A stretch of DNA of 64,000 bases from Planctomycetota bacterium (GTDB lineage Bacteria; Planctomycetota; Planctomycetia; Pirellulales; Lacipirellulaceae). The translations under genes and the position numbers were made by a program. Shown piece by piece: positions 1-64,000 of the stretch. Where the stretch lies: contig JBCDJN010000002.1 of assembly GCA_039414355.1 (NCBI GenBank), positions 42,443 through 106,442 of the forward strand, in the 5' to 3' direction. The notes under the pieces were generated by a model, which saw only the letters and a program-made list of their open reading frames with translations, ran no database searches and was not told the DNA's origin. Positions within the stretch are counted from its first letter, which is position 1; the number at the start of each line of letters is the position of its first letter.

Positions 1-341
1 TGCGCGGAAGCAAGTAGAGTTTATCCCGGCAGCTCGGTATCGTGCGTCAGCACGGTGGCGTCATGTTGCCGTCACTCGGCGCATCGTCGACCCGATGTTT
101 AGGCGGACATCGGTACCTCGCACGCGGTCGTGATTTTGACGCGTGCAGGGCGGTTGAGTCTTTCGGGCAGCACCCCTGGAATCCACACGCACTCGTCGAG
201 TGCTGGCAATGAGATTTTGGGCGACCCGAGACGAGACCGCTGTTACCACACCCACCTAGGCCTCCACGGCGGCGTCCGACGCTCACGGCGTTAAGCTCCT
301 CGCCTGCCCAAGCCCTCTCTAACTCTAGGACTTACGCCGTC

Positions 342-1562
342 ATGCGCTCTCGAGTTTCCAGCGTGCCAGCGGCCACACGACCGGCTTCGGGCGAACACGT
401 TCACGCTGCACCGCTGCAGAGCCGTCGCCTCGGCTTCACGCTGGTTGAGCTTCTGGTGGTGATCGCCATCATCGGCATCTTGATCGCGCTCTTGCTGCCC
501 GCCGTTCAGGCAGCCCGAGAGGCGGCTCGGCGGACGCAGTGCGTGAACATGGTGAAACAGACTGCACTAGCCTGCCTCAACCACGAGTCGGCGAGACGCG
601 GCTTGCCCAACATTTCACCCTTCCCAACGTCAGGCACTGACGTGCTTGTGAACGAACCATCTGGCCGAAGTCTCGCTAACGGTGTCGGTGGGCAATACAG
701 CTGGATTGTGCCGACGCTACCGTACATGGAGCAGCAGCCGCTTTTTGATCAATTCGACCTGACACTCCCGGTAGACGCTCAAGTTGACGCCAACGGCAAC
801 AACTTCAACCCACAAGCAACTCAGATCGACTCCTTGCTCTGCGCTAGCGACGATTCAGATGGGCTCATACTCCAAACTACCGGAGGCGGACTTGGCACCC
901 AAACCTTGAACAACGGGAGGCCGTTTGCGAAAGCGAATATTGCGGCGTACATCAGCCCTGTGCACGCCGAATGCCTGCGTTGGTTCCGCGCCGCAATCGC
1001 CGAAAGACCAACGAAACTGGCAAAGCTAAGCGACGGGACGAGCAACACGATTATGTTGTCGGAAGTGCGAACGTTTGCCAATCAGGGTGACGATCGTGGA
1101 GCATGGGCACTAGGCATGCCAGGCGCGACGTTGCTTTCTCTAGACATGCATGATCTGGATCCATCGGCCCCGACCGGCAGTGGGCGGGCTTGCCGACCAG
1201 CAGACTTCCCAGACGACTTCACGCCTTCACAGTACATTAATCGGTCGTACTCACCCGCCGACCAAGGGGGAGCCGCATCGCAACTTGCTAATACTCCGAA
1301 CTCTAATGGCGAGAACGACATTACTTGGGACTGGATCCGTGGCTGCCCCGACTCAGAGGGCGCCCGTGGCGAGGACATGCCGTGTAAGTCTGCAGGAGAA
1401 GGTTATGCATCCCCGCGTAGCCGCCACCCAGGCGGCGTGAATGCTGCCCACGCCGACGGAAGCGTTATCTTCGTCTCGGACGAGATTGAGGCGCACCTGC
1501 TAGCCCGCATGATCTGCATTGATGACGGTGAGATTCAGACCGAAGGCCGCCAAGTTCAGTAG
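342..1562 (+). CDS. DUF1559-family protein with prepilin-type N-terminal cleavage/methylation helix (planctomycetal pseudopilin-like)
   Basis: 406-aa ORF. The N-terminus has [37 protein letters not shown], a prepilin-type methylation helix. The C-terminal end motif [22 protein letters not shown] is typical of DUF1559. The start could lie downstream of 342. Confidence 0.9.
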
Positions 1563-1580
1563 TTGGGTCCATGCTGAGTC

Positions 1581-2018
1581 GTGCAAGACATTCGCGAAAG
1601 CGGGCGACAGGCCGTGGCGACGACTACTTTGGTGTTCGCCGGTGTGCTGTGTCTTCTGGCGAGTGTTCTCTTACCAGCCTTAATGGATGGTCCTAGCTGC
1701 TGGACGGCAGCTGATCGTAGAGAGGCATCTGCGCTCAACGAGCGCTTCGGCCGGCTCTATCACGCCTACCGCATCGAGCAGGTCCGCCGCGAGCGGCTTG
1801 GCGGGCCGCCGTTGGTTGGTTATCCGCCGGCTCTGGTTCGCATCGAAGAGCAACTCGCCGTTGCCGAGGCCAAGCGACTGCACGCTGTGCAGACTCCCCA
1901 GCGTTGGGCGAGACGCTTACGCTGGATAGCGACCACGCTGCTCGCAGTGGGCGTCGTGGTTTTTGCTTTCTCACGCGACCGCCAAGCAGAACTCGCAGCG
2001 GCTAGCGAGACGGCCTGA
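1581..2018 (+). CDS. hypothetical two-pass membrane protein
   Basis: 145-aa ORF with a GTG start, 19 nt after the DUF1559 stop. It has two hydrophobic segments (TTTLVFAGVLCLLASVLLPAL and WIATTLLAVGVVVFAF). No recognisable domain. Confidence 0.45.
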   Translation: MQDIRESGRQAVATTTLVFAGVLCLLASVLLPALMDGPSCWTAADRREASALNERFGRLYHAYRIEQVRRERLGGPPLVGYPPALVRIEEQLAVAEAKRLHAVQTPQRWARRLRWIATTLLAVGVVVFAFSRDRQAELAAASETA

Positions 2019-3258
2019 CCTCGAATCCCGAGGCGACCGCCTGCTCGCGGACGGCTTCGCCTACTGCCTTGCCGAGCATCGGCGACGCAGGCGCTTCGCC
2101 CGACGCGACGCGTTCGCGCCGCACCTCGGCAACGTGCTTCGCCCGGGCGGCGGAGAGTTGCTGGATCTCCTTCTGAATCGCCTCACGCCGTGACTGCTGC
2201 GCCGCGACGTGCTCCCGCCGCTGGTCGAGCGTCATCGACCGGAGCGCTTCGGGCAGCTGCTCAGCGGGCACGGCTTCCAGCTTCACCTTCTTCAGCCTGA
2301 CAGCGTCCACCAGGTCCCAGTGAGAGTTGCGGTAGTTTGCGCTGGACTTCGTAAACGCCCTTTGAGCGATGGCCGCGGGAGCAAGCTTGAGCGCGTTGGC
2401 GTCTTGCGCCGACTGGCGGCCCAGGGCGCGGCTGCGCTCGGTAGCGTTGCCGTACGGGATGTAGGTCTGGTTCAGCTCGGCGTTGAGCTCGGCGATGCGG
2501 GTGTCTTGCGGAGCGTTGATGGGCCGCTCGACGGCGTTCTGCTCGATGTGGAAGTAGGAGCCGTCCGCCAGCTTGGCGCCCTCGGCCCACATGGTGTCGA
2601 TGCCGGTCTGCTCGGCGCCGCAGTGGATGGTGCTGACGGTGATGCCGAGATCGGCGGCGGCGGCGCACGCCTTGCGGAAGTCAACCGGCCCCTGGGTGAA
2701 GGGCTCGTTGCCGGCGATGAAGACAGTCCGCAGCACGCCCGGCCCGGTGGACCACTCAAGTTCCGTCACCGCGGATTGGATCACCTGGCCGCAGAACTCG
2801 CTGCCGCCGCTGGTGGTGAGGGCGAAGAGCTTCTCGCTGATCGTGTCCAGGTCGCCGGTCAGCGGGACGATCTGCCGGACCCAGCCGGTCTTCTCATCGA
2901 GCCGGCTGTTGCCGTACTCGTAGAGGGCGACGTAGACGTCGGGCCGCTGCCCGTTCCGCTTGATCGACTCGAACTCGTTGACGATCGACCACAGGTGCGT
3001 CCGCGCCTGGTTGATCAAGCCGGTCATGCTGCCGCTGGTGTCGAGCAGAATCGCTAGCTCAACGCGCGGCTTCTGGGCGGGCTTGGATTGTTCCGGCTGC
3101 GATTCCCCCTTCGCTTCGGTCTCGACGGCCTTGGTCTCGACGGCTTCGGGCTGGTCGCCGGTCGGCTGAGACTCGGGCGCCTTCTCGGCTAGGGCGATCG
3201 GCGTGAGCGCGGCTGCTAGCACCAAAGACAGCGGAGCGAGGCGGAACTGGGGCATCAC
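2002..3258 (-). CDS. secreted von Willebrand factor A (VWA) domain protein
   Basis: 418-aa ORF. It has a signal peptide (MMPQFRLAPLSLVLAAALTPIALA) and a MIDAS-type motif (LAILLDTSGSMTG, DxSxS) followed by a VWA-like alternating pattern. The C-terminal tail is charged and coiled-coil-like. Confidence 0.85.
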   Translation of the reverse strand: MMPQFRLAPLSLVLAAALTPIALAEKAPESQPTGDQPEAVETKAVETEAKGESQPEQSKPAQKPRVELAILLDTSGSMTGLINQARTHLWSIVNEFESIKRNGQRPDVYVALYEYGNSRLDEKTGWVRQIVPLTGDLDTISEKLFALTTSGGSEFCGQVIQSAVTELEWSTGPGVLRTVFIAGNEPFTQGPVDFRKACAAAADLGITVSTIHCGAEQTGIDTMWAEGAKLADGSYFHIEQNAVERPINAPQDTRIAELNAELNQTYIPYGNATERSRALGRQSAQDANALKLAPAAIAQRAFTKSSANYRNSHWDLVDAVRLKKVKLEAVPAEQLPEALRSMTLDQRREHVAAQQSRREAIQKEIQQLSAARAKHVAEVRRERVASGEAPASPMLGKAVGEAVREQAVASGFEVRPSR

Positions 3259-3476
3259 GGAGGTCCCTTAAGGAATAGGCGGAGGGAGCGGGAATCGTCG
3301 GTTGGACGCGGGGATCACGCGGCGCGTTCCATCCCTTAGCAAGAATTCTGCCGAGGGTGTCGGGCTGGGCGGGAGGCTGGTGATTGGCCGGTTGTTGACC
3401 AACCCGCCGCCGACTGGTTCGCCCTCCCACCGTCGCGGTACTCACCCTCCGGAGGGCCCAGAGAGGGGAATCCGCC

Positions 3477-5018
3477 ATGTTGTCTAGCAAGCTGCTCGCC
3501 GCCGCTACGGTGTTGACCGCCGCGTCCGTCGCCCACGCGGTTGTGCCCTACAAGCCGGCGCCGGTCACCGGCACGCCGGTCGTGGGGTCCGGCATGTCGT
3601 CGCCGGACGAGGTCTTTGGCAAGGAGTACTCGCACGACTTCGACTTCTCCACGCTCGGCCCGTTTGCCGACCCCGAGCAGGTGATCGCCTGGGACGGCAA
3701 GGGCGGCACGGCCGACTCGGTGGACTACACCGGCACGCGGATGTTCTTTGAGGAGGACTTTGAAGTCGACGCCATCGCCAACACCCGCGACGCGCTCTTC
3801 GACCAAGTGCGGCGAGAAGAAGCGCACCTGACCTTCTCCCACGACGACATGGTCTTCGGCTACGACTTCTCGATGGGCTTCCCGGCGATCACGCCCATCC
3901 CTGTGCCGAGCGGCGGGCCGGTGTTTCTTTCGAATGGCAACATGATCGGCGGCGCCGGCGAGGTGAGCGTGGAGGAGGCCGTGGCGTTCGGCGCCCCGCC
4001 TGCGTCCCAATTCGCTTGGGCGTCCCTGTCCGAGGTGAACGCCATGCCGGAGCCGGTGGATGTGGATGGGCTTGAGGTTTGGGGCCCGGAACCGCGTGAG
4101 GGTGAAGGCGAACGCGGCGTGGTGGTTGGCGACGCGGACAAGTACTCGCTGGACGTCGACTTCCCCAGCGGCGCCAGCGTGTGGAACGCCTCGGGCACGC
4201 CGTACATCGGCCACCCGATGATCGTGTCGGCCGTGGAGTCGCTGCTCGGCCCCATCCCGCCCACCGCGTTCGATCCACGCAGCCAGCACCAAGGTCGGCA
4301 GGCGATTAACCTCGACGCCCTGATGGTGAGCGACATCATCGGCGACAAGGACACCTTCGACTTCGACCCGATCGGCGAGCCCAATTTCGAAGAGCTCCTC
4401 GACCAGAACGGCGACCCGATCGAGCCCTTCGGCATCGACGGCGAGATGCGTGGCGACGCGATCGTCTTCTCGATCCGCCAGATCCTGAACCCCGAGTTCG
4501 AGAGCGACCTAGACGGCTACTACGCGACCGGCAGCGAGCTGTTTGTGCTCGACTCGCTCACCGGGGCCAGCTACCTGATGCACGGCGGCCACGAGTGGAG
4601 CCACGATTACTCGCTGAGCGAACTGATGCTGGCCTTCGAAGACGGCCCGCAGGAGTTTGAGGCGGTGATCGACATCAACGCCATCGAGGCGATCGGCGAA
4701 GGCGTCGTGTCGCTCCCAACGCCGAACCCCGGCGACTTCAACGGCGACGGTATCGTGGACGCCGCCGACTACACCGTCTGGCGGGACAGCCTCGGCACTG
4801 GCGACTCACTGCTTGGCAACGGCGACGAGACCGGCGCCAGCGCCGGCGTGGTGGACGTAGCCGATTTTCTGCTCTGGAAATCGTTCTACGGAACCAGTTA
4901 CGCTCCGGCCATGGCCCCGCTCGGCAGCGGCGGCGTTGCCAACGTGCCCGAGCCGGCGACCGCCCTCAGCGTGCTGTTGGCCGGCGTCGTTGCGGCCGTC
5001 GTTCGGCGTCGCGACTGA
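3477..5018 (+). CDS. secreted protein with C-terminal dockerin-like repeat and PEP-CTERM sorting signal
   Basis: 513-aa ORF with signal peptide [21 protein letters not shown]. The C-terminus has [22 protein letters not shown] ... [15 protein letters not shown], then [24 protein letters not shown] (PEP motif, TM helix, basic tail). Confidence 0.85.
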
Positions 5019-5057
5019 AGCTGTGCGATCCACCCACCCTTCCCCCCGGTGGCTACT

Positions 5058-5103
5058 GCCCGCCGCGACGGCCAAAGCCGTTGCGGCGGGCCCTTTTCGT
5101 TTG
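5058..5103 (+). terminator. putative intrinsic terminator downstream of the PEP-CTERM gene
   Basis: Stem gcccgccgcgacggc / gccgttgcggcgggc (15 bp, one G-U pair), loop caaa, followed by ccttttcgttt. Confidence 0.6.
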
Positions 5104-5179
5104 GGAGGAGAGTTGGCGCCAAGGCCCGCCTGTTCGCTAGGCTGCCGGCTCGCCAACCGACCGGACGCGGCCTGCGACC

Positions 5180-7309
5180 ATGTCAACCATCCGCGATGAG
5201 CCCGCCGAACTGCCGCTCGAGCTGCTCCAGCAGATCGACGAGCGTTGCGACCGGTTTGAGGCGGCGTGGAGCGATGGCGAGGCGCCGTCGCTGGGCGGCT
5301 ACGTGGAAGACGCGCCCGCCCCGATCCGCGACCGGCTGCTCCGCGAGCTGCTGGCCATTGAGCTGGAGTACCGGCGGAACGACGACGGCCAGCGGCTCAC
5401 GGCCCGCCAGATCGTCGCGCTGCACCCGGCGCTCAACCAGGCGATCGCCGAAGAGTTCTGCCGGATGCCCACCATCCGCAGCGACCCGGCGCCCTCGCGA
5501 GCCGACGACCCGGCCGCAAGCGGCCTGCACATCCGCTGCCCCCACTGCCGCAACCAGGTTGAGCTGCTCGACGACACGCCGCTGGACGAAGTCACGTGCC
5601 GGACCTGCGGCAGCGCCTTCACGCTGGTCGGCGACGACTCGCCCGATGGCGAGGTGTTCACGCTCAAGCAGGTCGGCCGATTCGAGCTGCAGTCGCTGCT
5701 GGGCGCCGGCGGCTTCGGATCGGTTTGGCGGGCGCGGGACACAGAGCTCGACCGGCTCGTGGCGGTCAAGATCCCCCGCCGCGGCAGCGTGAGCCGAACC
5801 GAGGCGGAGCTGTTCCTCCGCGAAGCCCGGGCCGCCGCCCAGCTTCGGCACCGCAACATCGTGCCCGTGCACGAGGCGGGCCGCGACGGCGACACGCTGT
5901 TCATCGTCAGCGACCTGATCGAAGGCGAGCCGCTCTCCGTACGACTCGAAGGCCCGCGGCCCGCCTACCGCGAGACCGCCGAGCTGCTCGCCAAGGTGGC
6001 CGACGCGCTCGCCGCCGCCCACACGCTGGGCATCGTCCACCGCGACCTCAAGCCGTCGAACATCATGCTCGACCACGCGGGCGAGCCCTACCTGATGGAC
6101 TTCGGCCTCGCCAAGCGGCAGTCGGGCGAAGTCACCATGACCGTCGACGGCCAGGTGCTCGGCACGCCGGCGTACATGTCGCCCGAGCAGGCGGCCGGCG
6201 AGACCAAGTGGATCGATCGGCGGACCGACCTCTACTCGCTCGGCGTCGTGCTGTTCCAGATGCTAACGGGCGAGCTGCCGTTCCGCGGCAACCTGCAGAG
6301 TCAGATCCGGCAGCGGCTGGAAGACGACGCCCCGAGCGCCCGCCGGCTGAACGACCGGGCGCCGCTCGACCTAGCGACCATCTGCCAGCGCTGCCTCGAA
6401 CGCGACGCCAATCGCCGCTACGCCACCGCTGAGCAAGTGGCCGACGAACTGCGTCGCTACCTCCGCGGCGAGCCAATCCAAGCCCGGCCACTCTCGAGGC
6501 CGCAACGGCTGGGGCGCTGGGCGCGTCGGCATCCGACGCTGGCGACGGCGATCACGCTCGCCGGCGTGCTGGCGGTCGTTGGCCCGGTGGCGGCGATGGT
6601 GATCGAAGGCCAACGGCGGGCCCTCGCCGAACGGCTCGCCGAACGCGACGAGCTGCTCCGCCGCACCAACAGCGACATCGAGACCGCGCAGCAAACGATC
6701 GCGTCGCTCCAGGCGAAGAACCAACAACTCCAAACCGCCGTGCCCCTCGACCAAGCGCCGCCCGATTGGCGACGTGCGCTAGCGCGTGACTACCTATCGG
6801 ATCACTTGGACGAAGCGCTGGCCAACCTTGATCGGCTCGACCAAGACGAGGCGTGGCTCAAGGGCCAGCTCGGGCTCGGCCAACTGCTAAGCCTCGCCGG
6901 GCGGCCGGACGAGGCGCTCCAGCGGTTCAAGCTCGCCGACGAGTGGTTCGATAAGCACCCAGCCCACGCGCTCCGCGTGGCGTGCTTAGAGAGCCTCCGC
7001 GACCTTGCAACCGAGATCGGACTCGAAGACGAGGCACGCGCGTACGCCGCGGAGCTGGTCGCCGTCCGCAAGGTGGCGACCGACGCCGATGTCGCCAGTC
7101 GAACCGAGCTACTCGGCACGCTGATCGATAACGCGCGACGCCAATCCGCCGACGCGTCGAGTGACTCGCTCACCGCGGCGCGCGAACTCGCCGCCGCCCG
7201 CGATGCGTTGCGTGAAGCGTGGTCGGCCGAGCCGGGAGCGGTGGCCGAGGTCGCGGCGGCGCTGGCGCCACGCGGCGCGGTTCAGTCGCCACCTTTGCCT
7301 GACGAGTGA
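5180..7309 (+). CDS. Ser/Thr protein kinase (Hanks type) with N-terminal zinc ribbon, TM helix and C-terminal helical-repeat region
   Basis: 709-aa ORF. Kinase motifs are [26 protein letters not shown] and [16 protein letters not shown]...CRTCGS lies upstream of the kinase domain. A TM segment ([23 protein letters not shown]) follows it. Confidence 0.9.
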
Positions 7310-7689
7310 CCCGAGCCGCCGTAAACCGTGGCCGGGTCGACCACCCGCTCGGCGATCACGCTCAGCCCGTCGTCGGTGACTTCCCGGAAGAAGCAGCTCG
7401 CGTACCCTTCGTGGCACGCGGCGCCGCCCACCTGATGGACCTTCAGCAGGATGGTGTCCGCGTCGCAGTCCACCAGCACCTGCCGGACGTGCTGCACGTG
7501 GCCGCTCTCTTCGCCCTTCCGCCAGAGCCGCCCCCGGCTGCGGCTGAAGTAAACCGCCCGCCCGGTCCGCACGGTCTCCTCGTACGCCTCGCGGTTCATC
7601 CACGCCTGCATGAGCACCAGGCCCGTCTCCGCGTCCTGGGCGATGGCGGGCAGCAACGCGTCGGCAGATTGGAAATTCGGGCCGTTCAT
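7282..7689 (-). CDS. hisI: phosphoribosyl-AMP cyclohydrolase
   Basis: 135-aa [60 protein letters not shown]...[11 protein letters not shown]...[13 protein letters not shown] matches the HisI cyclohydrolase signature. No HisE part is fused. Confidence 0.93.
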
Positions 7690-7886
7690 GCCTTCAGTGT
7701 CGCCCGGCGAGGCGAAGTTGCAAGCGGCCCGCGAACGACAACCGCCACAGCCCGCGCGATCGCGCCAGGGCGTTCGATCCGCTTTTCTTCTCGGCTTGTG
7801 CAGGCGGTGCTAGCGGTGGGTCGATCTGCCTTCGTGGAGCCAACGCGAGGGAACCGCGTCGGTCACTCGGCCAAGCGCCGCCTTGT

Positions 7887-8519
7887 ATGGAGGCTCGGGG
7901 CGGGCTGTGTCGTTGTTCTTGGAGCCATCCCGTGAACCAGTCGCTAACCGTCGTCCTGCCCGTCCACAACGCGGAATCCACGCTCCGCCAGAGCGTTGAG
8001 CGGGTGCTTGAAGTTGCCGGCGAGCTGACCCCCGACCTCCGCTTGCTGATCATCGACGACGGGTCGATGGACGACTCGTTCGACGTGGCCCAAGAGATGG
8101 CGGCCCGCTACCGGCAGGTGCGCGTGATCCGCCAAGCCCAACGCCGCGGCCTGGGGCCGACGATCAACGCCGTTCGCCGGCGCGTGAACGCCGACGTGGT
8201 GATGGTGCACGATGGCGTCTCGAAGATTAACGCCGAGCAGCTCCGCATGCTCTGGGGCCAACGGCCGGGCGGCGACGAAGTGACCATGGCCGATCTGCTG
8301 CTGCCGCGGCTCAACCAAGCGGCAATGGCGGAGGCGCACGGCCGATTGATGAGCTTCCAGTTGGTGGACTGCGGTGGAGAAGGTGTCGACGAAGCTTCCA
8401 CCTCCGCGGCGCCCATTCCGGCGCCCCACAAAGCGCCGCAGGAAGGCGTGGGCGGCATCCCTTCGCTGCCTCGCCCCAACTTGGCGGGCGCGGTTGGGTT
8501 GTTTGCGAAGGGTGAGTAG
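7887..8519 (+). CDS. glycosyltransferase family 2 (short GT-A fold protein)
   Basis: LTVVLPVHNAESTLRQSVERVLE...LLIIDDGSMDDS is the GT2 N-terminal nucleotide-binding pattern. An alternative GTG start at 7932 would put the motif near the N-terminus. Confidence 0.75.
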   Translation: MEARGGLCRCSWSHPVNQSLTVVLPVHNAESTLRQSVERVLEVAGELTPDLRLLIIDDGSMDDSFDVAQEMAARYRQVRVIRQAQRRGLGPTINAVRRRVNADVVMVHDGVSKINAEQLRMLWGQRPGGDEVTMADLLLPRLNQAAMAEAHGRLMSFQLVDCGGEGVDEASTSAAPIPAPHKAPQEGVGGIPSLPRPNLAGAVGLFAKGE

Positions 8520-9112
8520 ACGCTGCCGGGCAACGAACTGCTAACTTGGCAAGCAATTCGCCGGTGACAGCGGCAGAATCTCAAGATTTTTCTCGGTGCT
8601 GGGTTCCGCCTCACTCAGCGTTGCGATTTCGCACAGCCGCGTCTCAGATCAGGACTGCGGCCAGGGTGCTTCTGTCTCTATCTGATGCAGCCCTACAAAA
8701 TCCGCCCTTAATGGCGTGCTGTAAGCGTTCTGATTGGCTTGTACTGGGGTGATTGTCGCCGTACTATCGCCACAGTCCTGGTCGCCACAGCTTGTTGGAA
8801 CCGGCAGCGGCGGTTGGGACGGCCCCCGTATCGGAGGGGGCTAGCGACCGCCGGGACGGGGTTTGCCCAGGCATCCCCCTTTGAGCGGCCATCGCGAGGT
8901 TGCAGGCCTTGCGATGGAGCGAGTCCCGGCGGACCTGCTGGAGGCCTGGAGAGGCGCTCACCAGTTGAAGGTTGGCGACGCCGCGGCCTAGGGAGCCGTG
9001 TCGGAACCGCCCTCGGTTAACCGGTGGGAGTGCCCTCGCGGAAGAGCCGCGCCCTTGCCACCGCTCGTCCCCCCGATTCTCTTCTCACGGAACAAGAGAC
9101 GGAGGCTCCGAC

Positions 9113-9760
9113 ATGAGCGTGTCCGATAACCTGAGCGCGAACCCGGTGTACAAGTCCGGCTTTGGCCACCCCGCCGTGCCGCCCGAAACCACCGCGCAGC
9201 CGTCGCCGCCCGCCGTGCCCCATGGGGCGTTGGACGAGACGGTTGACGACCGCGGCGCCGCGCCGCCAAGTAAAGCGGCGGGTCGGACGTCCGCCTCGTC
9301 CGAGACGGCCCTTCACCGCATCGCCGAGGTTCGGCGTCGGCAAGGGGTTTCGGTCCGCAGCGCCGCCCGACGAATGGGCGTTCCGCCCGAGCAGGTCCGG
9401 CAGCAAGAGATCGCCTCGGCGGACATTCGCCTCTCAGACCTCCACCGCTGGCAACGAGCGCTCGACGTTCCCGTGAACGAACTGCTCGTCGAGCAGGACT
9501 CGCCGCTCTCCGGCCCGGTGATGAGCCGCGCCCGGATGCTGCGGGTGATGAAGACGGTGCGAGCGATCGCCGAGTCGAACTCGGACCCTAGCGTTGGCCG
9601 GCTGACATCGATGCTCGAAACGCAGCTCTTGGAGATCATGCCCGAGCTGCAAGAAGTGGGCGCGTGGCACTCGGTTGGCCAGCGGCGCACGCAAGACGAG
9701 ATGGGCCGCGTCGCCGAGCGGCCGGTCTCCGATAACTTCGCCAGCGACGGCCTGAAGTAA
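9113..9760 (+). CDS. helix-turn-helix (XRE-like) domain protein
   Basis: The ATG at 9113 is preceded by ggagg (9101-9105). The central segment IAEVRRRQGVSVRSAARRMGVPPEQVRQQEIASADIRLSDLHRWQRALDVPVNELL has the XRE/Cro-type HTH layout. Confidence 0.7.
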   Translation: MSVSDNLSANPVYKSGFGHPAVPPETTAQPSPPAVPHGALDETVDDRGAAPPSKAAGRTSASSETALHRIAEVRRRQGVSVRSAARRMGVPPEQVRQQEIASADIRLSDLHRWQRALDVPVNELLVEQDSPLSGPVMSRARMLRVMKTVRAIAESNSDPSVGRLTSMLETQLLEIMPELQEVGAWHSVGQRRTQDEMGRVAERPVSDNFASDGLK

Positions 9761-9781
9761 CGGCCGCGCCCGTCATCGCGG

Positions 9782-12700
9782 CTAAGCCGGCTTGGAACGC
9801 TCTTCGCCCGACCGCATACCGAGGTTCCCGTACCGGTGGTAGACGTGTGAGACGCTCTGCTCCTCGTGCAGCCAGAGCAGGTCAACTCGTCCGGCACCGG
9901 TGACCGGCTGATCGGCGACAAACGCCAGGCTCTCCGCCGCGGCGAGGCGGACTGGTTCAGGCACGGCCTCCGGGGTGGCGTAGCGGCAGCGCTCAACGAC
10001 GCCATCGCTTATGCCACTCGCCAACTCGTCATCGGTTTGCTGGACGAACTCGATCGCGCCTGCCCAGGGGTAGGTGGCGTCTTCGAGTCTCCCAAGGAAC
10101 GCTTCGAGGTCGCTCGGCACCTCGGGCGGCCGCGTCACTACCGCGCGGCAGTCGACTACCCGCGCCGCAATCACCCGCGCCGCGATATCCCAAGGCGTGT
10201 CCGACGGCGTGACGCGGACGTGCACGCTCCCCAGCGGCAGGTAACGCCGCTGGTTGTCCTCGCCAATCAGCCGGAAGTGATCGTGCTCCGGGGCGAACTC
10301 CTCGGCAAACGCCATGGCGTAGTCGGCGATCAAGCGCTCAAGCGGCCCTTCGCCGTTCGAAGCCTCTTCGCTGGTCGGCCGTGTCGGCTTCAGCGCGGCA
10401 AGCGGCGATAGATCGAAGCCGTCGCTGACCGGCTGGCTGGCGTCGGTCTCAGCGAGCTGCAGCACGTAGTTCGGTCCGCCTGCCTTGCAGCCGGGGCCGA
10501 CGCTGCTCTTGCCCATGCCGCCAAACGGCTGGCGGAGAACGATGGCGCCGGTCGTCGGCCGGTTGATGTAGAGGTTGCCGGCGCGGACCGTCTCGCGCCA
10601 CTGCTCGTGCTCGCGATCGTCCAGGCTCTCCAGACCCGACGTGAGCCCGTAACCGGTGCTGTTGACCACCTGCACCGCCTCGCCCAGCGTGCGGGCCGAC
10701 ATCACGCCGAGCACCGGGCCGAAGAACTCGGTGTCGTGCGTGTAGCTGCCGCGCGAGACGCCCCACTTCACGCCGGGCGCGACGAGACAGGGGTTCTCGT
10801 CCACACGCAGCCGCGGCGCCACGAGCCAAGACTCGCCCGGCTCAAGCTCTTTGAGCGCCCGCTCCAAGTCGCCCGCGGGCGGGCGGACGAGCGGGCCAAT
10901 CTTCGTCGGCAGGCTCCACGCAGACCCGACACGCAGACTCTCCACCGCGTCGGCCAGCGACTCGCGGAAGGACGGGTCTTCGTAGACCTCTTCTTCGAGA
11001 ATCAGCAGCGACGTGGCCGAGCACTTCTGGCCGCCGTGGCCGAAGGCCGAGTGCAGCACGTTCTTGATCGCCAAGTCGCGGTCGGCCATAGCGGTGACGA
11101 TGGTGGCGTTCTTGCCGCCGGTCTCGGCGAAGAGACGCATCGTGGGCTTGGCGGTCAGCATCCGCTGGGCGGTCTCGGTGCCGCCGGTGAGCACCACGGC
11201 GCCAACGCCGGGGTGAGTGACCAACCGCTGCCCAGCGCCGCCGCCGGGGCAGGGCGCCAGTTGCAAAGCCTCCCGCGGCACGCCCGCTCGCCAGAAGCAG
11301 TCGCACAGCGCGTGGGCGATGGCGACGGTGTCGCTTGCCGGCTTGAGGATCACCGTGTTGCCCGCGGCCAGCGCCGCCGCAACCCCGCCGCACGGGATAG
11401 CCAGCGGAAAGTTCCAAGGCGAGACCACCGCCACCACGCCGCGGCCGCGTGAGTTCAGCCCCGGCACGGCTTCCAGCTCTTCGGCCGACTGGCCGTAGAA
11501 GCGGCAGAAGTCGATCGCCTCGCTCACCTCGGGGTCGCTCTCCGTGAGCAGCTTGCCACCCTCGGCGAGCATCAGTCCGAGCAGGTCGCCGCGTGCGGCG
11601 GCGAGTTCGTCGGCAACACGGTTGAGCATCTGCCGCCGCTCCGCCACGGGGCGGCGCCGCCAGCCGGCGGGATCGTCCGTGGCGATCTCAACCGCGGTGT
11701 CGATGTCCTCGTCCGTGGCCAATCGATACCGGCCAACCACGACGCCGGGCCGCGAAGGATCGGTCGACTCGCGAACCTCACGGCCGTCGAAACGATCTTC
11801 TCCGCCGACAACGAGCGGAACGTCAACCGCCGCTTCGCCGTGCTTTTCTCGCCACGCGTCGAGAATCGACTCCGCCCATTCCGCGTGATGCGGCAGCGAC
11901 CAATCGGTATCGGGCTCGTTCGTGAAGCGCACTTCCTCCGGTCGTTTGCGCTCGCGGCTCGCCGGAGTCCTTCGGTCTTGTGTTCGTCTTGGCTGGTTGG
12001 TGACCGTTTGCATCGCGGCGAACGACTCGGCGAACTGCTGCTCGAGCCGCTGCCACGCGTCGCTGTCGGTGGTGATGCTGAAGGCGTGGCGGAGGAAGTT
12101 ATCAGGACCGGTGTTTTCATCGAGCCGGCGGACGAGGTAGCCGATCGCGTTGACGAAGTTCTCTTGCTGGCACGTGGGCGCGTAGAGCAGCAGGCTGGGG
12201 GCGAGCTCAAAGAGCGCGCGCCGCTGGTGGTTGGCCATGCCCTCAAGCATCTCAAACTGCACGCGATCCGCCGCGTCCTGCCGCGCGGCGGCGATCAGCC
12301 CGTAGGCCAGGTTGAACAAGTTGTGCGACGCGACCCCAAGTCTTGCCGCCGCGAGGTTCTCCGGCTTGATCGCCTCGTGCAGCATCTTCAAGAAGTTGGC
12401 GTCGGTCTCGCACTTTGACTTGTAGGGCGCCTGGGGCCATCCGTAGCTGCTGGCTTCGACCCGCTCCATCTCCATGTTGGCGCCCTTAACGATGCGCACC
12501 GTGATGGGCGCCCCGCCCGCGGCCACGCGCTGGCGGGCCCACGCGTAGAGCTCTTGCTGCACGAGGAAAGAGTCCGGCACGTACGCCTGCAGCGCGATGC
12601 CGGCAGGCGCGTCCTCCAGGCCCGGCCGATCGAGCGTCGCCCGGAACGCCTCGGCTGTGAGCCGCAGGTCGCGGTACTCCTCCATGTCTAGGTAGACAAA

Positions 12701-13462
12701 CTTGGGAACCACCACGCCATCGGGCCGCGTGAACTTGCCGCGGGCCGCGGCGCGGAAGAGCAGCTCCAGTCGATCGGCGAGCACCCCCACCGTGTGGCGA
12801 CGGGCGAGCGTGGAGATCTGCGAGTAGATCGTCGAGATCTTCACGCTGGTCACTTCGATCTCCGGCCGCTGCAGCGCCGCCAGGTAACCGTCCAGGCGCC
12901 GGCGGGCTTCGCGCTCGCCGAGCAGCGCCTCGCCGAGTTCGTTGATGTTCATCCGCAGGCCTTCGCGGTGCCGCGCGGCCAGGTGCGACGCCAGCGGCTC
13001 GGGCTCGGCGGGCAGGACGACGTTGGCCGTTTCCTGCCGCATCTTCTCCTTGACCAGCGGCATGGCGACGCCCGGCAGGTAGCCGCCGAACGACTGAAAG
13101 CCCCGCAGCATCGCCCGGTCAATAGGCGAGAAGAACCGCGGCACGCCCTGAGCGTCGAGCACGTGGATGAGTTGATCCGCCGAGCGGTCCCACGCCCGGC
13201 TGCGGAACGCCTGGTCGGTGAGCTGCATAAGCGTCGCCTTGTCGGCGGGGTGCTGCATCATGCGGTCGAGCTCCGCCTGCTGGCGACGCTCGGCGGGGGT
13301 CTGCAGGTCCGCGGCCCGGTCCTGCAGCCGGCGGGCGAGGAACATCGCCTCCTGGGCCGTTTGGGGCGGGGCGTCGGCCGAGGTATCCAGCTCAATGCCT
13401 TCGAGCAGCTTCTGAACGTCGGCCGCCAGACGTTGGGCAACCTTAGGGGCGAGCGTTGGCAT
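9782..13462 (-). CDS. putA: bifunctional proline dehydrogenase / L-glutamate gamma-semialdehyde dehydrogenase
   Basis: 1226-aa ORF. The N-terminal half has the proline dehydrogenase TIM-barrel pattern (IALQAYVPDS, VRIVKGANMEMERV, VASHNLFNLAYG, FEMLEGMANH). The C-terminal half is an aldehyde dehydrogenase (VSPWNFPLAIP, ETGGKNA, GQKCSATS). Confidence 0.95.
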   Translation of the reverse strand: MPTLAPKVAQRLAADVQKLLEGIELDTSADAPPQTAQEAMFLARRLQDRAADLQTPAERRQQAELDRMMQHPADKATLMQLTDQAFRSRAWDRSADQLIHVLDAQGVPRFFSPIDRAMLRGFQSFGGYLPGVAMPLVKEKMRQETANVVLPAEPEPLASHLAARHREGLRMNINELGEALLGEREARRRLDGYLAALQRPEIEVTSVKISTIYSQISTLARRHTVGVLADRLELLFRAAARGKFTRPDGVVVPKFVYLDMEEYRDLRLTAEAFRATLDRPGLEDAPAGIALQAYVPDSFLVQQELYAWARQRVAAGGAPITVRIVKGANMEMERVEASSYGWPQAPYKSKCETDANFLKMLHEAIKPENLAAARLGVASHNLFNLAYGLIAAARQDAADRVQFEMLEGMANHQRRALFELAPSLLLYAPTCQQENFVNAIGYLVRRLDENTGPDNFLRHAFSITTDSDAWQRLEQQFAESFAAMQTVTNQPRRTQDRRTPASRERKRPEEVRFTNEPDTDWSLPHHAEWAESILDAWREKHGEAAVDVPLVVGGEDRFDGREVRESTDPSRPGVVVGRYRLATDEDIDTAVEIATDDPAGWRRRPVAERRQMLNRVADELAAARGDLLGLMLAEGGKLLTESDPEVSEAIDFCRFYGQSAEELEAVPGLNSRGRGVVAVVSPWNFPLAIPCGGVAAALAAGNTVILKPASDTVAIAHALCDCFWRAGVPREALQLAPCPGGGAGQRLVTHPGVGAVVLTGGTETAQRMLTAKPTMRLFAETGGKNATIVTAMADRDLAIKNVLHSAFGHGGQKCSATSLLILEEEVYEDPSFRESLADAVESLRVGSAWSLPTKIGPLVRPPAGDLERALKELEPGESWLVAPRLRVDENPCLVAPGVKWGVSRGSYTHDTEFFGPVLGVMSARTLGEAVQVVNSTGYGLTSGLESLDDREHEQWRETVRAGNLYINRPTTGAIVLRQPFGGMGKSSVGPGCKAGGPNYVLQLAETDASQPVSDGFDLSPLAALKPTRPTSEEASNGEGPLERLIADYAMAFAEEFAPEHDHFRLIGEDNQRRYLPLGSVHVRVTPSDTPWDIAARVIAARVVDCRAVVTRPPEVPSDLEAFLGRLEDATYPWAGAIEFVQQTDDELASGISDGVVERCRYATPEAVPEPVRLAAAESLAFVADQPVTGAGRVDLLWLHEEQSVSHVYHRYGNLGMRSGEERSKPA

Positions 13463-13618
13463 AGCGGCGCCTCTTGGGGGCAGGTTCCTGGGCTAGCTGA
13501 CCACTCCACGCCGACGGCTCCCGCAAGCCTGCCGACGTTTGCAGTCGGGCGGCGGAAGCGAACCGAATCGGCATAAAGGAATTGTCACACCTAACCACGC
13601 CAAGGCAAAACAAGCCGT

Positions 13619-14683
13619 GTGGTTGCATGCGGCAACCCCGGCGAGAGATACTTACAGACCCCGCGCCCGCCCCGCCCGCCATCCCCCGCCTTGCCCGTGC
13701 CGCGTCGCAGCGAACAGATCGACTCGCGGACGCAGATCGTCACGCCGGAGAACATCGCGTTCGAGTACCGCACCGCCGGTCCCTTCAGCCGACTGGGCGC
13801 CTACTTGATTGACGTCATGGTGCAGTTGGTGACGGTCTTCCTCACCATCTTTGTCTTCTTCCTGTCGTACATTCTCGTCCTTACCGCGTTGCAGGTGCGT
13901 GGCGGGATGTCTTTCTGGGGTGTGATCGGCAACCTCGGCACGTTCACCGTCTTCACGCTCTGGTTCTTCATGCAGTGGTTCTACGGCGCCTACTTCGAGT
14001 ACCGCTGGAACGGCCAAACGCCCGGCAAGCGCTCGGCGAACCTCCGGGTGCTGCAGGTAGACGGCCGACCGATCACGCTCAAGCAGGCGCTGCTGCGGAA
14101 CATCGTCCGGCTGATTGACGCGTGGCCGCCGCTGCCGCTGGGGCAAGAGGTGTCCGCCGTCGTTGCGTTCCTGGCGCCCATCGCCTGCAGCACGCACCTG
14201 GTGGGCCTCACCGCGGCGTCGCTGACGCGGCGGCACCAGCGGCTGGGAGACTTGGTGTGCGGAACAATGGTGGTGGCCGAGGAACGAACGTTCGTCGGTC
14301 AGTTCGAACCGCCGGACGATGAGCGGGTCCGCGAACTCATCGAGGCGCTGCCCGCCGGCTACGTGCCGAGCCGGCCGCTGCTGCGAGCCGTTTCGCATTA
14401 CGTGGGTCGGCGGAAGTACTTCGGCCCCGCGCGGCGGCAAGAGATCGCCCGGCACGTGGGCAAGGAGCTGATCGACCGCCTGACGCTGCCGCAAGACACC
14501 GACTGCGACCTGCTGCTCTGCGCCCTCTACACCAAGGCGATCGGCGAGTCACCGCTGGCCGAGGCCGCGGCGCCGCCTGCGCAGGCCAAGTCGCTGCCGC
14601 CGGCGGAGCCGGTTGGGGCGGCCAGCGGGGCGGGCGGCAAGCAAGACGACGCAACCGACTGGGAGTCGATCCCGCTCGGCTAA
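13619..14683 (+). CDS. RDD-family membrane protein
   Basis: 354-aa ORF with an uncertain GTG start. RLGAYLIDVMVQLV opens the domain, several TM helices follow, and HQRLGDLVCGTMVVAE closes it. This is the RDD domain layout. Confidence 0.85.
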   Translation: MVACGNPGERYLQTPRPPRPPSPALPVPRRSEQIDSRTQIVTPENIAFEYRTAGPFSRLGAYLIDVMVQLVTVFLTIFVFFLSYILVLTALQVRGGMSFWGVIGNLGTFTVFTLWFFMQWFYGAYFEYRWNGQTPGKRSANLRVLQVDGRPITLKQALLRNIVRLIDAWPPLPLGQEVSAVVAFLAPIACSTHLVGLTAASLTRRHQRLGDLVCGTMVVAEERTFVGQFEPPDDERVRELIEALPAGYVPSRPLLRAVSHYVGRRKYFGPARRQEIARHVGKELIDRLTLPQDTDCDLLLCALYTKAIGESPLAEAAAPPAQAKSLPPAEPVGAASGAGGKQDDATDWESIPLG

Positions 14684-14696
14684 CCGCCAAGATGCC

Positions 14697-15722
14697 ATGA
14701 TGCAAGCTACGAAGATGATCGAGCAGCGGAGCCCGCAGTGGCAGCGGCTCGATCAGTACTGCGCGCAGCTCGAGACGAACTCGTCGGCCAAGAAACTCGG
14801 CGCCCGCAACCGCGTGGAGTTCGCGTCGCTCTATCGCTCGGCCTGCGCCGACCTCGCGCTGGCGGACGCCTACCAGTTGCCGGCCGACACGGTCCGCTAC
14901 CTGCACCACTTGGTTGGCCGGGCTCACAACCAGCTCTACCGGGTCGACACGGCGATCGACAGCGGGTGGCGCGACCGCATCTTCAAGACAACGCCGAGGA
15001 TCTTGTTCCGAGACCCGTACGTCCGGCTCGCCGCCGCAGTGTTTTGGCTGCCGTTCCTCGCGGCGATGTTCCTCTCTTCCGCCTACTCGCCCGTGCCCGA
15101 GTTCGCCGAGCAAGCAGCCGGCCGGGAGCAGTTGCTCAGCATGGAGGTCATGCACAGCGAGCCCTTCGCGGATCGCGGCCGGGCCGATGGGTTCATGGCG
15201 GGCTTCTATCTCAAGCACAACACGACCATCGGCCTCCAGTGCTTCGCGTGGGGTTTGGTCTTCGGCGTGCTGGGCATCTTTGTGACGCTCTCCAACGCCG
15301 TGCAGCTAGGCTCGGTCTTCGGTCACATGACCACAGTCGAGAACAACGATCTGTTCTTTGAGTTTGTCACCGCGCACGGCCCTTTTGAGCTTACTGCCAT
15401 TGTCCTCGCCGCGGGGGCGGGCATGAAGATGGGGTTCGCGCTGGTCGATAGCCGCGGACTGCGGAGGGTCGACTCGCTGATGCTCTCCGCGCGTGACGCC
15501 TTGCCCATCCTCGCCACGTCGGTCGCGCTCTTTGTTGGGGCCGCCTTTATCGAAGGTTTCATCTCGCCCAGCACCCTGCCTTACGAGGTCAAGGCGATGG
15601 TCGGCATGCTCTCGACCCTCGGTTTGTTGTGGTACTTTGTGGTCCTCGGCTTCACGCAGCAGGAAGATGCCGCGAAGCCCGCACCTGCCGTGCCAGCAAG
15701 CACCTCCCCGTTCGACACCTAA
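14697..15722 (+). CDS. SpoIIM-like (stage II sporulation protein M / DUF95 family) integral membrane protein
   Basis: The ATG at 14697 lies 13 nt after the RDD stop. The protein is polytopic, and FVTAHGPFELTAIVLAAGAGMKMGFALV resembles the conserved SpoIIM HG-x-xE core. Confidence 0.85.
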   Translation: MMQATKMIEQRSPQWQRLDQYCAQLETNSSAKKLGARNRVEFASLYRSACADLALADAYQLPADTVRYLHHLVGRAHNQLYRVDTAIDSGWRDRIFKTTPRILFRDPYVRLAAAVFWLPFLAAMFLSSAYSPVPEFAEQAAGREQLLSMEVMHSEPFADRGRADGFMAGFYLKHNTTIGLQCFAWGLVFGVLGIFVTLSNAVQLGSVFGHMTTVENNDLFFEFVTAHGPFELTAIVLAAGAGMKMGFALVDSRGLRRVDSLMLSARDALPILATSVALFVGAAFIEGFISPSTLPYEVKAMVGMLSTLGLLWYFVVLGFTQQEDAAKPAPAVPASTSPFDT

Positions 15723-15799
15723 CGGCCCGCCAAGCGTCCGCCCAACTTCCGGCTAGCACCAACACAACTAGCGCCTAGCGCCTCCCACCTCGCGCCTCC

Positions 15800-16630
15800 A
15801 TGAACCTCGACGCCACCAAGATCGCCATCCGCGAACGATCGTTCGGCGAGATCATGGACTTGGCGCTCGTGGTCATCCGCCAGCGGTTCGGCCCGCTGCT
15901 GGTGCTGCTCGCCGTAGGCGCCGCGCCGTGGGCGTTGTTGAATCACTTTCTGACGAGCAGATTGATCCTCGACAGCATCGGAGACGAGGAAGCGGTGTAC
16001 GTCTTCTGGCGAGTGCTGCTTGTGGTGCTGGAAACGCCGCTGGCGACGGCGCCCATCACGCTTTACCTGGGGCAGGTCACCTTCGGCGGCCGGGGCGACG
16101 CCCGGAAGATCGCTGGCGACTTCTTCCGAAGCCTGCCGCAGATGATCATGCTGCAAGGCTTGGCCCGGGTGCTCACCGCGATCCCCTTCGTCACGCTGTT
16201 TATGCCCTACGTGATGTGGCCGTACCTCAGCGAGCTGATCCTGCTGGAACGCAACCCCATGTTCGGCGGCAAGACCAAAGACGGCCGGCCCCGGCTCAAC
16301 ACCCGACGGCGGAGCAAGAACCTGCACCGGAACTCGGGCGGTGACCTCTTCAGCCGGTGGCTGCTGTCGGCCGCCGCGGGGGTGATGCTGATTGTGATCG
16401 GCATCGTTGGCGTGCAGGCGTTGGCCCGGACCTTGTTCGCGGTAGATATCTCGATCATTCAAACGCTGCTGTACGTCTTCCCGGCTATCACGTGGGTGGT
16501 GGTGGGTTACTTCACCGTGGTCCGGTTCTTGGCGTACCTCGACCTGCGGATCCGCCGCGAGGGGTGGGAAGTGGAACTCGCCCTCCGCGCCCAAGCGGCC
16601 CGGCTCGCGTCCGTGGGGGCGGTGGCATGA
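15800..16630 (+). CDS. polytopic membrane protein of the MoxR module (no assignable family)
   Basis: 276-aa ORF with at least 5 hydrophobic helices and a C-terminal YLDLRIRREGWEVEL motif. Its stop overlaps the next start (ATGA at 16627-16630). Confidence 0.75.
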   Translation: MNLDATKIAIRERSFGEIMDLALVVIRQRFGPLLVLLAVGAAPWALLNHFLTSRLILDSIGDEEAVYVFWRVLLVVLETPLATAPITLYLGQVTFGGRGDARKIAGDFFRSLPQMIMLQGLARVLTAIPFVTLFMPYVMWPYLSELILLERNPMFGGKTKDGRPRLNTRRRSKNLHRNSGGDLFSRWLLSAAAGVMLIVIGIVGVQALARTLFAVDISIIQTLLYVFPAITWVVVGYFTVVRFLAYLDLRIRREGWEVELALRAQAARLASVGAVA

Positions 16631-17400
16631 CCGGCTGGAAGCTGCTGCCGCCGATTCTCGCCCTGGCCGCGTTGCTACCGTCGGCCGCCGGGGGGGAGCT
16701 GTCCGACCCGGAAACGGCCGTCGAAGCGGGCCGCCAAGCGCTCGACGCCCAATGGGACCTCGAGTGGTACGACGACGAGGCCGACGCCTTCGAGCTGATC
16801 GACACCCGCCAGCGTGACTACGACTGGGAGTGGCTGAGCTGGATCGGCGATTTCTTTACGTGGCTCAGCTCCTTCAACCTGGACTTTGACTTCGCCAGTC
16901 TGCTGCGGCTGCTGGCGTGGCTGGTGATCCTCGCCGTCGCCGCCTGGTTGATCTACTCCATTGTCAAGGCGTACCAGCGGGTCGAACTCTACAGCGCCGA
17001 AAAGGTTGAGACCGAAGACGACGGGCGCACGCATATCGAGCGTGTCGAGGCGTTGCCCGTGGCCGTTGAGCGCCGCGTGGGCGACCTGCTGGGCGAGGCC
17101 CGCCGGCTGCGGTCGGCTGGCGACCTGACGATGGCGGTCGTCTACCTCTACAGCCACCAACTGGTCCAGCTGGACCGCGCCGGGATGATCCGCCTGATCA
17201 AAGGAAAGACCAACCGCCAGTACCTGCGTGAGCTCAAGCGCGCGTCGCCGCCGGAAACGTTGGCCACAACGCTGAGCGACACGATGCTGTTGTTCGAGCG
17301 ATCGTTCTTCGGCGCGCACCCGCCGGACGAAGGCAAGCTCGACCGGTGCTTCGCCGCCACCGAGGCGTTTGAGCTGGCCGCGAAGGGAGAGCAGGCGTGA
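16627..17400 (+). CDS. DUF4129-like membrane-anchored protein
   Basis: The ATG at 16627 overlaps the upstream stop. The protein has a signal/anchor, a TM helix (LLRLLAWLVILAVAAWLIYSIV) and a C-terminal helical part (AVVYLYSHQLVQLDRAGMIRLIKGKTNRQYLRELK...LLFERSFFG) resembling DUF4129. Confidence 0.8.
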   Translation: MTGWKLLPPILALAALLPSAAGGELSDPETAVEAGRQALDAQWDLEWYDDEADAFELIDTRQRDYDWEWLSWIGDFFTWLSSFNLDFDFASLLRLLAWLVILAVAAWLIYSIVKAYQRVELYSAEKVETEDDGRTHIERVEALPVAVERRVGDLLGEARRLRSAGDLTMAVVYLYSHQLVQLDRAGMIRLIKGKTNRQYLRELKRASPPETLATTLSDTMLLFERSFFGAHPPDEGKLDRCFAATEAFELAAKGEQA

Positions 17401-18608
17401 TCGAAGGAGGAAGGCAGAAGGCGGAGGGCGGAACGACGCGCAGGCGACGCGGCAACACCTGCGCGCGCAACCACCGGCGACCCGCCTTCCGCCTTCCACC
17501 CTCCGCCCTCGCGTTGCTTCTACTGCTGCCGCTGTGCGGGTGCTTTCCCGGTTACCTCGAAGAGCAGTACGGCCGGAGGAGCGGCGTTTGGTCGGACAGC
17601 ATCAACGGGACCGCGGTCCTTGGCAAGATGATCGAGAAAGCCGGGCACAAGGTCCGGTCGGTCGATCGCCTCTACCCGAAGGTCGGCAACGCCGACGTGA
17701 TCGTTTGGTTCTGCGACGACTTCGGCGCCCCCTCGGCCGAGGCCCGTCAGTGGCTCGACGATTGGCTGCTGCTCAGCGACGAGGCGAAGACCCTGGTCTT
17801 TGTCACCCGCGATTACGAGGCGGGCGCCCTGTACTGGTCCGAGATGCAGAAGACCGCCCCGGCGGGCCTGCAGAAGACCCTCGGCAATGAGCGGCGGCAA
17901 TCGCAAACGCGGTTCAACCAGTACCGCGGCGGCGCGCCGGTCACCGACGCCGCCGGCGACTGGTTCACCACCGACCGCCGCACAACAACGCGCACCATCC
18001 AGCAGCTCTCCGGCCCGTGGGCCAAGGGCGTCGACGCCAGCAAGACGCAAATCGAACACCGCGCCTACCTCACGCCGAGCGACGAGGCGGACTTCCTGCT
18101 CGCCGACGAGCGCGGCCATCCGTTGGCGAGCGAGATCGTCTACTCGGGTGAGTCTTGGCAGACGAACGTGAAAGACTCACGGGTCGTGATGATCGAGAAC
18201 GGCGCGTTCCTGCTCAACGGCGCCCTCGTCAACAAAGAACACCGCAAGCTCGCGGGCAGGCTCGTGGATCACCTTGGGCCGCCGAAGCTCAACGTCGTGT
18301 TCCTGGAGTCGGACAGCGACCCGCCGGTGCTGGCGGACGATCCCTCCGTGGGCCCCGCCAGCGCGTTCAAGCACCTCACGCTATGGCCCATTGGCGCGCC
18401 GATCGTGCAGGCCCTGGCGCTCGGCGTGGCGTACGCGGCGTTCCGCTGGCCGATCTTCGGCCGGCCCCGCCGAGGGGAAGAAGCCTCGCTGACCGACTTC
18501 GGCCGGCACGTCGAAGCGGTGGGCCGGCTCCTCGCCGCCACCCGCGACCGCACGTATGCTGACGCCCAACTGCGGGCGTACTTCCAGGCGGCGCGGGAGA
18601 AGGACTAA
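17397..18608 (+). CDS. DUF4350-like lipoprotein
   Basis: The GTG at 17397 overlaps the upstream stop (GTGA). The N-terminus is Arg-rich and is followed by a lipobox-like LLLLLPLCGC. The body (VIVWFCDDFGAPS...TLVFVTRDYEAG) resembles DUF4350. Confidence 0.8.
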   Translation: MIEGGRQKAEGGTTRRRRGNTCARNHRRPAFRLPPSALALLLLLPLCGCFPGYLEEQYGRRSGVWSDSINGTAVLGKMIEKAGHKVRSVDRLYPKVGNADVIVWFCDDFGAPSAEARQWLDDWLLLSDEAKTLVFVTRDYEAGALYWSEMQKTAPAGLQKTLGNERRQSQTRFNQYRGGAPVTDAAGDWFTTDRRTTTRTIQQLSGPWAKGVDASKTQIEHRAYLTPSDEADFLLADERGHPLASEIVYSGESWQTNVKDSRVVMIENGAFLLNGALVNKEHRKLAGRLVDHLGPPKLNVVFLESDSDPPVLADDPSVGPASAFKHLTLWPIGAPIVQALALGVAYAAFRWPIFGRPRRGEEASLTDFGRHVEAVGRLLAATRDRTYADAQLRAYFQAAREKD

Positions 18609-18658
18609 AGGATTATTGACCGCGGAGTTCGCCGGGGACGCAGAGGACGGGTGACCGT

Positions 18659-19141
18659 GTGTTGATCGACAATCCCTATGCATCGCCAGCAACCGGTGCG
18701 AATCCGGTCGAGGTGAAGACCGGAGTAGCTTGGCTACTGGCGCCGACTGGCGTGTCGAGCGTCGTCCTTGCCGCGTGCGTGTATGCGCATTTTGGGGCAT
18801 GCGGCACACATGTGCCTGACGATGTCGTTCCGATCGGCCTGTTGATCCTGCTTTGGTTTCACGTGATTGTCGCGGGCATTTACGTCGGTGCCTTAACAGT
18901 CGCACTCGCGTTATTTGGAGCCCTCACCAACGCAATCCAGTACCGTCGCTGGACAGCGACGGTACTCGCACCAATAGTCGCTCTCGTGTGGCTTCCGATT
19001 GCGTCTTGGATGACCCCGACTGAGCTCTTAGCGTCTGCAACCGCCGTTCCAATACTCCTTGCTGGCGTCACCTTCGATCTTTGCGCAGTCTACTCCACGT
19101 CCTCTGCGACCTCCGCGGTTAATCAACAACCCAAACAATAG
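18659..19141 (+). CDS. small four-helix membrane protein with N-terminal NPYASP motif
   Basis: 160-aa ORF with a GTG start, beginning VLIDNPYASPATG and containing four hydrophobic helices. Its stop lies 2 nt before the moxR ATG. It is visibly more A/T-rich than its neighbours. Confidence 0.6.
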   Translation: MLIDNPYASPATGANPVEVKTGVAWLLAPTGVSSVVLAACVYAHFGACGTHVPDDVVPIGLLILLWFHVIVAGIYVGALTVALALFGALTNAIQYRRWTATVLAPIVALVWLPIASWMTPTELLASATAVPILLAGVTFDLCAVYSTSSATSAVNQQPKQ

Positions 19142-19143
19142 AC

Positions 19144-20199
19144 ATGAGCGACACCCCCGAAGAGCCCACGCTGCCCGAGGCGGCGATCGTCCCCGATGAG
19201 CCGCAGCCGCCGCTGGCAGCCGAGGCCCTCGTGACGGACGCTGAGCCGACGCCGCTGCAGCGGCTGTACGACGCCATCACCGCCGAGGTGGCCAAGATCT
19301 ACGTCGGCCAGGAGGAGCTGGTGCTCTCGACGCTGGTCGCCCTCTTCTCGGGCGGGCACGTGCTGATTGAAAGCGTGCCCGGCTTGGGCAAGACGCTCTT
19401 TGTTCGCACGCTGGGCAAGGTGCTGGGCTGCAAGTTCGGCCGCATCCAGTTCACGGCGGACCTGATGCCGTCGGACATCACCGGGGCGCCGATCTTCAAC
19501 CTCAAGACGCAGGAGTTCACCTTCCGCCCCGGCCCGGTCTTCACGCAGCTCTTGCTCGCCGACGAGATCAACCGCTCGCCCGCCAAGACGCACGCCGCGC
19601 TGCTGGAGATCATGCAGGAACGCCGCGTGACGGTTGAGAACGACACGCACAAGCTCGACCCGCCGTTCCTGGTCATGGCGACGCAGAACCCGGTGGAGAG
19701 CGAGGGCACGTACAACCTGCCCGAGGCGCAGCTCGACCGCTTCATGTTCAAGGTGATGGTCGATTACCCCTCCGCCGAGGAAGAGGCCCGAGTGCTCAAG
19801 GAGCACAGCCGGCAGGTGGACATCGACAAGCGACTGGCCGAGGAGGTGCGCACCGTCACGTCGCCCGAGCAGGTCATCAAGGCGACCCAGCTCTGCGGCA
19901 AGGTGCGGGTGGAAGAGAAGCTGATCGACTACATCAACCAGCTGGTCCGCCAAACGAGGAGCTGGCCGACGCTGCACTTGGGCGCCTCGCCGCGGGCGGG
20001 GATTGCGTTGATGCAGGGCGCGAGGACGCTGGCCGCCTTCAACGGCCGCGACTACGCCGTGCCCGACGACGTCGCCGAGATCGCCCTGCCCGCGCTCCGC
20101 CACCGCGTGGTGCTCACCGCCGAGGCCGAGGTGGAAGGCCGCGACGTCGACCAGGTGCTGAACGAGCTGATCCGCACGGTTGAAGTCCCGCGGATGTGA
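19144..20199 (+). CDS. MoxR-family AAA+ ATPase
   Basis: 351-aa ORF. Walker A is GHVLIESVPGLGKT and Walker B is LLLADEINR. FLVMATQNPVESEGTYNLPEAQLDRF and ASPRAGIAL are typical MoxR/AAA_3 signatures. Confidence 0.95.
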   Translation: MSDTPEEPTLPEAAIVPDEPQPPLAAEALVTDAEPTPLQRLYDAITAEVAKIYVGQEELVLSTLVALFSGGHVLIESVPGLGKTLFVRTLGKVLGCKFGRIQFTADLMPSDITGAPIFNLKTQEFTFRPGPVFTQLLLADEINRSPAKTHAALLEIMQERRVTVENDTHKLDPPFLVMATQNPVESEGTYNLPEAQLDRFMFKVMVDYPSAEEEARVLKEHSRQVDIDKRLAEEVRTVTSPEQVIKATQLCGKVRVEEKLIDYINQLVRQTRSWPTLHLGASPRAGIALMQGARTLAAFNGRDYAVPDDVAEIALPALRHRVVLTAEAEVEGRDVDQVLNELIRTVEVPRM

Positions 20200-20279
20200 C
20201 AAGCGCACGCAACAAGCTCCCGAAATAGCCTCACGCCTCGGCGCCTTTGCGTTAACGAACCAAGCGTCCCCCAACAGCC

Positions 20280-21737
20280 GTGATTACCCTCTACTGCCTC
20301 GCCGCCTTCATCCTCGGCCTCGTCTTGCTGGCGTGGCTTGGCAGGGTGTACCCCGATCGGGCGTTGGTGACCGCCATGCTCGCGCCGACGGCGCTCTCGG
20401 CCATGCTGATCGCACTGCCGACGCTCTGGCCGGTGGTGGTGGCCGTGGACGTGCTGCTGCTGGTTGTGGTGCTGATCGATCTGGCGTCGCTCGCGCGGGA
20501 GGCGTCTTTCCAGGCGCAGCGGTCGGTCGGCCTGATCGCGTCGCTGGGGCAGCAGCACCCGGTGGAACTGACCGTCACCAACCGTTCCGGGCGCCGGCAG
20601 CCCATCCGTGTGAAGGACGACGTCCCCGAGGGGATGACCGCCGAGCCAGAGGACTTCCGCGTGGTGCTCTCGCCGATGAGCCGGTCGGTGCTGCGGTACC
20701 GAGTGCGGCCGCAGGGGCGGGGCGAGTTCTTCCTGGAGCGCGTTTACCTCCGGGTCGGCAGCCGGTGGGGGTTCTGGCAGCGGCAGCTCGAACTCCCCGT
20801 CCGCAGCCGCATCAACGTCTACCCGGACATGAAGCAACTGGGCGAGTACGCCGTGCTGGCCCGCACCAACCGGCTGAGCCTGATGGGGCTCCGGCGGACG
20901 CGGCGGATCGGGCAGGACAACGAGTTCGAGCGTCTCCGAGACTACACGCTGGACGATAACTTCAAGCACATCGATTGGCGGAGCACCGCCCGCCGCAACA
21001 AGCTCACGGTCAAGGACTTCCAGGCCAACCAGAGCCAGCGGATCATGTTCCTGGTGGACTGCGGCCGGATGATGACCGGCGAAGCGGCCGGCGTGAGCCT
21101 GCTGGATCACGCCCTGAACGCGATGCTGATGCTGGGCTACGTTGCGCTCCGGAGGAGCGATCAGGTGGGCCTGCTCTGCTTCTCCGACCGCGTGCTCTCG
21201 TTCACCCCGCCCAAAGGCGGGAGCGAGCAAACCAGCCGGCTGCTGCACGCCGCGTACAACCGCTTCCCGGAGATGGTGGAGTCTCGCTACGACGAGGCGT
21301 TCTTGCACCTCGCCACGCATGTGCGGAAGCGGACGCTCGTGGTGCTGATCACCAACGTTGTTGACGAAGTAAACGCGACCCAGGTCCGGCGGCACCTGGC
21401 GGCCGTCAACGGCCGGCACCTGCCGCTGGCGGTGCTGCTGCGGGACCATGCGCTGTTCGACGCGGTGGCCCAAGCGGAACCGGCGTACGCTTCGCTTGCC
21501 GGATCGGGCAACGATACGGCAGCGTCAACCTTTCAGCAGCAGCCGGCGCCGGGCGTGGGGCTTTCGAGCGAGAAGCTCTTCCGCGCAGCGGCCGCCGCCG
21601 AGGTGCTAAGCTGGCGCCGGCGCGTTTTGGCCGACTTAGAGACCAGCGGTGTGCTGCTGGTCGACGAGTTTGCCGAAGACCTCACCGCGCCGTTGGTCAA
21701 CCGTTACCTGGAAGCCAAAGCGCGTCACCTGCTCTGA
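20280..21737 (+). CDS. DUF58 (VWA-like) protein, MoxR partner
   Basis: 485-aa ORF with N-terminal TM helices. DNEFERLRDYTLDDNFKHIDWRSTARRNKLTVKDFQANQSQRIMFLVDCGRMM is the DUF58 core. Confidence 0.9.
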   Translation: MITLYCLAAFILGLVLLAWLGRVYPDRALVTAMLAPTALSAMLIALPTLWPVVVAVDVLLLVVVLIDLASLAREASFQAQRSVGLIASLGQQHPVELTVTNRSGRRQPIRVKDDVPEGMTAEPEDFRVVLSPMSRSVLRYRVRPQGRGEFFLERVYLRVGSRWGFWQRQLELPVRSRINVYPDMKQLGEYAVLARTNRLSLMGLRRTRRIGQDNEFERLRDYTLDDNFKHIDWRSTARRNKLTVKDFQANQSQRIMFLVDCGRMMTGEAAGVSLLDHALNAMLMLGYVALRRSDQVGLLCFSDRVLSFTPPKGGSEQTSRLLHAAYNRFPEMVESRYDEAFLHLATHVRKRTLVVLITNVVDEVNATQVRRHLAAVNGRHLPLAVLLRDHALFDAVAQAEPAYASLAGSGNDTAASTFQQQPAPGVGLSSEKLFRAAAAAEVLSWRRRVLADLETSGVLLVDEFAEDLTAPLVNRYLEAKARHLL

Positions 21738-21741
21738 AGAC

Positions 21742-22389
21742 TCAAACGGTCAAAGGGATTGACTGCTCAGCAAACTCGCTTGCCCAGCTAGACACAGTGT
21801 TTGAGTCGTCACTGTCAAACAGGCGACAAGCAAGACGCGCCCTGCGTATCACGCCCTTCTCAAGAGACTGCGAGAACAGACTCCAACGCGATTCTCCGAT
21901 GCCTCCCTGCAAGAACCGCCACTTATGGGAGGCCTCGCGTTGATCACTGGGGTGCACAACCTCACACCAGTCGCCTCCTCCAAGCTGCTGAACGCGCACG
22001 ACGCGCTCTTCGGACATTCGGGGGGCGTAGTCGCTATCGACACCACCGCATGCGCTGACCCGAGAGAGCACGAGGATTACAGGATGCGAGTCGAGCAAAT
22101 CGGTTTCCACAGAAACGATGAACTGCAAGCCTACGCCGTCGCCACGCCAGTACACCTCAGTACGGAACGGAAAAGCGTCGCATGGACCGTAGCTGGCGAC
22201 GAGGTCGGTGCCGCGCGCGTAGTAATCAACTAACGGAAACATCGCGTCTTCGACTGCCGGACGGACGCCAAATGCCTGGACGGCGCTGCCCAGCCGAACC
22301 CCGTCGCCGGGGTGGGAAAGGTCTATCCGTGCGCCTAGCGCGAGACATTCGGCCTTGACCCCATCGATCCGCCAGGAGCAATCAGTCAA
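21742..22389 (-). CDS. hypothetical protein (compositionally atypical)
   Basis: The long ORF runs to 22512, but residues 19-32 of that ORF are the translation of a strong terminator hairpin. I therefore place the start downstream, at TTG 22389. The ATG at 22242 is an alternative. No recognisable domain, and the codons are A/T-richer. Confidence 0.5.
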   Translation of the reverse strand: MTDCSWRIDGVKAECLALGARIDLSHPGDGVRLGSAVQAFGVRPAVEDAMFPLVDYYARGTDLVASYGPCDAFPFRTEVYWRGDGVGLQFIVSVETDLLDSHPVILVLSRVSACGGVDSDYAPRMSEERVVRVQQLGGGDWCEVVHPSDQREASHKWRFLQGGIGESRWSLFSQSLEKGVIRRARLACRLFDSDDSNTVSSWASEFAEQSIPLTV

Positions 22390-22417
22390 AACGGCATAGA
22401 GCGGCGTTAGAAGGCAC

Positions 22418-22457
22418 AAAAAAACCCCGCCGAACACCCGAGGGTGTTGCGACGGGG
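22418..22457 (-). terminator. intrinsic (Rho-independent) terminator on the minus strand
   Basis: The minus-strand RNA reads CCCCGUCGCAACACCC-UC-GGGUGUUCGGCGGGG, about 14-15 bp of stem with one bulge, followed by UUUUUUU (A-run 22418-22424 on the plus strand). Confidence 0.7.
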
Positions 22458-22785
22458 CCGGAACAGAGAAGAGGCCAGAGTCGCTTGCAAAGGGATAACT
22501 GGTATTAGGCAATCGCCTACCGCCGATCGGCGGCTGTCAAGCTCCCCCGGTGTTCCGCACGGTGGGACATACGGGATGTTAGCAGAACGCGAAGTCGTGT
22601 CCAACCATTTGGTGAGAAAACCACAAACGCACCGCCGAACTCCACATTTCGCGAAACGCCGCGCAATGACCGCGGCGTGTCTGCGGCGATCGATCGCGGT
22701 TATGCTCTTCGGTTCGCCAACGGGTCGGCCGGTTATTTCCCATCTCGACCCAAATGCCGCTTGAAAGACGTCTCAGGAGCCTCCG

Positions 22786-23589
22786 ATGGACCCTTCGCAG
22801 TTGACGGAAATCACGGCTGTGGCAAAGGATGCGGCGATTGCCGGCGGGCGGGAGCTGTTGCGGTGGCGGGGCAAATTCAAGACCCGCGAGAAGGGGGCCG
22901 CCGACTTCGTTACCGACGCCGACCTCGCTTCGCAGGAGGCGATCCAGCGGATCGTCGCCGAGCGCTTCCCAAGTCACCTCTTCGTTGGCGAGGAGTCCGA
23001 TGGTGGCGCCCTGGACGCGGCCCAACGCGACACCGAGTCGTTCTGCTGGGTCGTCGACCCCCTGGACGGCACCACCAACTATGTGCACGACTTTCCTAGC
23101 TATGCCGTCTCAATCGCCGTCGCTCAGGCTGGAAAGCCAATAGCAGCAAGCATTTACGACCCGCTTCGAGACGAGCTGTACTGGGCGCAAAAGGGCGCGG
23201 GAGCCTGGCTCGGCGACGGGCGGCTTGAGACTGGGTCGGCGGCAACGCTGGGCGAGGGCCTGGTCGCCATCAGCCTGCCGCCGTCGAACGTCGGCGATTC
23301 GAAGGACTTCCGCGACCTGTTTCAGATTGGTCCCCAGTGCCGGGCGGTGCGGCGGATCGGCTCGGCGGCGCTCAATCTGGCGTACGTGGCGGCGGGGCGG
23401 CTCGACGCGTACTGGGCCCGCGACATCTACCCCTGGGATGTTGCGGCCGGGGTGCTGCTGGTGACCGAGGCGGGCGGCGTCGCCACAAGTATTGATGGGA
23501 ACGAGTTTTACGTCTGGCGGCCCGCCTGCATCGCCTGCTGCGGCGACGCGATCTATCGGCAGCTTTTCGCCGAGCTCTCGGCCGAGTAG
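22786..23589 (+). CDS. suhB: inositol monophosphatase family protein (SuhB-like)
   Basis: 267-aa ORF. It carries FVGEESDG, WVVDPLDGTTNYVHDFPSYAVSIA and the RRIGSAALNLAYVAAGRLDAYW motifs of the IMPase family. Confidence 0.92.
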   Translation: MDPSQLTEITAVAKDAAIAGGRELLRWRGKFKTREKGAADFVTDADLASQEAIQRIVAERFPSHLFVGEESDGGALDAAQRDTESFCWVVDPLDGTTNYVHDFPSYAVSIAVAQAGKPIAASIYDPLRDELYWAQKGAGAWLGDGRLETGSAATLGEGLVAISLPPSNVGDSKDFRDLFQIGPQCRAVRRIGSAALNLAYVAAGRLDAYWARDIYPWDVAAGVLLVTEAGGVATSIDGNEFYVWRPACIACCGDAIYRQLFAELSAE

Positions 23590-23783
23590 CCGCGGGCCGC
23601 AAGTTTGGTCGGTCGCCCCCCTGCGGGTAAGATGGGCGTAGGTGTTGCGCGTGAGGGCCAGCCAGCCCAACCCTCCTCTCTTCTCTCCCCAATCGGGTCG
23701 CCCCCCTCTGCTTCACCGGCTTGCCGCCCTCTCCACGCATCAACGCAGCCGGCCGCGTGCCGACTTGCCCGTGCCCACCCGTC

Positions 23784-26700
23784 ATGCCCACCCCACCAAC
23801 AGCCCAAGCCGCGGCGCCCGGTCGACGCCGACCCGCGCCGGCGTTTTGGCTGGCTTGTTGCTTGGCGCTGGCGTTGGGTGGCGAGTGGTCGCGTGCCCAA
23901 CTTCCCGGAACGCCGCCGACCGAACCCCCTACAACGGAAGCCCAGCCCACAGAAGCCCAGCCAACCGAAGCCCCGCTGACCGAGACGCCGCCCTCGCCCG
24001 AGTCGGACCAGCCGGCTGCCAGTCGCGATCGCCAAGCCGCAGAGGACGGGCTGCCGCGGCCTTCGGGTCCCGACACCACGATCTGGATCGGCGGAAACGG
24101 AACGCCTCGCCCCGTCGTCGGGCTTTCGTACGACGAACTGCTGAAGGCGTGGCGGGCGCTGCAGCAACTCGATACCGGACCGAAACTGCCGGCCGTGCTG
24201 CGTGATCGGATCGACCTGAGCGGAACCGTGGAAGGCGATCGTGTCCGAATAACAGCACGCTACGAGTTCACCCTCTCCGCCGATGGCCACGCCGAGGCGC
24301 CGCTCGGCCTTGCCGGCGCGGTGCTGGTTGACGACCCCAAGATCACGGGAGAGTCGCCCAAGGGCCAGCACGTTGACTACCGCCAGGGAGAAGGTGGCTT
24401 CGTAGCCTGGCTTCACGGCAAGGCGGGTGAACGCCGCGTGGTTGAATTGCCGCTGCTCGTGCCGCTGACGCAAGACGATCAACAGACGGTGCTGCGGCTG
24501 AACCTTCCGCGGGCGACGCGGTCCGAGGTTGTCGTGGAGTCGGCCCGGCGGCTCACGCAGACCTTTGTTACCGGCGCGCCGATGCTCGACACAGAAGCGG
24601 CCGACAGCGGTGGCTCACGCCTCCGCGTGCGGGGCGGCGTTGGCATGGTGCAGCTTGGGTGGCGGAGTAAGACCGACACGGTCGCCGCGCCCGCTACCGT
24701 GCTGACCGCGACGAGCGAGATCGCTTGCCGGGTAGACGGAACGAGCGTCCGCAGCCGAGCGGAAGTCACCGTGAGCAGCTACGGCGGGATGATCGAGCGC
24801 TTCCGCGTCCGCCTGCCCGCGGGGTCGTCGCTGCGTCCACGCGCCGAGGCGGAGGGGCAGCCGCGCGTCACGATGCTCGAGGCGGGCGATCGATCGCAAC
24901 GGGTCTGCCTGGTATCGCTGCCTTCGCCGACCAATGAGCCGGTATCGATCACGTTGGAAACCGACCAAACGCTGCCGCTCGCCCCGGAGTCGGCGGCCGA
25001 CCTCGGGGGGTTCGAGGTCCTCGGCGTCGCTCGCCAGCGTGGCGTCGTCGCCATCGAAGTTGCCGAAGGTTGGCGGGCGCAGCTCGGCGGGCTCGACCGG
25101 GTCGCAAAGCTACCGCCGGAGGCTCTGCCGGCCTCGCTTCAGACGCCGCGTCCCACGGCGGCGGTTGAGTTCTTCGGGCAGCCTTTCCGGCTAGGAATCC
25201 GCGTGCAGCGGCAGCCGGTGCGGACCGAGGTCGCGACACGCTATCTCCTCATCCTTCGCCCCGACTCTGCCGAGCTGGGGGTCGCGATCGATTATCGAAT
25301 CACCGGGCAGCGGCGCGGCGCGCTCGTGATCGACTTGGCCGACTGGGCCGGTGCGGAGGTGCTATCGCCCTCGTTGACCGGCGCCGTCGGGACCGATGCC
25401 ATTGCCCTTAGCGGCGACGACGACAGCGAGCTGAGCCTCGCGCTGCCGGCCGACGCGGGCCCCAACGGCACGGCGGAGTTCACCCTGAAGGTCCCGCTAT
25501 CGATCGACAAAGAGCAACTGCAACTGAAGCTGCCCACAGCCCAAGCCACGCTTCATTCCGGTTCGGAGCTGCTGGTGGTGGCAGACCCCTCGCTCGAACT
25601 GACGCCCGACGCCGAGCGGCTGCAGCGGATGCGCGCCACTGCCGTGACCGCCGATACACGAGACCCGCGGGACCCCACCGGTCTGCAGTCATTCCGGTTC
25701 CTTGGTTCGGGGGTTGGCGACGTGTTTGCCGCCCGGGTCCGCCGCCGGCCCGCCGAGGCAACCGTCGCCGTCGGCAGCCAGGTCCGCGTGGGCGAGCAAG
25801 CGACCTTGGTCAAGCAAACCTTCGACTACGACCTACGTCATGCTGCCTTTAACGAACTGCGATTCTCGGTTCCATCGGGAGCGATCGAGTCGTCAACCGT
25901 CGCCTTCAACCTCACGTCGCCCGCTGGAGACCAACCCGGCCCGACTCCGGCCAGGCGTCTTGAGTTCCAGGCCGCCGAGCCTGACGAGGAAGACGCGAAC
26001 CGTGAGGTCTCCGTCGCGCTGCCGCGCCCCTGGATCGGCGCGTGCCGAATCGAGGCTGAGTTCTCATTGCCGGCGGCCCTCGACTCGCTTGAGCGGGGCG
26101 AGCCGATCAGCGCCCCGCTGATTTCACCAATCGGCAGCGAGATCGCGTCGTCTCGCGTCGTCGCCCGCGCCGAAGACGGCTCGCCGTTGACGCTTGGCGA
26201 CAACGCGGCTTCGTGGTCGTCGGCCGAAGACCGTGACGAGGAAGACGGAGCGCTGGTGGCGACGGGCGTCGGGGAAGCGTGGGTGTTGCCGCTGCGCAGG
26301 GCGGACCCACAAGCAAGGACGGCTGAGGCGATTCTCATCCGATCCGCCCGATGGGAAACCTGGATCACACCCACACAGACCCAGCAGAGCGCTGAGTTCA
26401 TCGCGCAGACGTCCGCCGAGGAGGCGACGATTGAGATCGATCCGTCGCTAGCGGACACCGCGGTCGAAGTGACCATCGATGGCCGAACGGCAGATCGGTA
26501 CCGCCGCACCGGGAATCGTTTGATTGTGCGTCTGACCGATGAGGGCAATCCGCCGGACCGTTCGCGACCGATCAGGCACAACATCGCGCTCCGGTACTTC
26601 GAACCGGGTCAGTCGAGCCCAAACTCGGTTGCGTGGCGCCCACCGCGGATGGAGGGCGATTACGTGCTGGCCACCACTTCGTGGGACATCGTGCTCCCCG

Positions 26701-27218
26701 GCGGGCTCACGCCGCTGGCGCCTCCGGTTGGGTTTGCCGCGGTCGGGTCGACCGAGAGCGGCGGCTTCGGCCAGGCAACGCGGCTGCGATTCGGCGGGCT
26801 CGGTACGCCGCCGCAGGACCAAGCCACTGCGCTGCGTTTGGTCTCGCAACCGTTCATCGCTCTGGCGGTCTCAACGGCGGTGCTCGCGGCCGGCCTGGCG
26901 CTGATCTACGCCCCGTGGCTTCGCACCCCGCCTGCGTTGGTGGCCATGGTGGCCGCCCTGGTTGCCATCGGGCTTTGGTTCCCGGGGCAGATGGTCTGGC
27001 TCGCCCGCGCCGGGGTTGCGGGCGCAGCGCTGGCGGCGGCGGCAGGTTTCCTGGCTTGGCTGCTTAGGCCTGTGGCGGAGCTCCGCCCGCGTAGCCAGAC
27101 GCCAATCGGTGGCGCCATGGCCGGGCCGGGGACCGACACCCTGATCCTGGCCCCACTAAGCGCCGTCTCGACCAACGCCCCCACCGCCTCCATGCCCCCG
27201 GCCGACAGCGAACTCTAG
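23784..27218 (+). CDS. giant envelope protein 1: signal peptide, ~1000-aa extracytoplasmic region, three C-terminal TM helices; no assignable family
   Basis: Uninterrupted ORF with an ATG at 23784 (the ORF opens at 23721). It has a signal peptide (RRRPAPAFWLACCLALALGGEWSRAQ) and a Pro/Thr/Glu linker with TEAQP repeats. The C-terminal helices are FIALAVSTAVLAAGLALIY, LVAMVAALVAIGLWF and GVAGAALAAAAGFLAWLL. Confidence 0.8.
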   Translation: MPTPPTAQAAAPGRRRPAPAFWLACCLALALGGEWSRAQLPGTPPTEPPTTEAQPTEAQPTEAPLTETPPSPESDQPAASRDRQAAEDGLPRPSGPDTTIWIGGNGTPRPVVGLSYDELLKAWRALQQLDTGPKLPAVLRDRIDLSGTVEGDRVRITARYEFTLSADGHAEAPLGLAGAVLVDDPKITGESPKGQHVDYRQGEGGFVAWLHGKAGERRVVELPLLVPLTQDDQQTVLRLNLPRATRSEVVVESARRLTQTFVTGAPMLDTEAADSGGSRLRVRGGVGMVQLGWRSKTDTVAAPATVLTATSEIACRVDGTSVRSRAEVTVSSYGGMIERFRVRLPAGSSLRPRAEAEGQPRVTMLEAGDRSQRVCLVSLPSPTNEPVSITLETDQTLPLAPESAADLGGFEVLGVARQRGVVAIEVAEGWRAQLGGLDRVAKLPPEALPASLQTPRPTAAVEFFGQPFRLGIRVQRQPVRTEVATRYLLILRPDSAELGVAIDYRITGQRRGALVIDLADWAGAEVLSPSLTGAVGTDAIALSGDDDSELSLALPADAGPNGTAEFTLKVPLSIDKEQLQLKLPTAQATLHSGSELLVVADPSLELTPDAERLQRMRATAVTADTRDPRDPTGLQSFRFLGSGVGDVFAARVRRRPAEATVAVGSQVRVGEQATLVKQTFDYDLRHAAFNELRFSVPSGAIESSTVAFNLTSPAGDQPGPTPARRLEFQAAEPDEEDANREVSVALPRPWIGACRIEAEFSLPAALDSLERGEPISAPLISPIGSEIASSRVVARAEDGSPLTLGDNAASWSSAEDRDEEDGALVATGVGEAWVLPLRRADPQARTAEAILIRSARWETWITPTQTQQSAEFIAQTSAEEATIEIDPSLADTAVEVTIDGRTADRYRRTGNRLIVRLTDEGNPPDRSRPIRHNIALRYFEPGQSSPNSVAWRPPRMEGDYVLATTSWDIVLPGGLTPLAPPVGFAAVGSTESGGFGQATRLRFGGLGTPPQDQATALRLVSQPFIALAVSTAVLAAGLALIYAPWLRTPPALVAMVAALVAIGLWFPGQMVWLARAGVAGAALAAAAGFLAWLLRPVAELRPRSQTPIGGAMAGPGTDTLILAPLSAVSTNAPTASMPPADSEL

Positions 27219-27247
27219 TCGCCGGATCCCACGCGCCGCTGCCTGGC

Positions 27248-30200
27248 ATGACCCGAATCCGTTGCAAGTTGAATCGCCCGAGCCGAACGCACGCCGGCGC
27301 TATCGTGGCTTGCCTGGTTGCGGCGTGGTTGCTGGGTATGGGGTGCGATGGGGCCGCGGCGGAGACACCGGAGAGCACCGCAACCGCCGGCTACCGGCGG
27401 GTATTTGTTCCGGCTGACCAGCCTGAGGCTTGGCCCACCGACGGCGCACCGCTGTTACCGGTGGAGGCGGGCGAGCTTTCGCGATTGCTTCAATCCGCCG
27501 CCAAGCCGGCCTCGAAGCTCCTCGTCGAATCGATCGAGCTATCTGGCGAAGCGAACCCGGGCGAACCCGTCGAAGGGGAGGGCGTCCTCCGGCTCCGACT
27601 GATGGGCGACAGCCCCGGCTTCCTCCGCCTACCCGCCGGCCCTATGGCGATTGCCGACGCCCGCTGGGCCGGGACCCAAGAAGTTCCCGCGCAGTGGGGC
27701 TGGTGGCCCACGCCGAAGCCGCCCTACGCCGAAAACGACAACGATCCTAGCCGTCGCGGGCCATCGAACCTTGGCGTGCGTGTCCCGGAGTCGGGCGAGC
27801 TGCGCTTCGGCTTCAAACTCTGGCCCGTCGCCGGGCGGTATCGCGTGCCGCTGCCGCCCGCAAGTCGGCGAAGCCTCACGCTTTCGCTCCCCCCCGGTGC
27901 AACGGTGAGCGGCGAGCAGCTTCTCATCGACCCGGCAGAGGACTCAGAAGCCGACACAGATGCGTCGGCCGGACCAAGGGTTCTGCTGCGCCCCGCGGCC
28001 GGGGCGCCGTTAGCGTTTGTGCTCGCGCGGCCCGCAACCGACCAGCGAACGTCGCCGAGCAACTTGTACTCGTTGAGCGCCGTCGCCTCGCTGGTTGATG
28101 ACGGTGTCGAGTCGGAGTGGCGTGTGCAGCTCCGCGGCGAGAGCCGGTTGCCGGAGTCCGTCGCGATCGTCACGCCGCCGGGACTTGTCGTGCTGGACGC
28201 CACTGTGGACGGCGAGCCGGCAACGGTTCGCCGGCGGAACGATGCGACCGAGGCCTACCGAATCCCCTTAGTCGCTCGGGCGATGCCGACGGAGGCGGTG
28301 ATCACGCTTCGCGCATGGACGCGATTCGACAGCGACCAACAAGCCGTCCTGGGAGCGGTGCAAGTGGAAAACGCGGCCTTCCAAGAAGGCGTTCTGCAGC
28401 TCTCGTCGCCCGAGCCCTGGCGGCTGGCCGACCTGGAACTCTCGAAGGGCGCGCTCGTGGAACCGACCACGGGTTCAAACGACGCCTATTCGCTCCGCCT
28501 ACTCGAGAGCAACGCCCTCGTCACCGTGCGACGGCAAGCGATCCGTCCACCGACTCCTTGCGCTATCGTCCATCGGGTCGGGGCGGGGCGGGTTGTTCTA
28601 CGATCCGAATCTCGGCTGCGACCCTCAGACCCAGACGCGCCAATCTCGCTGCGGCTAAGCGATGGTTGGCGTCTGCTGGAGATTGATGTTCCCGGCGGCG
28701 CGTCGCCCTCGTGGCAAGTCACCGCGGATGGGCGAGGCGGACGCGTCCTTGAGATCGATCCCCTCTCAACGGGCCGCGGGGCGTCGGCCAGCGATGCGTT
28801 GAACATCGTTTTGCGCCGTCAGATGCCGCGCGGCCGCGTGCTGCCACTCCCGTTGGCCATTCCTTTCTGGTCGGCTGCGGAGAGCAGGGACGAGCACCGC
28901 CTGGAGCTGACGGCGATCGCTTCGCACGGGCTTGAGATCGGTCGCACGCTGCCGGGCGCTCCGCCGTTTTGGGCCGAGGGCGGCGTGGTTCAGCGGCTCT
29001 CGCTAAATCTTGGTGACCCCGAGACGAAACGCGATCTCGACGCCAGCCTGCTGGGCGTTCGCTGGCGGCAGCGGCGGTTCCGGGCAGACTGTCGTGTCAC
29101 CGTTCAGCCCGGCGAAGACGGCATGCAGTACCAGGGCGAGGTGACGATCCGCGGCGGGCCCGCGGCCGAGTCGGTAGTCGTTCGTTCCTCACCGCCGCTG
29201 CCCGAATTGGCTCAATGGCGCGACATCGTCACCGGCGCTCCCCTTCCGGCGCGGCTGGTCAGAACCGACGACGCGATGCCTGCTCCTTGGCAACTCTGGG
29301 CGGTGCGAACCCCGGTTGGCGTTGGCGAAACGGTGCTGGGCGTTGACGTGGAACTGGCAGGCGCCGCCAGCGGGGCGGTGCCGTTGCTCTCGGCGCCCGC
29401 CGCCGCGGAGCAATCGGGCGTGGTGACCGTGCGTGGCGTTGCGCCGGCGATGCTCTCCGTGGAAGCCATCGGCCTAAAGGCGACGCCAACGGCCGGCGCC
29501 GACGCCGTTGCCTACCGCTACTCGCCGGCGTCGCTTGATGGCTCGACGAACCCGAATCGCTTCGCGCTGGCATTGGACGATCGAGACGCTTCGGGAGGTT
29601 TGAATCCGGGTGTGGAGATCGTCGGCTTGACTTCGCAGTGGCGACCGCCCGGGCGGACGCTGCACACCGCGATCGTCCGCCGGCGACCCGGCGTCACGAG
29701 CTGGCGGTTCCGCCTGCCCGCGAGTGTCGATGTGGCGGGCGTGGAAGACCCATTGGGCCAGCAGCTCGCCATCGATCGGATTGACGCTGGCGCCGAGAGC
29801 GAAACCGGTACGCGCCAATACTTGCTGCGTTTCGGCGACGAATCCGCGGACGACGATGATTCGCCTCTTCTGTTTCACTACGTGGAGACGTCGGCGGGTG
29901 GCGCGAGCGTCCAACCCACGCTGCCAGAGCCTTGGGCCGCCGCCGGCGTTTGGCAGTGGCGTGTTTCGGTCCCGCAGGACTGGGAGTTCCCTCGCCTCGC
30001 CGCGACGGGCGTCTCTTGGCAGCAACGTCTGCTTGGCCCTGCCGCAAGGCGCCCCGAAGCCGACCCCTTCAACCCGCTCCGCTTGTCGGACTGGGCGGCG
30101 CTCTCTCGCCGCGTTAGGCAAGCCGGCGGCGCCCTCCGCGCCGACAGCACACGAAACGAGGCTCCTGCGGATCAATCGGCAACCGACCAAAGCGGGTGGC

Positions 30201-33200
30201 GTGAAGCAACCTTCGACGCGGTCGACGCGCCACCGGCGGACCTGGTGCTGGCGAACGGAGACTCACGCCGACACACGCACTACGCACTCGGGCTGATGGC
30301 GGCCGCGGTTGGATCGTGGTGCTTCGCCGCGCGGCCGCGGGCTTGGCTGCCCGCCGTCGCCGCGGCGGCGGTGGCGGCGTTGGTGTCGCCCGTTGCGCTG
30401 CTGCCGGCCGCCCAGTGCTTGCTATGGGGATTGGTCGCCGCCGGGCCGCTTGCTTGGCTGCTGGCCCGGCAGCCGCAGCCGAACAAGCGGAGCGACGCGT
30501 CGACCACCGAAACGCTCCGCGGCGCCGCGGCGGCGGCGCCAACGCTCCTCGCCGTGATCCTCGCCCTCGGGCTGGCGGGTCTTGCCGCGGCGTCGCCACC
30601 GGTCGAGCCGGTGTTGATCCCCGTTGATGAAACCGGCGCCCCGGTCGACGAACTCCGGTACCTGCACGCGGACTATCTCAAGCGATTGCTCCTGGCCGAC
30701 GCCAACCGTCGGCGCGGCGCGCCCGCAGACGCGGTGGTGCTCGCCGTGGCGTTAGACGGCGTCTTGCAGCGCGCCTCGGCGGACTCGCCGGTGCGACCCG
30801 GGACTTGGCAGATGACTCTGGAAACGCTGGCCGTCGAGAACGGAGCGCAGTTGACTCTGCCGATCGAACGACCGCCCGCCGGCGAACCCGCGTCGGTCAC
30901 CGTCGACGGGTTGCCCGCGCCGGTCCGGTGGCGTCCCAACGGCGACGCGGAGATCGCCCTGCAGGGTGTGGGGCCGCGGCGGGTGGTGGTCAGCTTCCGC
31001 CCGAGGGTGGTGGTCGCCGATGCGGAGTCGGCCGTGCAGATCGCCGTGCCGCCCGGCGTGCCGCCGACGCTGCGAGTCATGGCGCCGCCCGAGCTGCTCG
31101 ACCTCCGCTGCCCGTTCGCTCTGGGCGTCGACCGCGAAGAGAGCGGCGTGCTCAACGGGGTGCTCGACGGCTCGGGCGAAGCACTCGTCTGCTGGACGGA
31201 GCAGCCGTCGCCCTCGCCCGACACGCTGCCGCAGGTCGATGCGTTGGTCCGCGTCGCCATCCAACCTCAAGGGGTGACCGCGGCCGTGCGACTGCTTGGC
31301 GACGCGTCGGGCGCCCGGCTGGAGTTGCGGACGCCCCGCGGTTGGCAATCGCTCGACCGACCGAAGCTCCGGGCGGTCGCCGTCACCCCAACCGCTTCGC
31401 CGGGCGACGCTCAGCAAGGAGACCAAGTCGCCCGGTTCCGAATCGATCGGCTGAGCCCTCTGGGCATGCTGCATTTGCCAGCGATCACCACGGTCGATGG
31501 GACGGTCCGCAAGACGCTGGTTTCGGTCGACTGCGCTCCCGCGCTCCGCCTCAGCGCCTTGCCAGGCGAGGCCGTCGCGATTGACGAGCTCGAGTTTCTT
31601 GAGCGGTGGCCAAAGGCTGACGAAACGAGCGCCGCCGCACGCTCCGCTGCGGCGCTGGCGCCGGGGGTGACTTGGTCGCTCGCCGTAGGCCCGGCGGCCG
31701 TGAGCAACACGACCTCGCAACAACTGAAAGTCTTGGTCGGCACGTCGATCACACAGACGCAGACGATCGTCTCGGCGGGGCTGCTGCCGGGCCGTCGCCT
31801 GGCGTTCGCGGCGCCGCCGAACTTGCTGATCACCGGCGCCCGCTCGATGGCGACGCCCGAGCGGGACCTGCGTTGGACCCGCCCTACGCCCGATCGCGTG
31901 GTGGTCTGGCTCCCCGCCTCCACCTCAGCGGCGACCGGTGTGGCGTTGACCGGAACGATGCCAACCCCCGAAGGGCCGTTCGCGGCGCCGCTCTTGCAAC
32001 TCTCGGCGCCGTCATCCAGCGAAGCCGATCTGCTGATCGCGCGGACGGAAGACGCCTTGGTCGAGATCGAGTCGAGTGCAGCAGCCAGCAATCCACCCGC
32101 TCGCGTCGACGCCGATGGCGACACGCGGTCGGTCGCGTCGATCCGGTTCTTGGCGAACGCCGACCCGCCGGTCCTCACCGTGACGGAGAACGAACCGCGT
32201 TACCGATCGGACGAGACTTCGCGTTACTCACCCAAAGAGACCGGCCTGACGCTCCGGTGGACCACCGAGTTGACGGTGGTCGAAGGCGTGCTCGGGTCGG
32301 CGCCCGTTGCCATCGACCTTCCGCGGTCGGCAACCGTGAAGCTGGTCGAGCCCGAGACGGCTTCCCTATCGCCGCGGGCTCGCCTTGGACCGGGGCGCGT
32401 GGTCCGTTTCGCGGCGCCACTGCGTCCCGGCCAGTCGCAACAGGTTGTGCTCGAGGCGAGCGTTCCCAGCGCCGCGGCGGGCGCCCTTGCCGCTCCTTGG
32501 GCCCGGCTGCCGGGCGCGACTTCGGGCGAGCAAGTGGTCGTGGCGCCAACAGCCGAGTCCGACGCCGAACGCTTCCAGGTCACCGGCTTAGGCCTCACAA
32601 CCAAAGGCCAGGGCGCCGAGTCCGGCCGGTTCACCGCGCGGCGACGCGGGGCAATCGGTCGTTTGCAGCGGCTGCCCCAGAACCAAGTCACCGCGAAGCC
32701 GACGCCGCTCTTGGCCGAGCACCGGCTCGTGGCGCAACTGCCGGGCGAGCGGGTGGTCGTCTCGCGCCTGAGCCTGCTGCCCCGCGACGCCGAGCGGTGT
32801 CGGCTGGCGCTCAAGCCCGGTTGGAAGCTGCGGACGCTGCGGATCGACGGCGCCGACGCCGTCGTCTCGCGGCCGCCGGGCGACGATGGCGTTTGCGAGT
32901 TCGAGCTCCGCTCGCCGGTCCACCCGCAACGACTCGAGGTGACGTCGGTTGGCCCCGCCGATGGGCCGCTCACCGCGCCGCGCCTCGTCGACTCCGATGG
33001 TGGCGTCGTTTCACCCCTGGCGGAGGTTTGGTCGGCACAAGAGCGCGACGGGTTGACGATCGCGCCGCCAGCCAACGCGGAAGAGATTTTGGAACCGGGG
33101 CTCGCCGAGCTGCGGCTTGGGGTTCTGGCCAAGGTAATCGAGGCCCAGGGGGACAGCCCGGCGGCATGGCGGGGCGTGTGGACGCCGCTGGTTCGAGACG

Positions 33201-33661
33201 CGCTGACCGTGGCGCCGCCCGACGCCGACCCGGCCGCGCGGGAAACGCTGAGCGATTGGCTGGAAGCCGCCGTGCTGGAGTCGCCGCGGAGCGGCACGCC
33301 GCGATCGGATCGAGCAGACAACGAACTCGCCGTCGAGCCCGACTCGTGGCGGCACTTCATGGTCAGCAGCGGCGAGGCTCTCAGCGTTTCATCGAGCCGA
33401 CCGGCGGAGACCGGCGTGCGATTCGTGCTCGCCTTTGCCATCGCAACTGTTCTGATCGCCGGCCGCCAGCGCATCTTCTCCGCCGTGCCGAGCACCCGGC
33501 TGCCGACGTACGGGCCCGGCCTGGCGGCGCTCGCGGGTGTTGCGTGGTGGCTGCTGGCCGAGCCGAGCGTGCTTGGCCTGCTGGTCTTGGCGGCTTCTGC
33601 GGCGGGGCAGGTGGCGGGGTTCTTCAAGGCGGCGTGGCGCCGTCAGGACCTGCTGGGGTGA
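27248..33661 (+). CDS. giant envelope protein 2 (2137 aa): two tandem copies of the module architecture seen in protein 1, fused
   Basis: 6.4-kb stop-free ORF with G/C-ending codons, starting 29 nt after the protein 1 stop. It has a signal peptide (AIVACLVAAWLLGMGCDG). One TM cluster lies mid-protein (about aa 1010-1125) and a second lies at the C-terminus. Confidence 0.85.
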   Translation: MTRIRCKLNRPSRTHAGAIVACLVAAWLLGMGCDGAAAETPESTATAGYRRVFVPADQPEAWPTDGAPLLPVEAGELSRLLQSAAKPASKLLVESIELSGEANPGEPVEGEGVLRLRLMGDSPGFLRLPAGPMAIADARWAGTQEVPAQWGWWPTPKPPYAENDNDPSRRGPSNLGVRVPESGELRFGFKLWPVAGRYRVPLPPASRRSLTLSLPPGATVSGEQLLIDPAEDSEADTDASAGPRVLLRPAAGAPLAFVLARPATDQRTSPSNLYSLSAVASLVDDGVESEWRVQLRGESRLPESVAIVTPPGLVVLDATVDGEPATVRRRNDATEAYRIPLVARAMPTEAVITLRAWTRFDSDQQAVLGAVQVENAAFQEGVLQLSSPEPWRLADLELSKGALVEPTTGSNDAYSLRLLESNALVTVRRQAIRPPTPCAIVHRVGAGRVVLRSESRLRPSDPDAPISLRLSDGWRLLEIDVPGGASPSWQVTADGRGGRVLEIDPLSTGRGASASDALNIVLRRQMPRGRVLPLPLAIPFWSAAESRDEHRLELTAIASHGLEIGRTLPGAPPFWAEGGVVQRLSLNLGDPETKRDLDASLLGVRWRQRRFRADCRVTVQPGEDGMQYQGEVTIRGGPAAESVVVRSSPPLPELAQWRDIVTGAPLPARLVRTDDAMPAPWQLWAVRTPVGVGETVLGVDVELAGAASGAVPLLSAPAAAEQSGVVTVRGVAPAMLSVEAIGLKATPTAGADAVAYRYSPASLDGSTNPNRFALALDDRDASGGLNPGVEIVGLTSQWRPPGRTLHTAIVRRRPGVTSWRFRLPASVDVAGVEDPLGQQLAIDRIDAGAESETGTRQYLLRFGDESADDDDSPLLFHYVETSAGGASVQPTLPEPWAAAGVWQWRVSVPQDWEFPRLAATGVSWQQRLLGPAARRPEADPFNPLRLSDWAALSRRVRQAGGALRADSTRNEAPADQSATDQSGWREATFDAVDAPPADLVLANGDSRRHTHYALGLMAAAVGSWCFAARPRAWLPAVAAAAVAALVSPVALLPAAQCLLWGLVAAGPLAWLLARQPQPNKRSDASTTETLRGAAAAAPTLLAVILALGLAGLAAASPPVEPVLIPVDETGAPVDELRYLHADYLKRLLLADANRRRGAPADAVVLAVALDGVLQRASADSPVRPGTWQMTLETLAVENGAQLTLPIERPPAGEPASVTVDGLPAPVRWRPNGDAEIALQGVGPRRVVVSFRPRVVVADAESAVQIAVPPGVPPTLRVMAPPELLDLRCPFALGVDREESGVLNGVLDGSGEALVCWTEQPSPSPDTLPQVDALVRVAIQPQGVTAAVRLLGDASGARLELRTPRGWQSLDRPKLRAVAVTPTASPGDAQQGDQVARFRIDRLSPLGMLHLPAITTVDGTVRKTLVSVDCAPALRLSALPGEAVAIDELEFLERWPKADETSAAARSAAALAPGVTWSLAVGPAAVSNTTSQQLKVLVGTSITQTQTIVSAGLLPGRRLAFAAPPNLLITGARSMATPERDLRWTRPTPDRVVVWLPASTSAATGVALTGTMPTPEGPFAAPLLQLSAPSSSEADLLIARTEDALVEIESSAAASNPPARVDADGDTRSVASIRFLANADPPVLTVTENEPRYRSDETSRYSPKETGLTLRWTTELTVVEGVLGSAPVAIDLPRSATVKLVEPETASLSPRARLGPGRVVRFAAPLRPGQSQQVVLEASVPSAAAGALAAPWARLPGATSGEQVVVAPTAESDAERFQVTGLGLTTKGQGAESGRFTARRRGAIGRLQRLPQNQVTAKPTPLLAEHRLVAQLPGERVVVSRLSLLPRDAERCRLALKPGWKLRTLRIDGADAVVSRPPGDDGVCEFELRSPVHPQRLEVTSVGPADGPLTAPRLVDSDGGVVSPLAEVWSAQERDGLTIAPPANAEEILEPGLAELRLGVLAKVIEAQGDSPAAWRGVWTPLVRDALTVAPPDADPAARETLSDWLEAAVLESPRSGTPRSDRADNELAVEPDSWRHFMVSSGEALSVSSSRPAETGVRFVLAFAIATVLIAGRQRIFSAVPSTRLPTYGPGLAALAGVAWWLLAEPSVLGLLVLAASAAGQVAGFFKAAWRRQDLLG

Positions 33662-33682
33662 GCCGGGTCGCCGCGGCGCCGA

Positions 33683-34918
33683 TCAGGCGAAGACCGGCTT
33701 GAGGCTCCGCAGCCGCCGGGCGGTCTCCGCCATCAACGCGTCCTCGGCGGCTTCGTCGGCCGCTTCGTAGGTGACGCTGAAACGGAGATACGAACCCGCG
33801 TCGTCCCAGGGCACCGTGCAGATCGACTGCTCGGTAATCAGGTACTGGCTCGCCGCCTCGGCGTTTTCGAATTGCGTGCCGTCCTCCAGCGCCTTGGGCG
33901 ACGGCGTGTAGAGGAAGTACGTGCCGCCGGGCATCTCGCACTGGAAGCCGCAGCCGCGCAAGGTTTCGACAAGCTTCTCCATCCGCCGGCGGTACTTGGC
34001 TCGGACACGCTTGGGGATCTCCGGCGTATCGAGCGCCGCGGCGGCGGCCTTCTGGATCGCGGCGAACTGACCGCAGTCCGTGTTGTCCTTCACGTCGCCG
34101 AACGCGCGGACGATGCGCTCGTTGCCGCACACCCATCCCATCCGCCAGCCGATCATGTCGAAGCCCTTGGACATGGAGTGCACCTCCACCCCCACGTCCT
34201 TCGCCCCCGGCGTGGCGAGGAAGCTGGAGGGCTTACGGTCGAAGCTGATCATGCCGTGCGCGGCGTCCTGGATCACCACCAGCTCGTGCTTCTTGGCGAA
34301 GGCAACCAGCCGCTCGTAGTACTCCGGCGTGGCGGTCTTGCCGGTGGGGCTGTTGGGGAAGCATGTGACCAGCAGCTTGGCCTTCTGCAGGACGTCGCCG
34401 GGGATGCCGTCCAGGTCCGGCAGGAAGTCGTTCTCCGCCAGCAGCGGCAACTTGTGCACCACACCGCCGTAGTAAACGGTGTGCGTGGCCGCCACCGGGT
34501 AGCCGGGCACGGTGATCAGCGTGATGTCGCCCGGGTTGATGAAGCACGCCGGCAGAAGTTGGTACGCGGACTTCGAGCCGATGCAGTGGTTCACTTCGCT
34601 GGCCGGGTCGACCTCCACGCCGAACTCGCGCTGCATGAACCGGGCGACGGCCTGCTTGAACTCGGCGACGCCGTTGTCCGAGTAGCCGCGGTTCTCCGGC
34701 TTGCCGGCCTCCTCAGCGAGCGTGCGGATAGCGACCTCGTCCGCCACGGAGTCGTTCTCGCCGATGCCGAAGTCCAGCAGCCTCCGGTCCGGATAGTCGG
34801 CAATCGCCTTCCGCTTGGCCCGCTTGATCTTCTCGAACTTGTAGATCGCGTTGCTCTTGCCGTACTGGTCGCCACCGATGCGGTTGGCGAAGAGCTGCTG
34901 GAAATAGGGGTCGGACAT
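33683..34918 (-). CDS. dapL: PLP-dependent class I/II aminotransferase, LL-diaminopimelate aminotransferase-like
   Basis: 411-aa ORF. The N-terminus AIYKFEKIKRAKRKAIADYPDRRLLDFGIGENDSV resembles the direct LL-DAP aminotransferase pattern. HSMSKGFDMIGWRMGW contains the PLP-lysine motif (SxSK). Confidence 0.8.
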   Translation of the reverse strand: MSDPYFQQLFANRIGGDQYGKSNAIYKFEKIKRAKRKAIADYPDRRLLDFGIGENDSVADEVAIRTLAEEAGKPENRGYSDNGVAEFKQAVARFMQREFGVEVDPASEVNHCIGSKSAYQLLPACFINPGDITLITVPGYPVAATHTVYYGGVVHKLPLLAENDFLPDLDGIPGDVLQKAKLLVTCFPNSPTGKTATPEYYERLVAFAKKHELVVIQDAAHGMISFDRKPSSFLATPGAKDVGVEVHSMSKGFDMIGWRMGWVCGNERIVRAFGDVKDNTDCGQFAAIQKAAAAALDTPEIPKRVRAKYRRRMEKLVETLRGCGFQCEMPGGTYFLYTPSPKALEDGTQFENAEAASQYLITEQSICTVPWDDAGSYLRFSVTYEAADEAAEDALMAETARRLRSLKPVFA

Positions 34919-35045
34919 GCGTCTTCAATTGAATTAGTTGCGGGCCGAAGAGACCGAGAGACTAACCCACAAGAAAATTAGCGTCGACCGTCCGGCCAGG
35001 GATCGGCGCCCGGTCGTAACCAGGGTGTTAGCCGAAACCAGCGTG

Positions 35046-35909
35046 TCAGCTCGCGCCGTAGAACGCGGCGGCTTCCAGCCCGGCTCGCTCACGCACACGC
35101 GCGGTGATCGCGTCGACCTCTTCGTCCGAAAGCGGGGTGACGATTGACTCCGCCGGCTTGCGGGCCACGGTGTAGACCTGCACCAGCTTGATCCGCCCGC
35201 CGGCGGTGGTGGTTTCGTTCAGCCGGTCGCAGAACGCCTCGATCTCCGCCGGCGTGGGCGGCTCGCCGGCGACGCGCATAAAGAGCGACTGGATGACAAT
35301 CGGCCGCACCTGGGCGGCGGCGGTGATGTTCTGCAGCACCTGGCGGAAGGGGATCTTGGTCCGCTCAATCGTGTGGTAGTACGCCTCGGTGCCGGCGTCG
35401 AGCTTGGCCCAGACCTCGCCGTTGTTCTGATCGAGCACCGCCAGCCCGCGCCGCACGTGCGGCCGGTGGAACATGCTGGCGTTGGTGATCAGCGCCATCT
35501 TCACCGCGTCGAGCCCCAGCTCCCGCTTCACACCGGCGGCCAGCTCCATAAGCTCGTCGAAGTTCTTGTAGGTGGTGGGCTCGCCATCGCCGCTCAAGGC
35601 GATGTCGTTGAGCCGCCGCAGCGGCTGGGGGACCGAGGCGAACTTCTCGGTGCGGAACAACTCGCCGCTCGCCGCGAGGCCAACCACCTCACGCAACTCC
35701 TTCAGCAGCCCGTCGGTCTCGACAAAGCGGGTCTCGCTCTGCGTCGTCCGGTCTACCTGGCAGTAGATGCAATCGAAGTTGCAGACCTTGTCCGGGTTGA
35801 GGTTCACGCCCACCGACACCCCGCCCGACCGCCGGCTGAGCACCGGGTAGACGAAGCGGTTCGCCTCGAAGGTGCGTGGGTGCGAGGTGTGGAGCTGATG
35901 GGTTGCCAT
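35046..35909 (-). CDS. radical SAM protein
   Basis: I chose the ATG at 35909 (MATHQLHTSHP...). CNFDCIYCQ is the CxxxCxxC 4Fe-4S/SAM motif, and GDGEPT is a glycine-rich SAM motif. The long ORF extends to 35981 but would overlap the upstream gene. Confidence 0.88.
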   Translation of the reverse strand: MATHQLHTSHPRTFEANRFVYPVLSRRSGGVSVGVNLNPDKVCNFDCIYCQVDRTTQSETRFVETDGLLKELREVVGLAASGELFRTEKFASVPQPLRRLNDIALSGDGEPTTYKNFDELMELAAGVKRELGLDAVKMALITNASMFHRPHVRRGLAVLDQNNGEVWAKLDAGTEAYYHTIERTKIPFRQVLQNITAAAQVRPIVIQSLFMRVAGEPPTPAEIEAFCDRLNETTTAGGRIKLVQVYTVARKPAESIVTPLSDEEVDAITARVRERAGLEAAAFYGAS

Positions 35910-35913
35910 CGGG

Positions 35914-36339
35914 CTACAACGGGGTCGGAGCTTCGTGTTGGGGGGCTGGAAGGATTCTACGCAGATGCCGCCGCGTGGCATGGGCCATCACCCAGGTGAA
36001 CCAGGACCCCATGCCGCCAATGACCGCCGCGAAGGCCAACACCGGCCGCGGCGGCGAGTCGGGGCCGCCGATCATGGCCCACCCGGCAATAAAGACACAC
36101 CAGAGCGACAGCAACAGGGATACGAACGCGAACGATCCAAAGAAAGCCACTCCTACCACCGCGGCGATGCTCCACCTCCAGCCGCCCGCCGAGGGGGGTT
36201 CGGGAGCGGCGATCGGCGATTGGTAAGGATTCTCGGTGACGATCGGTCCCGGCAATCGCTGGCGTGTTGCCGTCGGCGGCAACCGCTGTCTCGGTGGTTC
36301 AAACGCCCCAACTATCCCCACCGGCCGCGGTCTCGTCAA
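35914..36339 (-). CDS. small membrane protein with NPYQSP motif
   Basis: 141-aa ORF with TENPYQSPIAAPEPP followed by three hydrophobic helices. Its stop lies 4 nt before the radical SAM start. The start codon is uncertain. Confidence 0.55.
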   Translation of the reverse strand: MTRPRPVGIVGAFEPPRQRLPPTATRQRLPGPIVTENPYQSPIAAPEPPSAGGWRWSIAAVVGVAFFGSFAFVSLLLSLWCVFIAGWAMIGGPDSPPRPVLAFAAVIGGMGSWFTWVMAHATRRHLRRILPAPQHEAPTPL

Positions 36340-36515
36340 ACTCGCGACACGGTCATCGCCGGCGAATTGGTCGCCGTTCTGCGCGGCGCATCAACCGCCT
36401 TTGGAGCCCTCGCAGCGCCGGCAGAGTCGACGCGACTTATCCCTTCATCGCGCGGGAATAATCGCCCTGCGTCGGGCGATCCACTGGCGGCGTGGCGGCG
36501 GAGCAGACCTTACTT

Positions 36516-37532
36516 ATGGAGCTTGCGATGTCTATCGATAGGAGGCGTGATGGTGGATTTACGCTCATTGAACTCTTGGTGGTGATCGGCATCATCGGCG
36601 TGCTGATGGCCTTGCTCTTGCCGGCCGTGCAGAGCGCCCGCGAGGCGAGTCGGCGGTCGAGTTGCCTCAACAGCGTCCGGCAGCTCTGCCTCGCGTCGAT
36701 GCAGTTTGAGGTGAGCATGCGGCGTTGGCCGGGGGCGTTCGATCGGCTTACGGCTCAGCACATCGAGTCGAGCGGCGGCGAACTCTTCGGCACGTGGGCG
36801 ATTCAGCTCATGCCGCACTTGGAACGCCAAGAAGTCTACGACGAGTACGCCGCGGGCCGGACGCCGGGGACGTATGTCGACCTGATGCTCTGCCCCAGCG
36901 ACGATATCAAGCAGCGGGCCGACGCCGCCAACAGCTACGTGGCCAACGCCGGCAAGCACGGGTCAACGCTAGTCCAAAGCACCGCGGACGGGCCGTTCGT
37001 CAACCGCGCGTACCAGCCGAAGCTCGCCATGCTGGAAGGCCACTGGCTTGACGGCCGTGAGTACACGCTCTCGTACAGCGAGAACCTGGGAGCGCTGCCC
37101 TACCACACGCTCGGATGGTCGGGCTTCAAGACGGGAGATGCAGGAGTCCCCGGCACATGGATCGATGGCGACTATGTCGCCGACCGGGATGACCGGCAGT
37201 GGTCGCCCGTCTTTGTCTGGCATTCCGTGCCGCAGCGAACGGCGTACATCAACGGCCCGGATGCAACCTGCCAAAACTGCGAGCCGGAGATCCTCACCCC
37301 GCTGCTCTACGGCAGCGGCTCGGATGCCGAGTTCTTGCGGGTCAACTCGTTTAACGCCCGGCCAACAAGCAACCACTCGGGCGGCGTCAACGTTGGCTTC
37401 TCCGGCGGGCGGGCAGTCTTTCTCCGCGAGAACATCGACTACGACGTGTTCCGCGCCCTGATGACGCCTAACGACCGCAAGTCGAGCTCGCCCGTGCCCA
37501 ACATCACGATCGAGGATCAGCCGTTCCTGTAG
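36516..37532 (+). CDS. DUF1559-family protein with prepilin-type N-terminal methylation helix
   Basis: [37 protein letters not shown] near the N-terminus. The C-terminal motif NHSGGVNVGFSGGRAVFLRENID is also present. Confidence 0.9.
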   Translation: MELAMSIDRRRDGGFTLIELLVVIGIIGVLMALLLPAVQSAREASRRSSCLNSVRQLCLASMQFEVSMRRWPGAFDRLTAQHIESSGGELFGTWAIQLMPHLERQEVYDEYAAGRTPGTYVDLMLCPSDDIKQRADAANSYVANAGKHGSTLVQSTADGPFVNRAYQPKLAMLEGHWLDGREYTLSYSENLGALPYHTLGWSGFKTGDAGVPGTWIDGDYVADRDDRQWSPVFVWHSVPQRTAYINGPDATCQNCEPEILTPLLYGSGSDAEFLRVNSFNARPTSNHSGGVNVGFSGGRAVFLRENIDYDVFRALMTPNDRKSSSPVPNITIEDQPFL

Positions 37533-37742
37533 GGGGCGGGTCGTGCGGGCGTCTTGAGCCCCGTTGCGTGCTTGCATCCGGAGAGGCGTTCCGACTGTGC
37601 GGGCTGTAGCGGCCGGCGCGGCTGGGGGCAGCGCGATTGCGAGGGTTTGGCTGGTCGCCGGGCGTGTGGCGGGACGAACTTCCCAAGGCGGCGCCCTGCG
37701 GCCGTCGCGCTCCTTCCCGCCCTGCTAGCACCGCCGACACGA

Positions 37743-39350
37743 ATGGCCCACCGCCCGGAAGCCCCGCCCGCCAGCCCCGGAATGGGTCTCGCCACGTGCG
37801 CCGCCGCGGCGTTGCTGCTCTCGGTGCTGGGCTACGCGGTCGCCACGCAGCGGCCGCCAGCGGAGCTATCGAAGCTTGCCGAGACGGCCGGCGACACGCT
37901 CTCGCCGCCGCTGGACGAGTTGTTCAGCGGCCCCGCGCCGCCGCCGACAACAGGACGGTTCGCCCCCTGGCCGCAGGCGGTTGCCATGGCGGAGTCTGAT
38001 GAGCCCGCGGAGCAACGCGAAGAGCCCGAGAACGAATCGATCGAACTCCCGCAGTCATTGCCAAGCCCGCCGGAGACGAACGACTCGCCCGCGACGCCAA
38101 CGCCCGCTGAGCCCGTCACCGACGACGACACGCCCATGGCGGGGTCGCCGAGCGCTGGGCCATTGTTCGCCGCTCCCGGCGACGAGTTGGCGTGGACGCA
38201 CGTGGAAGTGAGTTCTTCCGCCGCCGAGGCGTTGCTGACGCTCACCGATCCCGAGGCGCTTCGCGCCGACCAGCCAGCCATTGATGAGCTGCTCGACACG
38301 CCGGCGCCGAGCGAGCTCTCTCGCTTGCTGCGTAGCGACGTGCAGCAGGCGTACGCCCTGGGCCGCAGCGGTGCGGTCTATGCCGCTCGGCAGAAGTTCA
38401 TCGGCGTGCTGCGGAAGGTGGCTTCGGCCAAGGACAGCGCGGCCGCCACCGATCGCCACACCCAGGCGCTCGCGGCGGGGCTGAGGGCGCTGGAGGAGGC
38501 GAACGCCTTCCTGCCGAAGGGCGACGCCGTGGAGGCCGACCTGGACGTCGCCGGGCTGGCCGCTTCGCACCGCACGCCGCTCTACGCCCGGCAGTGGGAC
38601 GCCCGCGGCGTGCTCCCCCACGAGGCGATCGCCCGCTACCACCGCTTCGCTCAGCACAAGCTGAGTCTGGTTGCCTCGGGGGACGAGGCGGCGTCGATGG
38701 CGCTGCACGGGCTCGGCAAGAGCTACGCGCGGCTGGCCGCGCTGGAAGAGGCGCCGCTGGCCGAGAAGACCGCCCTCACCATGTTCCGCGCGGCCGTGGA
38801 AGCCCACCCCGCCAACTACTTGGCGGCCAACGAGCTGGGCGTCGGGCTGGCGCGGATCGGCAAGTACGAGGCCGCCGAGGCGGCGCTCGCCAAGTCCGTG
38901 GCGGCGGGCGCCGGGTCGACGGTCTATCGCAACCTGGCGGTGGTCCAGGCGAAGCTCGGCCGGCCGCGGCTCGCCCAAGCCGCGACAACGCACGCGGACC
39001 GCTTGGCGCAGAACGAGCGCTCCACCGGCGAGTTCTCCCGGCAGAACGGCGTGAAGTGGGTTCCGCCGGGTGAGTTCACCCGCGTGGCCGACGCCTACCG
39101 CCGCCGCGGCGCCAAGCACGCGCCGGCCTTGCCACGACCCGAGGGAGCTTCGCCGCCCGCGGGCGTAACTCCAAACGGCGCCACGCGTCCAGCGATCGCC
39201 GCCAACCGGCCCGCGACTAGCGCGAACGCAGACGCGAGCCGCCCGCGCATGGCGTTCTCACGGAAGTTCGCCCCGCTACGCACCGCTTCGCGAACATCGA
39301 CTGACCAAGCCTCAACGCCGCCGTCCGCCAGCCGAAACCTCCTCCGCTGA
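37743..39350 (+). CDS. membrane-anchored protein with acidic Pro-rich linker and TPR-like C-terminal region
   Basis: The ATG at 37743 (MAHRPEAPP...) is followed by a TM helix (LATCAAAALLLSVLGYAVA). The helical-repeat segment ALHGLGKSYARLAALEE...AANELGVGLARIGKYEAAEAALAKSV...YRNLAVVQAKLGR is TPR-like. The next gene starts 11 nt after the stop. Confidence 0.7.
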   Translation: MAHRPEAPPASPGMGLATCAAAALLLSVLGYAVATQRPPAELSKLAETAGDTLSPPLDELFSGPAPPPTTGRFAPWPQAVAMAESDEPAEQREEPENESIELPQSLPSPPETNDSPATPTPAEPVTDDDTPMAGSPSAGPLFAAPGDELAWTHVEVSSSAAEALLTLTDPEALRADQPAIDELLDTPAPSELSRLLRSDVQQAYALGRSGAVYAARQKFIGVLRKVASAKDSAAATDRHTQALAAGLRALEEANAFLPKGDAVEADLDVAGLAASHRTPLYARQWDARGVLPHEAIARYHRFAQHKLSLVASGDEAASMALHGLGKSYARLAALEEAPLAEKTALTMFRAAVEAHPANYLAANELGVGLARIGKYEAAEAALAKSVAAGAGSTVYRNLAVVQAKLGRPRLAQAATTHADRLAQNERSTGEFSRQNGVKWVPPGEFTRVADAYRRRGAKHAPALPRPEGASPPAGVTPNGATRPAIAANRPATSANADASRPRMAFSRKFAPLRTASRTSTDQASTPPSASRNLLR

Positions 39351-39361
39351 CCAACACGCCG

Positions 39362-40717
39362 ATGCCCTCCAGCCAAGCCCATCGCCTAAAACGCTACGCC
39401 GTTGCCGCCAGCCTTCTGGTGGTGTCGATCGGCTGGTTCACCTTTGGCGGCCGGGGCGATCGTACGCCGTTAGCTCCTCCGCCAAGCGAGTTGAGTTCGG
39501 TGAGCACGCGGTCGCTAAGCCGCGGCGCTTCGTCCGCTACCCCCATTCGGCTCTTGCCGCATCGGCCCGGCGCGGTGTCGCTCTGCCAGGCGCTCGGCCC
39601 GGCGGCGCCGCACCCGATCTGGGCAGTCGATAGCGCGGCGGGTTGCGGCTACGGCGAGGTGGGCTGGGCGTCGCGCGGCTACACCAACTGGCAGTCGTAC
39701 GCCCAGGGCGAGTACGTCGGCAACGCCCGGTTGGCTCACGTGCCCGAGTACCGGCTGCGGGTGGACGATCAGATCTCCGTCTTCTACCTGCGGACCCGCG
39801 AGATCCAGTCGCGGGACTACGAACTGCAAGTAGGTGACACCATCCGCGTCGAGTCCCTCACCGCCGGCGCTAGCGGGCCAGCGCTCTCAGCGACCGGCGG
39901 GGATCAGTCGAGCGAGGGCCCCGACGACGGCATCAACCGCGAGCTGATCATTCAGCCCGACGGCACGATTACCCTGCCGCTGGTCAACCGGGTGACGGCT
40001 GCCGGGCGGACGCTGTCGGCTTTGCAGGGCGATCTGGAGGAACGCTTCGGCGAGTTCATCAACACACCGGCCATCACGGTCACCCCGCTGGTGGTCAACA
40101 CGAAGCTGGAAGACCTGCTTGAGACCGTCGACGCGCGCGGCGGCCTGGCCGGGGGCTTGCAGATCCCCGTTGTCGTTACGCCTGCTGGCAAGATCCAGTT
40201 GCCCGGGCTCGGCAGTGTGTACGTACAGGGGCTCACCCTGGCCGAAGCGAAGCAGGAGATCGACGCCCGCTACGGTCAGTCGATCCCCGGCGTGAGCGTC
40301 ACGGTAGACCTGACCCAGCGGGCCCAACGCTTTGTCTACGTTCTCGGCGAGGTTCCTGCGCCGGGGCGGTTCGAGCTGCAGGGGCCGACGACCGTCATGC
40401 AGGCCATCGCGCTGGCCGAGGGCTGGAACGTTGGCGCCAACCTTCGGCAGGTGGTGGTCTTCCGCCGCGGGCCCGACTGGCGGCTGCTGGCCACGATGGT
40501 TGACCTCCGCGGCGCCCTGTACGCCCGCCGCCCAACGCCCGCCGACGAGATCTGGCTGAACGATTCGGACATCGTGCTGGTGCCCAAGTCGCCCATCCAG
40601 ATGGTGGACGAAGTGATCGAGCAGTTCTTCACCCGCGGCGCCTACGCCGCCGTGCCCATCGAGATCTTCTGGGGCCAGGGCTTTAGCTCGATCAGCGCTT
40701 TGACCAGCGCGAACTAA
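39362..40717 (+). CDS. polysaccharide export protein (Wza-like: Poly_export + SLBB domains)
   Basis: 451-aa ORF. IQPDGTITLPLVNRVTAAGRTLSALQGDLEERFGEFINTPAITVTP is the Poly_export motif. VYVLGEVPAPGRFELQGPTTVMQAIALAEGW is SLBB-like. Confidence 0.88.
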   Translation: MPSSQAHRLKRYAVAASLLVVSIGWFTFGGRGDRTPLAPPPSELSSVSTRSLSRGASSATPIRLLPHRPGAVSLCQALGPAAPHPIWAVDSAAGCGYGEVGWASRGYTNWQSYAQGEYVGNARLAHVPEYRLRVDDQISVFYLRTREIQSRDYELQVGDTIRVESLTAGASGPALSATGGDQSSEGPDDGINRELIIQPDGTITLPLVNRVTAAGRTLSALQGDLEERFGEFINTPAITVTPLVVNTKLEDLLETVDARGGLAGGLQIPVVVTPAGKIQLPGLGSVYVQGLTLAEAKQEIDARYGQSIPGVSVTVDLTQRAQRFVYVLGEVPAPGRFELQGPTTVMQAIALAEGWNVGANLRQVVVFRRGPDWRLLATMVDLRGALYARRPTPADEIWLNDSDIVLVPKSPIQMVDEVIEQFFTRGAYAAVPIEIFWGQGFSSISALTSAN

Positions 40718-40826
40718 CCATCCCGTTTCGGCCGCAACACGCGTTGGCGGAGTTTGCCGCTTGGTTGGGGCGTCGGTAGAGTGGGGGTGCGTTTTCATCT
40801 CCCGCCCCACTCCCCCACGCACACCC

Positions 40827-41318
40827 ATGACGCAACCCGCCCTCCGCTTTGCGACCCTGGCCGCCGCCCTCCTCCTGCCCGCTAGCTGGGCCGCCGCCCA
40901 CTGCCAGGTGCCGTGCGGCATCTACGCCGACCAGCGGCGGTTCGAGGAGATGCTGGAAGACACCGAGACCATCACCAAGGCCATCACCAACATTGGCGAC
41001 CTGGCCGGCACGCACGACGCCAAGGGCCACAACCAGCTCGCCCGCTGGGTGATGAACAAGGAGTCGCACGCCACCAACATCCAGACGATCGTGGCGGAGT
41101 ACTTCCTCGCGCAACGCGTCAAGGCGGACAAGCCGCGGTACGTGGAGCAGCTCAAGGCGAGCCACGCCGTGATTGTGGCGGCGATGAAGTGCAAGCAGGG
41201 CGCCGACGCGGCGACCGCCGAGGCGCTCAAGAAGGCGATCCTCGACCTCTACACCGCCTACGAGGGCAAGGCGCCCACCTTCGCCCACACGCACCCGGCG
41301 CCGAAGGTCAAGATCTGA
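40827..41318 (+). CDS. sodN: nickel superoxide dismutase precursor
   Basis: The Ni-hook HCQVPCGIY (His-Cys-x-x-Pro-Cys-Gly-x-Tyr) comes directly after a 24-aa leader, MTQPALRFATLAAALLLPASWAAA. A four-helix-bundle-length body follows. Confidence 0.92.
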   Translation: MTQPALRFATLAAALLLPASWAAAHCQVPCGIYADQRRFEEMLEDTETITKAITNIGDLAGTHDAKGHNQLARWVMNKESHATNIQTIVAEYFLAQRVKADKPRYVEQLKASHAVIVAAMKCKQGADAATAEALKKAILDLYTAYEGKAPTFAHTHPAPKVKI

Positions 41319-41383
41319 CCTAGCGAGTTATCCACGGGCAGTGCCCGTTGCTTGACGGCGCCCCGACCGCCAACCACCATTGA

Positions 41384-41420
41384 CCGCGGCGGCTCTCCGC
41401 GAGCCGCCGCGGTTTTTCTT
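41384..41420 (+). terminator. intrinsic terminator after sodN
   Basis: Perfect 12-bp stem ccgcggcggctc / gagccgccgcgg with loop tccgc, followed by tttttcttt. Confidence 0.85.
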
Positions 41421-41450
41421 TGCAGGGGCTGCACTGACGAGAACGAGAAA

Positions 41451-43043
41451 ATGATGAACCGCTGCTCACGCGTACTCTCCTCGGTCGCCCTGCTGGCGGC
41501 AACGCTCCTTCCGGCTGTTGCTGCCCGAGCAGCGGTGAGCTTCACCGGCGGGGTCGATTTCTCTTCCCAATCCGCGGTAACCGTTGGGACGTTCGTGCCG
41601 GGCACGCTGACCGTTAGCGGCGGGTCGAGCTTCTTCGCCGACCGACTGGACGTTGGCTTTGAGGCCCAGGGCGCCGTTACCGTCTCAGGCGTCGGCAGCA
41701 CGCTCGACGTAGGAGACGCTCGACTAGGCATCAACGCGCCAGCGGACGTGTTGGTCGAGGCGGGCGGCCAGATGTTGCTACGCAACCAGTTTACACTCGG
41801 CGCCAACGGCGGCCCGTTCAGCACGGCCAACGTCACGGTGACTGGCCGCGGTTCGACGATTGCGCCGTTTCAGCAAAGCAGTTCGCAGGTCACCCTCTCG
41901 AGTGGCCGACTGGCCGCCGAAGACGGCGCTCTGATCGCCTTGCCCGGCAGCTCCTTGCAGATCGGCGGTCAGGGCGAACTGGCGGTCGCCGGTGGCGGAA
42001 CCATCAACATCGGTGACTTCCAGAACAACGGAACGATACGCGGCGACGGCACGATTCGGCGGTCTTTCGGAGACTCACGCAATGAAGGCCGCATTGAAGT
42101 CTCACCAAGCGGCGTTCTGACGATCGACGGACCCGACTTCCAATCGATCACCAACGTCGGCGACATCGTTGTGCACGACGGGCGGCTCGTGCTCGCCGAC
42201 GCTCTGATCAACACCCGGTTTACCTCGTTCGCTTTCGGGCAGACCGATCTCCGCAACGGTGTCCTTCAGTTCACGAACGTGCCGGAGACCTCGGCGTCTC
42301 AAGCCGCCAGCTTTAGCAACAATGGCGTGCTGTCCGCCAGCGGCGGCTTGAACGACGTGTACGGCACGGTACGAAACGAGCCCCAAGGTGAGGTCGCCGT
42401 TACCAACAACAGCACGCTGGTCTTTCACGACAAGGTGGCCAACATCGGGGGCACCATCAGCGTCATGCCCGGCTCGCGTGCGGTCTTCCTTGGCGGGCTC
42501 GACATGGTGAACGCGACTCTGCTAGCCAACATCGCCGGCACGGGGGACGACACCGGCTTCGGCATCGCCGAGGTGGTTGGCGCCGCCACGCTCAGCGGCG
42601 TGGTCGACATCCCGCTTGCCGTGGGCGTGGAGACAGAGCTGGGCGATTCGTTCCCGCTGCTGTACGCCTCGGGCGGCGTGTCGGGCGGGCTTGTCCTCGG
42701 CGACACGCCCGAGCTACCCGCGGGCCAGCGGTGGCGCCTAGAGATCGACGCCAACACGGTCTCCGTCGCCGTCGCGGCGCCAACGATCGCCGGCGACTTC
42801 AACGACGACGGTGTGGTGGACGCCGCCGACTACACCGTCTGGCGGGACAACCTGGGCGCCGCGAGTGAGGGCTCGATCGCTTTCGCGGGCGACGGCGCCG
42901 GGGGCGTGGATGTCGCCGACTACAACCTGTGGCGGGCGAATCTGGGTCAAGCAGCGCCGGCCGCCGCCGCCACGCCCGAGCCGCTCTCGCTCGCGCTGCT
43001 GCTGCCGCTGGTCGCCATGCCCGGTCGACGCCGAGCTGCTTGA
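41451..43043 (+). CDS. secreted repeat protein (autotransporter-passenger-like beta-helix repeats) with dockerin-like repeat and PEP-CTERM anchor
   Basis: The ATG at 41451 gives signal peptide MMNRCSRVLSSVALLAATLLPAVAARA. The body has repeated G/T/N-rich segments. The C-terminus has [22 protein letters not shown]...VDVADYNLWRANLG...TPEPLSLALLLPLVAMPGRRRAA. Confidence 0.85.
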   Translation: MMNRCSRVLSSVALLAATLLPAVAARAAVSFTGGVDFSSQSAVTVGTFVPGTLTVSGGSSFFADRLDVGFEAQGAVTVSGVGSTLDVGDARLGINAPADVLVEAGGQMLLRNQFTLGANGGPFSTANVTVTGRGSTIAPFQQSSSQVTLSSGRLAAEDGALIALPGSSLQIGGQGELAVAGGGTINIGDFQNNGTIRGDGTIRRSFGDSRNEGRIEVSPSGVLTIDGPDFQSITNVGDIVVHDGRLVLADALINTRFTSFAFGQTDLRNGVLQFTNVPETSASQAASFSNNGVLSASGGLNDVYGTVRNEPQGEVAVTNNSTLVFHDKVANIGGTISVMPGSRAVFLGGLDMVNATLLANIAGTGDDTGFGIAEVVGAATLSGVVDIPLAVGVETELGDSFPLLYASGGVSGGLVLGDTPELPAGQRWRLEIDANTVSVAVAAPTIAGDFNDDGVVDAADYTVWRDNLGAASEGSIAFAGDGAGGVDVADYNLWRANLGQAAPAAAATPEPLSLALLLPLVAMPGRRRAA

Positions 43044-43075
43044 TACTTTGTGCACGTAGTCATTAGACTGGGGGT

Positions 43076-45523
43076 ATGGAACGCGCCTACCGATGCACGG
43101 TTCGCCTGCTGCTGGCCCCGCTCACGTTTGCCGCGGTCCTGGGCTCAGCAACGCCCCTGACAGCGGCCAACGAGACGGCGGGTGATTCGCCGATCGACTT
43201 CGGCCGCGACGTGCAGCCGCTCCTGGCGGCCCACTGCTACGCGTGCCACGGGCCCGACGGCGGCGAGAGCGGCCTGTCGTTGACCGATCGCGACGCCGCC
43301 CTCGACGCGCTCTCGCCCGACACGCCCGACCAGAGCGAGCTGCTCCACCGCGTCACTTCGACCGATCCCGATCTGCGGATGCCGCCCGAGGGCGATCCGC
43401 TGTCCGATGAGCAGGTGGCGCTGTTGCGGCGGTGGATCCGCGACGGCGCCCCCTACGCCAAGCACTGGGCGTTTGAGCCGGTGGCGGAAGTCTCGCCGCC
43501 CGCGGTCAAAGATGAGTCTTGGGCGAAGAACCCGATCGATCGGTTTGTGCTTTCCGGGCTCGAAGCGGCCAAGCTCAAGCCCGCGCCTCCGGCGTCGCGG
43601 CGGGTGCTCGCGCGGCGGGTCTACTTCGACGTGATCGGCCTTCCGCCAACGCCGCGGCAGCTCCAGGAGTTCCTCGCCGACGATCGGCCCGATGCGTACG
43701 AGCGGCTGGTCGACAAGTTGCTCGCCTCGCCACACTACGGCGAGAAGTGGGCGCGGCACTGGCTCGACGTGGTCCGCTACGCCGAGACCAACAGCTTCGA
43801 ACGCGACGCGGCCAAGCCCAACGCGTGGAAGTACCGCGACTACGTCATCCGCTCGCTGAACGACGACAAGCCGTACGACCGGTTCATCCGCGAACAGTTG
43901 GCGGGCGACGAGCTAGACGAAGCCGACGCCGCTAGCGATCCAGCGGAGCGCATCACCGCCACCGGCTACTACCGCCTGGGCACGTGGGACGACGAGCCGG
44001 CCGACGCGTTGCAGTCCAAGTACGACGACCTGGACAGCATCCTCTCCACCACCAGCCAGGCGGTGCTTGGGTTGACCGTGGGCTGCGCGCGGTGCCACGA
44101 CCACAAGATCGACCCGATCCCGCAGACCGACTACTACGGCCTGCTAGCGTTCTTCGCCGACGTGACGCCCTACGCCAAGCGGAGCGACAAGACCACCAAC
44201 AACCAGTGGGACCTCTCCGAAGCGGGCGTGCTTGCCGAGCGGAAGCAGCTCACCCAAGAACAACGTCAGGTGCGGCGGGCGATGCGGACATTTGAGCAAG
44301 CGGCCATCGCCAAGATGGACGCGCTGGATCAAGCCCGCACCGAGGGCCACGAGCGTGAGCAGGTGCTCGAGGAGAAGCTGCACTTGTTCGTCACCGCCGA
44401 CGAGTACCGCGGTTATCGCGAGCAGCAGCAGACGGTCGAAGCGATCAACACCAAGCTCGCCGAACTGCCCGAAGTGGAAACGGTAATGGCGCTCGCCAAG
44501 TGCGACCCGCACCCGCCGACGATGCACGTGATGATGCGAGGCAACCCCCACGCCCCTGGCGAGGAGGTCTCGCCAAGCTTCCCGGAACTCTTCGGCGACG
44601 CGCCGCCCGAGATCGCGCCGGCGCCGGAGGGGGCACGCTCGGCCGGCCGCCGCCGCGTGCTGGCCGACTGGATTACCAGCCCCGAAAACCGGCTCACGAG
44701 CCGGGTGATCGCCAACCGGGTTTGGCAGCATCACTTCGGCCGCGGCATTGTCCGCAGCGCGAACAACTTCGGCCAACTCGGCACGCCGCCCACGCACCCG
44801 GAACTGCTCGATTGGCTCGCGGCGTGGCTGGTGCAGCACGACTGGCGTCTGAAGCCGCTCCACCGGCTGATGCTCACTTCGAGCACCTACCAGATGTCGA
44901 GCCAGGCCAACGCCGAAGCCCTGGCCGCCGACCCGGCGAACGACCTCTTCTGGCGGTTCAACATGCGGCGGCTCTCGGCCGAAGAACTCCGCGACGCGGT
45001 GCTCACGGTCTCCGGCAAACTGAACGACAAGCTCTACGGGCCGAGCATCTACCCCAAGCTCTCCCAAGAGGTGCTGCAGACCCAAAGCCAGCCGGGCAAG
45101 GGCTGGGAAACGTCCACGCCGCGCGAGGCGTCACGCCGCAGCATTTACATCCACATCAAGCGGAGCCTGATCCCGCCGGAGCTCGCCGCCTTCGACTTCC
45201 CAGAGACCGACACTAGTTGCGAGGCGCGCTTCAACACCACGCAGGCGGCCCAGGCGCTGAACCTGATGCACGGCGAGTTCCTGCAAACGCAGGCGAGCCA
45301 CCTCGCCGAAAGTGTCCGCAAAGAAGCCGGCGAAGACCTCGACAAGCAGCTCGGCCACGCCCTGCGGCTCACCCTGGGCCGCGAGCCCGACCCGGAGACG
45401 ATCGCCAGCGGAAGCCGCCTGGTCGCCAAGCTCCAAACCGATCACGGCAAGACCGACGCCGAGGCACTCCGCCAATGGTGTGTGCTGGTGCTCAACCTCA
45501 ACGAATTCGCTTACCTCGATTAG
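43076..45523 (+). CDS. PSCyt1 / DUF1549 / DUF1553 domain protein (planctomycete cytochrome c domain)
   Basis: 815-aa ORF with a signal peptide. The heme motif is CYACHGPD, with LRMPP downstream. CARCHDHKIDP is the DUF1549 hallmark. The C-terminus has the DUF1553 pattern. Confidence 0.93.
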   Translation: MERAYRCTVRLLLAPLTFAAVLGSATPLTAANETAGDSPIDFGRDVQPLLAAHCYACHGPDGGESGLSLTDRDAALDALSPDTPDQSELLHRVTSTDPDLRMPPEGDPLSDEQVALLRRWIRDGAPYAKHWAFEPVAEVSPPAVKDESWAKNPIDRFVLSGLEAAKLKPAPPASRRVLARRVYFDVIGLPPTPRQLQEFLADDRPDAYERLVDKLLASPHYGEKWARHWLDVVRYAETNSFERDAAKPNAWKYRDYVIRSLNDDKPYDRFIREQLAGDELDEADAASDPAERITATGYYRLGTWDDEPADALQSKYDDLDSILSTTSQAVLGLTVGCARCHDHKIDPIPQTDYYGLLAFFADVTPYAKRSDKTTNNQWDLSEAGVLAERKQLTQEQRQVRRAMRTFEQAAIAKMDALDQARTEGHEREQVLEEKLHLFVTADEYRGYREQQQTVEAINTKLAELPEVETVMALAKCDPHPPTMHVMMRGNPHAPGEEVSPSFPELFGDAPPEIAPAPEGARSAGRRRVLADWITSPENRLTSRVIANRVWQHHFGRGIVRSANNFGQLGTPPTHPELLDWLAAWLVQHDWRLKPLHRLMLTSSTYQMSSQANAEALAADPANDLFWRFNMRRLSAEELRDAVLTVSGKLNDKLYGPSIYPKLSQEVLQTQSQPGKGWETSTPREASRRSIYIHIKRSLIPPELAAFDFPETDTSCEARFNTTQAAQALNLMHGEFLQTQASHLAESVRKEAGEDLDKQLGHALRLTLGREPDPETIASGSRLVAKLQTDHGKTDAEALRQWCVLVLNLNEFAYLD

Positions 45524-45543
45524 CCGAGGGCTGAAGGCAAACC

Positions 45544-46983
45544 ATGCGAGATTTCTGCAACCGCACCCGCCGCGAGTTCCTGTGGGAGACCGGCGGCGGC
45601 TTTGGCGCCGCGGCGCTAACCGGGATGCTGACCGCCGACGGCTACTTCGCCCCCGCCAACGCGGCGCCCTCCGCCAGCCCGCTCGCCCCCAAGCAGCCCG
45701 CTCTGCCGGCCAAGGCGAAGAGCGTCATCTTCCTGTTCATGTACGGCGGGCCGAGCCATATCGACACGTTCGATTACAAGCCCGGCATGGTGGGCATGGA
45801 CAACAAGACCGTCGCGGTCAAAACGTTCGGCCGGGGCGGCAAGCGGAACGAGGGCCGCATCATCGAGCCGCGGTGGAAGTTCAAGCAGCAGGGCGAGTGC
45901 GGCAAGTGGGTCAGCGATCTCTTCCCCAACGTCGGCCGGTGCGTGGACGACATCGCCTTCCTGCACAGCATGACCGCTGAGAGCCCGATCCACGGCTCGG
46001 CCATGCTCAACATGAACAGCGGCAAGCTCATCAGCGGCTCGCCCGCGATGGGCTCTTGGGTGACGTACGGCCTGGGGAGCGAGAACAAGAACCTGCCCGG
46101 CTTTGTGGTGATGCTCGACCCCTCCGGCGGGCCGATCAGCGGCGCCAAGAACTGGTCCAGCGGTTACATGCCCGCCACGCACCAGGGCGCCACGCTGCGG
46201 CACGAGGGCTCGCCGGTGCTCGACCTCTCCCGTCCGACTGGAACCACCCGGCCGATGCAGCGCGAGATGCTTGACACGCTGGCCGAGATCAACACCCGCC
46301 ACCACGCGAGCCGCCGCGACAATACCGAGCTGGCGGCCCGCATCGCCAGCTACGAGATGGCGTACCAGATGCAGATGTCGGCGCCCGAGGCGGTGGACCT
46401 TTCCCAAGAGAGCCAGGCGACGCTCGACGAGTACGGCGTGAACCAGAAGCCGACACACCACTTCGGCTCGCAATGCCTGATCGCCCGCCGGCTGGTGGAG
46501 CGCGGCGTGCGGTTCATCCAGCTCTACTCCGGCGGCGCCCACCTCGACGCGAACTGGGACGCGCACGGCGACCTGGTCCACAACCACACCACCCACGCCG
46601 GCGAGACCGATAAGCCGATCGCCGCGTTGCTGCAGGACCTCAAGCAGCGTGGCATGCTGGACGAAACGCTGGTTGTCTGGGGTGGCGAGTTCGGCCGCCA
46701 ACCCACGGCCGAGTACGCCAAGGGCACCGGCCGCGACCACAACAGCTACGGCTTCACCATGTGGCTCGCCGGCGGCGGCGTGAAGGGCGGCGTGAGCGTC
46801 GGCGCCACCGACGACCTGGGCGCCCGCGCCGTTGAGCGGCCGCTCGAAGTACGGCACCTGCACGCAACCGTGCTGCACCAGTTGGGTCTCGACCCGAACC
46901 ACCTCACGTACTTCTACAACGGGCTCGATCAGAAGCTCGTTGGCGTGGAGGGGGCGGAGCCGATCGCCGAAGTGATTGTGTAG
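45544..46983 (+). CDS. DUF1501 (sulfatase-like) protein with Tat signal
   Basis: 479-aa ORF with a twin-arginine leader (TRREFLWETGGGFGAAAL). The GRDHN motif lies near the C-terminus. It is the canonical partner of the upstream PSCyt/DUF1553 gene (20-nt gap). Confidence 0.93.
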   Translation: MRDFCNRTRREFLWETGGGFGAAALTGMLTADGYFAPANAAPSASPLAPKQPALPAKAKSVIFLFMYGGPSHIDTFDYKPGMVGMDNKTVAVKTFGRGGKRNEGRIIEPRWKFKQQGECGKWVSDLFPNVGRCVDDIAFLHSMTAESPIHGSAMLNMNSGKLISGSPAMGSWVTYGLGSENKNLPGFVVMLDPSGGPISGAKNWSSGYMPATHQGATLRHEGSPVLDLSRPTGTTRPMQREMLDTLAEINTRHHASRRDNTELAARIASYEMAYQMQMSAPEAVDLSQESQATLDEYGVNQKPTHHFGSQCLIARRLVERGVRFIQLYSGGAHLDANWDAHGDLVHNHTTHAGETDKPIAALLQDLKQRGMLDETLVVWGGEFGRQPTAEYAKGTGRDHNSYGFTMWLAGGGVKGGVSVGATDDLGARAVERPLEVRHLHATVLHQLGLDPNHLTYFYNGLDQKLVGVEGAEPIAEVIV

Positions 46984-47169
46984 CCAACCCACGACGCGAT
47001 CGCCGCGATGATGCCAAGCGACATGGCGACGATATCCGCGTTCTTCTCGTGCGCCCCGCTCAAGCCAGCTGGTATAGTGTCCGCGGGGCGGCGGTACAGC
47101 GAAGCGGAGGCGCCAAGCGATGTGGCAATGAAGCCTGCACCGATAGGCTTCATGAGGCTTGCCCACGCC

Positions 47170-47595
47170 ATGGCACGTCGAGACACAAAGCTGGAGTCCG
47201 AAGGGGCCGAGTTCTTAGTGCTCGGTCAGCTCCTGGTCCGCGGCGTGAGCTGCTACAAGGCTTACACGAACATGCGCGACTACGACCTGGTCGCCAACTC
47301 GCCCGACCTGCGGCGAGCCGTTACCATCCAGGTCAAGAGCCGCTGGGACTCGTCGGCACGCGGTTTCTTCCTGCGGAGCATCTCGACCGACTTCGTCGTT
47401 GCGGTCTTCTTGAACATGTCCGCCAGCGACGAAAGCCAAGGCCCGAAGCCGGTCTACTACGTGCTGCCGCGACGCATCCTCCGCAAGTACTGGCGGCGTG
47501 AGAACACCCCGAAGCTGTACTTGCCGGACATCTACCGGCTGGAACGCTACCGCTCGGCTTGGCACATGATTGTTGAAGAGCTGCGCCAGCGTTAG
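47170..47595 (+). CDS. PD-(D/E)XK nuclease-fold protein (Hjc/YraN-like), orphan
   Basis: I chose the ATG at 47170. ESEGAEFLVLGQLLVRGVSCYKAYTNMRDYDLVANSPDLRRAVTIQVKSR gives the E...D...QxK arrangement of restriction-endonuclease-like folds. The gene lies in a lower-GC islet. Confidence 0.6.
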   Translation: MARRDTKLESEGAEFLVLGQLLVRGVSCYKAYTNMRDYDLVANSPDLRRAVTIQVKSRWDSSARGFFLRSISTDFVVAVFLNMSASDESQGPKPVYYVLPRRILRKYWRRENTPKLYLPDIYRLERYRSAWHMIVEELRQR

Positions 47596-47664
47596 CGTAA
47601 CGCCTTTGATTGCGCCGCTGCCGGGTGGCAACGGCAACGACCACTTGCACACGAACGACGAAGC

Positions 47665-48405
47665 ATGCCCCGCACCGCTCTCATCACCGGCTCCACACGC
47701 GGCCTTGGGAAACAGATGGCGATTGCCCTCGCCAAGTCGGGCTACCGGGTCGCCATGAACTACTACGGCAACGCCGAGGTCGCCGAGCAGGCGTTCGCGG
47801 AGCTGCAATCGATTGGCGGGGAGCACTGCCTCGTCCGCGGCGATGTGACCGATGAGTCCGCCATCGCCGATCTGTTGGCTCAGATCGAATCGCAGATCGG
47901 CGGGGTTGATGTTCTCATCCCCAACGCCACCTGCGATCAGCCGCTCAAGCCGATCGAGGAGTACGACTGGGCGTTCTATCAGCGGATGGTCGACTTCTTC
48001 ATCAAGAGTCCGTTCCTGTTAACCAAGGCGTGCCTGCCGCACATGAAGTCGCAGCGCTGGGGACGCATCATTCACATCACCAGCGAGGTCTTCGAAGGCG
48101 CCTGGCCGAACTTCTGCCCTTACATCTCGGCCAAGGGCGGGCAGATCGGTTTGGCGAAGAGCAACGCGCGCGAGCTTGCCGGCGACGGGATCACCGTCAA
48201 CATGATCGCGCCCGGGTGGATCCCCGTCGAACGGCACGCCGACGCGACTGATGCGGATAAGGCGGATTACTTGGCGTCGGCGCCGATGGGCCGGTTCGGC
48301 GAGCCGAGCGACATCGCTAATGCCGTGCTTTACTTCGCCAGCGAAGAGGCGCGTTTCGTTACCGGCGCCACGCTTGCGGTGAATGGTGGAAGGACGATTT
48401 CTTAA
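47665..48405 (+). CDS. short-chain dehydrogenase/reductase (FabG-like)
   Basis: 246-aa ORF. ALITGSTRGLGKQMA is the TGxxxGxG motif. YISAKGG is the catalytic YxxxK. PGWI and a VNGG tail are present. Confidence 0.92.
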   Translation: MPRTALITGSTRGLGKQMAIALAKSGYRVAMNYYGNAEVAEQAFAELQSIGGEHCLVRGDVTDESAIADLLAQIESQIGGVDVLIPNATCDQPLKPIEEYDWAFYQRMVDFFIKSPFLLTKACLPHMKSQRWGRIIHITSEVFEGAWPNFCPYISAKGGQIGLAKSNARELAGDGITVNMIAPGWIPVERHADATDADKADYLASAPMGRFGEPSDIANAVLYFASEEARFVTGATLAVNGGRTIS

Positions 48406-49080
48406 GGCGATGAAAAGAACTTTCGCTTCGCCAAAAACTGCCCTTGAGCCGATTCCCACTCGCCCGTATCTTCCCGCCCAACACGACGCGGGCGACGCGG
48501 CGGAGACAGCCAGCAAGACGCTAGCACCCGCCGGCAACCCCATCGCCCGATGGTAACGGTTAACCCATCGACCTTCTTTTTCAGGAGGCGTTAGCGGACC
48601 GCAGGGATGTGGATCGGCTCGCCGAGTTCTTCCTAACTCTTGCCCCGCGCACCCGACCTAAACCACGTGGAGAGGTTCTGCGGGTCCATGTAGCCCCAGA
48701 GCCCGCGCAGCGGTTGGTCTTGGCATGGATGCCTGCCGCCGCTACGAGACACTCCCCCCGACGCAAGCAGTGAGGCCGATCCCCCCCGATAGGGTCTCAT
48801 GATGCAGCGTCCAATCGCTCCCGGAAAAGTTGCTACGTCGTCTGCCCCCCTGCGACGTGTGCTTTTCTGGGAGCTTTTTTTGCGCGCCTACGGCGGGCGC
48901 TCGTTGTGAGGCGCTCGGCGCTAGTTTCCGTGAAGCAATCCGTGAGCTAGTGCGAGCATCGCTTGTGCTGGCTTGATTGGTTCTCACTTCACTCGGGGTT
49001 CGTCCGCCGCTACACTCGCCGCCCCGCGTCGGCCCATCGCTGCCGACTCGTGGATCACTCGTTGGTCAAGGAAGACACGT

Positions 49081-50205
49081 ATGAGTAGTTCCGCCGTGAA
49101 ACGGACGAGCGGCGGCGCACGCGAGGACGCGATGACGCCGGGTGAACAGCTTCAAGCCGCGAAGGAGATCCTGCGGCGCGAGGCGGTGGCCCTTTGGACG
49201 CTTTCCAATCAACTCGGCCCGTCGATGACCGACGCCGTTGCGCTGCTGCGCCGCCACAGCACAGCAGGTGGCGGCAGCGTGATTGTTACCGGCATGGGCA
49301 AGGCGGGGCTGATCGGGCAGAAGATCGCCGCCACGCTGGCGTCCACCGGGACCCGAGCGCACTTCCTTCACCCGGCCGAGGCGTTCCACGGCGACCTGGG
49401 GCGGGTGCACAGCCAGGACGCGGTTCTGATGCTCACGCAGAGCGGCGAAACGGCCGAGGTGACTCAGTTGCTGCCGAGCCTGCGCGAGATGGGCGTGCCG
49501 ATCGTCGCCGTGACCGCGTCGGCCGAGAGCACGGTTGGCAAGGCGGCGGCCACGGTGATTGAGCTCGGCAAGCTCGAGGAGGCGTGCTCGCTCGGCCTGG
49601 CCCCCAGCACAACGACCACGGCGATGCTCGCGCTCGGCGACGCGCTGGCCCTCGTCCTCAGCGCGATGGCAGGCTTCAAGTCCGACGACTTCGCCCGCTT
49701 CCACCCGGGCGGTTCCCTCGGCCGGAAGCTGAGCCGTGTGGACGACTGCATGCGGCCGCTCGACGAGTGCCGGGTGGCGCCCGCCGCCCACACCACGCGG
49801 CAGGTGCTGGTGGAATGCGGCCGCCCCGGTCGGCGGACCGGCGCCGTGATGCTGACGGGCGAAGACGGCAAGCTCGCCGGTATGTTCACCGATAGCGACT
49901 TAGCCCGCTTGTTCGAGAAGGGAGAGAGCGCCGGCGGCGTGGACGCCACGCTCGACCGGCCCATCGCCGAGATCATGGCCGCTGATCCCACCACCATCGC
50001 CGCTGGCTCGCGGATGAGCGATGCGGTGGCGCTGCTGGCGCGGCGGAAGTTCAGTGAGCTGCCGGTGGTTGACCAAGCCGGCAAGCCGCTCGGCCTGGTG
50101 GACGTCACGGACATCGTCGGCTGGCAGCCGGAGAAGCCCGCCGCCAAGGAGTCGACGCCAACGATCCGGGTGTTCCCCAGCGAAGACGTCTACGCCGCCG
50201 GTTAA
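49081..50205 (+). CDS. kdsD: arabinose-5-phosphate isomerase (KpsF/GutQ family: SIS + tandem CBS domains)
   Basis: The ATG at 49081 is preceded by aagga. The SIS core is VIVTGMGKAGLIGQKIAATLASTGTRAHFLHPAEAFHGDLG...SGETAEV. The C-terminus has CBS pairs. An alternative start is the ATG at 49132. Confidence 0.9.
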   Translation: MSSSAVKRTSGGAREDAMTPGEQLQAAKEILRREAVALWTLSNQLGPSMTDAVALLRRHSTAGGGSVIVTGMGKAGLIGQKIAATLASTGTRAHFLHPAEAFHGDLGRVHSQDAVLMLTQSGETAEVTQLLPSLREMGVPIVAVTASAESTVGKAAATVIELGKLEEACSLGLAPSTTTTAMLALGDALALVLSAMAGFKSDDFARFHPGGSLGRKLSRVDDCMRPLDECRVAPAAHTTRQVLVECGRPGRRTGAVMLTGEDGKLAGMFTDSDLARLFEKGESAGGVDATLDRPIAEIMAADPTTIAAGSRMSDAVALLARRKFSELPVVDQAGKPLGLVDVTDIVGWQPEKPAAKESTPTIRVFPSEDVYAAG

Positions 50206-50215
50206 TCAGCCCAAC

Positions 50216-50707
50216 ATGATCAAACTGCTGCTCAGCGATGTCGACGGCGTCATGACCGATGGCTCCGTGGCGTACGACGCCAACGGGGTCGAGACAAAGA
50301 CGTTCAACATCCGCGACGGGCTGGGCATCAAGCTCTGGCAGCGGACGGGCTTTGAGTTCGGGATTGTTACCGGCCGCGATTCGGCGATCGTCGCACAGCG
50401 GTCCGCCGAGCTGGGCATCGGCATCGTCGTCCAGGGCGCCGGCGTGAAGATGCCGGTGGTTGAGCGGATCGCCGGCGAGCAGGGGGTAACGCTCGACGAG
50501 ATCGCCTACGTCGGCGACGACCTTCCTGACCTGCCGGTGATCCGGGCCGTGGGGTGCGGGGCGGCGGTGGCCGACGCGGCCGCGGAAGTGAAGGCGGGCG
50601 CCGACATCGTCTTGGAAACGCCGGGCGGCCGCGGGGCGGTCCGTGAGTTCATCGAAAAACTACTGCGCGAAGCCGGCAAGTGGGACGCCCTTATAAAAAC
50701 GTTCTAA
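50216..50707 (+). CDS. kdsC: 3-deoxy-D-manno-octulosonate 8-phosphate phosphatase (HAD superfamily)
   Basis: The ATG at 50216 lies 10 nt after the kdsD stop. LLLSDVDGVMTDG is the HAD DxD motif. FNIRDGLGIKL, GIVTGR and AYVGDDLPDL are also present. Confidence 0.9.
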   Translation: MIKLLLSDVDGVMTDGSVAYDANGVETKTFNIRDGLGIKLWQRTGFEFGIVTGRDSAIVAQRSAELGIGIVVQGAGVKMPVVERIAGEQGVTLDEIAYVGDDLPDLPVIRAVGCGAAVADAAAEVKAGADIVLETPGGRGAVREFIEKLLREAGKWDALIKTF

Positions 50708-50736
50708 CGGTTAGCGTATCAACGTCTTCGCGGTGA

Positions 50737-53700
50737 TTGGGTAGCAACTTGTTCGCTCGTCTCACAAGAACCGCGATCGCGTTTGGCGTGGTGCTGGTGC
50801 TTTACCAGTCGTACACGCTGCTGGCGGTGCCGCTGCTGGAGCCGCAGGTCGCCCGCAAGTCGTCCACCGGCGCCGCGAGCAGCGGACAGTCGGGGCGGAA
50901 CGCGGTGAGCAGCTACCAACGCATGCTCGCCGGCTACTTCCCGCCGGACCACTGGGCGCTGGTCGGTCTGCCGAAGGTCATCAAGTCCGGGTCGGTCTTG
51001 CTGGTAGTGGACGACTACGACAAGGACGACCGCGGCCGCGTCAACCTCACCAAGGTGGCGGCCGTGCTCACGCCCACGCCGCACGACCCCGGCCAGCCGC
51101 CGCCGACCGATGCCGTGGTGCTCGAAGCGCCGGGCGGCGCGTTGCTGCAGTTTGATGAGAACTTCCAGCCGGGCCGCGGGCGGATCGGGAAAATCGTCAG
51201 CGGCGACTTCCCCGGGCCGGTCACCATCCGCAGCGGCATGCGCGAGCCGGGGCCGCACGACGACCTGCTCATCACCACGCGCGACGTGAGGATGAACGAA
51301 ACCATGATCTTCACGCCGCACGACGTGAACGTGCGCTACGGGCGGAGCCGAGCGAGCGGCCGGCGGATGGAGATCAAGCTCATCCCGGACGAAACCGCCA
51401 CCGGCGGCGGGCTGAAGATTGCCGGCGTGGAGTCGATTGAGCTCTTCGAGAAAGTGGCGATGGAGCTCCGCCCCGATCAGCCGCAGCGGCGCCGCGCGAT
51501 GCGGCCCGCGAGCAAACCCGCCACATTGCGCGGCGAGGCCGCGGCGTGGGGGGACTCGCCGGGCACCGGCGCCCGCGCTCCCGTGAAGCTCAACACCGAC
51601 GAGCCGGTGCACATCACTTGCAGCGGGTCGTTCGAGATGAACCTGACCCGGTTCGTCGCCACGTTCCGCCAGCGTGTGCACGCGTGGCAGCAGCAGCCCC
51701 GCGGCCAGGCCGATCAACTGACGTGCCGCGACCTGCGGGTCTACTTCGGCGCCGGCGGCGATGGCGCCGCCGTGCAGATCGATCCTCGGCAGGAGCCGCA
51801 GGTCGCCGAGCGGCAGAAGCAGGCGCTCGCGTCGCTTCGGCCGCGTCGGCTGGAAGCGGTGGGCGTGCCGGTGCGGGTGGACTCGCCGTCGCGAGACGCC
51901 TCGGCCCGCGGCGGCCGGCTGGCTTACGACTTCATCGATCGGCTGCTCACACTCGACGGCGGCGCCACCGAGATCCGCAGCGGCGGCAACCGCGTCACCG
52001 CGCCGGCGATGCGCTACCGCCTGCCGGCCGAGGACTCCAACGCGGCGATCGGCAACCTGTGGGTGGCCGGCCCCGGTCGGTTGGTAGCCGCCGGGCCGGG
52101 GCGCCAGCCGGTGGAAGCCGAGTGGAACGCGGCGCCGGGCCATAACTTCCCGGTGACGCTCCTGCCGGATCAGCGTGGCCAACCCGTGCTCACCGTGCTG
52201 GGCAAGCCGCGACTCTCCGCGCCCGGGCGTGGCGACCTGGTTGCCAATCAGATCACGATGCGACTCATCGAAACCGTAGCCGACGGCCCCGAGGGCCCGG
52301 CTCTGGAAGTGGGCGGCGACAGTCAAGCGCTGCTGCCCGAGCGGATCGACGCCGACGGCGGCGTGACGATCGACTCGCCCCAACTCCGGGCCGAGACCGA
52401 GACCTTCGCCATCGCTTTCCATCAACGCGGCGCCTTGCCTGGCAAACGCAACGAGGCCGCCGCCGGTTCGAGTTGGTCGGACAACGCACCCGGCGGCGGT
52501 GGCGGTGGTGGCGGTGGCGCTGGCGCCGATCCTTCGCGCACCAAGTACAAGCTCACCACACGGCGTGCCGAGCTGGACGTTGATCAGATCGGTCCCGAGT
52601 TCTCACCCGCCGAGCTCCGCTGTTTGGGGGCGGTCGACTTCCGCGAGCTCTCGGGCCATCAACGCGGCGAGGCGCCGCTGCGGGTGGTTGGCGATCGGCT
52701 CACGGCCAACGGGCTCGCGGCCGGGCAACTCCAACTCAAGGTGGAAGGCGAGGGCAAGCGGCGCCCGGCGACCATCGCCGCCCGCGGGCTGACGCTGCAC
52801 GCCAACGAGGCGAACGTCGACCAAGCGAAGAACCGCATCTGGGCCGACGGCGCCGGCGACGCTCACTTCCGCACTTCGCGTGACCTGCTCGGCCAAGCCA
52901 CCGGCGCCGCGACCGACATCAACCTTCAGTGGCGAGACGGCTGGGTCTTTGACGGCCAGCGCATCACCGTCCGCGGCGAGGTGCACGGCGAGGCGGCCCA
53001 CGACTGGGTGCGGACCGGCGAGCTGGTGGCCACGCTCAGCCGGCCGATCAACCTGGCGGACGACCCCGGCAGCGCGGCCGGCACGGTGGAGATTAGATCG
53101 ATCGAGTGCCGACGCGGCGTGACCGCCGACCACCTCACCGTGGACGCCGGCGGCCAGCGTTCGCAGGAACGCGTCCACCTGAAGACTGCCGCCTTCAACC
53201 TGCTGACCGGCGAGTTCTCCGGCACCGGTCCGGGCTGGGTGCGGTCGATCCGGCTGACCGAAGGGGGCAGCCCGCTCGCGAAGCTCGATGGCCGGGCCGA
53301 TAACCCGTCGTCGGCTGGCCGCGGTGAGCCCAGCCGCGGTGAGCCCAGCCTCAACCTACTCCGTGTCCACTTCCAACAAGCGGTGTCTGGTCGCTGGGAA
53401 GGCCGCGGGCGGTTCGTGCAGTTCGACGGGCGGGTGCGATCGATCTACGCCCCGGTGCTGGCCTGGCAGGACGACATGCCGGTCACGCCCAGCGGGCCGT
53501 TGCCGCCCGACGCGGCGACGCTGCAGTGCGACCAGTTGCGGGTGAACGAAGACCCGCTCGCCAGCCGCTTGGCCGCGCCGGCGGGCGTATCGCAGGGCAC
53601 GCTGGCGCCGCTTGAGCTGACCGCCGTCGGCCATGTCCGCCTGGAAGGCGCCAGCGACGACGGCGGATCGTTCAACGCCCAGTCGTCCCGAGCAAGTTAC

Positions 53701-53910
53701 AACCAGCTCAAGGAACTCTTTGTTCTGGAAGGCGACGGCCGGTCACCCGCCAATCTGTGGCTCCGCAAGTCGGCGGCCGACGGCTGGCTGAAGCACCCCT
53801 CGGGCCGCATCGCCTACTGGCGGAAAACTGGCATCGTGCAGACCGAGAACTTCGGCGCCACCGAGTACACGCCGGCCGCCACCGCCACACGCCCGGCGAC
53901 GCAGCGTTGA
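50737..53910 (+). CDS. 1057-aa N-terminally anchored periplasmic protein with repeated OstA/LptA-like segments (function unproven)
   Basis: TTG start, with TM anchor AIAFGVVLVLYQSYTLLAV. Recurring beta-strand patterns resemble LptC/LptA, for example LTANGLAAGQLQLKVEGEG...ARGLTLHANEANVDQAKNRIWADGAG and FNAQSSRASYNQLKELFVLEGDG. The gene sits directly after kdsD-kdsC. Confidence 0.8.
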   Translation: MGSNLFARLTRTAIAFGVVLVLYQSYTLLAVPLLEPQVARKSSTGAASSGQSGRNAVSSYQRMLAGYFPPDHWALVGLPKVIKSGSVLLVVDDYDKDDRGRVNLTKVAAVLTPTPHDPGQPPPTDAVVLEAPGGALLQFDENFQPGRGRIGKIVSGDFPGPVTIRSGMREPGPHDDLLITTRDVRMNETMIFTPHDVNVRYGRSRASGRRMEIKLIPDETATGGGLKIAGVESIELFEKVAMELRPDQPQRRRAMRPASKPATLRGEAAAWGDSPGTGARAPVKLNTDEPVHITCSGSFEMNLTRFVATFRQRVHAWQQQPRGQADQLTCRDLRVYFGAGGDGAAVQIDPRQEPQVAERQKQALASLRPRRLEAVGVPVRVDSPSRDASARGGRLAYDFIDRLLTLDGGATEIRSGGNRVTAPAMRYRLPAEDSNAAIGNLWVAGPGRLVAAGPGRQPVEAEWNAAPGHNFPVTLLPDQRGQPVLTVLGKPRLSAPGRGDLVANQITMRLIETVADGPEGPALEVGGDSQALLPERIDADGGVTIDSPQLRAETETFAIAFHQRGALPGKRNEAAAGSSWSDNAPGGGGGGGGGAGADPSRTKYKLTTRRAELDVDQIGPEFSPAELRCLGAVDFRELSGHQRGEAPLRVVGDRLTANGLAAGQLQLKVEGEGKRRPATIAARGLTLHANEANVDQAKNRIWADGAGDAHFRTSRDLLGQATGAATDINLQWRDGWVFDGQRITVRGEVHGEAAHDWVRTGELVATLSRPINLADDPGSAAGTVEIRSIECRRGVTADHLTVDAGGQRSQERVHLKTAAFNLLTGEFSGTGPGWVRSIRLTEGGSPLAKLDGRADNPSSAGRGEPSRGEPSLNLLRVHFQQAVSGRWEGRGRFVQFDGRVRSIYAPVLAWQDDMPVTPSGPLPPDAATLQCDQLRVNEDPLASRLAAPAGVSQGTLAPLELTAVGHVRLEGASDDGGSFNAQSSRASYNQLKELFVLEGDGRSPANLWLRKSAADGWLKHPSGRIAYWRKTGIVQTENFGATEYTPAATATRPATQR

Positions 53911-54051
53911 CGCCTTGAGTCAGGAGTCTCGACTCCTCGGGACGCCAACCTCTATTGCCGCCCCACCGCACAGTGGTAGGCTTAGCGTACCGCTCGCTGC
54001 GCCCGTTCGCCTGCCGCCCGCCCGCCGCGTCCCTCGCTCTTGGCATCCTCC

Positions 54052-55482
54052 ATGAAGAAGTACGACTGCATCGTCATCGGCACCGGACCCGCCGGCCAGA
54101 AGGGCGCCATCCAGGCCGCCAAGCTGGGCCGCAAGGTGGCGGTGATTGAGAAGAACAACGTGCTCGGCGGCGCCCAGGTCAACACCGGCACCATCCCCAG
54201 CAAGGCGCTTCGCGAAGCGGTGATGCACCTCACCGGCGCCAACAAGCGCGGCCTCTTCGGCGAGAGCTACCGCGTGAAGAGCAACGTCACCGTCAGCGAC
54301 TTGGCGGCCGTCTCGCAGCAGGTCATGCGGCACGAGTGGGACACCATCCGCAACCAGTTTGACCGCAACGAGATCGACCTGATCTGGGGCGCCGCCCGCT
54401 TTGTGGGACCGAACCACATTGAGGTCGATTCGCCCGACGGCATGCAGACGCTCGAGGCCGACCGCTTCCTGGTGGCCGTCGGCACCCGGCCCGCTCGGCC
54501 GCCGCACATCCCGTTCAACGGGACCACCATCTGCACCAGCGACGACATCCTGCACATGGATCACATCCCCAAGACCATGATCGTGGTCGGCGGCGGTGTG
54601 ATCGGCACGGAGTACGCCTGCATCATGGCGACCCTCGGCATCCGCGTCACGCTCATCGAGGGCCGCAGCGAAGTGCTTGGCTTCCTCGATAAAGAGATCA
54701 CCGGCGCCTTCCAGTACTTCATGCGGCAGCGCGGCATCACACTCCGGCTGGGCGAGAAGGTGGAGAGCATCAAGGAAATCGACGCCCCGGAGAATGGCGC
54801 CGGCAACGGCAACCGGCCGAAGAAGCTTGTCGAGGCCTGCCTGGAGAGCGGCAAGTGCCTGAAGGCGGAGACGCTCCTCTTCGCCGTCGGCCGGCAGGGC
54901 GTCTGCGGCGCGCTGGGGCTGGACGCGGTGGGCATCGAGTTCGACGACCGCGAGCGGCTGCACGTCAACGAGCACTACCAAACCAGCGCCGAGCACGTGT
55001 ACGCCGCGGGCGACGTGATCGGCTTCCCGGCGCTCGCCTCAACCAGCATGGAGCAAGGCCGCCGCGCCGTGTGCCACGCCTTCGGCGTGTGCGACGTGCG
55101 GAACTACAACACGGAGCTGTTCCCCTTCGGCATCTACGCCGTGCCCGAGATCAGCATGGTGGGCAAGACCGAAGAGGAGCTCACCCGAGACGGCATCCCC
55201 TACGAAGCCGGCATGGCCCAATTCCGCGAGATCGCCCGCTGCCAGATCATGGGCGAAGACCAGGGCATGATGAAGCTGCTCATCCACCAGGACACGCACG
55301 ACATCCTGGGCGTGCACATCCTGGGCAACGGCGCCACGGAGCTGGTGCACATCGGCCAAGCGGTGATGGCCCTGGGCGGCACGGCCGAGTTCTTCATCGA
55401 CAACGTCTTCAACTGGCCCACCCTCGCCGAGTGCTACAAAGTGGCCGCCTACAACGGGCTGAACAAGCTGAACCACGTCTGA
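54052..55482 (+). CDS. sthA: soluble pyridine nucleotide transhydrogenase (flavoprotein disulfide reductase family without redox cysteines)
   Basis: MKKYDCIVIGTGPAGQKGAIQAAKLGRKVAVIEK is the FAD motif. GGAQVNTGTIPSKALREAV replaces the CxxxxC disulfide, as in SthA. The second dinucleotide motif is MIVVGGGVIGTEYA. Confidence 0.88.
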   Translation: MKKYDCIVIGTGPAGQKGAIQAAKLGRKVAVIEKNNVLGGAQVNTGTIPSKALREAVMHLTGANKRGLFGESYRVKSNVTVSDLAAVSQQVMRHEWDTIRNQFDRNEIDLIWGAARFVGPNHIEVDSPDGMQTLEADRFLVAVGTRPARPPHIPFNGTTICTSDDILHMDHIPKTMIVVGGGVIGTEYACIMATLGIRVTLIEGRSEVLGFLDKEITGAFQYFMRQRGITLRLGEKVESIKEIDAPENGAGNGNRPKKLVEACLESGKCLKAETLLFAVGRQGVCGALGLDAVGIEFDDRERLHVNEHYQTSAEHVYAAGDVIGFPALASTSMEQGRRAVCHAFGVCDVRNYNTELFPFGIYAVPEISMVGKTEEELTRDGIPYEAGMAQFREIARCQIMGEDQGMMKLLIHQDTHDILGVHILGNGATELVHIGQAVMALGGTAEFFIDNVFNWPTLAECYKVAAYNGLNKLNHV

Positions 55483-55503
55483 GCTGGTAGTGGCTCTTAC
55501 GGA

Positions 55504-55545
55504 GGTAGGGAGATCGGGGGGATGAGTTGGGGATAAGGGGGATGG
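55504..55545 (+). repeat. left arm of a 42-nt G-rich inverted repeat (G-quadruplex-capable on the plus strand)
   Basis: ggtaGGGagatcGGGGGGatgagttGGGGataaGGGGGatgg has four G-runs of at least 3 with loops of 5, 7 and 4 nt. It lies 22 nt after the sthA stop. Confidence 0.8.
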
Positions 55546-55726
55546 CGTTCGCCAGTTCTTCACTCGCCTCAGCTGGCGACTTGGGGTAGCACAAGCCGAT
55601 CGCTGCTGTTCAGGGTGCGGTGCACACTGGCGGCAAGAATGCGGCTTTGTCGAGGGAGTTTCTGGCGACACCTATTGCGGCGACTGTCTCGCGCTGGCGA
55701 AAGCTCATCGGCGGCCGGCCGTCGCT

Positions 55727-55939
55727 TTGCCATCGCAATCGCCGTTGGGCAGCCAAGGGTCAGGCGCAATCGATCCAAATCCGTACACGGCGCCAGTCTT
55801 CAACGACCAAGCATGTCGCCTGTGCGGGGTGGTGCAAGCAAGCGAACAGTTGCACTTTTTTACCAGCGATCGCGCTATCTGCTTCAACTGCACTGAGCAA
55901 GGCTTAGCACTGTTGGCGAAGCAGACGTCGACCGGCTAA
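55727..55939 (+). CDS. mini-protein with ClpX-type C4 zinc ribbon and NPYTAP motif
   Basis: 70-aa ORF with a TTG start. CRLC-x18-CFNC has the same CxxC-x18-CxxC spacing as the ClpX N-terminal zinc-binding domain. DPNPYTAPV lies upstream of it. The ORF is in a lower-GC islet. Confidence 0.45.
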   Translation: MPSQSPLGSQGSGAIDPNPYTAPVFNDQACRLCGVVQASEQLHFFTSDRAICFNCTEQGLALLAKQTSTG

Positions 55940-56026
55940 AGCTTGCAACGCTACGGCCGCGTGCTGCGTGCTCAAGACAAACAGCTCGCTCTCCGCATCG
56001 ACAGCTGGCGTAGCCCCGTCAGTGGG

Positions 56027-56068
56027 CCATCCCCCAATCCCCAGCGTCATCCCCCCGATCCCCCTACC
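56027..56068 (-). repeat. right arm of the G-rich inverted repeat (G-rich on the minus strand), overlapping the last codons of the desaturase gene
   Basis: The minus strand reads ggtaGGGGGatcGGGGGGatgacgctGGGGattGGGGGatgg. About 37 of 42 positions match the left arm. It encodes the desaturase C-terminus ...TVGGSGG*. Confidence 0.8.
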
Positions 56069-57075
56069 GTAGCCGAACCCGGCGCCCGGTCCGTCATCAG
56101 CTCGCGCATCACGCCGTCGTAGCCCTTCGTGACGTGGGCCGTAGAGCGGTAGTGCTCGTCGTCCATCAGTTCGCGGTGCAGCTCGGCGAGTCTTGGGCCC
56201 GGCACGCTGGGGAAGAGGTGGTGCTCCAGGTGGTAGTTGACGCCCACCGGGGAGATGAAGAGCCGCTCCCACCAGCGGGGGAGCACCGTCCGCGTGGCGC
56301 GGATCTCCTCGGCGTTGTCCACGCCGATGTGCTCGGCCGTGGCCCGGATGCGCATCGAGAGGTTCACCACCGTCAGCCCCGGCAGCAGGTAGACCGCCAC
56401 CACCGCCGCCGCCTGCCACGGCGCGGTGGAGAACCACCAGCCGAACAGCGCGTAAACCGCCGCGATGTTGAGCACATAGATGATGCGTGTGTGAAGCGGG
56501 AACGCCGGCGTGACGGGGCCCCACAAGTGCAACGCCGGCGACCACTGCTTGAACATCACGATGCCGCGATAAAAGTTCAGCCCGGTGAGACTCCGCACCA
56601 GCGTCCAATAAAACGCGGCGCGGGACTTCGGCCACTCGAACCACTCGCGTTCGGTCTTCTGGGCGGCGAGGTCGGGGTCTTCGTCCGTGTTCGTGTGGCG
56701 GTGGTGGGCGAGGTGGGTCTTGCGGTACAGCCCGGTCGACATGCCGATGGGGAACGCCAGGAAGAGGTCGCTGACCAGGTCGTTCAACCACTTGGTGCGG
56801 AAGAGCGAGTAGTGCACCGCCTCGTGCACCAGCACGCCCATCGCCACCTGCCGGGACCCCACCACCAGCCCCGCCGGGATCATCACCCACCAGTAGGGCA
56901 TCCAGCAGACGAGCGTCATCGCTAGCACCAGCGGCGCCCAGACTTCGAGGATCAGCCCCACACTCCGCAGCGGCCGCACCGCCGAGAGCCGGCGGACCGT
57001 CTCTGTGTGCGGCGCCCGCGGGTATCGGGCTGTGGGAGCGATCGCGTCGGGCGAAATCTCGGCGGAGATGGTCAT
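56047..57075 (-). CDS. membrane fatty-acid desaturase
   Basis: 342-aa ORF with three His boxes (HEAVHYSLF, HLAHHRHTN, HLEHHLFPSVP) and TM helices. Confidence 0.92.
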   Translation of the reverse strand: MTISAEISPDAIAPTARYPRAPHTETVRRLSAVRPLRSVGLILEVWAPLVLAMTLVCWMPYWWVMIPAGLVVGSRQVAMGVLVHEAVHYSLFRTKWLNDLVSDLFLAFPIGMSTGLYRKTHLAHHRHTNTDEDPDLAAQKTEREWFEWPKSRAAFYWTLVRSLTGLNFYRGIVMFKQWSPALHLWGPVTPAFPLHTRIIYVLNIAAVYALFGWWFSTAPWQAAAVVAVYLLPGLTVVNLSMRIRATAEHIGVDNAEEIRATRTVLPRWWERLFISPVGVNYHLEHHLFPSVPGPRLAELHRELMDDEHYRSTAHVTKGYDGVMRELMTDRAPGSATVGGSGG

Positions 57076-57283
57076 GCGGGTTCAATCCGGGGGAGTGCCG
57101 CCTGTGATAGTAACCCACGGCGATGGTAAACTCACGTGGCGAGGATCGCTCGGCGAAGCGAACGCCATCTGCCCACCTCGCTCCCGATCAGAATCGGAAG
57201 AGGGGAAGGATGCCGGCCAGCCGCGGGCACGCCTTTCGCCTTTCCCAACACGCCGCAAGAGCCAGCGAGCACGGACTAAAACA

Positions 57284-58372
57284 ATGGCAAGTTCTCCCCT
57301 TCGCGTCCTCGTCGTCGGCTGCGGCCACATGGGCGGCTCCCACGCCCGGGCTTACTACGCGCTTGATGGCTACGAGCTCGCCGGTCTAGTGGACCGCACC
57401 GGGCGCCGCAGCAAGCCGCTGGCGGAGACGGTCGGCAACCCGCCGCTGTTCACCGACTACCACGCTGCCCTTGCCGAGACCAAGCCGGACGTCGTCTCCA
57501 TCAACACCTACCCCGGCACCCACGCGGAGTTTGCGCTCGCCGCCATCGAGGCGGGCTGCCACGTCTTCGTCGAGAAGCCCATCGCCCCCACCGTGGAAGA
57601 AGCCCAACGCGTGGTCGACGCCGCGGCGGCCGCGGGCCGCAAGCTGGTCGTTGGCTACATCCTCCGCGTGCATCCCTCGTGGACCAAGTTCATCGAGCTC
57701 GCCCAGGGCCTGGGTAAGCCGCTGGTGATGCGGATGAACCTCAACCAGCAGAGCCAGGGCGAGAACTGGCAGACGCACCAGAAGCTCATCGAGGCGATGA
57801 ACCCCATCGTCGACTGCGGCGTGCACTACGTTGACGTCATGTGCCTGATGACCGGCGCCAAGCCGGTGCGTGTCTCGGCGATCGAGGCCCGGCTCACTGA
57901 CGACATCGCCCCCGGCCGCGTCAACTACGGCATGCTCCAAGTGGCGTTCGACGACGGCTCGGTCGGTTGGTACGAAGCGGGCTGGGGGCCGATGATGAGC
58001 GAGACCGCGTTCTTCATCAAAGACGTGGTGGGGCCGAAGGGCTCGGTGAGCATCGCCGGTCACAAGTCGAGCCGCGAAGACGACGGCGCCGGCAGCGACA
58101 ACGTGGACGATCACACCAAGACCGAAGCGCTGCTCGTGCACCACAGCGAGCTGAACGCCGAAGGAACCTTCGCCAAGGCGGACGATGTGATCAACCTGGC
58201 CGACGAGCCAACGCACGACGACCTCTGCCGCCGCGAGCAGGAGCTGCTGCTGGATGCGATCCACAACAACCGCGACCTCACCGATCACTGGCGGGACGCG
58301 GTCAACAGCCTCCGCATCGTGCTGGCGGCGGACGAGTCGGCCAGCACCGGCAAGACGGTGGAACTCACGTGA
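57284..58372 (+). CDS. Gfo/Idh/MocA-family oxidoreductase
   Basis: The ATG at 57284 gives MASSPLRVLVVGCGHMGGSHARAY, a Rossmann N-terminus. VFVEKP is the EKP motif. Confidence 0.9.
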   Translation: MASSPLRVLVVGCGHMGGSHARAYYALDGYELAGLVDRTGRRSKPLAETVGNPPLFTDYHAALAETKPDVVSINTYPGTHAEFALAAIEAGCHVFVEKPIAPTVEEAQRVVDAAAAAGRKLVVGYILRVHPSWTKFIELAQGLGKPLVMRMNLNQQSQGENWQTHQKLIEAMNPIVDCGVHYVDVMCLMTGAKPVRVSAIEARLTDDIAPGRVNYGMLQVAFDDGSVGWYEAGWGPMMSETAFFIKDVVGPKGSVSIAGHKSSREDDGAGSDNVDDHTKTEALLVHHSELNAEGTFAKADDVINLADEPTHDDLCRREQELLLDAIHNNRDLTDHWRDAVNSLRIVLAADESASTGKTVELT

Positions 58373-59577
58373 GCCGAGCGTCGACGAAAGCCCGATCGCT
58401 CGCCGTCGCTGTTGCTGCGCTGACGGTGCTGCATCCAGCCACCGCTGCGGGCGACATCTTCACCGACCTGATCGTCTTCGGGGACAGCCTCTCCGACTCC
58501 GGCAACACGCAGTACACCACCAGCACCGGATTCCTCGGCCTGTTCGCGCCGGACACGCCCGGCGACGCCTACTTCGAGGGCCGCTTCTCCAACGGCTTGG
58601 TTTGGACCGATTGGGCGTCGCGCGTGCTCACGCCGAGCGACCCCATTTCGCCCCAGCGGACCGGCGGCGACAACTTCGCCTTCGGCGGCGCTCGGACCGA
58701 GGGGACCGACTTTCTTACCGACATCTACATCGATGATCTGGTAACGCAGATCGACACGTTCCAGGCGGATCGGACCGGCGACCCCGACGCGCTCTATACG
58801 CTGCTGATCGGCGCCAACGACTTCTTCAACGATAACGCCTCTGGCACGCCGGTCGCGCAGCTCGACTTCAACACGCCCGCCCAGCGTGTCGGCGCCGCGC
58901 TGCAGGACTTGTACAACGAGGGCGCCCGCAACTTCCTGCTGCTCAACCTGCCGTGGATCGGGCTCACGCCTTCGTACAACGGCAACGCTACCGAGGCGGC
59001 CGCGTGGAACACACTCTCGCAGGACTACAACGCCCAGCTCGCCAGCCAAGCCGATCAGTTCCGCCTAGCGAACGCCGACGCGGTGCTGTTTGAGCTCGAC
59101 ACGGCCGGCCTCTTGAACAACACCATCGCAAACGCCACCGAGCTCGGCTTCACCAACCTCACGGACTCGGCGGCCCCGGGCCTGGAGCCGGGCGACAACG
59201 GGTACGACCCCTCGCAGATCGTCCCGAACCCCGATGAGTACGTCTTCTACGACGGCGTCCACCCCACCGCCCGCGTGCACAAGCTGCTCGGCTTCGCCGC
59301 GGTGCGGGCCGTTGTGCCGACGGGCGACTTCAACGTGGACGGCGAGGTGACCATCGCGGACTACGAGTTCTGGCGGGATAACTTCGGCTCGACCGAACTG
59401 CTCGAAGCCGACGCCAACGGCAACGGCGTCGTCGACACGGGCGACTACACCATCTGGCGAGACGCCTTCGCCGCCGCCGCGCCCGCCTCGGCGCCCGAGC
59501 CCACCGCCGCCGGCTTGCTCGCCGCTGTGTCGTTCATCCTCGCCAGCGGTCGCCGCCGTTCTACGTCGACCGACTAA
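58369..59577 (+). CDS. secreted SGNH/GDSL hydrolase with dockerin-like repeat and PEP-CTERM anchor
   Basis: The GTG at 58369 overlaps the upstream stop. After a signal peptide, FGDSLSDSGN is GDSL block I, GANDF is block III and YDGVHPT is block V. The C-terminus has GDFNVDGEVTIADYEFWRDNFG...VVDTGDYTIWRDAF...APEPTAAGLLAAVSFILASGRRR. Confidence 0.88.
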   Translation: MSRASTKARSLAVAVAALTVLHPATAAGDIFTDLIVFGDSLSDSGNTQYTTSTGFLGLFAPDTPGDAYFEGRFSNGLVWTDWASRVLTPSDPISPQRTGGDNFAFGGARTEGTDFLTDIYIDDLVTQIDTFQADRTGDPDALYTLLIGANDFFNDNASGTPVAQLDFNTPAQRVGAALQDLYNEGARNFLLLNLPWIGLTPSYNGNATEAAAWNTLSQDYNAQLASQADQFRLANADAVLFELDTAGLLNNTIANATELGFTNLTDSAAPGLEPGDNGYDPSQIVPNPDEYVFYDGVHPTARVHKLLGFAAVRAVVPTGDFNVDGEVTIADYEFWRDNFGSTELLEADANGNGVVDTGDYTIWRDAFAAAAPASAPEPTAAGLLAAVSFILASGRRRSTSTD

Positions 59578-59607
59578 CCAGCAACGCGAGCAAGGCAACG
59601 AACGAAC

Positions 59608-60918
59608 GTGACCGCCGACCCAAAGATTCTCGGCTACGAGGTCATCGACCTCCGCTTCCCAACGTCCGACCACGCCGCCGGCTCCGACGCCATGCACGGC
59701 GATCCGGACTACTCGGCGGCGTACGTGGTGCTGCAGACCAGCGACGATTCGCTGAAGGGTTACGGGCTCACCTTCACGCTTGGCCGCGGCACCGATCTCT
59801 GCGTGGCGGCGGCGCGGACACTGTGCGAGATGACCGTCGGCACGACGCTCCGCGAGATCACCAGCGACTTCGCCGGCTACTGGCGCCGGCTGACCAGCGA
59901 GTCGCAGTTCCGCTGGCTCGGCCCCGAGAAGGGCGTGGTGCACCTGGCCACCGCCGCGGTGGTGAACGCCGTTTGGGACCTCTGGGCCCGGGCCGAGGGC
60001 AAGCCGGTCTGGAAGCTCGCCACGGACCTCACGCCTGAGGAGCTCGTCAGCCTGATCGACTTCCGCTACCTGGGCAACGCGCTCACCCCCGGCGACGCGC
60101 TGCGGATCCTCGAAGCGAACGAGCCGACCAAGCACCAGCGTGAGCAAGAGCTGCTCGAACGCGGCTTCCCTGCCTACACCACTTCCGCCGGTTGGCTCGG
60201 CTACTCCGACGATCGGATCCGCCGCCTCTGCCGCGAGGCGCTCGCCGACGGCTGGGACACGTTCAAGCTCAAGGTTGGCGCCGACCTGGAAGACGACCGC
60301 CGCCGCGCCGCGATCATCCGCGAGGAGATCGGCCCCGACCGGCGGCTGATGGTCGACGCTAACCAGCGGTGGGAAGTGGACGAGGCGATCGCCTGGGTTA
60401 AGCAGCTCGCGGAGTTCAACCTCTGGTGGGTCGAGGAGCCCACGGCGCCGGACGACGCGGTGGCCCACGCCGAGATCGCCCGCGGCATCGCTCCCATCGG
60501 CGTGGCCACGGGCGAGCAGTGCCACAACCGGGTGCTGTTCAAGCAGCTGCTGCAGCTGGAAGCCATCTCGTTCTGCCAGATCGATTCGTGCCGGCTGGGG
60601 GGCGTCAACGAGGTGCTGGCGGTTATGCTCATGGCCAAGAAGTTCGGCGTGCCCGTCTGCCCGCACGCGGGCGGCGTGGGGCTGTGCGAGTACGTGAGCC
60701 ACCTGATCATGATCGACTACACCCGCATCGGCGCCAGCCTCGACGACCGCGTCTGCGAGTTCGTCGATCACCTGCACGAGCACTTCGTCGATCCCTGCCA
60801 AGTGGCGGGCGGACGCTACCTGCCCCCAACCGCGCCGGGCTACAGCGCCGAGATCAAACCAGACACCCTCGCCGACTACCGCTACCCCGACGGGCCGGTG
60901 TGGCGAAGCAAGAAATAG
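59608..60918 (+). CDS. fucD: L-fuconate dehydratase (enolase superfamily, mandelate racemase subgroup)
   Basis: 436-aa ORF. DLRFPTS...GSDAMHGDPDYSAAYVVL, SQFRWLGPEKGVVH, GYPAYTTSAGWLGYSD, KLKVGA, VDANQRW, WVEEPT, TGEQ and PHAGGVGLCE closely follow the FucD sequence as I recall it from Xanthomonas. Confidence 0.92.
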   Translation: MTADPKILGYEVIDLRFPTSDHAAGSDAMHGDPDYSAAYVVLQTSDDSLKGYGLTFTLGRGTDLCVAAARTLCEMTVGTTLREITSDFAGYWRRLTSESQFRWLGPEKGVVHLATAAVVNAVWDLWARAEGKPVWKLATDLTPEELVSLIDFRYLGNALTPGDALRILEANEPTKHQREQELLERGFPAYTTSAGWLGYSDDRIRRLCREALADGWDTFKLKVGADLEDDRRRAAIIREEIGPDRRLMVDANQRWEVDEAIAWVKQLAEFNLWWVEEPTAPDDAVAHAEIARGIAPIGVATGEQCHNRVLFKQLLQLEAISFCQIDSCRLGGVNEVLAVMLMAKKFGVPVCPHAGGVGLCEYVSHLIMIDYTRIGASLDDRVCEFVDHLHEHFVDPCQVAGGRYLPPTAPGYSAEIKPDTLADYRYPDGPVWRSKK

Positions 60919-60923
60919 GTCGT

Positions 60924-61064
60924 GTTGACTTCGCTCTCAGTTGTTCTTCGAACGGACGCACCACGCATCGAATCAAAGGCGGTCAGCGATCAGCATTCAG
61001 CTGTCAGCCACGAAACGGAAGCTGATGGCTGACCGCTGAACGCTGATCGCCCGCCGAAGTCAAC
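60924..61064. repeat. 141-bp palindromic intergenic element built from inverted TCAGC heptad repeats
   Basis: The outer 10-bp inverted repeat is gttgacttcg (60924-60933) / cgaagtcaac (61055-61064). The inner arms are 60978-61010 and 61026-61055, about 30 bp and imperfect. One arm holds four 7-nt-spaced TCAGC units and the other holds four GCTGA units. Confidence 0.8.
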
Positions 61065-61101
61065 GTTCTCGCCCGCCAACACGCTCAAGAAGGAACCACC
61101 A

Positions 61102-61947
61102 ATGAAGCTGCTACGCTACGGCAACCCCGGCGAAGAGAAGCCCGGATTGTTGGACGCCGATGGCGTGATCCGTTCGCTCGAAGGCGTCATTGACGACGTC
61201 GCCGGCGACGCGCTGTTGCCCGCGACCATGGAGAAACTGGCGGCGGTCGATCCCGCGAGCCTGCCCGCGGTCAAAGGCAATCCGCGTCTCGGCCCCTGCG
61301 TGGCGGGCACCGGCAAGTTCCTCTGCATCGGCCTCAACTACGCCGACCACGCCGCCGAAAGCGGCATGGAGCTGCCGCCCGAGCCGGTGCTGTTCATGAA
61401 GGCCACCAGCGCCATCGTGGGGCCGAACGACGACGTGGAGATCCCCCGCGGCTCCAACAAGACCGACTGGGAGGTGGAGCTCGGCGTAGTGATCGGCCAG
61501 ACCGCCAAGCACGTCACCGAAGCGGACGCCCTGAAGCACGTCGCCGGCTACTGCGTGGTGAACGACCTCTCGGAACGCGAGTTCCAGCTCGAGCGCGCCG
61601 GCCAGTGGGTCAAGGGCAAGAGCTGCGACACGTTCGCCCCCATCGGTCCGTACCTGGTCACGCCCGACGAGGTGGCCGACCCGCAGGACCTTTCGCTGTG
61701 GCTCGAAGTGGACGGCCACCGCTATCAGAATGGGTCGACTAAGACCATGGTTTTCGGCGTGGCCCACCTGGTGAGCTACCTCAGCCGGTTCATGTCGCTC
61801 CACCCGGGCGACATCATCTCCACCGGCACCCCACCGGGCGTCGGCCTGGGCCAAGACCCGCCGACCTACCTAAAGCCGGGCCAGACTATGCGGCTCGGGA
61901 TCGAAGGCCTCGGCGAGCAAGAGCAACGCACCGTGGCTTGCGCGTGA
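61102..61947 (+). CDS. fumarylacetoacetate hydrolase (FAH) family protein
   Basis: 281-aa ORF. It has KFLCIGLNYADHA, FMKATSAIVGPND, DWEVELGVVIG and PGDIISTGTPPGVG, which are FAH-fold motifs. Confidence 0.92.
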   Translation: MKLLRYGNPGEEKPGLLDADGVIRSLEGVIDDVAGDALLPATMEKLAAVDPASLPAVKGNPRLGPCVAGTGKFLCIGLNYADHAAESGMELPPEPVLFMKATSAIVGPNDDVEIPRGSNKTDWEVELGVVIGQTAKHVTEADALKHVAGYCVVNDLSEREFQLERAGQWVKGKSCDTFAPIGPYLVTPDEVADPQDLSLWLEVDGHRYQNGSTKTMVFGVAHLVSYLSRFMSLHPGDIISTGTPPGVGLGQDPPTYLKPGQTMRLGIEGLGEQEQRTVACA

Positions 61948-61982
61948 AAACGCGGGCGGCCGAGCTGCTAGAGTACGCAACC

Positions 61983-64000
61983 ATGAGTGACACGCCGACG
62001 CCGTCGCCCGATTCCTCTGAGCTGCCAACCCTGGACCAGCCGCCCGGCACCGCCGGCGAAGACCTGCCCACCCTCGCGGCCAAGTCTGGATCGATTGAAG
62101 CTGTCGGCGAGGAAGGCGAGTTCCCTAAGCGGTTTGGCGACTACGAGCTTCTGGGCGAGATCGCCCGCGGCGGCATGGGCGTGGTCTACCGTGCGAATCA
62201 GGTCAGCTTGAGCCGGCCGGTTGCGCTCAAGATGATCCTGGCGGGCGACTTCGCCTCGTCGATCGAGGTGCAGCGCTTCCACGCCGAAGCGGAGGCGGCC
62301 GCGGGGCTCGACCACTCGGGCATCGTGCCCATCTACGACATCGGTCGCGAAGAGGGCCGCCACTACTTCTCGATGAAACTCATTGACGGCGAGTCGCTCT
62401 CCCGAGCGGCCCGGAGCGTGGCGGGGGACCAGCGCGCGGCGGCCGAGCTGATGGTGAAGATCGCCGGCGCCATCCACCACGCGCACCAGCGGGGCATCCT
62501 CCACCGCGACCTGAAGCCGGGCAACATCCTCATCGATGGCGAGGGCGAGCCCCACGTCACGGACTTCGGCCTCGCCCGGCAGGTAGAGTCCGAAAGCGAC
62601 CTCACCCGCACCGGCGCCGTTCTCGGCACACCCGCCTACATGCCGCCGGAACAGGCCCAGGGTGACCGACAGATCACCACCGCGGCGGACATCTACAGCC
62701 TGGGCGCCATCCTCTACGAACTGCTCACCGGCCGGCCGCCGTTCAAGGCGAAGAACGCGGTGGAAACCGTTCTTCAAGTCATCAGCGAGCCGCCCAAGCC
62801 GCCGCGTGAGATCAACGCATCCATCGATCGCACGCTGGAGCTGATCTGCCTGAAGTGCCTTGCAAAGGACCCGGCGGAGCGCTACGGATCGGCCGAGGCG
62901 CTGGGGTCCGACCTGCAAGCGTGGCTCGCCGGCGAGCCGGTGAGCGTCCGCCCACCGTCGGCGGCGGCGCTGGCACGGATGTGGCTCCGCCAGAACTTCG
63001 GCGGCGCCGCGTGGATGCTGGTGCTGGGCGTTGCGTTTGGGGTGGCGCTGGGAGTCGTTGTCTGGTTTGCCACGATTCAAACCAACATCCCCGGACTGAG
63101 CACCGTTTACGACCGGCTGCCCAGCGTCGATCGGCCGTGGATGATGCGGCTGAATTGGGAGTTCTCCGACGCGCAGCGGGTTGTCTTGATCAGCGCCGGG
63201 TTCATCCTCTTCGGCTACCTGGGGCTGGCGACATCGCTCGCCGTCCGGCCCAAGAACCGCAGCGCCGACTTCGTCTGCGGCTTGGTGACATCGGGCGTCG
63301 CAGGCCTCGCCCTCTTCGCATCGCTGTTCAGTCACATGAGCGCGATCGGGGGCGTCAGCGAAGTCGAACCGTTGTTGTTGATGCGCGCCGCCGCGGACCC
63401 CAAAGACGGCGCGGCAGCGATGCTTGAGCAATTCCCCGACTTGGCGGACGTGCCCGAGGCGGACCGGCCCGAGTTGCTGTACCAGAAGTTCCTGGCAGAG
63501 TGCATCTCCAGAATTCCCGTCATGGTCTGGGCCGGCATGGCGCTGAGCCTGGCGATGAGCTTGGTCTGCTGCCTAGCGCAAACGGTGTTCGCCGGACCCA
63601 TCGTGCGTCGTACCCGCCGGGCGTGGTGGGCCTTGCTGCTCTACTCAGAGATCGCAGTGCCGGTCACCCTCCTCTCAATCCTGCTCGCAATGTACGTGTT
63701 GGCGCCGATCACGGTCTCGATTCACTCGGCGGTCGTCAACGGGACTCGGCTTGCGGCGCTCGTCGCGTTGCTCGTGCTCGGCGCCGTCGCGGCGTGGCGA
63801 CAATCGCCGGGCTGGTTGCGGGCGCCGCTGTTGGTGGCCTGGGCCGGCGTGGCGGTGTTGTTTCTCCGCTACGACTTCACCCTTGCAAACGGTGTCGGGA
63901 CCAAGGTGCACAACGCGAGCGTCGCCCTGCAACTCCTCGACGCCAATCCTGACGACGCCGGCCTGGCCATCGACGCCAGCCAGAAACTTGCGTGGGTTGG
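61983..64000 (+). CDS. Ser/Thr protein kinase fused to a polytopic membrane region (3' end beyond the window)
   Basis: This ORF is not in the supplied track because it has no stop inside the window. Reading from the ATG at 61983 gives ...FGDYELLGEIARGGMGVVYRA...VALKMI...HRDLKPGNILID...DFGLAR...GTPAYMPPEQ, followed by several hydrophobic helices. Confidence 0.88.
   Translation, partial: MSDTPTPSPDSSELPTLDQPPGTAGEDLPTLAAKSGSIEAVGEEGEFPKRFGDYELLGEIARGGMGVVYRANQVSLSRPVALKMILAGDFASSIEVQRFHAEAEAAAGLDHSGIVPIYDIGREEGRHYFSMKLIDGESLSRAARSVAGDQRAAAELMVKIAGAIHHAHQRGILHRDLKPGNILIDGEGEPHVTDFGLARQVESESDLTRTGAVLGTPAYMPPEQAQGDRQITTAADIYSLGAILYELLTGRPPFKAKNAVETVLQVISEPPKPPREINASIDRTLELICLKCLAKDPAERYGSAEALGSDLQAWLAGEPVSVRPPSAAALARMWLRQNFGGAAWMLVLGVAFGVALGVVVWFATIQTNIPGLSTVYDRLPSVDRPWMMRLNWEFSDAQRVVLISAGFILFGYLGLATSLAVRPKNRSADFVCGLVTSGVAGLALFASLFSHMSAIGGVSEVEPLLLMRAAADPKDGAAAMLEQFPDLADVPEADRPELLYQKFLAECISRIPVMVWAGMALSLAMSLVCCLAQTVFAGPIVRRTRRAWWALLLYSEIAVPVTLLSILLAMYVLAPITVSIHSAVVNGTRLAALVALLVLGAVAAWRQSPGWLRAPLLVAWAGVAVLFLRYDFTLANGVGTKVHNASVALQLLDANPDDAGLAIDASQKLAWV

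Follow-up and report, generated by a model that had tools for sequence, protein, structure and literature searches.

A typical planctomycete representative of a widespread MoxR membrane module of seven genes, most likely a counterpart of Pseudomonas arc2

The gene block described here lies in a 64,000-nucleotide stretch of planctomycete DNA (hereafter the window) and is best read as a typical planctomycete representative of a MoxR membrane module of seven genes that is widespread and resembles arc2A-G of Pseudomonas aeruginosa and Rv3689-Rv3695 of Mycobacterium tuberculosis, with a 535-bp insert carrying an orphan ORF between the DUF4350 and MoxR genes. Its products would form an inner-membrane protection complex, and we assign this composite reading a probability of roughly 0.55. 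The seven conserved families are RDD, a SpoIIM-like protein, a polytopic membrane protein whose family has no name (g3), DUF4129, DUF4350, MoxR and DUF58.

Locus layout

All eight plus-strand ORFs of the original prediction were present at 13619-21737, and their coordinates and junctions were reproduced exactly (Table 1); in order, the junctions measure +13, +77, -4 (ATGA, between g3 and g4), -4 (GTGA), +50, +2 and +80 nt. A strand switch bounds the block on each side, with the divergent putA gene (Pro_dh + Aldedh; 9782-13462, minus strand) upstream and a minus-strand ORF downstream, and the putA neighbor is likewise present in one relative (L005). The operon promoter presumably sits in the putA-g1 intergenic region, for which no consensus promoter was called and no Rfam match was found; a scan of the module for consensus promoters and terminators yielded hits at chance level. 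The module is single-copy in the source genome.

Table 1. Features of the module and its insert (positions within the window)
Feature	Coordinates	Strand	Domain match or remark
putA-g1 divergent intergenic region	13463..13618	.	
g1, RDD-family membrane protein	13619..14683	+	Pfam RDD 6.4e-21
g2, SpoIIM-like polytopic membrane protein	14697..15722	+	Pfam SpoIIM 2.2e-29
g3, core polytopic membrane protein, family without a name	15800..16630	+	
g4, DUF4129 protein	16627..17400	+	Pfam DUF4129 1.9e-7, residues 175-245
g5, DUF4350-type protein	17397..18608	+	Pfam DUF4350 weak
Genome-specific 535-bp low-G+C insert, DUF4350-MoxR interval	18609..19143	.	
g6, orphan ORF, 160 aa, ~4 predicted TM helices	18659..19141	+	
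~32-nt dispersed repeat copy (..TCC(A/G)CGTCCTCTGCGACCTCCGCGGTTAATC)	19093..19124	+	Short matches elsewhere in genome
g7, MoxR (AAA_3) ATPase, cytoplasmic	19144..20199	+	AAA_3 1.6e-62, AAA_lid_2 8.5e-24
g8, DUF58 protein	20280..21737	+	DUF58 8.6e-27, VWA_2 5.6e-5 (weak)

Conservation across phyla

As had been proposed, the block is a conserved co-directional MoxR/DUF58 membrane module, its seven families co-occurring in planctomycetes, Proteobacteria and Nonomuraea. All five planctomycete loci whose flanks are complete (L001, L005, L012, L013 and L014) show the seven families in identical order, and shorter planctomycete loci carry partial copies. Of 80 proteobacterial loci, 65 share this order, and contig ends truncate the remaining 15. 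The set was also found directly in Catenovulum and, in rearranged form, in Rhizobium and Nonomuraea; in the latter, the g3 profile weakly matches a region upstream of DUF4350 (E 1.6e-4), and the adjoining frame gives a weak DUF4129-profile match. Flanking genes vary between lineages. Because g3 occurs in 55 of 81 same-order genomes and is missing from whole families, the module appears to be accessory and not essential.

The M. tuberculosis moxR2 neighborhood cited originally is real: an orthologue table lists Rv3689 (membrane protein), Rv3691 (DUF4350), Rv3692 (MoxR, moxR2), Rv3693 (DUF58), Rv3694c (SpoIIM) and Rv3695 (RDD), and the M. chelonae orthologues of this set change together, as a co-regulated cluster that shifts jointly with glycerol-uptake genes (PMC8191103). 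This co-movement does not obviously fit a defence role. The mycobacterial cluster, with its orthologues in M. chelonae and M. abscessus, shares family assignments with the module described here (membrane protein, DUF4350, MoxR, DUF58, SpoIIM and RDD). Order and strands differ, however: SpoIIM and RDD come after DUF4129-DUF4350-MoxR-DUF58 and lie in part on the other strand, and sequence identities are low (~47-52% for MoxR, ~25-29% for the others).

Membrane components

Pfam supported the earlier assignments to RDD, SpoIIM, DUF4129, MoxR and DUF58, whereas g5 reached only 20.5 bits against the DUF4350 cut-off of 30.4, the domain being carried by its orthologues in relatives. The RDD protein g1, which is the first module gene in full-flank planctomycete and in proteobacterial loci, has a cytoplasmic C-terminal extension of ~160 aa, and its true start may be 13691 or 13697 because relatives align from about residue 26-31. 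The SpoIIM-like protein g2 is alignable end to end across phyla, bears the motif MAGFYLKHN at residue 167, and has an N-terminal cytoplasmic domain of ~105 aa (DUF8413 in relatives), in keeping with orthologues recorded as DUF8413 + SpoIIM.

The SpoIIM domain match (2e-29), together with the role of Bacillus SpoIIM as a scaffold for SpoIID and SpoIIP (Makarova, Galperin, Koonin 2015, PMC5898192), could by analogy with B. subtilis cast the module as a wall or envelope remodelling scaffold whose SpoIIM-like protein would recruit peptidoglycan hydrolases so that wall or septum is remodelled. Such a role is highly improbable, given that no SpoIIP homologue occurs in the source genome, that its sole SpoIID-domain gene lies on another contig, that a hydrolase is conserved in the module in none of the lineages examined, and that homologues of SpoIIM are widespread among archaea and organisms that do not sporulate (PMC5898192). 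While g2 and SpoIIM of the B. subtilis DMP engulfment complex have the SpoIIM membrane domain in common, module-type SpoIIM proteins possess the additional DUF8413 domain, and the source organism, unlike B. subtilis, is no spore-former.

Two membrane genes had been regarded as extra to the module, and this holds for g6 alone, a genome-specific orphan outside the conserved machine; g3 belongs to the core, being present in every complete module copy examined and fused with DUF4129 into one gene in most Gammaproteobacteria. Searches of Pfam, NCBIfam and PADLOC with g3 returned zero matches, yet 794 homologues were collected at E <= 0.001. Its AlphaFold2 model is all-helical (pLDDT 86.7) and matched no fold in the PDB, and its motifs comprise an N-terminal IAIRER..E..DL, ELILLERNP and a C-terminal YLDLRIRREGWEVEL. 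The fusion is exemplified by an annotated 515-aa CDS of Catenovulum, whose N-terminal half is matched by the g3 profile (hhalign probability 84%, E 8e-6); across the 40 fused ORFs listed, of 69 detected, both the g3 and the DUF4129 HMMs are covered end to end. A model of the fusion gave a pTM of 0.56, too low to fix the packing of both domains. By hydropathy and alignment, g4 is predicted to have a signal/anchor helix, a short acidic periplasmic segment (motif AVEAGR..L...W..PWYD), a single TM helix and, on the cytoplasmic side, the DUF4129 domain (motifs GKTNRQYLRE ... FE..FFG).

Hydropathy likewise predicts that g5 opens with a signal that may contain a lipobox (LPLCG|C), continues with a periplasmic domain of ~270 aa and closes with a TM helix and a cytoplasmic tail, which is conserved (FGR...H.A.G). 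The start of g5 is ambiguous, as one public record of 403 aa begins at GTG 17397 and the NCBI record of 364 aa fits TTG 17514. The second 4-nt overlap (GTGA 17397) is uncertain here owing to this start, and relatives show such an overlap.

The MoxR-DUF58 pair

The catalytic motifs of g7 are intact (P-loop SVPGLGKT, Walker B LLLADE, sensor-1 ATQNP and LDRF), its closest solved structure is 2R44 (2.9e-77), and it scores 500 bits against the module MoxR profile, where no other MoxR paralogue of the genome exceeds 381 bits. Its partner g8, for which no sequence relative was found in the PDB, has by hydropathy two to three TM helices at the N-terminus, with the DUF58/VWA domain in the cytoplasm. 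The MIDAS serines of g8 are replaced (VDCGRMM), and D[CS]GR[RM]M occupies the MIDAS position in 81 aligned module DUF58s, with the D and G present in 73/73 ungapped sequences. By contrast, the paralogous DUF58s of the same genome, in their own MoxR-DUF58 pairs, retain the canonical DxSxSM.

Pairs of MoxR and DUF58 also occur in the MoxR-DUF58-TgpA operons of Pseudomonas and in the Bat-type MoxR-DUF58-BatA-E operons of Bacteroidota, and TgpA is a transglutaminase with a C-terminal DUF4129, the domain there residing on the membrane partner. By analogy, the TgpA arrangement suggests that DUF4129 may be a general docking module for MoxR/DUF58. The window's module differs from both operon types: it lacks a transglutaminase, the VWA proteins BatA/BatB and TPR proteins.

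Other MoxR-VWA pairs, such as NorQ/NorD, CoxD/CoxE and CbbQ/CbbO, are of the maturation type, and RDD proteins might act as clients of a transporter-like kind; on this model, the MoxR/DUF58 pair would serve one specific membrane enzyme or transporter, either by activating it or by inserting its cofactor, with the other five proteins as client or scaffold. Descriptions of MoxR-VWA pairs as chaperone-like factors that relieve inhibition or insert metal cofactors (cited in PMC8926400) add to its appeal. We nevertheless judge it quite unlikely, since the module DUF58 is devoid of the MIDAS serines with which CbbO-type adaptors grip clients, the five membrane partners carry no catalytic or cofactor-binding domain recognisable in Pfam or NCBIfam, and no enzyme gene conserved beside the module was found in the lineages examined.

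The Pseudomonas counterpart

[quoted passage not shown] 2022, eLife, PMC8926400). The module in the window is most likely its counterpart, judging from three primer-encoded peptides, gene count and synteny. Among the peptides encoded by the arc2 primers, FGFYIMN occurs only in module SpoIIM ORFs (50/50 matches), ~159 residues before the end; TQNPIE is the MoxR sensor-1 motif (54/54 matches), ~172 residues before the end; and EFHQLR is a DUF58 hallmark (14/15 matches), 242 residues before the end. By the primers, a module-type SpoIIM gene lies immediately before PA4320 and MoxR immediately before PA4323, which itself contains the DUF58 hallmark; PA4317, PA4318, PA4320 and PA4321 would then represent module families as well. 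Like the module in the window, arc2 is a seven-gene operon that ends with MoxR and VWF/DUF58, and its gene order agrees with that of proteobacterial loci, which is also the order in the window. In Proteobacteria, however, g3 and DUF4129 are usually fused and some lineages have two RDD genes, whereas the module in the window has separate genes and one RDD; the window also has the orphan ORF as an extra relative to arc2.

Mutants of arc2 lose protection against the T6SS of Burkholderia thailandensis, a defect that depends partly on the pore-forming T6SS effector ColA, and killing of competitors is unaffected by arc2 loss, the phenotype being defensive (PMC8926400). The protection is only partial and effector-specific, and a subsequent screen in which other species were the aggressors did not recover arc2. 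Both the Gac/Rsm control and the T6SS/ColA phenotype are described from Pseudomonas alone, and planctomycetes have no known link to attack by a T6SS. The original characterization of the module as lacking a function and an assigned substrate is outdated, the direct substrate and mechanism excepted, as the P. aeruginosa counterpart has a published phenotype in defence against ColA.

Proposed function

The module most likely encodes an ATP-driven inner-membrane remodelling complex whose mechanism we infer as follows. Six membrane proteins would assemble into a single inner-membrane complex, to which the VWA-like domain of DUF58 would recruit a cytoplasmic MoxR hexamer; the docking site for MoxR/DUF58 would probably be the cytoplasmic DUF4129 domain together with charged cytoplasmic motifs of g3, and the periplasmic DUF4350 domain would be the outward-facing part. 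ATP hydrolysis might then drive the remodelling or extraction of membrane-inserted proteins, through which inner-membrane integrity would be kept after damage. For the planctomycete host, we envisage an accessory membrane-protection system and not an essential biogenesis machine.

A different role was raised for archaeal DUF4350-MoxR-vWA neighborhoods, for which a 'novel secretion or membrane-remodelling complex' was proposed (PMC5898192). Applied to the bacterial module, a periplasmic, GldG-like DUF4350 domain and the polytopic proteins would form the conduit or platform of a system that secretes envelope proteins or assembles them at the surface, itself assembled or gated by MoxR/DUF58. Several observations are congenial to this idea: HHpred relates DUF4350 (arCOG01314) to GldG and to flavodoxin-like domains, archaeal DUF4350 genes are linked with MoxR, vWA and surface-protein genes, bacterial SpoIIM homologues adjoin vWA and COG0714 genes (PMC5898192), and most module components are membrane or periplasm-facing proteins by hydropathy. 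The archaeal sets share with the window a core of DUF4350, COG0714 MoxR and DUF58/vWA, and archaeal DUF4350 and g5 both combine a signal peptide with a C-terminal TM anchor. However, the archaeal sets also include Ig-like and S-layer proteins and are not described as containing RDD, SpoIIM or g3 (PMC5898192); the bacterial module, whose flanks vary by lineage, has no conserved neighbor that encodes a cargo-like secreted or S-layer protein, and the defensive arc2 phenotype, with competitor killing intact, also argues against secretion, which we consider unlikely.

The insert and its orphan ORF

In same-genus relatives, ~20-230 nt separate the aligned ends of the DUF4350 and MoxR genes, compared with the 535-bp insert here. 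The ORF within it, g6, is probably a genuine gene, of either foreign or recent origin, as judged from its sequence properties. It shows strong three-base codon periodicity, an open-frame probability of 0.004, four hydrophobic stretches of TM length and a GRAVY of +0.95, which lies six standard deviations above that of shuffles (-0.21 +/- 0.19) and is reached by 0/5000 of them. The competing view, that the interval is a non-coding insert, open by chance and ending in an upstream-of-start repeat, is one we regard as possible though doubtful, and several findings speak for it. No g6 homologues were found among 1.84 billion representative proteins or in 40 related genomes; the public protein collection lacks the ORF whichever of five starts is taken, and gene callers probably never reported it; its GC3 is 0.61 vs 0.86-0.94 in the seven neighbors; and a dispersed intergenic repeat supplies its final codons. 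Searches of Pfam, NCBIfam and PADLOC with g6 gave zero matches, and its G+C content, 57.3%, falls in the lowest 1.3% of genome windows.

The repeat copy lies 19 nt before the MoxR start codon and doubles as coding sequence for the g6 C-terminus. The genome holds 20 copies at <=3 mismatches, and an ATG-initiated ORF of at least 150 aa follows within 20 nt in 7 of the 20, vs 4.1% of random positions (p = 1e-5).

Organization and boundaries of the locus

Few AAA+ proteins are as widespread as the MoxR ATPases, for which only a small number of clients have been described. A module of seven conserved genes, encoding RDD, SpoIIM-like, gene 3, DUF4129, DUF4350, MoxR and DUF58 proteins, is one of the commonest MoxR contexts, and a phenotype is available for one copy only, the arc2 cluster of Pseudomonas. 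In the window, the eight predicted plus-strand ORFs, comprising this module and an additional gene 6, were recovered in full, with junctions of +13, +77, -4 (ATGA), -4 (GTGA), +50, +2 and +80 nt. The family assignments of the original prediction also held, with six families seen by Pfam, DUF4350 through a weak match and orthology. Matches were obtained to RDD (6e-21), SpoIIM (2e-29), DUF4129 (2e-7), AAA_3 (1.6e-62) together with AAA_lid_2 for MoxR, and DUF58 (8.6e-27) together with a weak VWA_2 match, while gene 5 scored 20.5 bits against a DUF4350 cut-off of 30.4 and is placed in that family because it is orthologous to proteins of relatives that exceed the Pfam threshold. The start of gene 5 differs between public records, giving 403 aa in a Logan contig (17397) vs 364 aa at NCBI (17514), and relatives do not share the ~40 Arg-rich residues at its N-terminus. 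Genes 3 and 6 had no match in Pfam, NCBIfam or PADLOC, and none of the eight proteins matched an anti-phage system in PADLOC-DB 2.0.

Positions of the module, its surroundings and comparison features (C numbers are contigs of the window's own genome)
Feature	Sequence	Position	Strand
Ser/Thr protein kinase gene	window	5180-7309	+
Gene 1, RDD	window	13619-14683	+
Gene 2, SpoIIM-like	window	14697-15722	+
Gene 3, polytopic membrane protein	window	15800-16630	+
Gene 4, DUF4129	window	16627-17400	+
Gene 5, DUF4350	window	17397-18608	+
Gene 6, orphan ORF	window	18659-19141	+
Dispersed repeat, within the end of gene 6	window	19093-19124	
Gene 7, MoxR	window	19144-20199	+
Gene 8, DUF58	window	20280-21737	+
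Convergent ORF	window	21742-22512	-
Giant ORF, 1165 aa	window	23721-27218	+
Giant ORF, 2137 aa	window	27248-33661	+
Other AAA_3 and DUF58 genes	C20	41523-44211	
Other AAA_3 and DUF58 genes	C118	3579-6154	
Other AAA_3 and DUF58 genes	C98	53-2618	
Other AAA_3 and DUF58 genes	C6	44628-49517	
Other AAA_3 and DUF58 genes	C158		
Other AAA_3 and DUF58 genes	C110		
Further repeat copy (example)	C118	5205	
Further repeat copy (example)	C71	1618	
Further repeat copy (example)	C91	19554	
Further repeat copy (example)	C133	9876	
Further repeat copy (example)	C28	42426	-
Further repeat copy (example)	C68	10478	
Lone gene 3-DUF4129-DUF4350 triad (L003)	metagenome contig ERZ21831265 ctg81147l	7189-9892	
Variant locus (L018)	Nocardia farcinica NZ_LN868939.1	1735-5830	
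Long SpoIIM gene (L019)	Bernardetia sp. plasmid NZ_CP147018.1	9001-10854	

The edges of the module are strand switches, with a divergent putA upstream and a convergent minus-strand ORF downstream; the latter encodes 256 aa, has no Pfam match and lies in a region of lower local G+C (~61%). Two adjacent giant ORFs further downstream likewise have no Pfam match at E <= 0.001. Within the module the junctions are short or overlapping except for a 535-bp insert, carrying an upstream-of-start repeat, ahead of MoxR. A promoter and terminator scan of the locus performed at chance level, with no terminator-like sites beyond chance, and Rfam and tRNA scans found nothing.

Conservation within the Planctomycetota

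The order RDD, SpoIIM, gene 3, DUF4129, DUF4350, MoxR, DUF58 recurs in loci of the same genus, of the same family and of more distant planctomycetes, and the putA neighbour is shared with the locus of one relative. A 709-aa Ser/Thr protein kinase gene upstream of putA is not kept beside the module in the relatives examined. The genome assembly (5.3 Mb, 239 contigs, ~90% complete), which named homologues put in the Planctomycetota close to Pirellulimonas and Aeoliella, has a single copy of the module; at least six other MoxR and at least six other DUF58 paralogues score far lower on module profiles. Within the same order, a narrow gene 3 profile detected the gene in 55 of 81 genomes, with whole families lacking it; of 151 genomes drawn from the whole phylum, the same profile detected it in 10. 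The module is accordingly common yet dispensable.

The RDD and SpoIIM-like genes are paired in every complete locus, and the SpoIIM-like protein aligns over its full length across phyla. Gene 3, DUF4129 and DUF4350 are adjacent in that order in the window, and on one metagenome contig the same triad stands alone between glycoside hydrolase genes and an ATP synthase operon, with RDD, SpoIIM, MoxR and DUF58 absent nearby, which suggests that it is a separable sub-module. Taken together, the gene orders suggest three co-travelling blocks, namely RDD with SpoIIM, gene 3 with DUF4129 and DUF4350, and MoxR with DUF58.

The SpoIIM-like protein, which has an N-terminal cytoplasmic domain, raises the alternative that the module is a SpoIIM-style wall-remodelling scaffold. 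The DMP engulfment machinery of sporulating bacteria combines SpoIIM, SpoIID and SpoIIP, whereas the window's set does not assemble this combination; a single SpoIID-domain gene is present on another contig. The scaffold reading is weakened because SpoIIP was not found in the ~90% complete genome and no hydrolase is linked to the module.

Conservation beyond the phylum

A tblastn search of plasmid and chromid records with the SpoIIM-like protein recovered annotated copies in Catenovulum (Gammaproteobacteria), which keep the window's order with one 515-aa gene replacing gene 3 and DUF4129, and copies in Rhizobium ordered DUF4129-DUF4350-MoxR-DUF58-SpoIIM-RDD. In Nonomuraea, scanning a record that carries no annotation with Pfam placed RDD, SpoIIM, DUF58, MoxR and DUF4350 inside 6 kb. 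A Nocardia record represents a variant locus and a Bernardetia record holds the RDD/SpoIIM pair only. In the former, a DUF4407 gene and a DUF4129-bearing frame lie directly 5' of MoxR-DUF58-SpoIIM, and no DUF4350 exceeded the Pfam threshold, ORF calling being ambiguous in this high-GC sequence. In the latter, the 'SpoIIM' protein has 617 aa, ~2x the normal length, and its gene is divergent from the RDD gene, with MoxR and DUF58 absent within 9 kb.

We also scanned a genome collection with a three-sequence SpoIIM alignment from Catenovulum and planctomycetes, and searched the resulting loci for the seven families with home-built, twice-iterated HMMs. The best 80 of at least 563 relatives were all from Proteobacteria, and 65 of these 80 loci carry all seven families in the window's order, the other 15 being cut by contig ends. 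For the mycobacteria, the orthologues Rv3689 and Rv3691-Rv3695 have been tabulated, and the M. chelonae genes drop together by 6-8 log2 units (PMC8191103); the same table contains the M. tuberculosis moxR2 neighbourhood that the original prediction had named. The prediction of a conserved MoxR/DUF58 machine is supported by a neighbourhood survey in which the families co-occur in Proteobacteria and Actinobacteria. Recognising one and the same system in planctomycetes, Proteobacteria and Actinobacteria narrows what a mechanism must explain.

In archaea, a DUF4350-MoxR-vWA core has already been described, as have bacterial SpoIIM homologues encoded beside vWA and COG0714 genes (Makarova 2015, PMC5898192). 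The same work offers an alternative reading of such modules as secretion or assembly platforms (Makarova 2015, PMC5898192).

Gene 3 is a core member, fused to DUF4129 in many Gammaproteobacteria

The original prediction counted two extra membrane genes in this copy. This is correct for gene 6, a genome-specific orphan, and has to be revised for gene 3, which is a core member kept in complete copies. Gene 3 has 794 homologues at E <= 0.001, with 45-63% identity among those listed, and is conserved better than DUF4129; its invariant motifs are IAIRER..E..DL (N-terminal), ELILLERNP and YLDLRIRREGWEVEL (C-terminal). A confident AlphaFold2 model (pLDDT 86.7, pTM 0.84) is predicted to be all-helical and polytopic.

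In most gammaproteobacterial loci, gene 3 and DUF4129 occupy one open frame. We identified 69 fused ORFs of ~500-545 aa, and the 40 listed span both the gene 3 and the DUF4129 profiles end to end. The first 245 residues of the Catenovulum fusion matched the gene 3 profile in hhalign with a probability of 84% (E 8e-6), the N- and C-terminal motifs included. With the DUF4129 profile, hhalign matches were weak both for the C-terminal half of this fusion (E 0.011) and for a Nonomuraea ORF (E 0.0011), and the iterated HMMs cover this domain fully. This natural fusion is an argument for gene 3 and the DUF4129 protein working together as a single unit. A model of the fusion (pTM 0.56) leaves the inter-domain packing undefined, and neither it nor the gene 3 model matched a PDB fold at E <= 0.001. 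A gene 3 profile built without actinobacterial sequences matched, weakly and via the same terminal motifs, ORFs upstream of DUF4129/DUF4350 in Nonomuraea (E 1.6e-4) and Nocardia (2.8e-3); because of these matches, the mycobacterial 'membrane protein' probably belongs to the gene 3 family. Any mechanism must also account for an unnamed core member that many species encode as a physical fusion with DUF4129.

Probable equivalence to the Pseudomonas arc2 cluster

Antagonism resistance cluster 2 of P. aeruginosa, arc2A-G (PA4317-23), comprises seven uncharacterised genes including those for a MoxR-like ATPase and a VWF-domain protein, and its genes co-occur in Pseudomonadaceae and Xanthomonadaceae (Ting 2022, PMC8926400). 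We assessed its identity from the published primers, searching the encoded peptides among 7,699 ORFs of the comparison loci. The upstream-arm primer for PA4320 encodes FGFYIMN, found with <=1 mismatch only in module SpoIIM proteins (50/50), ~159 residues before the end; that for PA4323 encodes TQNPIE, the MoxR sensor-1 (54/54), ~172 residues before the end; and a tagging primer inside PA4323 encodes EFHQLR, a DUF58 hallmark whose distance from the end of module DUF58 proteins is exactly 242 residues. These positions match cloning arms of 0.5-0.7 kb and fit the order SpoIIM (PA4319), gene 3/DUF4129 (PA4320), DUF4350 (PA4321), MoxR (PA4322) and DUF58 (PA4323). Two RDD genes upstream would bring the total to seven, and Tahibacter is one of five loci with paired RDD genes. 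Equivalence of the module as a whole to arc2 is well supported; SpoIIM, MoxR and DUF58 are matched by primer-encoded peptides, and the identities of the other four genes are putative and follow from synteny.

The arc2 mutants lose defence against the B. thailandensis T6SS, a defect partly relieved by deleting the pore-forming effector ColA (PMC8926400). Accordingly, the earlier statement that the module has no assigned function no longer stands, as a counterpart has a published defence phenotype (PMC8926400). In a 2025 follow-up screen that used different aggressor species, arc2 was not recovered, and we found no literature naming three or more of PA4317-22 together. The phenotype, protection against a T6SS-delivered pore-forming toxin with induction by a danger-sensing regulator, comes from P. 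aeruginosa only (PMC8926400).

Anatomy of the components and a possible mechanism

The MoxR protein has intact motifs (P-loop SVPGLGKT, Walker B LLLADE, sensor-1 ATQNP and LDRF) and no TM anchor. The DUF58 protein, encoded directly after it, is anchored by 2-3 TM helices at its N-terminus, and in its cytoplasmic domain VDCGRMM stands in place of the MIDAS DxSxS; D[CS]GR[RM]M is common to 81 aligned module DUF58 proteins, whereas DxSxSM is retained by three paralogues of this genome (DVSESM, DASLSM, DTSRSM). As an alternative, the module could be a dedicated maturation chaperone. CbbO/NorD-type VWA adaptors are MIDAS-dependent and carry DxSxS, unlike module DUF58 proteins, and loss of the site makes metal-mediated client binding unlikely. 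The missing MIDAS site is a third constraint on any mechanism. DUF58 and DUF4350 have no sequence relative in the PDB. Among the remaining partners, the DUF4129 protein is predicted to carry a single TM helix between a short acidic segment in the periplasm and a DUF4129 domain in the cytoplasm. The DUF4350 protein would begin with a signal or lipobox-like sequence, followed by a large domain in the periplasm, a TM helix and a cytoplasmic tail that is conserved, and the RDD and SpoIIM proteins are predicted to expose sizeable domains to the cytoplasm.

From the observed parts list, fusion, motif states and conservation, and from a phenotype in one species, we infer the remainder of a mechanism in which the six membrane proteins would form one inner-membrane complex, a MoxR hexamer would be held by DUF58 on the cytoplasmic side of this complex, at DUF4129/gene 3, and remodelling driven by ATP would help the membrane to resist pore-formers that have inserted or to clear them. 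The broader reading, to which we assign a probability of roughly 0.2, is that the module is a general ATP-driven remover of foreign or mis-inserted pore-formers, an innate membrane defence extending from planctomycetes to pseudomonads and mycobacteria, with gene 6 as a recruited lineage-specific subunit or regulator.

Gene 6 and a dispersed repeat

Gene 6 is the sole local peculiarity of an otherwise ordinary module copy. In same-genus relatives the aligned parts of DUF4350 and MoxR lie only ~20-230 nt apart, and gene 6 had no match in 40 related genomes or among 1.84 billion representatives searched in full with HMMER; its sequence is also missing from a public protein collection, with five alternative starts tried. 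Its G+C content of 57.3% falls in the lowest 1.3% of genome windows, and its GC3 is 0.61 vs 0.86-0.94 in neighbours. Three-base periodicity is strong (G 0.40 at position 1, C+T 0.72 at position 2), the chance of the open frame is 0.004, ~4 TM-length segments are predicted, and the GRAVY of +0.95 compares with -0.21 +/- 0.19 in shuffles, 0 of 5000 being as high. By these compositional measures gene 6 is probably a real gene, recently acquired or young, encoding a membrane protein outside the conserved machine. Its origin as a mobile-element copy was rejected, since only the last ~45 nt recur in the genome.

The end of gene 6 contains a ~32-nt dispersed repeat (..CTCTGCGTCCTCTGCGACCTCCGCGGTTAATC), present in 20 copies at <=3 mismatches in this genome. 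An ATG ORF of >=150 aa starts <=20 nt downstream of 7 of the 20 copies vs 4.1% of random positions (p = 1e-5); a looser test was uninformative (11/20 vs 48% at random). In this genome the repeat may serve as a leader, in translation initiation or close to promoters, and given its enrichment ahead of ORF starts, MoxR may be provided with an initiation signal of its own, located after the insert.

Follow-up and report, generated by a model that had tools for sequence, protein, structure and literature searches.

Two adjacent giant genes with confirmed coding capacity

The window (the whole stretch of 64,000 nucleotides of DNA analysed) contains two consecutive co-directional genes, here called p1 and p2, with the lengths and the spacing that an earlier note on this DNA had described (Table 1). 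The p1 product is identical to NCBI AAGJ46_00785 from a Planctomycetota MAG; the NCBI version of p2 has 2118 aa, its start being placed 19 codons later than that of the 2137-aa open reading frame. From the window's base composition, the chance of 1144 and 2137 stop-free codons was P ~ 7e-12 and P ~ 2e-21, respectively, and the GC content of third versus second codon positions (GC3 0.79–0.80, GC2 0.56–0.57) followed the coding pattern of the adjacent genes. Together with full-length homologues (see below), these values confirmed that p1 and p2 are real genes. Residue counts (Ala 14–15%, Leu 10–11%, Pro 9%, Arg 9%, Val 7–9%) agreed with the biased composition noted earlier, and both products have hydrophobic N-terminal segments and C-terminal transmembrane (TM) clusters, in agreement with that description. 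The C-termini read ...PPADSEL (p1) and ...WRRQDLLG (p2).

Table 1. Genes, modules and predicted segments at the p1/p2 locus (positions in the window)
Feature	Position	Strand	Description
Conserved 256-aa gene	21742..22512	-	No known family; divergent from the IMPase gene
Inositol-monophosphatase (IMPase)-family gene	22786..23589	+	Pfam Inositol_P, 1.8e-64; directly upstream of p1
p1 gene	23784..27218	+	1144 aa, ATG start; module 1
p1 signal peptide region	23784..23900	+	aa 1–39; RRR n-region, hydrophobic AFWLACCLALALGG, putative cleavage at SRA/Q
p1 predicted periplasmic all-beta ectodomain	24075..26846	+	aa 98–1021; about five to six beta-sandwich domains (DSSP, pLDDT)
p1 three-TM-helix cluster	26847..27062	+	aa 1022–1093; among the best-conserved segments
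p1–p2 spacer	27219..27247	+	29 nt
p2 gene	27248..33661	+	2137 aa, ATG start; modules 2 and 3 fused
Module 2	27248..30475	+	p2 aa 1–1076; signal sequence, ectodomain, 3 TM helices
Module 2 TM helices	30257–30475	+	p2 aa ~1004–1076; helices in model 2
Internal signal-peptide-like helix	30509..30601	+	p2 aa ~1088–1118; helix 149–174 of model 2
Module 3	30602..33661	+	p2 aa 1119–2137; all-beta ectodomain, three-helix insertion, 3 TM helices
Module 3 three-helix insertion		+	p2 aa ~1949–2011; model 2
Module 3 TM helices	33407–33652	+	p2 aa 2054–2135; model 2

As had been claimed, the two proteins could not be annotated by sequence. Neither matched Pfam (E ≤ 1), NCBIfam (PEP-CTERM models included) or PDB sequences, 12 diverse family members gave no Pfam match at E ≤ 5, and a search of all PDB chains, Ost1/RPN1 entries included, with the A3 profile returned 0 matches at E ≤ 10. 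No Pfam-detectable cadherin, VCBS, RHS/YD, Big or PKD repeat was present in the family proteins searched. Pfam and NCBIfam detected no PEP-CTERM, autotransporter or T1SS/T9SS signal in p1 or p2, in line with the absence of a PEP-CTERM sorting signal reported earlier, and no lipid or sugar enzyme domain was found in either. Every named family member is annotated 'hypothetical protein'; P0022 carries the JGI name 'YD repeat-containing protein', which no precomputed Pfam domain supports. No catalytic family was matched, and the conserved columns of the family alignment, mostly G, P, W, L, F and Y with scattered R and Q, contained no catalytic-type cluster. These two negative results lead to the non-enzymatic reading adopted below.

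Three homologous modules

Profile comparisons were based on alignments of the p1 family (A1, 17 sequences, conserved over the full length) and of the p2 family (A2). With hhalign, p1 aligned with p2(1–1124) at a probability of 99.8% (E 2e-28, 948 columns) and with the C-terminal part of p2 (p2C) at 99.1% (E 7e-19), and the two parts of p2 aligned with each other at 99.1% (E 9e-19), the three comparisons extending over 890–950 columns. In the reversed-alignment control the module signal was gone, leaving TM-only matches at E ≥ 0.017. These results showed, at the level of sequence profiles, that p1, p2(1–1124) and p2(1125–2137) are end-to-end homologues of ~1,000–1,100 aa each, which share a plan of a signal/anchor helix, an all-beta ectodomain of ~900 aa, three conserved TM helices and a K/R-rich cytoplasmic segment. 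From N to C terminus, p1 consists of a signal peptide, a disordered linker rich in Pro, Thr and Glu, the beta-sandwich ectodomain, the three TM helices and a disordered cytoplasmic tail. Alignment of p1 with itself (299–766 versus 473–944, probability 95%) revealed an internal repeat with an offset of ~174 aa, and the ectodomains of p1 and p2 are built of tandem beta-sandwich units of ~170 aa. The earlier statement that the proteins contain no known repeat therefore fails, given the three paralogous modules and these tandem units.

Predicted fold and topology

Structure prediction followed by a Foldseek search, which the earlier note had proposed, gave two independent AF2 models (p1, and model 2 for p2; pLDDT 74 and 70, 80–93 within domains), both all-beta with three TM helices. 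Since pTM was 0.38–0.39 and inter-domain geometry is unpredicted, the 'legs' and the 'pseudo-trimer' invoked below are extrapolations. The best matches were Ost1/RPN1 and integrin-alpha legs. For p1, the top matches were 8b6l_O, 6ezn_A and 6s7t_E (Ost1/ribophorin I; E 1e-9, 415–471 columns, nearly the whole target), and the same chains were found again for p2C (E 3e-7 to 2e-6), with ~410–470 aligned columns over the two models. Integrin-alpha legs matched both models (E 3e-8 to 1e-6, 750–890 columns, TM-score 0.08–0.18, 8–12% identity), and module 3 also matched an M1-aminopeptidase N-domain. The low TM-scores (≤0.32) restrict all these matches to the domain level. Because integrin legs scored about as well as Ost1, the match is perhaps one to generic beta-sandwiches, and the models suggest only a generic fold-class resemblance to integrin legs. 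The arrangement of a ribophorin-type fold, in which large beta-sandwich domains in tandem precede a TM anchor, is present as a resemblance only. By sequence, no relationship to Ribophorin I was found: p1, p2 and 12 relatives gave no PF04597 match, and the A3 profile matched no PDB chain.

In the p1 model a helix at 20–31 falls within the signal peptide region, and the sequence pattern there suggests cleavage. The TM cluster of p1 has the family consensus S1030, L1034, G1037, Y1042, R1047, P1067, Q1075 and G1080. Across 154 sequences, loop 1 carries 1.56 K+R and 0.01 D+E, loop 2 carries 0.05 K+R and 0.73 D+E, and the tail carries 4.2 K+R; these counts fit the positive-inside rule with an Nout-Cin orientation. 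Among the most conserved segments (2.2–2.3 bits) are the TM helices and the part of the chain nearest the membrane, and the ectodomain, which makes up ~90% of the mass, shows conservation from end to end. With polar R, Q, S and Y positions among those strongly conserved in them, the TM helices could have a membrane-embedded activity instead of being a plain anchor.

The clusters of three TM helices described earlier were found once per module, hence twice in p2; p2 has, in addition, a fourth helix at ~1088–1118. A K/R-rich loop, a hydrophobic stretch and an 'IPVD..G.P' motif occur in 25 of 25 aligned p2 homologues and also in the fused protein P0143 (see below). Following the K/R-rich loop, the fourth helix would bring the chain back to the periplasm, and it is a possible signal-peptidase site. 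All three ectodomains would then be periplasmic, and the long extracytoplasmic region proposed earlier is predicted, from the models and the charge pattern in homologues, for the bulk of p1 and p2.

A conserved gene pair of planctomycetes

The family profile matched 5124 clusters at 50% identity, and the window's p1 (P0001) scored 1113 bits over profile positions 4–1108. Named members are nearly all from Planctomycetota, including Pirellulales and Planctomycetales, and p2 homologues range from 1.8 to 3.7 kaa. The order p1→p2 was kept in 36 of 36 related loci examined. Stop and start overlap by 4 nt in L002, L004/L005, L006 and JGI 3300056388 according to the caller's gene coordinates, and in six more loci according to our own ORF calls; the gap is 9–13 nt in L001 and L032. 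In one genome a single protein of 3410 aa (P0143) contains all three modules fused. These results showed that p1 and p2 form a conserved two-gene unit of Planctomycetia, consistent with the two-gene operon proposed earlier, the co-directional pair being tightly linked or fused in relatives. The window's pair has each of the family's defining features: the ~1,100-position profile, the three-TM cluster and the p1→p2 order. The family defined here is large and unnamed, occurs in two orders or more and has no entry in Pfam or NCBIfam.

Neighbouring genes

Only the IMPase-family gene recurred next to the pair on the same strand. It lay directly upstream of p1 in 21 of 30 loci and also in Planctomicrobium (L032, Planctomycetales); its stop overlaps the p1 start in L035, and the gaps are usually 130–400 nt. 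It is missing from L002, L006, L007, L009, L011, L031 and L033; in L006 the second gene after p2 encodes a myo-inositol-1-phosphate synthase. The phosphatase reached none of the NCBIfam equivalog cut-offs, so that a SuhB, HisN or CysQ-like identity is equally possible. Expression of the p1/p2 pair seems to be that of a housekeeping unit, which an IMPase/SuhB-like gene often precedes. That this neighbour is conserved in two orders may point to a link with metabolism, for which the scaffold model proposed below offers no explanation.

The earlier note had placed the pair two genes downstream of MoxR-DUF58, and this was correct: DUF58 ends at 21737, with two genes between it and p1. A gap of ~1 kb and the 256-aa gene separate DUF58 from the IMPase gene; lying on the opposite strand, the 256-aa gene breaks operon continuity from DUF58 to the giant genes. 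This gene matched no Pfam or NCBIfam family and has homologues at the same position and orientation in 18 of 30 loci. MoxR/DUF58 occurred within 10 kb in 2 of 30 related loci (L013 and L019), thus in 3 of 31 with the window, all three with the order MoxR-DUF58-(256-aa gene)-IMPase-p1-p2, and none was near the pair in L031–L035. The synteny of the loci examined revealed no conserved linkage to MoxR, on which the earlier note had staked the connection. The MoxR cluster (RDD-SpoIIM-DUF4129-DUF4350-MoxR-DUF58) looks self-contained. BatD (PF13584) and VWA domains were absent from p1, p2 and 12 diverse relatives, and no BatA/B/C-type VWA or TPR genes flanked the pair. Identity with BatD, or with another Bat operon component, was not supported, for want of a PF13584 match and of a conserved Bat context.

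A candidate periplasmic scaffold and its alternatives

We consider it moderately probable that p1 and p2 form a non-enzymatic, cytoplasmic-membrane-anchored, pseudo-trimeric periplasmic scaffold of three paralogous modules. The signal peptide of the third module would survive in p2 as the fourth TM helix, re-exporting the chain, and signal peptidase may cut p2 at this helix. One copy each of the three modules (1:1:1) would make up a single complex in the cytoplasmic membrane, with three long beta-sandwich 'legs' on a bundle of about ten TM helices, and this complex would act in the planctomycete periplasm as a structural or binding scaffold (a tether, spacer or docking platform) and not as an enzyme, secreted adhesin or MoxR client. 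That there is one complex is probable from the gene order and the one fusion. As the genes are real and linked, unannotatable, predicted to encode mostly extracytoplasmic proteins and nearly confined to Planctomycetota, a planctomycete envelope scaffold, the label suggested earlier, is still the most reasonable one.

A bolder and rather unlikely version is a planctomycete-wide tripartite membrane machine that has no characterised bacterial counterpart, with three paralogous ribophorin-I-like legs on a ten-helix core and with p2, or the fusion, as a natural polyprotein that signal peptidase cuts at relics of internal signal peptides. Such a machine would set or sense how the unusually large periplasm is built, or serve exported proteins as an OST/translocon-like docking platform. 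It is unlikely, too, that the sandwich pairs, like Ost1/RPN1 in the eukaryotic OST-translocon, bind extended polypeptides or glycans beside a Sec translocon or GT-C glycosyltransferase and so assist exported proteins in their biogenesis or modification. Ost1/RPN1 chains led the matches of p1 and recurred for the independently modelled p2C, the M1-aminopeptidase N-domain also matched is a peptide-binding beta-sandwich, and next to a distant homologue in Wallbacteria, on its downstream side, a YfhO-like GT-C protein is encoded; however, even by profile there is no sequence similarity to Ribophorin_I or any PDB chain, the pair has no recurrent Sec, YidC, STT3/PglB or GT-C neighbour in planctomycete loci, integrin legs score about equally, and each module has three TM helices versus one in Ost1. 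A tie to inositol-phosphate metabolism, for instance a part in assembling, flipping or anchoring an envelope lipid or glycan that contains inositol, would account for the upstream IMPase-family gene (with its overlap in L035) and for the synthase in L006, but we regard it as quite doubtful given the equivalog scores, the usual gaps, the loci without the gene and the lack of lipid or sugar enzyme domains in p1 and p2.

The ~10-TM bundle might instead be the functional core (a channel, transporter or mechanosensor), with the ectodomains as regulatory or gating appendages. The conservation of the TM and membrane-proximal segments and of polar R1047, Q1075, S1030 and Y1042 points in this direction, but the lack of a transporter or channel family match, the very short loops, the absence of a cytoplasmic domain and the conservation of the dominant ectodomain throughout make it decidedly doubtful. 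Large size, richness in beta-sandwiches and signal peptides would suit cell-surface adhesins or S-layer-like giant proteins, and planctomycete giant genes are described in reviews as linked to the cell surface or extracellular space (PMC12673574). Such a role is nevertheless highly improbable: three multi-helix, positive-inside TM clusters are predicted to tie all modules to the cytoplasmic membrane, the sorting signals and cadherin, VCBS and RHS domains searched for were lacking, and length and order show rigid conservation, in contrast to adhesins, whose repeat numbers vary. It is equally hard to credit p1 and p2 as clients or partners of MoxR-DUF58 that take the place of BatD in a Bat-type aerotolerance operon. 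The shared gene order in the window, L013 and L019 and the similar build of BatD favour this reading, but synteny largely refutes it (28 of 30 loci, and L031–L035 as well, have no MoxR/DUF58 within 10 kb), and the intervening opposite-strand gene, the ~1-kb gap, the lack of BatD/VWA domains and the self-contained appearance of the MoxR cluster leave it unsupported.

To our knowledge, few molecular parts of planctomycete cell-envelope biology, for example of the enlarged periplasm, crateriform structures or FtsZ-less division, have been named. Here two 'hypothetical proteins' become a defined family of more than 5,000 clusters at 50% identity with a clear three-module architecture, whose fixed gene order and fusion point to a complex; experimenters gain a concrete target and curators material for a new family model, and a misleading MoxR/Bat lead is removed. 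If the internal signal-peptide relics are cleaved, the family would provide a rare example from bacteria of a membrane polyprotein that signal peptidase processes.

Comparison with known systems

BatD, found in the Bat aerotolerance operon of Bacteroides, is a beta-rich TM protein with a signal peptide. The p1 and p2 proteins resemble it in their signal peptide, beta-rich extracytoplasmic region and C-terminal membrane anchor and, here, in lying downstream of MoxR-DUF58, but they are 2–4 times larger and triplicated. Ribophorin I/Ost1 is a non-catalytic subunit of the eukaryotic oligosaccharyltransferase (OST). It shares with the modules tandem, non-cytoplasmic beta-sandwich domains of ~200 aa directly before the membrane anchor, and both would be non-enzymatic; it has two sandwiches and one TM helix, whereas the modules are bacterial and triplicated, with 5–6 sandwiches and three TM helices, and the catalytic OST partner of Ost1 has no counterpart near p1/p2. 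Integrin-alpha legs (thigh/calf) and other multi-Ig-like ectodomains are likewise long strings of beta-sandwiches that end in a membrane anchor, but p1 and p2 have neither the beta-propeller head nor the metal-binding site of integrin alpha, and they have another number of TM helices. By the definition quoted in PMC12673574, which cites Reva & Tummler 2008 and Kohn et al. 2016, planctomycete 'giant genes' exceed 5 kb. At 6.4 kb p2 is above this limit, and its product is predicted to be envelope-associated. The giant genes described so far are mostly lineage-specific, repeat-variable and extracellular or NRPS/PKS-like, whereas p1 and p2 lack Pfam domains, are conserved in length across at least two orders and are predicted to be anchored by multiple passes through the membrane.

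Three homologous modules in two genes

The conserved two-gene unit formed by p1 (module 1) and p2 (modules 2 and 3) encodes three paralogous beta-sandwich/3-TM modules. Profile-profile comparison of the family alignments (A1, 17 p1 sequences; A2, 8 p2 sequences) found p1, p2(1–1124), termed p2N, and p2(1125–2137), termed p2C, to be homologous end to end: p1 matched p2N at E = 2e-28 (probability 99.8%, 948 columns) and p2C at E = 7e-19 (probability 99.1%), and p2N matched p2C at E = 9e-19 (probability 99.1%). Plain BLASTP of p1 against p2 gave just E = 0.04–0.13, and the paralogy is clear only by profile-profile comparison. Because a control with one alignment reversed left nothing but TM-versus-TM noise (E ≥ 0.017), the signal is homology rather than Ala/Pro/Arg composition. 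Inside p1, an off-register self-match of residues 299–766 to 473–944 (probability 95%) revealed a tandem unit of ~174 aa. With this unit and the homologous modules, the statement of the earlier note that the proteins hold no known repeat has to be given up. The AF2 model of p1 has a pLDDT of 74 (80–93 in the domains); an independent second model spans p2 aa 940–2137 (pLDDT 70).

Features of the window, of p1 and p2, and of a natural fusion protein
Feature	Position	Strand	Size or description	Source
RDD-SpoIIM-unknown-DUF4129-DUF4350-MoxR(AAA_3)-DUF58 cluster	13619–21737	+	upstream of p1; self-contained	
c4	21742–22512	-	conserved; between DUF58 and p1	
IMPase-family gene	22786–23589	+	between DUF58 and p1	
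p1	23784–27218	+	1144 aa	
p2	27248–33661	+	2137 aa	
DUF1559, PSCyt1/2-PSD1 and DUF1501 genes			nearby in the window	
p1 N-terminal linker			disordered	AF2 model
p1 all-beta region	aa 98–1021		five or six domains	AF2 model
p1 three TM helices	aa 1022–1093		followed by disordered tail	AF2 model
p2 C-terminal part	aa 940–2137		three TM helices, fourth helix, all-beta ectodomain (N to C)	second model
p2 three-helix insertion	aa ~1949–2011		before the three terminal TM helices	second model
p2 loop and signal-like stretch	30476–30601 (p2 aa 1077–1118)		equivalent region in homologues P0020–P0202	
P0143 TM clusters	aa 996–1074, 2173–2236, 3334–3402			

Topology and an internal signal-like segment

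In 154 p1-type sequences, K+R and D+E number 1.56 and 0.01 in the TM1-TM2 loop and 0.05 and 0.73 in the TM2-TM3 loop; the first 25 residues of the tail have 4.2 K+R. These counts agree with the positive-inside rule, as would be expected if the p1-type ectodomain lies outside and the tail lies inside. Behind its first TM cluster, p2 carries a K/R-rich loop and a signal-peptide-like hydrophobic stretch, often with a small-x-small end, in that order; the module-start motif RVFIPVD..G.P.G comes next, and the whole series is kept in 25/25 aligned homologues. P0143, a 3410-aa p1+p2 fusion, has the loop/stretch/motif pattern after each of its two internal TM clusters. Since loop, signal-like stretch and module-start motif follow internal TM clusters, the best reading of p2 is a head-to-tail fusion of two p1-like precursors. 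Its relic internal signal peptide would re-export the chain, and all three ectodomains would be periplasmic, as the sequence statistics suggest. The signal-like stretch may also hold a putative internal signal-peptidase site; if it were cleaved, p2 would be a membrane polyprotein.

Integrity of the reading frames

Both ORFs have the positions, sizes and 29-nt spacer that the earlier note assigned to them, and the composition, N-terminal hydrophobic signal-like segments and TM clusters it described were all found in p1 and p2. The G+C content of the window DNA is 65–72%; at the window base composition, the chance of a stop-free run is ~7e-12 for the length of p1 and ~2e-21 for that of p2. Both genes carry the codon-position signature GC3>>GC2, as adjacent genes do. 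A promoter/terminator scan returned 6 terminator-like sites against 8.6 expected by chance. In NCBI the proteins are AAGJ46_00785 and AAGJ46_00790 (Planctomycetota MAG), each named 'hypothetical protein'. The NCBI start of p2 lies 19 codons further 3' (2118 aa). Because it leaves the signal sequence without its charged n-region (MTRIRCKLNRPSR...), and because most aligned p2 homologues have a Met-initiated extension, of poorly conserved sequence, before the hydrophobic stretch, ATG 27248 seems preferable as the start. We also rejected p2 as a lipoprotein ('LLGMGC'), since conservation of the Cys is lacking in the A2 consensus.

Copies split into several ORFs (L003, L012, L016, L022, L026, L028, L030 and L035) occur almost only in 'contig_N'/MFD assemblies, the source of all eight of these loci; their names point to sequencing by long reads. 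In at least one of them, L028, genes beside the pair are also broken up: IMPase and one other. The assembly names and the fragmented neighbours suggest indel errors of assembly, not decay, and a pseudogene was rejected on the same grounds. L026, binned as Gemmatimonadales, is probably mis-binned, since its synteny is of Pirellulales type.

Family spread and gene order

An exhaustive profile search gave 5124 clusters (50% identity) at E ≤ 1e-3 and 2304 at E ≤ 1e-30; of the top 150, almost all have lengths of ~1,050–1,250 aa and full-length matches. Almost no taxonomy was gained from the cluster members of 10 representatives, most being unnamed metagenome proteins. Proteins of p2 type (1.8–3.7 kaa) are found in Pirellulales, Lacipirellulaceae, Thermogutta, Planctomycetaceae and Planctomicrobium, and a distant variant with four clusters is labelled Candidatus Wallbacteria. 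This 3152-aa homologue (L034 10001–23425, a Candidatus Wallbacteria MAG) has four TM clusters. The two genes that follow code for an unknown protein of 528 aa and a YfhO-like membrane protein of GT-C type (766 aa).

Gene order is fixed: p1 is followed by p2 on one strand in 36/36 related loci (24 loci were gathered with the pattern FRVRLPPG of alignment subset A3 and are biased towards Pirellulales). The two genes overlap by 4 nt (stop/start) in L002, L004/5, L006 and the JGI 3300056388 contig (caller's coordinates), and by our own ORF calls in L008, L011, L012, L014, L021 and L025. In L031 (GCA_046349855.1, 8001–18233) all three modules are encoded by one gene, that of P0143. Fixed order, overlaps and fusion are classic signs of a physical complex with a set stoichiometry; given this order, the coupled translation and the fusion, all modules would join 1:1:1 in one cytoplasmic-membrane complex.

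Neighbouring genes and rival readings

By analogy with Bat aerotolerance operons, the earlier note raised the idea that the pair are clients or partners of the MoxR module upstream. By tblastn of the window neighbours, MoxR and DUF58 were found in 2/30 related loci, L013 and L019; only there does the cluster lie next to c4-IMPase-p1-p2, with MoxR 75–78% identical and p1 merely 24–28%. MoxR was near the pair in 0/5 of L031–L035, and no BatD signal was detected in p1, p2 or 12 diverse relatives. With adjacency this rare and BatD signal absent, the MoxR-client reading is not supported. An inositol-linked function is another rival: the IMPase-family gene, in 21/30 loci, is the one recurrent same-strand partner of p1-p2, the IMPase-p1-p2 arrangement persists even in Planctomicrobium (Planctomycetales), and the stop codon of IMPase and the start codon of p1 overlap in L035. 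L006 is without IMPase; downstream of p2 (17697–20062) it has TANGO2-family and myo-inositol-1-phosphate synthase genes, the latter two genes 3' of p2, a second, independent inositol-pathway neighbour. The IMPase stayed under all cut-offs of the NCBIfam equivalog models, so the enzyme could be SuhB-, HisN- or CysQ-like.

Another rival places the activity in the TM core. Conservation extends along the entire protein, with a slight rise at the ectodomain start, at aa 320–520 and in the membrane-proximal and TM region; conserved columns are mainly G, P, W, L, F and Y with scattered R and Q, and no catalytic-type cluster was found among them. A surface adhesin is a further rival. From the fold class, and as catalytic signatures are lacking, we propose that the complex may serve the planctomycete periplasm as a scaffold, tether or docking platform that is not an enzyme. 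We lean, with some reserve, towards this reading as a whole (three modules, periplasmic ectodomains, 1:1:1 complex, non-enzymatic scaffold), in which the architecture and the complex stand on much firmer ground than the role as scaffold.

The c4 protein (256 aa) matched no Pfam or NCBIfam family; its homologues (~250 aa, C-terminal '...EKGVIRRARL...PLTT') stand upstream of IMPase, in divergent orientation, in 18/30 loci. A small GNAT acetyltransferase gene lies directly 3' of p2 on the same strand in L004 (17405–17923), L008, L009, L012, L014 and L031, followed in L031 by an acyltransferase. Elsewhere in the window (39362–41318, +), a Wza-like gene for polysaccharide export (Poly_export/SLBB) runs to 40717; it may overlap an open frame, translated here from 40704, in which nickel superoxide dismutase (Sod_Ni, 2e-31) was detected.

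Comparison with known systems

Pfam and NCBIfam gave nothing beyond noise for p1, p2 and 12 diverse relatives, nor did PDB sequences by phmmer or profile hmmsearch, which bears out the earlier view that the proteins resist annotation by sequence. No description of the family was found in literature on planctomycete giant genes, ribophorin in planctomycetes, BatD/DUF2207/DUF4139 or the Ost1 fold. What is new is that the module is triplicated, that a signal peptide persists internally as a relic and that the distribution is planctomycete-wide; the fold class and the plan of a membrane-anchored beta-sandwich array were already known, and the sequences were public, though unnamed. The family is a well-defined target for planctomycete cell biology and overturns nothing in present understanding.

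The first Foldseek match of the p1 model was ribophorin I/Ost1 of the OST complex (E = 1e-9, 415–471 columns, about the whole target), followed by integrin-alpha legs and other multi-sandwich ectodomains. The p2C model independently matched integrin legs, RPN1/Ost1 (E = 3e-7 to 2e-6) and the beta-sandwich N-domain of M1 aminopeptidase. Differences in domain orientation keep the TM-scores low (≤0.32). Ost1 domains may be similar to M1-aminopeptidase/LTA4H N-domains. A ribophorin-like handling platform is a rival to the scaffold reading; the resemblance is domain-level, not family membership, and p1 and p2 differ from Ribophorin_I and all PDB chains in having no sequence similarity to them, even by profile. 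What they share with ribophorin I/Ost1 and integrin legs, at the level of domains, is a series of big beta-sandwiches with a membrane anchor at the end.

Follow-up and report, generated by a model that had tools for sequence, protein, structure and literature searches.

What is the 565-bp islet that lies between a transhydrogenase gene and a desaturase gene in this planctomycetal genome, and what do the two G-rich inverted repeats at its ends represent? The window, by which we mean the whole stretch of 64,000 nucleotides that was analysed (G000:C2:42443-106442), belongs to an assembly of 5.33 Mb in 239 contigs, designated G000. In the sequence-only reading of the locus the repeats were considered as possible paired G-quadruplex (G4) elements at gene 3' ends, as terminal inverted repeats (TIRs) of a small non-autonomous insertion, or as arms of an invertible or recombinogenic segment. 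These possibilities are examined below from the locus itself, from the other copies of the repeat in the genome and from the corresponding sites in related genomes.

An arm-bounded unit between sthA and the desaturase gene

The features of the locus, in window positions, are as follows.

54040-55482, plus strand: sthA, the gene flanking the islet on the left, coding for Si-specific NAD(P)+ transhydrogenase; ORF, NCBIfam NF003585 at 611.6 bits (cut-off 465)
55504-55546, plus strand: left terminal arm, G-rich on this strand, found by repeat search; family profile match G000:C2:97946-97988, E = 1.3e-6
55504-55546, plus strand: the four phased units of the left arm, GGGAGAT / CGGGGGGAT / GAGTTGGGGAT / AAGGGGGAT-GGC
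55504-55546, plus strand: assignment of the left arm to subtype B; it starts (T)ACGG-GGTAGGG
55525-55726, plus strand: upstream stretch of the open frame of the 70-aa ORF, with the first CxxC...CxxC pattern and no in-frame ATG, GTG or TTG
55547-56025, no strand assigned: interior (cargo) segment, GC 0.61, unique in G000 and not related to any interior among the other 28 pairs
55727-55939, plus strand: 70-aa orphan ORF with a TTG start; putative cargo gene, possibly degenerating
56013-56018, minus strand: fifth G-run, CGGGGC, located inward of the right arm at a distance of about 9 nt (GATGGC-N9-CGGGGC)
56026-56068, minus strand: right terminal arm, G-rich on this strand, subtype B; family profile match G000:C2:98513-98463, E = 1.1e-8
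56021-56071, minus strand: full span of the profile match of the right arm
56047-57075, minus strand: fatty-acid-desaturase-family gene, the right flanking gene; Pfam FA_desaturase at 138.9 bits

The two arms (55504-55546 and 56026-56068) are 43 nt long each, are separated by 479 nt and are 79% complementary without gaps. When two 1-nt gaps are allowed, 39 of 42 positions are identical, which bears out the inverted repeat that had been put at about 37 of 42. The window contains exactly two occurrences of their common 22-mer, GGTAGGGRGATCGGGGGGATGA (0.00 were expected from 100 shuffles). The similarity extends beyond generic G-runs: GAT after each run, GGTA, GATC and GATGA, which include non-G letters, are common to both arms.

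The gene names sthA and desaturase, which had been assigned from the letters, hold, by a score above the cut-off in the first case (611 bits against 465) and by a Pfam match of 139 bits in the second. The left arm begins 21-22 nt after the sthA stop at 55482, in agreement with the 22 nt counted before. It had also been claimed that the right arm encodes the end of the desaturase (...TVGGSGG*), and indeed the last six residues (V-G-G-S-G-G) and the TGA stop are supplied by the arm. The C-terminal tail of the protein, which ends within the arm, differs from the tails of the orthologues read in G001, G002 and G003.

The segment between the arms had been described as visibly A/T-richer. Its GC content is in fact lower than that of the genome (0.61 vs 0.66), but the difference is only modest. 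It is more pronounced at third codon positions, where the interior ORF has a GC3 of 0.64 and both flanking genes 0.92-0.93. The 70-aa ORF is present as reported, with an NPYTAP motif followed by a zinc-ribbon-like CxxC-x19-CxxC pattern; no homologues were found in Pfam, in the PDB or in a word-indexed protein search. Its stop-to-stop frame comprises 137 aa (GC3 0.64), and the first start codon in it is at 55727. An open upstream frame that carries another Cys pattern but no start codon suggests decay of the cargo gene, and this stretch may be its decayed 5' part. An internal duplication of the Cys motif of the frame was considered and rejected, the similarity being insignificant (E = 4.3). The interior is probably cargo in the form of an orphan, zinc-ribbon-like, decaying ORF. 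No sigma-70-like promoter was found in it, no intrinsic (Rho-independent) terminator, defined as hairpin plus U tract, was detected in 55400-56150, and no Rfam family matched at the locus.

The arm family and its interiors

With an iterated nhmmer profile 63 arms were found in the 5.3-Mb genome, and eight near-matches of the window 22-mer are present in it. All but five of the arms (58 of 63) form 29 inverted pairs, invariably in plus/minus order, with the G-rich strand running inward from both sides. The pairs span 72-1599 bp, mostly 150-300 bp, and their neighbour genes are about equally often convergent, tandem and divergent. Of the five unpaired arms, one is at a contig end. The possibility that unpaired arms are ends of larger autonomous elements was rejected, because there is no transposase within 4 kb of them. 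About half of the pairs are no more than 2.5 kb away from a contig end, which suggests a possible connection of the arms with breaks in MAG assemblies.

Each arm is 45-65 nt long and is made up of phased units of about 9 nt, usually four but sometimes five (GGNGAT x4). In the aligned arms GG.GAT is near-invariant at four phased positions (aAGGrGAT, nnGGGGAT, GyTGGnGAT and nrGGGrGAT-Gg), and the consensus reads (T/G)ACGGTA-AGGRGAT-NNGGGGAT-G(ACG)YTGGNGAT-NRGGGRGATGG. About 18 of the 63 are long-form arms with a fifth inner run, CGGGGC. Two subtypes can be distinguished. Subtype A, dominant in this genome, has the spacing GAT-GTTGG, whereas subtype B, to which the window pair belongs, has GATGACGYTGG and starts ACGGTAGGG. 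The latter start contains a GTAG tag at the outer end of the arm, where subtype A mostly has GGTAAGG or AGAAGG. Hybrid pairs, made of one subtype-A and one subtype-B arm, were seen at two loci (C36 and C98).

Partner arms are slightly more alike than shuffled partners (core identity 0.753 vs 0.711, p = 0.003), which is explained by the two arms of a pair being of one subtype more often than expected by chance. The pairs are of varying age. Two elements have near-perfect terminal repeats of 47-49 nt (47/47 and 47/48 identical), and in others the repeats are 75-90% identical. The near-perfect ones, C87 in this genome and C108 in G001, have lengths of 861 and 860 bp. Each of them encodes a protein of the GIY-YIG superfamily, with HNH_repeat-like and MUG113 parts in C87 and of the LEM-3 type in C108, which is suggestive.

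Among the interiors of the 29 pairs no similarity was detected by blastn or tblastx, and comparison of the interiors with the rest of the genome revealed only unrelated repeats of about 30 nt. As no two of the 29 copies have a common interior, nothing points to recent copy-and-paste of whole elements, in contrast to ordinary MITE families. Long interiors contain real genes, with GC3 values of 0.57-0.82 (0.81-0.94 in the flanking genes). The cargo domains in this genome are MUG113/T5orf172, located after a weak HNH_repeat-like N-terminus of the type associated with homing endonucleases, Peptidase_S9 and DUF5063; in relatives LEM-3-type GIY-YIG, PDDEXK_3 and HIRAN domains are also found. Each of the two GIY-YIG-type cargo genes has a single copy, and neither was detected in the other arm-bearing congeners; for this reason GIY-YIG or MUG113 cargo was rejected as the common mobilising enzyme.

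No transposase or recombinase was found inside or beside any pair in this genome; with only a few relatives inspected, an autonomous partner may exist elsewhere. Direct repeats of 2-9 nt at offsets of 0-21 from the 29 pairs were not in excess, and no target-site duplication flanks the two elements with near-perfect repeats. Contigs with an alternative orientation were not found. A link to RAYT or TIRYT proteins was also rejected: Y1_Tnp (PF01797) loci are present in five genomes, including G000, G002, G004 and G011, without arms, and the RAYT-like gene of G000 is flanked by its own, different REP family, CGCGACCGTCAGGGAGTCGG.

Empty and shared sites in related genomes

In congener G003 sthA and the desaturase gene are likewise convergent; their stops are about 27 nt apart and arms are absent, which makes this an empty site. 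The unit of arm, interior and arm in the window lies between the stop of sthA and the 3' end of the desaturase gene, at the position where the congener has only these 27 or so nucleotides. In G004 a different arm pair, of 207 bp, directly follows sthA, and no arms were found after sthA in G001 or G011.

Empty sites were searched for by comparing the joined 240-nt flanks of 18 other G000 elements with four congeners. Contiguous flanks, indicating empty sites, were found for C21, C120 (in two genomes), C36 and C73; for C89 and C69 empty sites are suggested by coordinate arithmetic only. The spacers of the congeners are too diverged for the insertion boundaries to be placed base-exactly. At C43 the apparent replacement of a gene by a 72-bp element was rejected, as it turned out to be a difference in gene order. 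The sequence-only reading had made a functional role of the repeats depend, among other things, on further copies in the genome and on an empty site in relatives; with 63 arms in 29 pairs and an empty sthA/desaturase junction in G003, the feature is real.

At six orthologous sites (C110, C147, C36, C21, C30 and the sthA 3' end), two or three congeners have arms. At these shared sites the interiors have no DNA or protein similarity between species; at C110, for example, three genomes have three unrelated interiors of 579, 580 and 584 nt. The arms at shared sites are of the subtype of each genome, which is not predicted by simple vertical inheritance of one insertion. A measure of divergence is provided by a GTDB MAG and a metagenome contig that are about 86% identical at the DNA level and in which the whole element, including a PDDEXK_3 gene, is conserved. 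Between these two, arm identity is only 71-74%, but all GAT triplets are retained. The flanks of G000 elements and their counterparts in congeners are 71-91% identical, that is, they reach and fall below about 86%. Since cargo is kept at about 86% identity and interior similarity is lost at sites with 71-91% identical flanks, replacement of the interiors is likelier than drift.

The arms are numerous in G000, G001, G002 and G004 but rare in G003, and a few other genera of the family have them sporadically. Outside the family they were recorded in a single further MAG of the GTDB representatives, also from Planctomycetota, and in seven contigs from metagenomes. The same paired architecture was observed in all arm-bearing relatives and contigs. 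We regard this as a genuine family of TIR-bounded cassettes, previously uncharted and found in a few Planctomycetota lineages.

Candidate readings and known systems

The sequence-only reading had emphasized the capability of both arms to form G-quadruplexes and the fact that both are G-rich on the sense strand of the gene next to them, which led to the suggestion that they are 3'-end elements, terminators or stabilisers, of their neighbours; pairs would then result only from the convergence of genes. At this locus both observations are correct. The best 25-nt windows have G4Hunter scores of 2.32 (left arm) and 2.24 (right arm), the family median is also high (1.96), the left arm fits the canonical motif of four G3+ runs with loops of 1-7 nt, and the right arm needs a loop of 8 nt, as had been stated. 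The G4 property is not family-wide, however: only 10 of the 63 arms have four runs of G3+ and fit the motif, and it is the GAT triplets in the loops, near-invariant, that are conserved more than the length of the G-runs. Nor can the sense-strand relation be general in view of the mixed orientation of the flanking genes, as many pairs lie between tandem or divergent genes and have one or both arms C-rich on the sense strand of the neighbour or upstream of it. That 58 of 63 arms are paired is unexpected for independent 3'-end elements, the same gene ends are without arms in congeners, and no terminator was found at the locus; a G4 role at gene 3' ends is therefore very unlikely. Even less probable is that pairing of the two arms in a transcript is what matters, whether as an RNase III processing site, as a translational lock on the cargo or as a fold-back of the 5' and 3' ends similar to that of hok mRNA. 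The window arms, when joined, do form a stem of -45 kcal/mol (z = -11 vs shuffles), and several cargo ORFs start shortly past an arm that bears SD-like GGAG and ATG codons. But partner arms are barely more alike than random members of the family, typical pairs have 20-25% mismatches, and no Rfam family was matched. Moreover, partner arms lack a strand-specific G.U bias: the purine-purine differences are unbiased by strand (summed |plus-minus| of 40 vs 58.7 expected, p = 0.99), so pairing is not what is conserved, and with neither a compensatory nor a wobble pattern between partners, selection for an RNA stem is not supported. The folding energy of an arm on its own, 0 to -1.2 kcal/mol, is not better than that of shuffled sequences. 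Taken together, the low identity of partners, the lack of strand bias, the retention of GAT, the non-folding arms and the scarcity of G3+ runs point to sequence-specific recognition of a phased array. Judged from the sequences, the candidate reader of the arms would most simply be a protein, and not base pairing or a G-quadruplex.

Multi-locus invertons of Bacteroides have an architecture which the arm-pair family resembles in broad terms, in that many loci share one inverted-repeat consensus, the interiors are about 70 to 800 bp long and the arms are tight against genes. The arms could then be crossover sites for a master invertase encoded elsewhere, and flipping of the interior would switch promoters toward one or the other of the flanking genes. 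This is improbable. Known inverton repeats are 10-30 nt long, whereas the arms have 45-65 nt with four direct sub-repeats; some interiors shrink to 15-28 nt and others hold complete genes; whole elements are present or absent between congeners; and the expected companions, namely a promoter in the window's interior (sigma-70-like), contigs in the alternative orientation and an invertase adjacent to the pairs, were not found. A better, though still rather unlikely, possibility is that the arms are docking or boundary sites. Fixed chromosomal slots would be framed by two inverted arrays of units that bind a protein, and different segments would be swapped by recombination at or between the arms, as in a dispersed system of integron-like cassettes, or else the arms would insulate genes acquired horizontally. 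In its fullest form, which we put forward tentatively, the arms would be universal, orientation-free docking sites, and the slots would be the analogue of an integron without integrase through which small, unrelated and often nuclease-like genes are exchanged between species at corresponding intergenic positions, a candidate protein reading the four GGNGAT units; the inward-facing G-rich arms might favour breakage and repair at the centre. The six shared sites with unrelated interiors, with C110 as the clearest case, the hybrid pairs at C36 and C98, the lack of target-site duplication and the greater likelihood of replacement over drift are in keeping with such exchange. On the other hand, an integrase or recombinase linked to the arms was not found, and a preference of a mobile element for occupied or hot-spot target sites could explain the shared sites equally well. 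Both arms are missing at empty sites, which indicates that the frame itself comes and goes.

We consider the best explanation to be that the 565-bp islet is one copy of a family of TIR-bounded insertion cassettes, similar to MITEs and mobile insertion cassettes (MICs), whose arms are recognized by sequence, and we assign to this a probability of roughly 55 per cent. Of the possibilities raised for this locus from its letters, the TIRs of a small non-autonomous insertion are thus the one favoured, by the 63 arms, by the empty junction in G003 and by the four further empty sites. The arms would be sequence-specific recognition sites, in the likeliest case a phased array bound by a transposase- or recombinase-like protein that is supplied in trans, and would act neither as G-quadruplexes nor as an RNA stem. 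Mobilisation would take place without target-site duplication, by a mechanism that would either tolerate any interior or allow the exchange of interiors, because no copies share contents and one site has different contents in each species. The family behaves like MITEs and MICs, yet two of their defining features fail, namely the target-site duplication and the shared interior or cognate IS.

The mobile DNA of Planctomycetota is poorly charted, and the signature of this family, four phased GGNGAT units in inverted pairs, is easily searchable. The family breaks the rules of ordinary MITEs, with no target-site duplication, unique interiors, site contents that differ between sister species and an arm subtype specific to the genome; the pattern of cassette replacement is unusual. 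A protein that reads the arms would reveal either an uncatalogued chemistry of bacterial transposition or a cassette exchange that shapes the accessory genome. The arms also rewrite the 3' ends of genes, as with the last residues and the stop of the desaturase here, and can be mistaken for regulatory G4 motifs.

Among known systems, the REP/REPIN-RAYT systems and TIRtrons are similar in that short extragenic repeats occur mostly as inverted dimers and no target-site duplication is expected (Di Nocera et al. 2013, PMC3733652). TIRtrons are associated with TIRYT tyrosine (HUH) transposases and are reported to have G-rich terminal-repeat motifs, Rhodopirellula baltica being cited for its wealth of such repeats (PMC3733652). 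A GTAG-like tag (GGTAGGG) is seen at the outer end of subtype-B arms; subtype A mostly has GGTAAGG or AGAAGG. In contrast to REPs and REPINs, the arms are non-palindromic and have no fold of their own, and the spacers between them vary widely and in some cases contain genes. These arms do not flank the Y1/RAYT-like genes that were found, and that of G000 has a different REP family.

With homing-endonuclease cassettes, such as the intergenic GIY-YIG and HNH genes of T4-like phages, the elements share the intergenic location, presence or absence between relatives, the lack of target-site duplication and the exact placement between gene ends, and several of their cargo genes encode nucleases of the GIY-YIG superfamily or of the PD-(D/E)XK type. 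Those cassettes, however, are without conserved terminal inverted repeats, and most elements of the present family carry no nuclease, or nothing, and the nuclease genes that do occur are single-copy and unshared among the arm-bearing genomes. Integron cassettes and their attC sites are similar in other respects: the genes are small, promoter-poor and often orphan, the sites are imperfect inverted repeats with a central part of variable length, and different cassettes occupy one position in different strains. Here the elements are scattered instead of forming arrays, and the gene is enclosed by the inverted repeat and does not adjoin it. Neither an integrase nor an attI came to notice, and R and L boxes (R''/L''-L'/R', RYYYAAC / GTTRRRY) were not noticed in the arm consensus.

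The closest likeness is to MITEs and MICs. MICs have inverted repeats of the IS or Tn type and passenger genes but no transposase, as in MIC231 of Bacillus cereus and the Tn3-type MICs of Xanthomonas (PMC4337579). The elements described here similarly have TIRs and no internal transposase, are dispersed, multi-copy and intergenic, show presence/absence polymorphism between relatives and a range of terminal-repeat ages and, like MICs, carry variable passenger genes. They differ in that neither a target-site duplication nor a cognate autonomous IS was found for them, and in that 29 unrelated interiors take the place of the interior common to a MITE family. The terminal repeats are built of four phased 9-nt direct sub-repeats, and one and the same site can hold different contents in different species.

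Arm pairs at gene ends

Past the conserved RELM, the C-terminal tail of the desaturase (window 56047-56090) was different in every congener when compared with the orthologues in the loci L017, L020 and L022. The final residues of the tail in the source genome (G000) are encoded by the arm, and the element therefore rewrites the 3' end of this gene.

In another Planctomycetota MAG (JBCBPC010000020.1, locus L061, 4762-7344), each of three successive intergenic gaps inside 2.6 kb holds an arm pair (226, 244 and 220 bp), showing that in that MAG the elements can frame consecutive genes. Beside the element at the site in the congener G001 that is orthologous to the C36 pair, the terminal ~60 nt of the gene upstream are present in two copies (G001:C1:7901-7960 and 8964-9181, 92% identity). 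The two copies are separated by ~1 kb of extra DNA, and the duplicated gene end together with this DNA may represent a second insertion event.

Arm pairs at contig ends

The distance to the nearest contig end is no more than 2.5 kb for about half of the 29 pairs of G000, as counted by eye, compared with about 22% of the genome. Contigs carrying pairs include C44, C98, C110, C118, C120, C147, C153, C167, C206, C214 and C225, among others. Assembly or coverage may be disturbed by the arms or by their low-GC cargo.

Other repeats and a RAYT-like gene

Features distinguished from the arm family
Window 17403-17510: purine-rich / pyrimidine-rich inverted repeat, GAAGGAGGAAGGCAGAAGGCGGAGGGCGGAA ... 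TTCCGCCTTCCACCCTCCGCCCTC
L033 1224-1906 (G000:C26, about 5590-6270): RAYT-like HUH gene, 145 aa

The inverted repeat at 17403-17510 also has its G-rich arm reading inward; GGNGAT units are absent from it, and the arm-family profile gave no match there. The interior of the C18 pair (G000:C18:49437-49643) holds two inverted copies of a separate repeat of ~30 nt (…GACCGCGAATGACGCGAATA…), which also occurs on the contigs C148, C41, C81 and C3.

The RAYT-like gene carries the motif HVRTNHVHVV and has a weak Y1_Tnp match, and REP-like palindromes (GAGCCGCGACCGTCAGGGAGTCGGC / GCCGACTCCCTTACGGTCGCGGCTC) are present on its flanks. Gene and palindromes together are a classical REPtron, separate from the GGNGAT arms.
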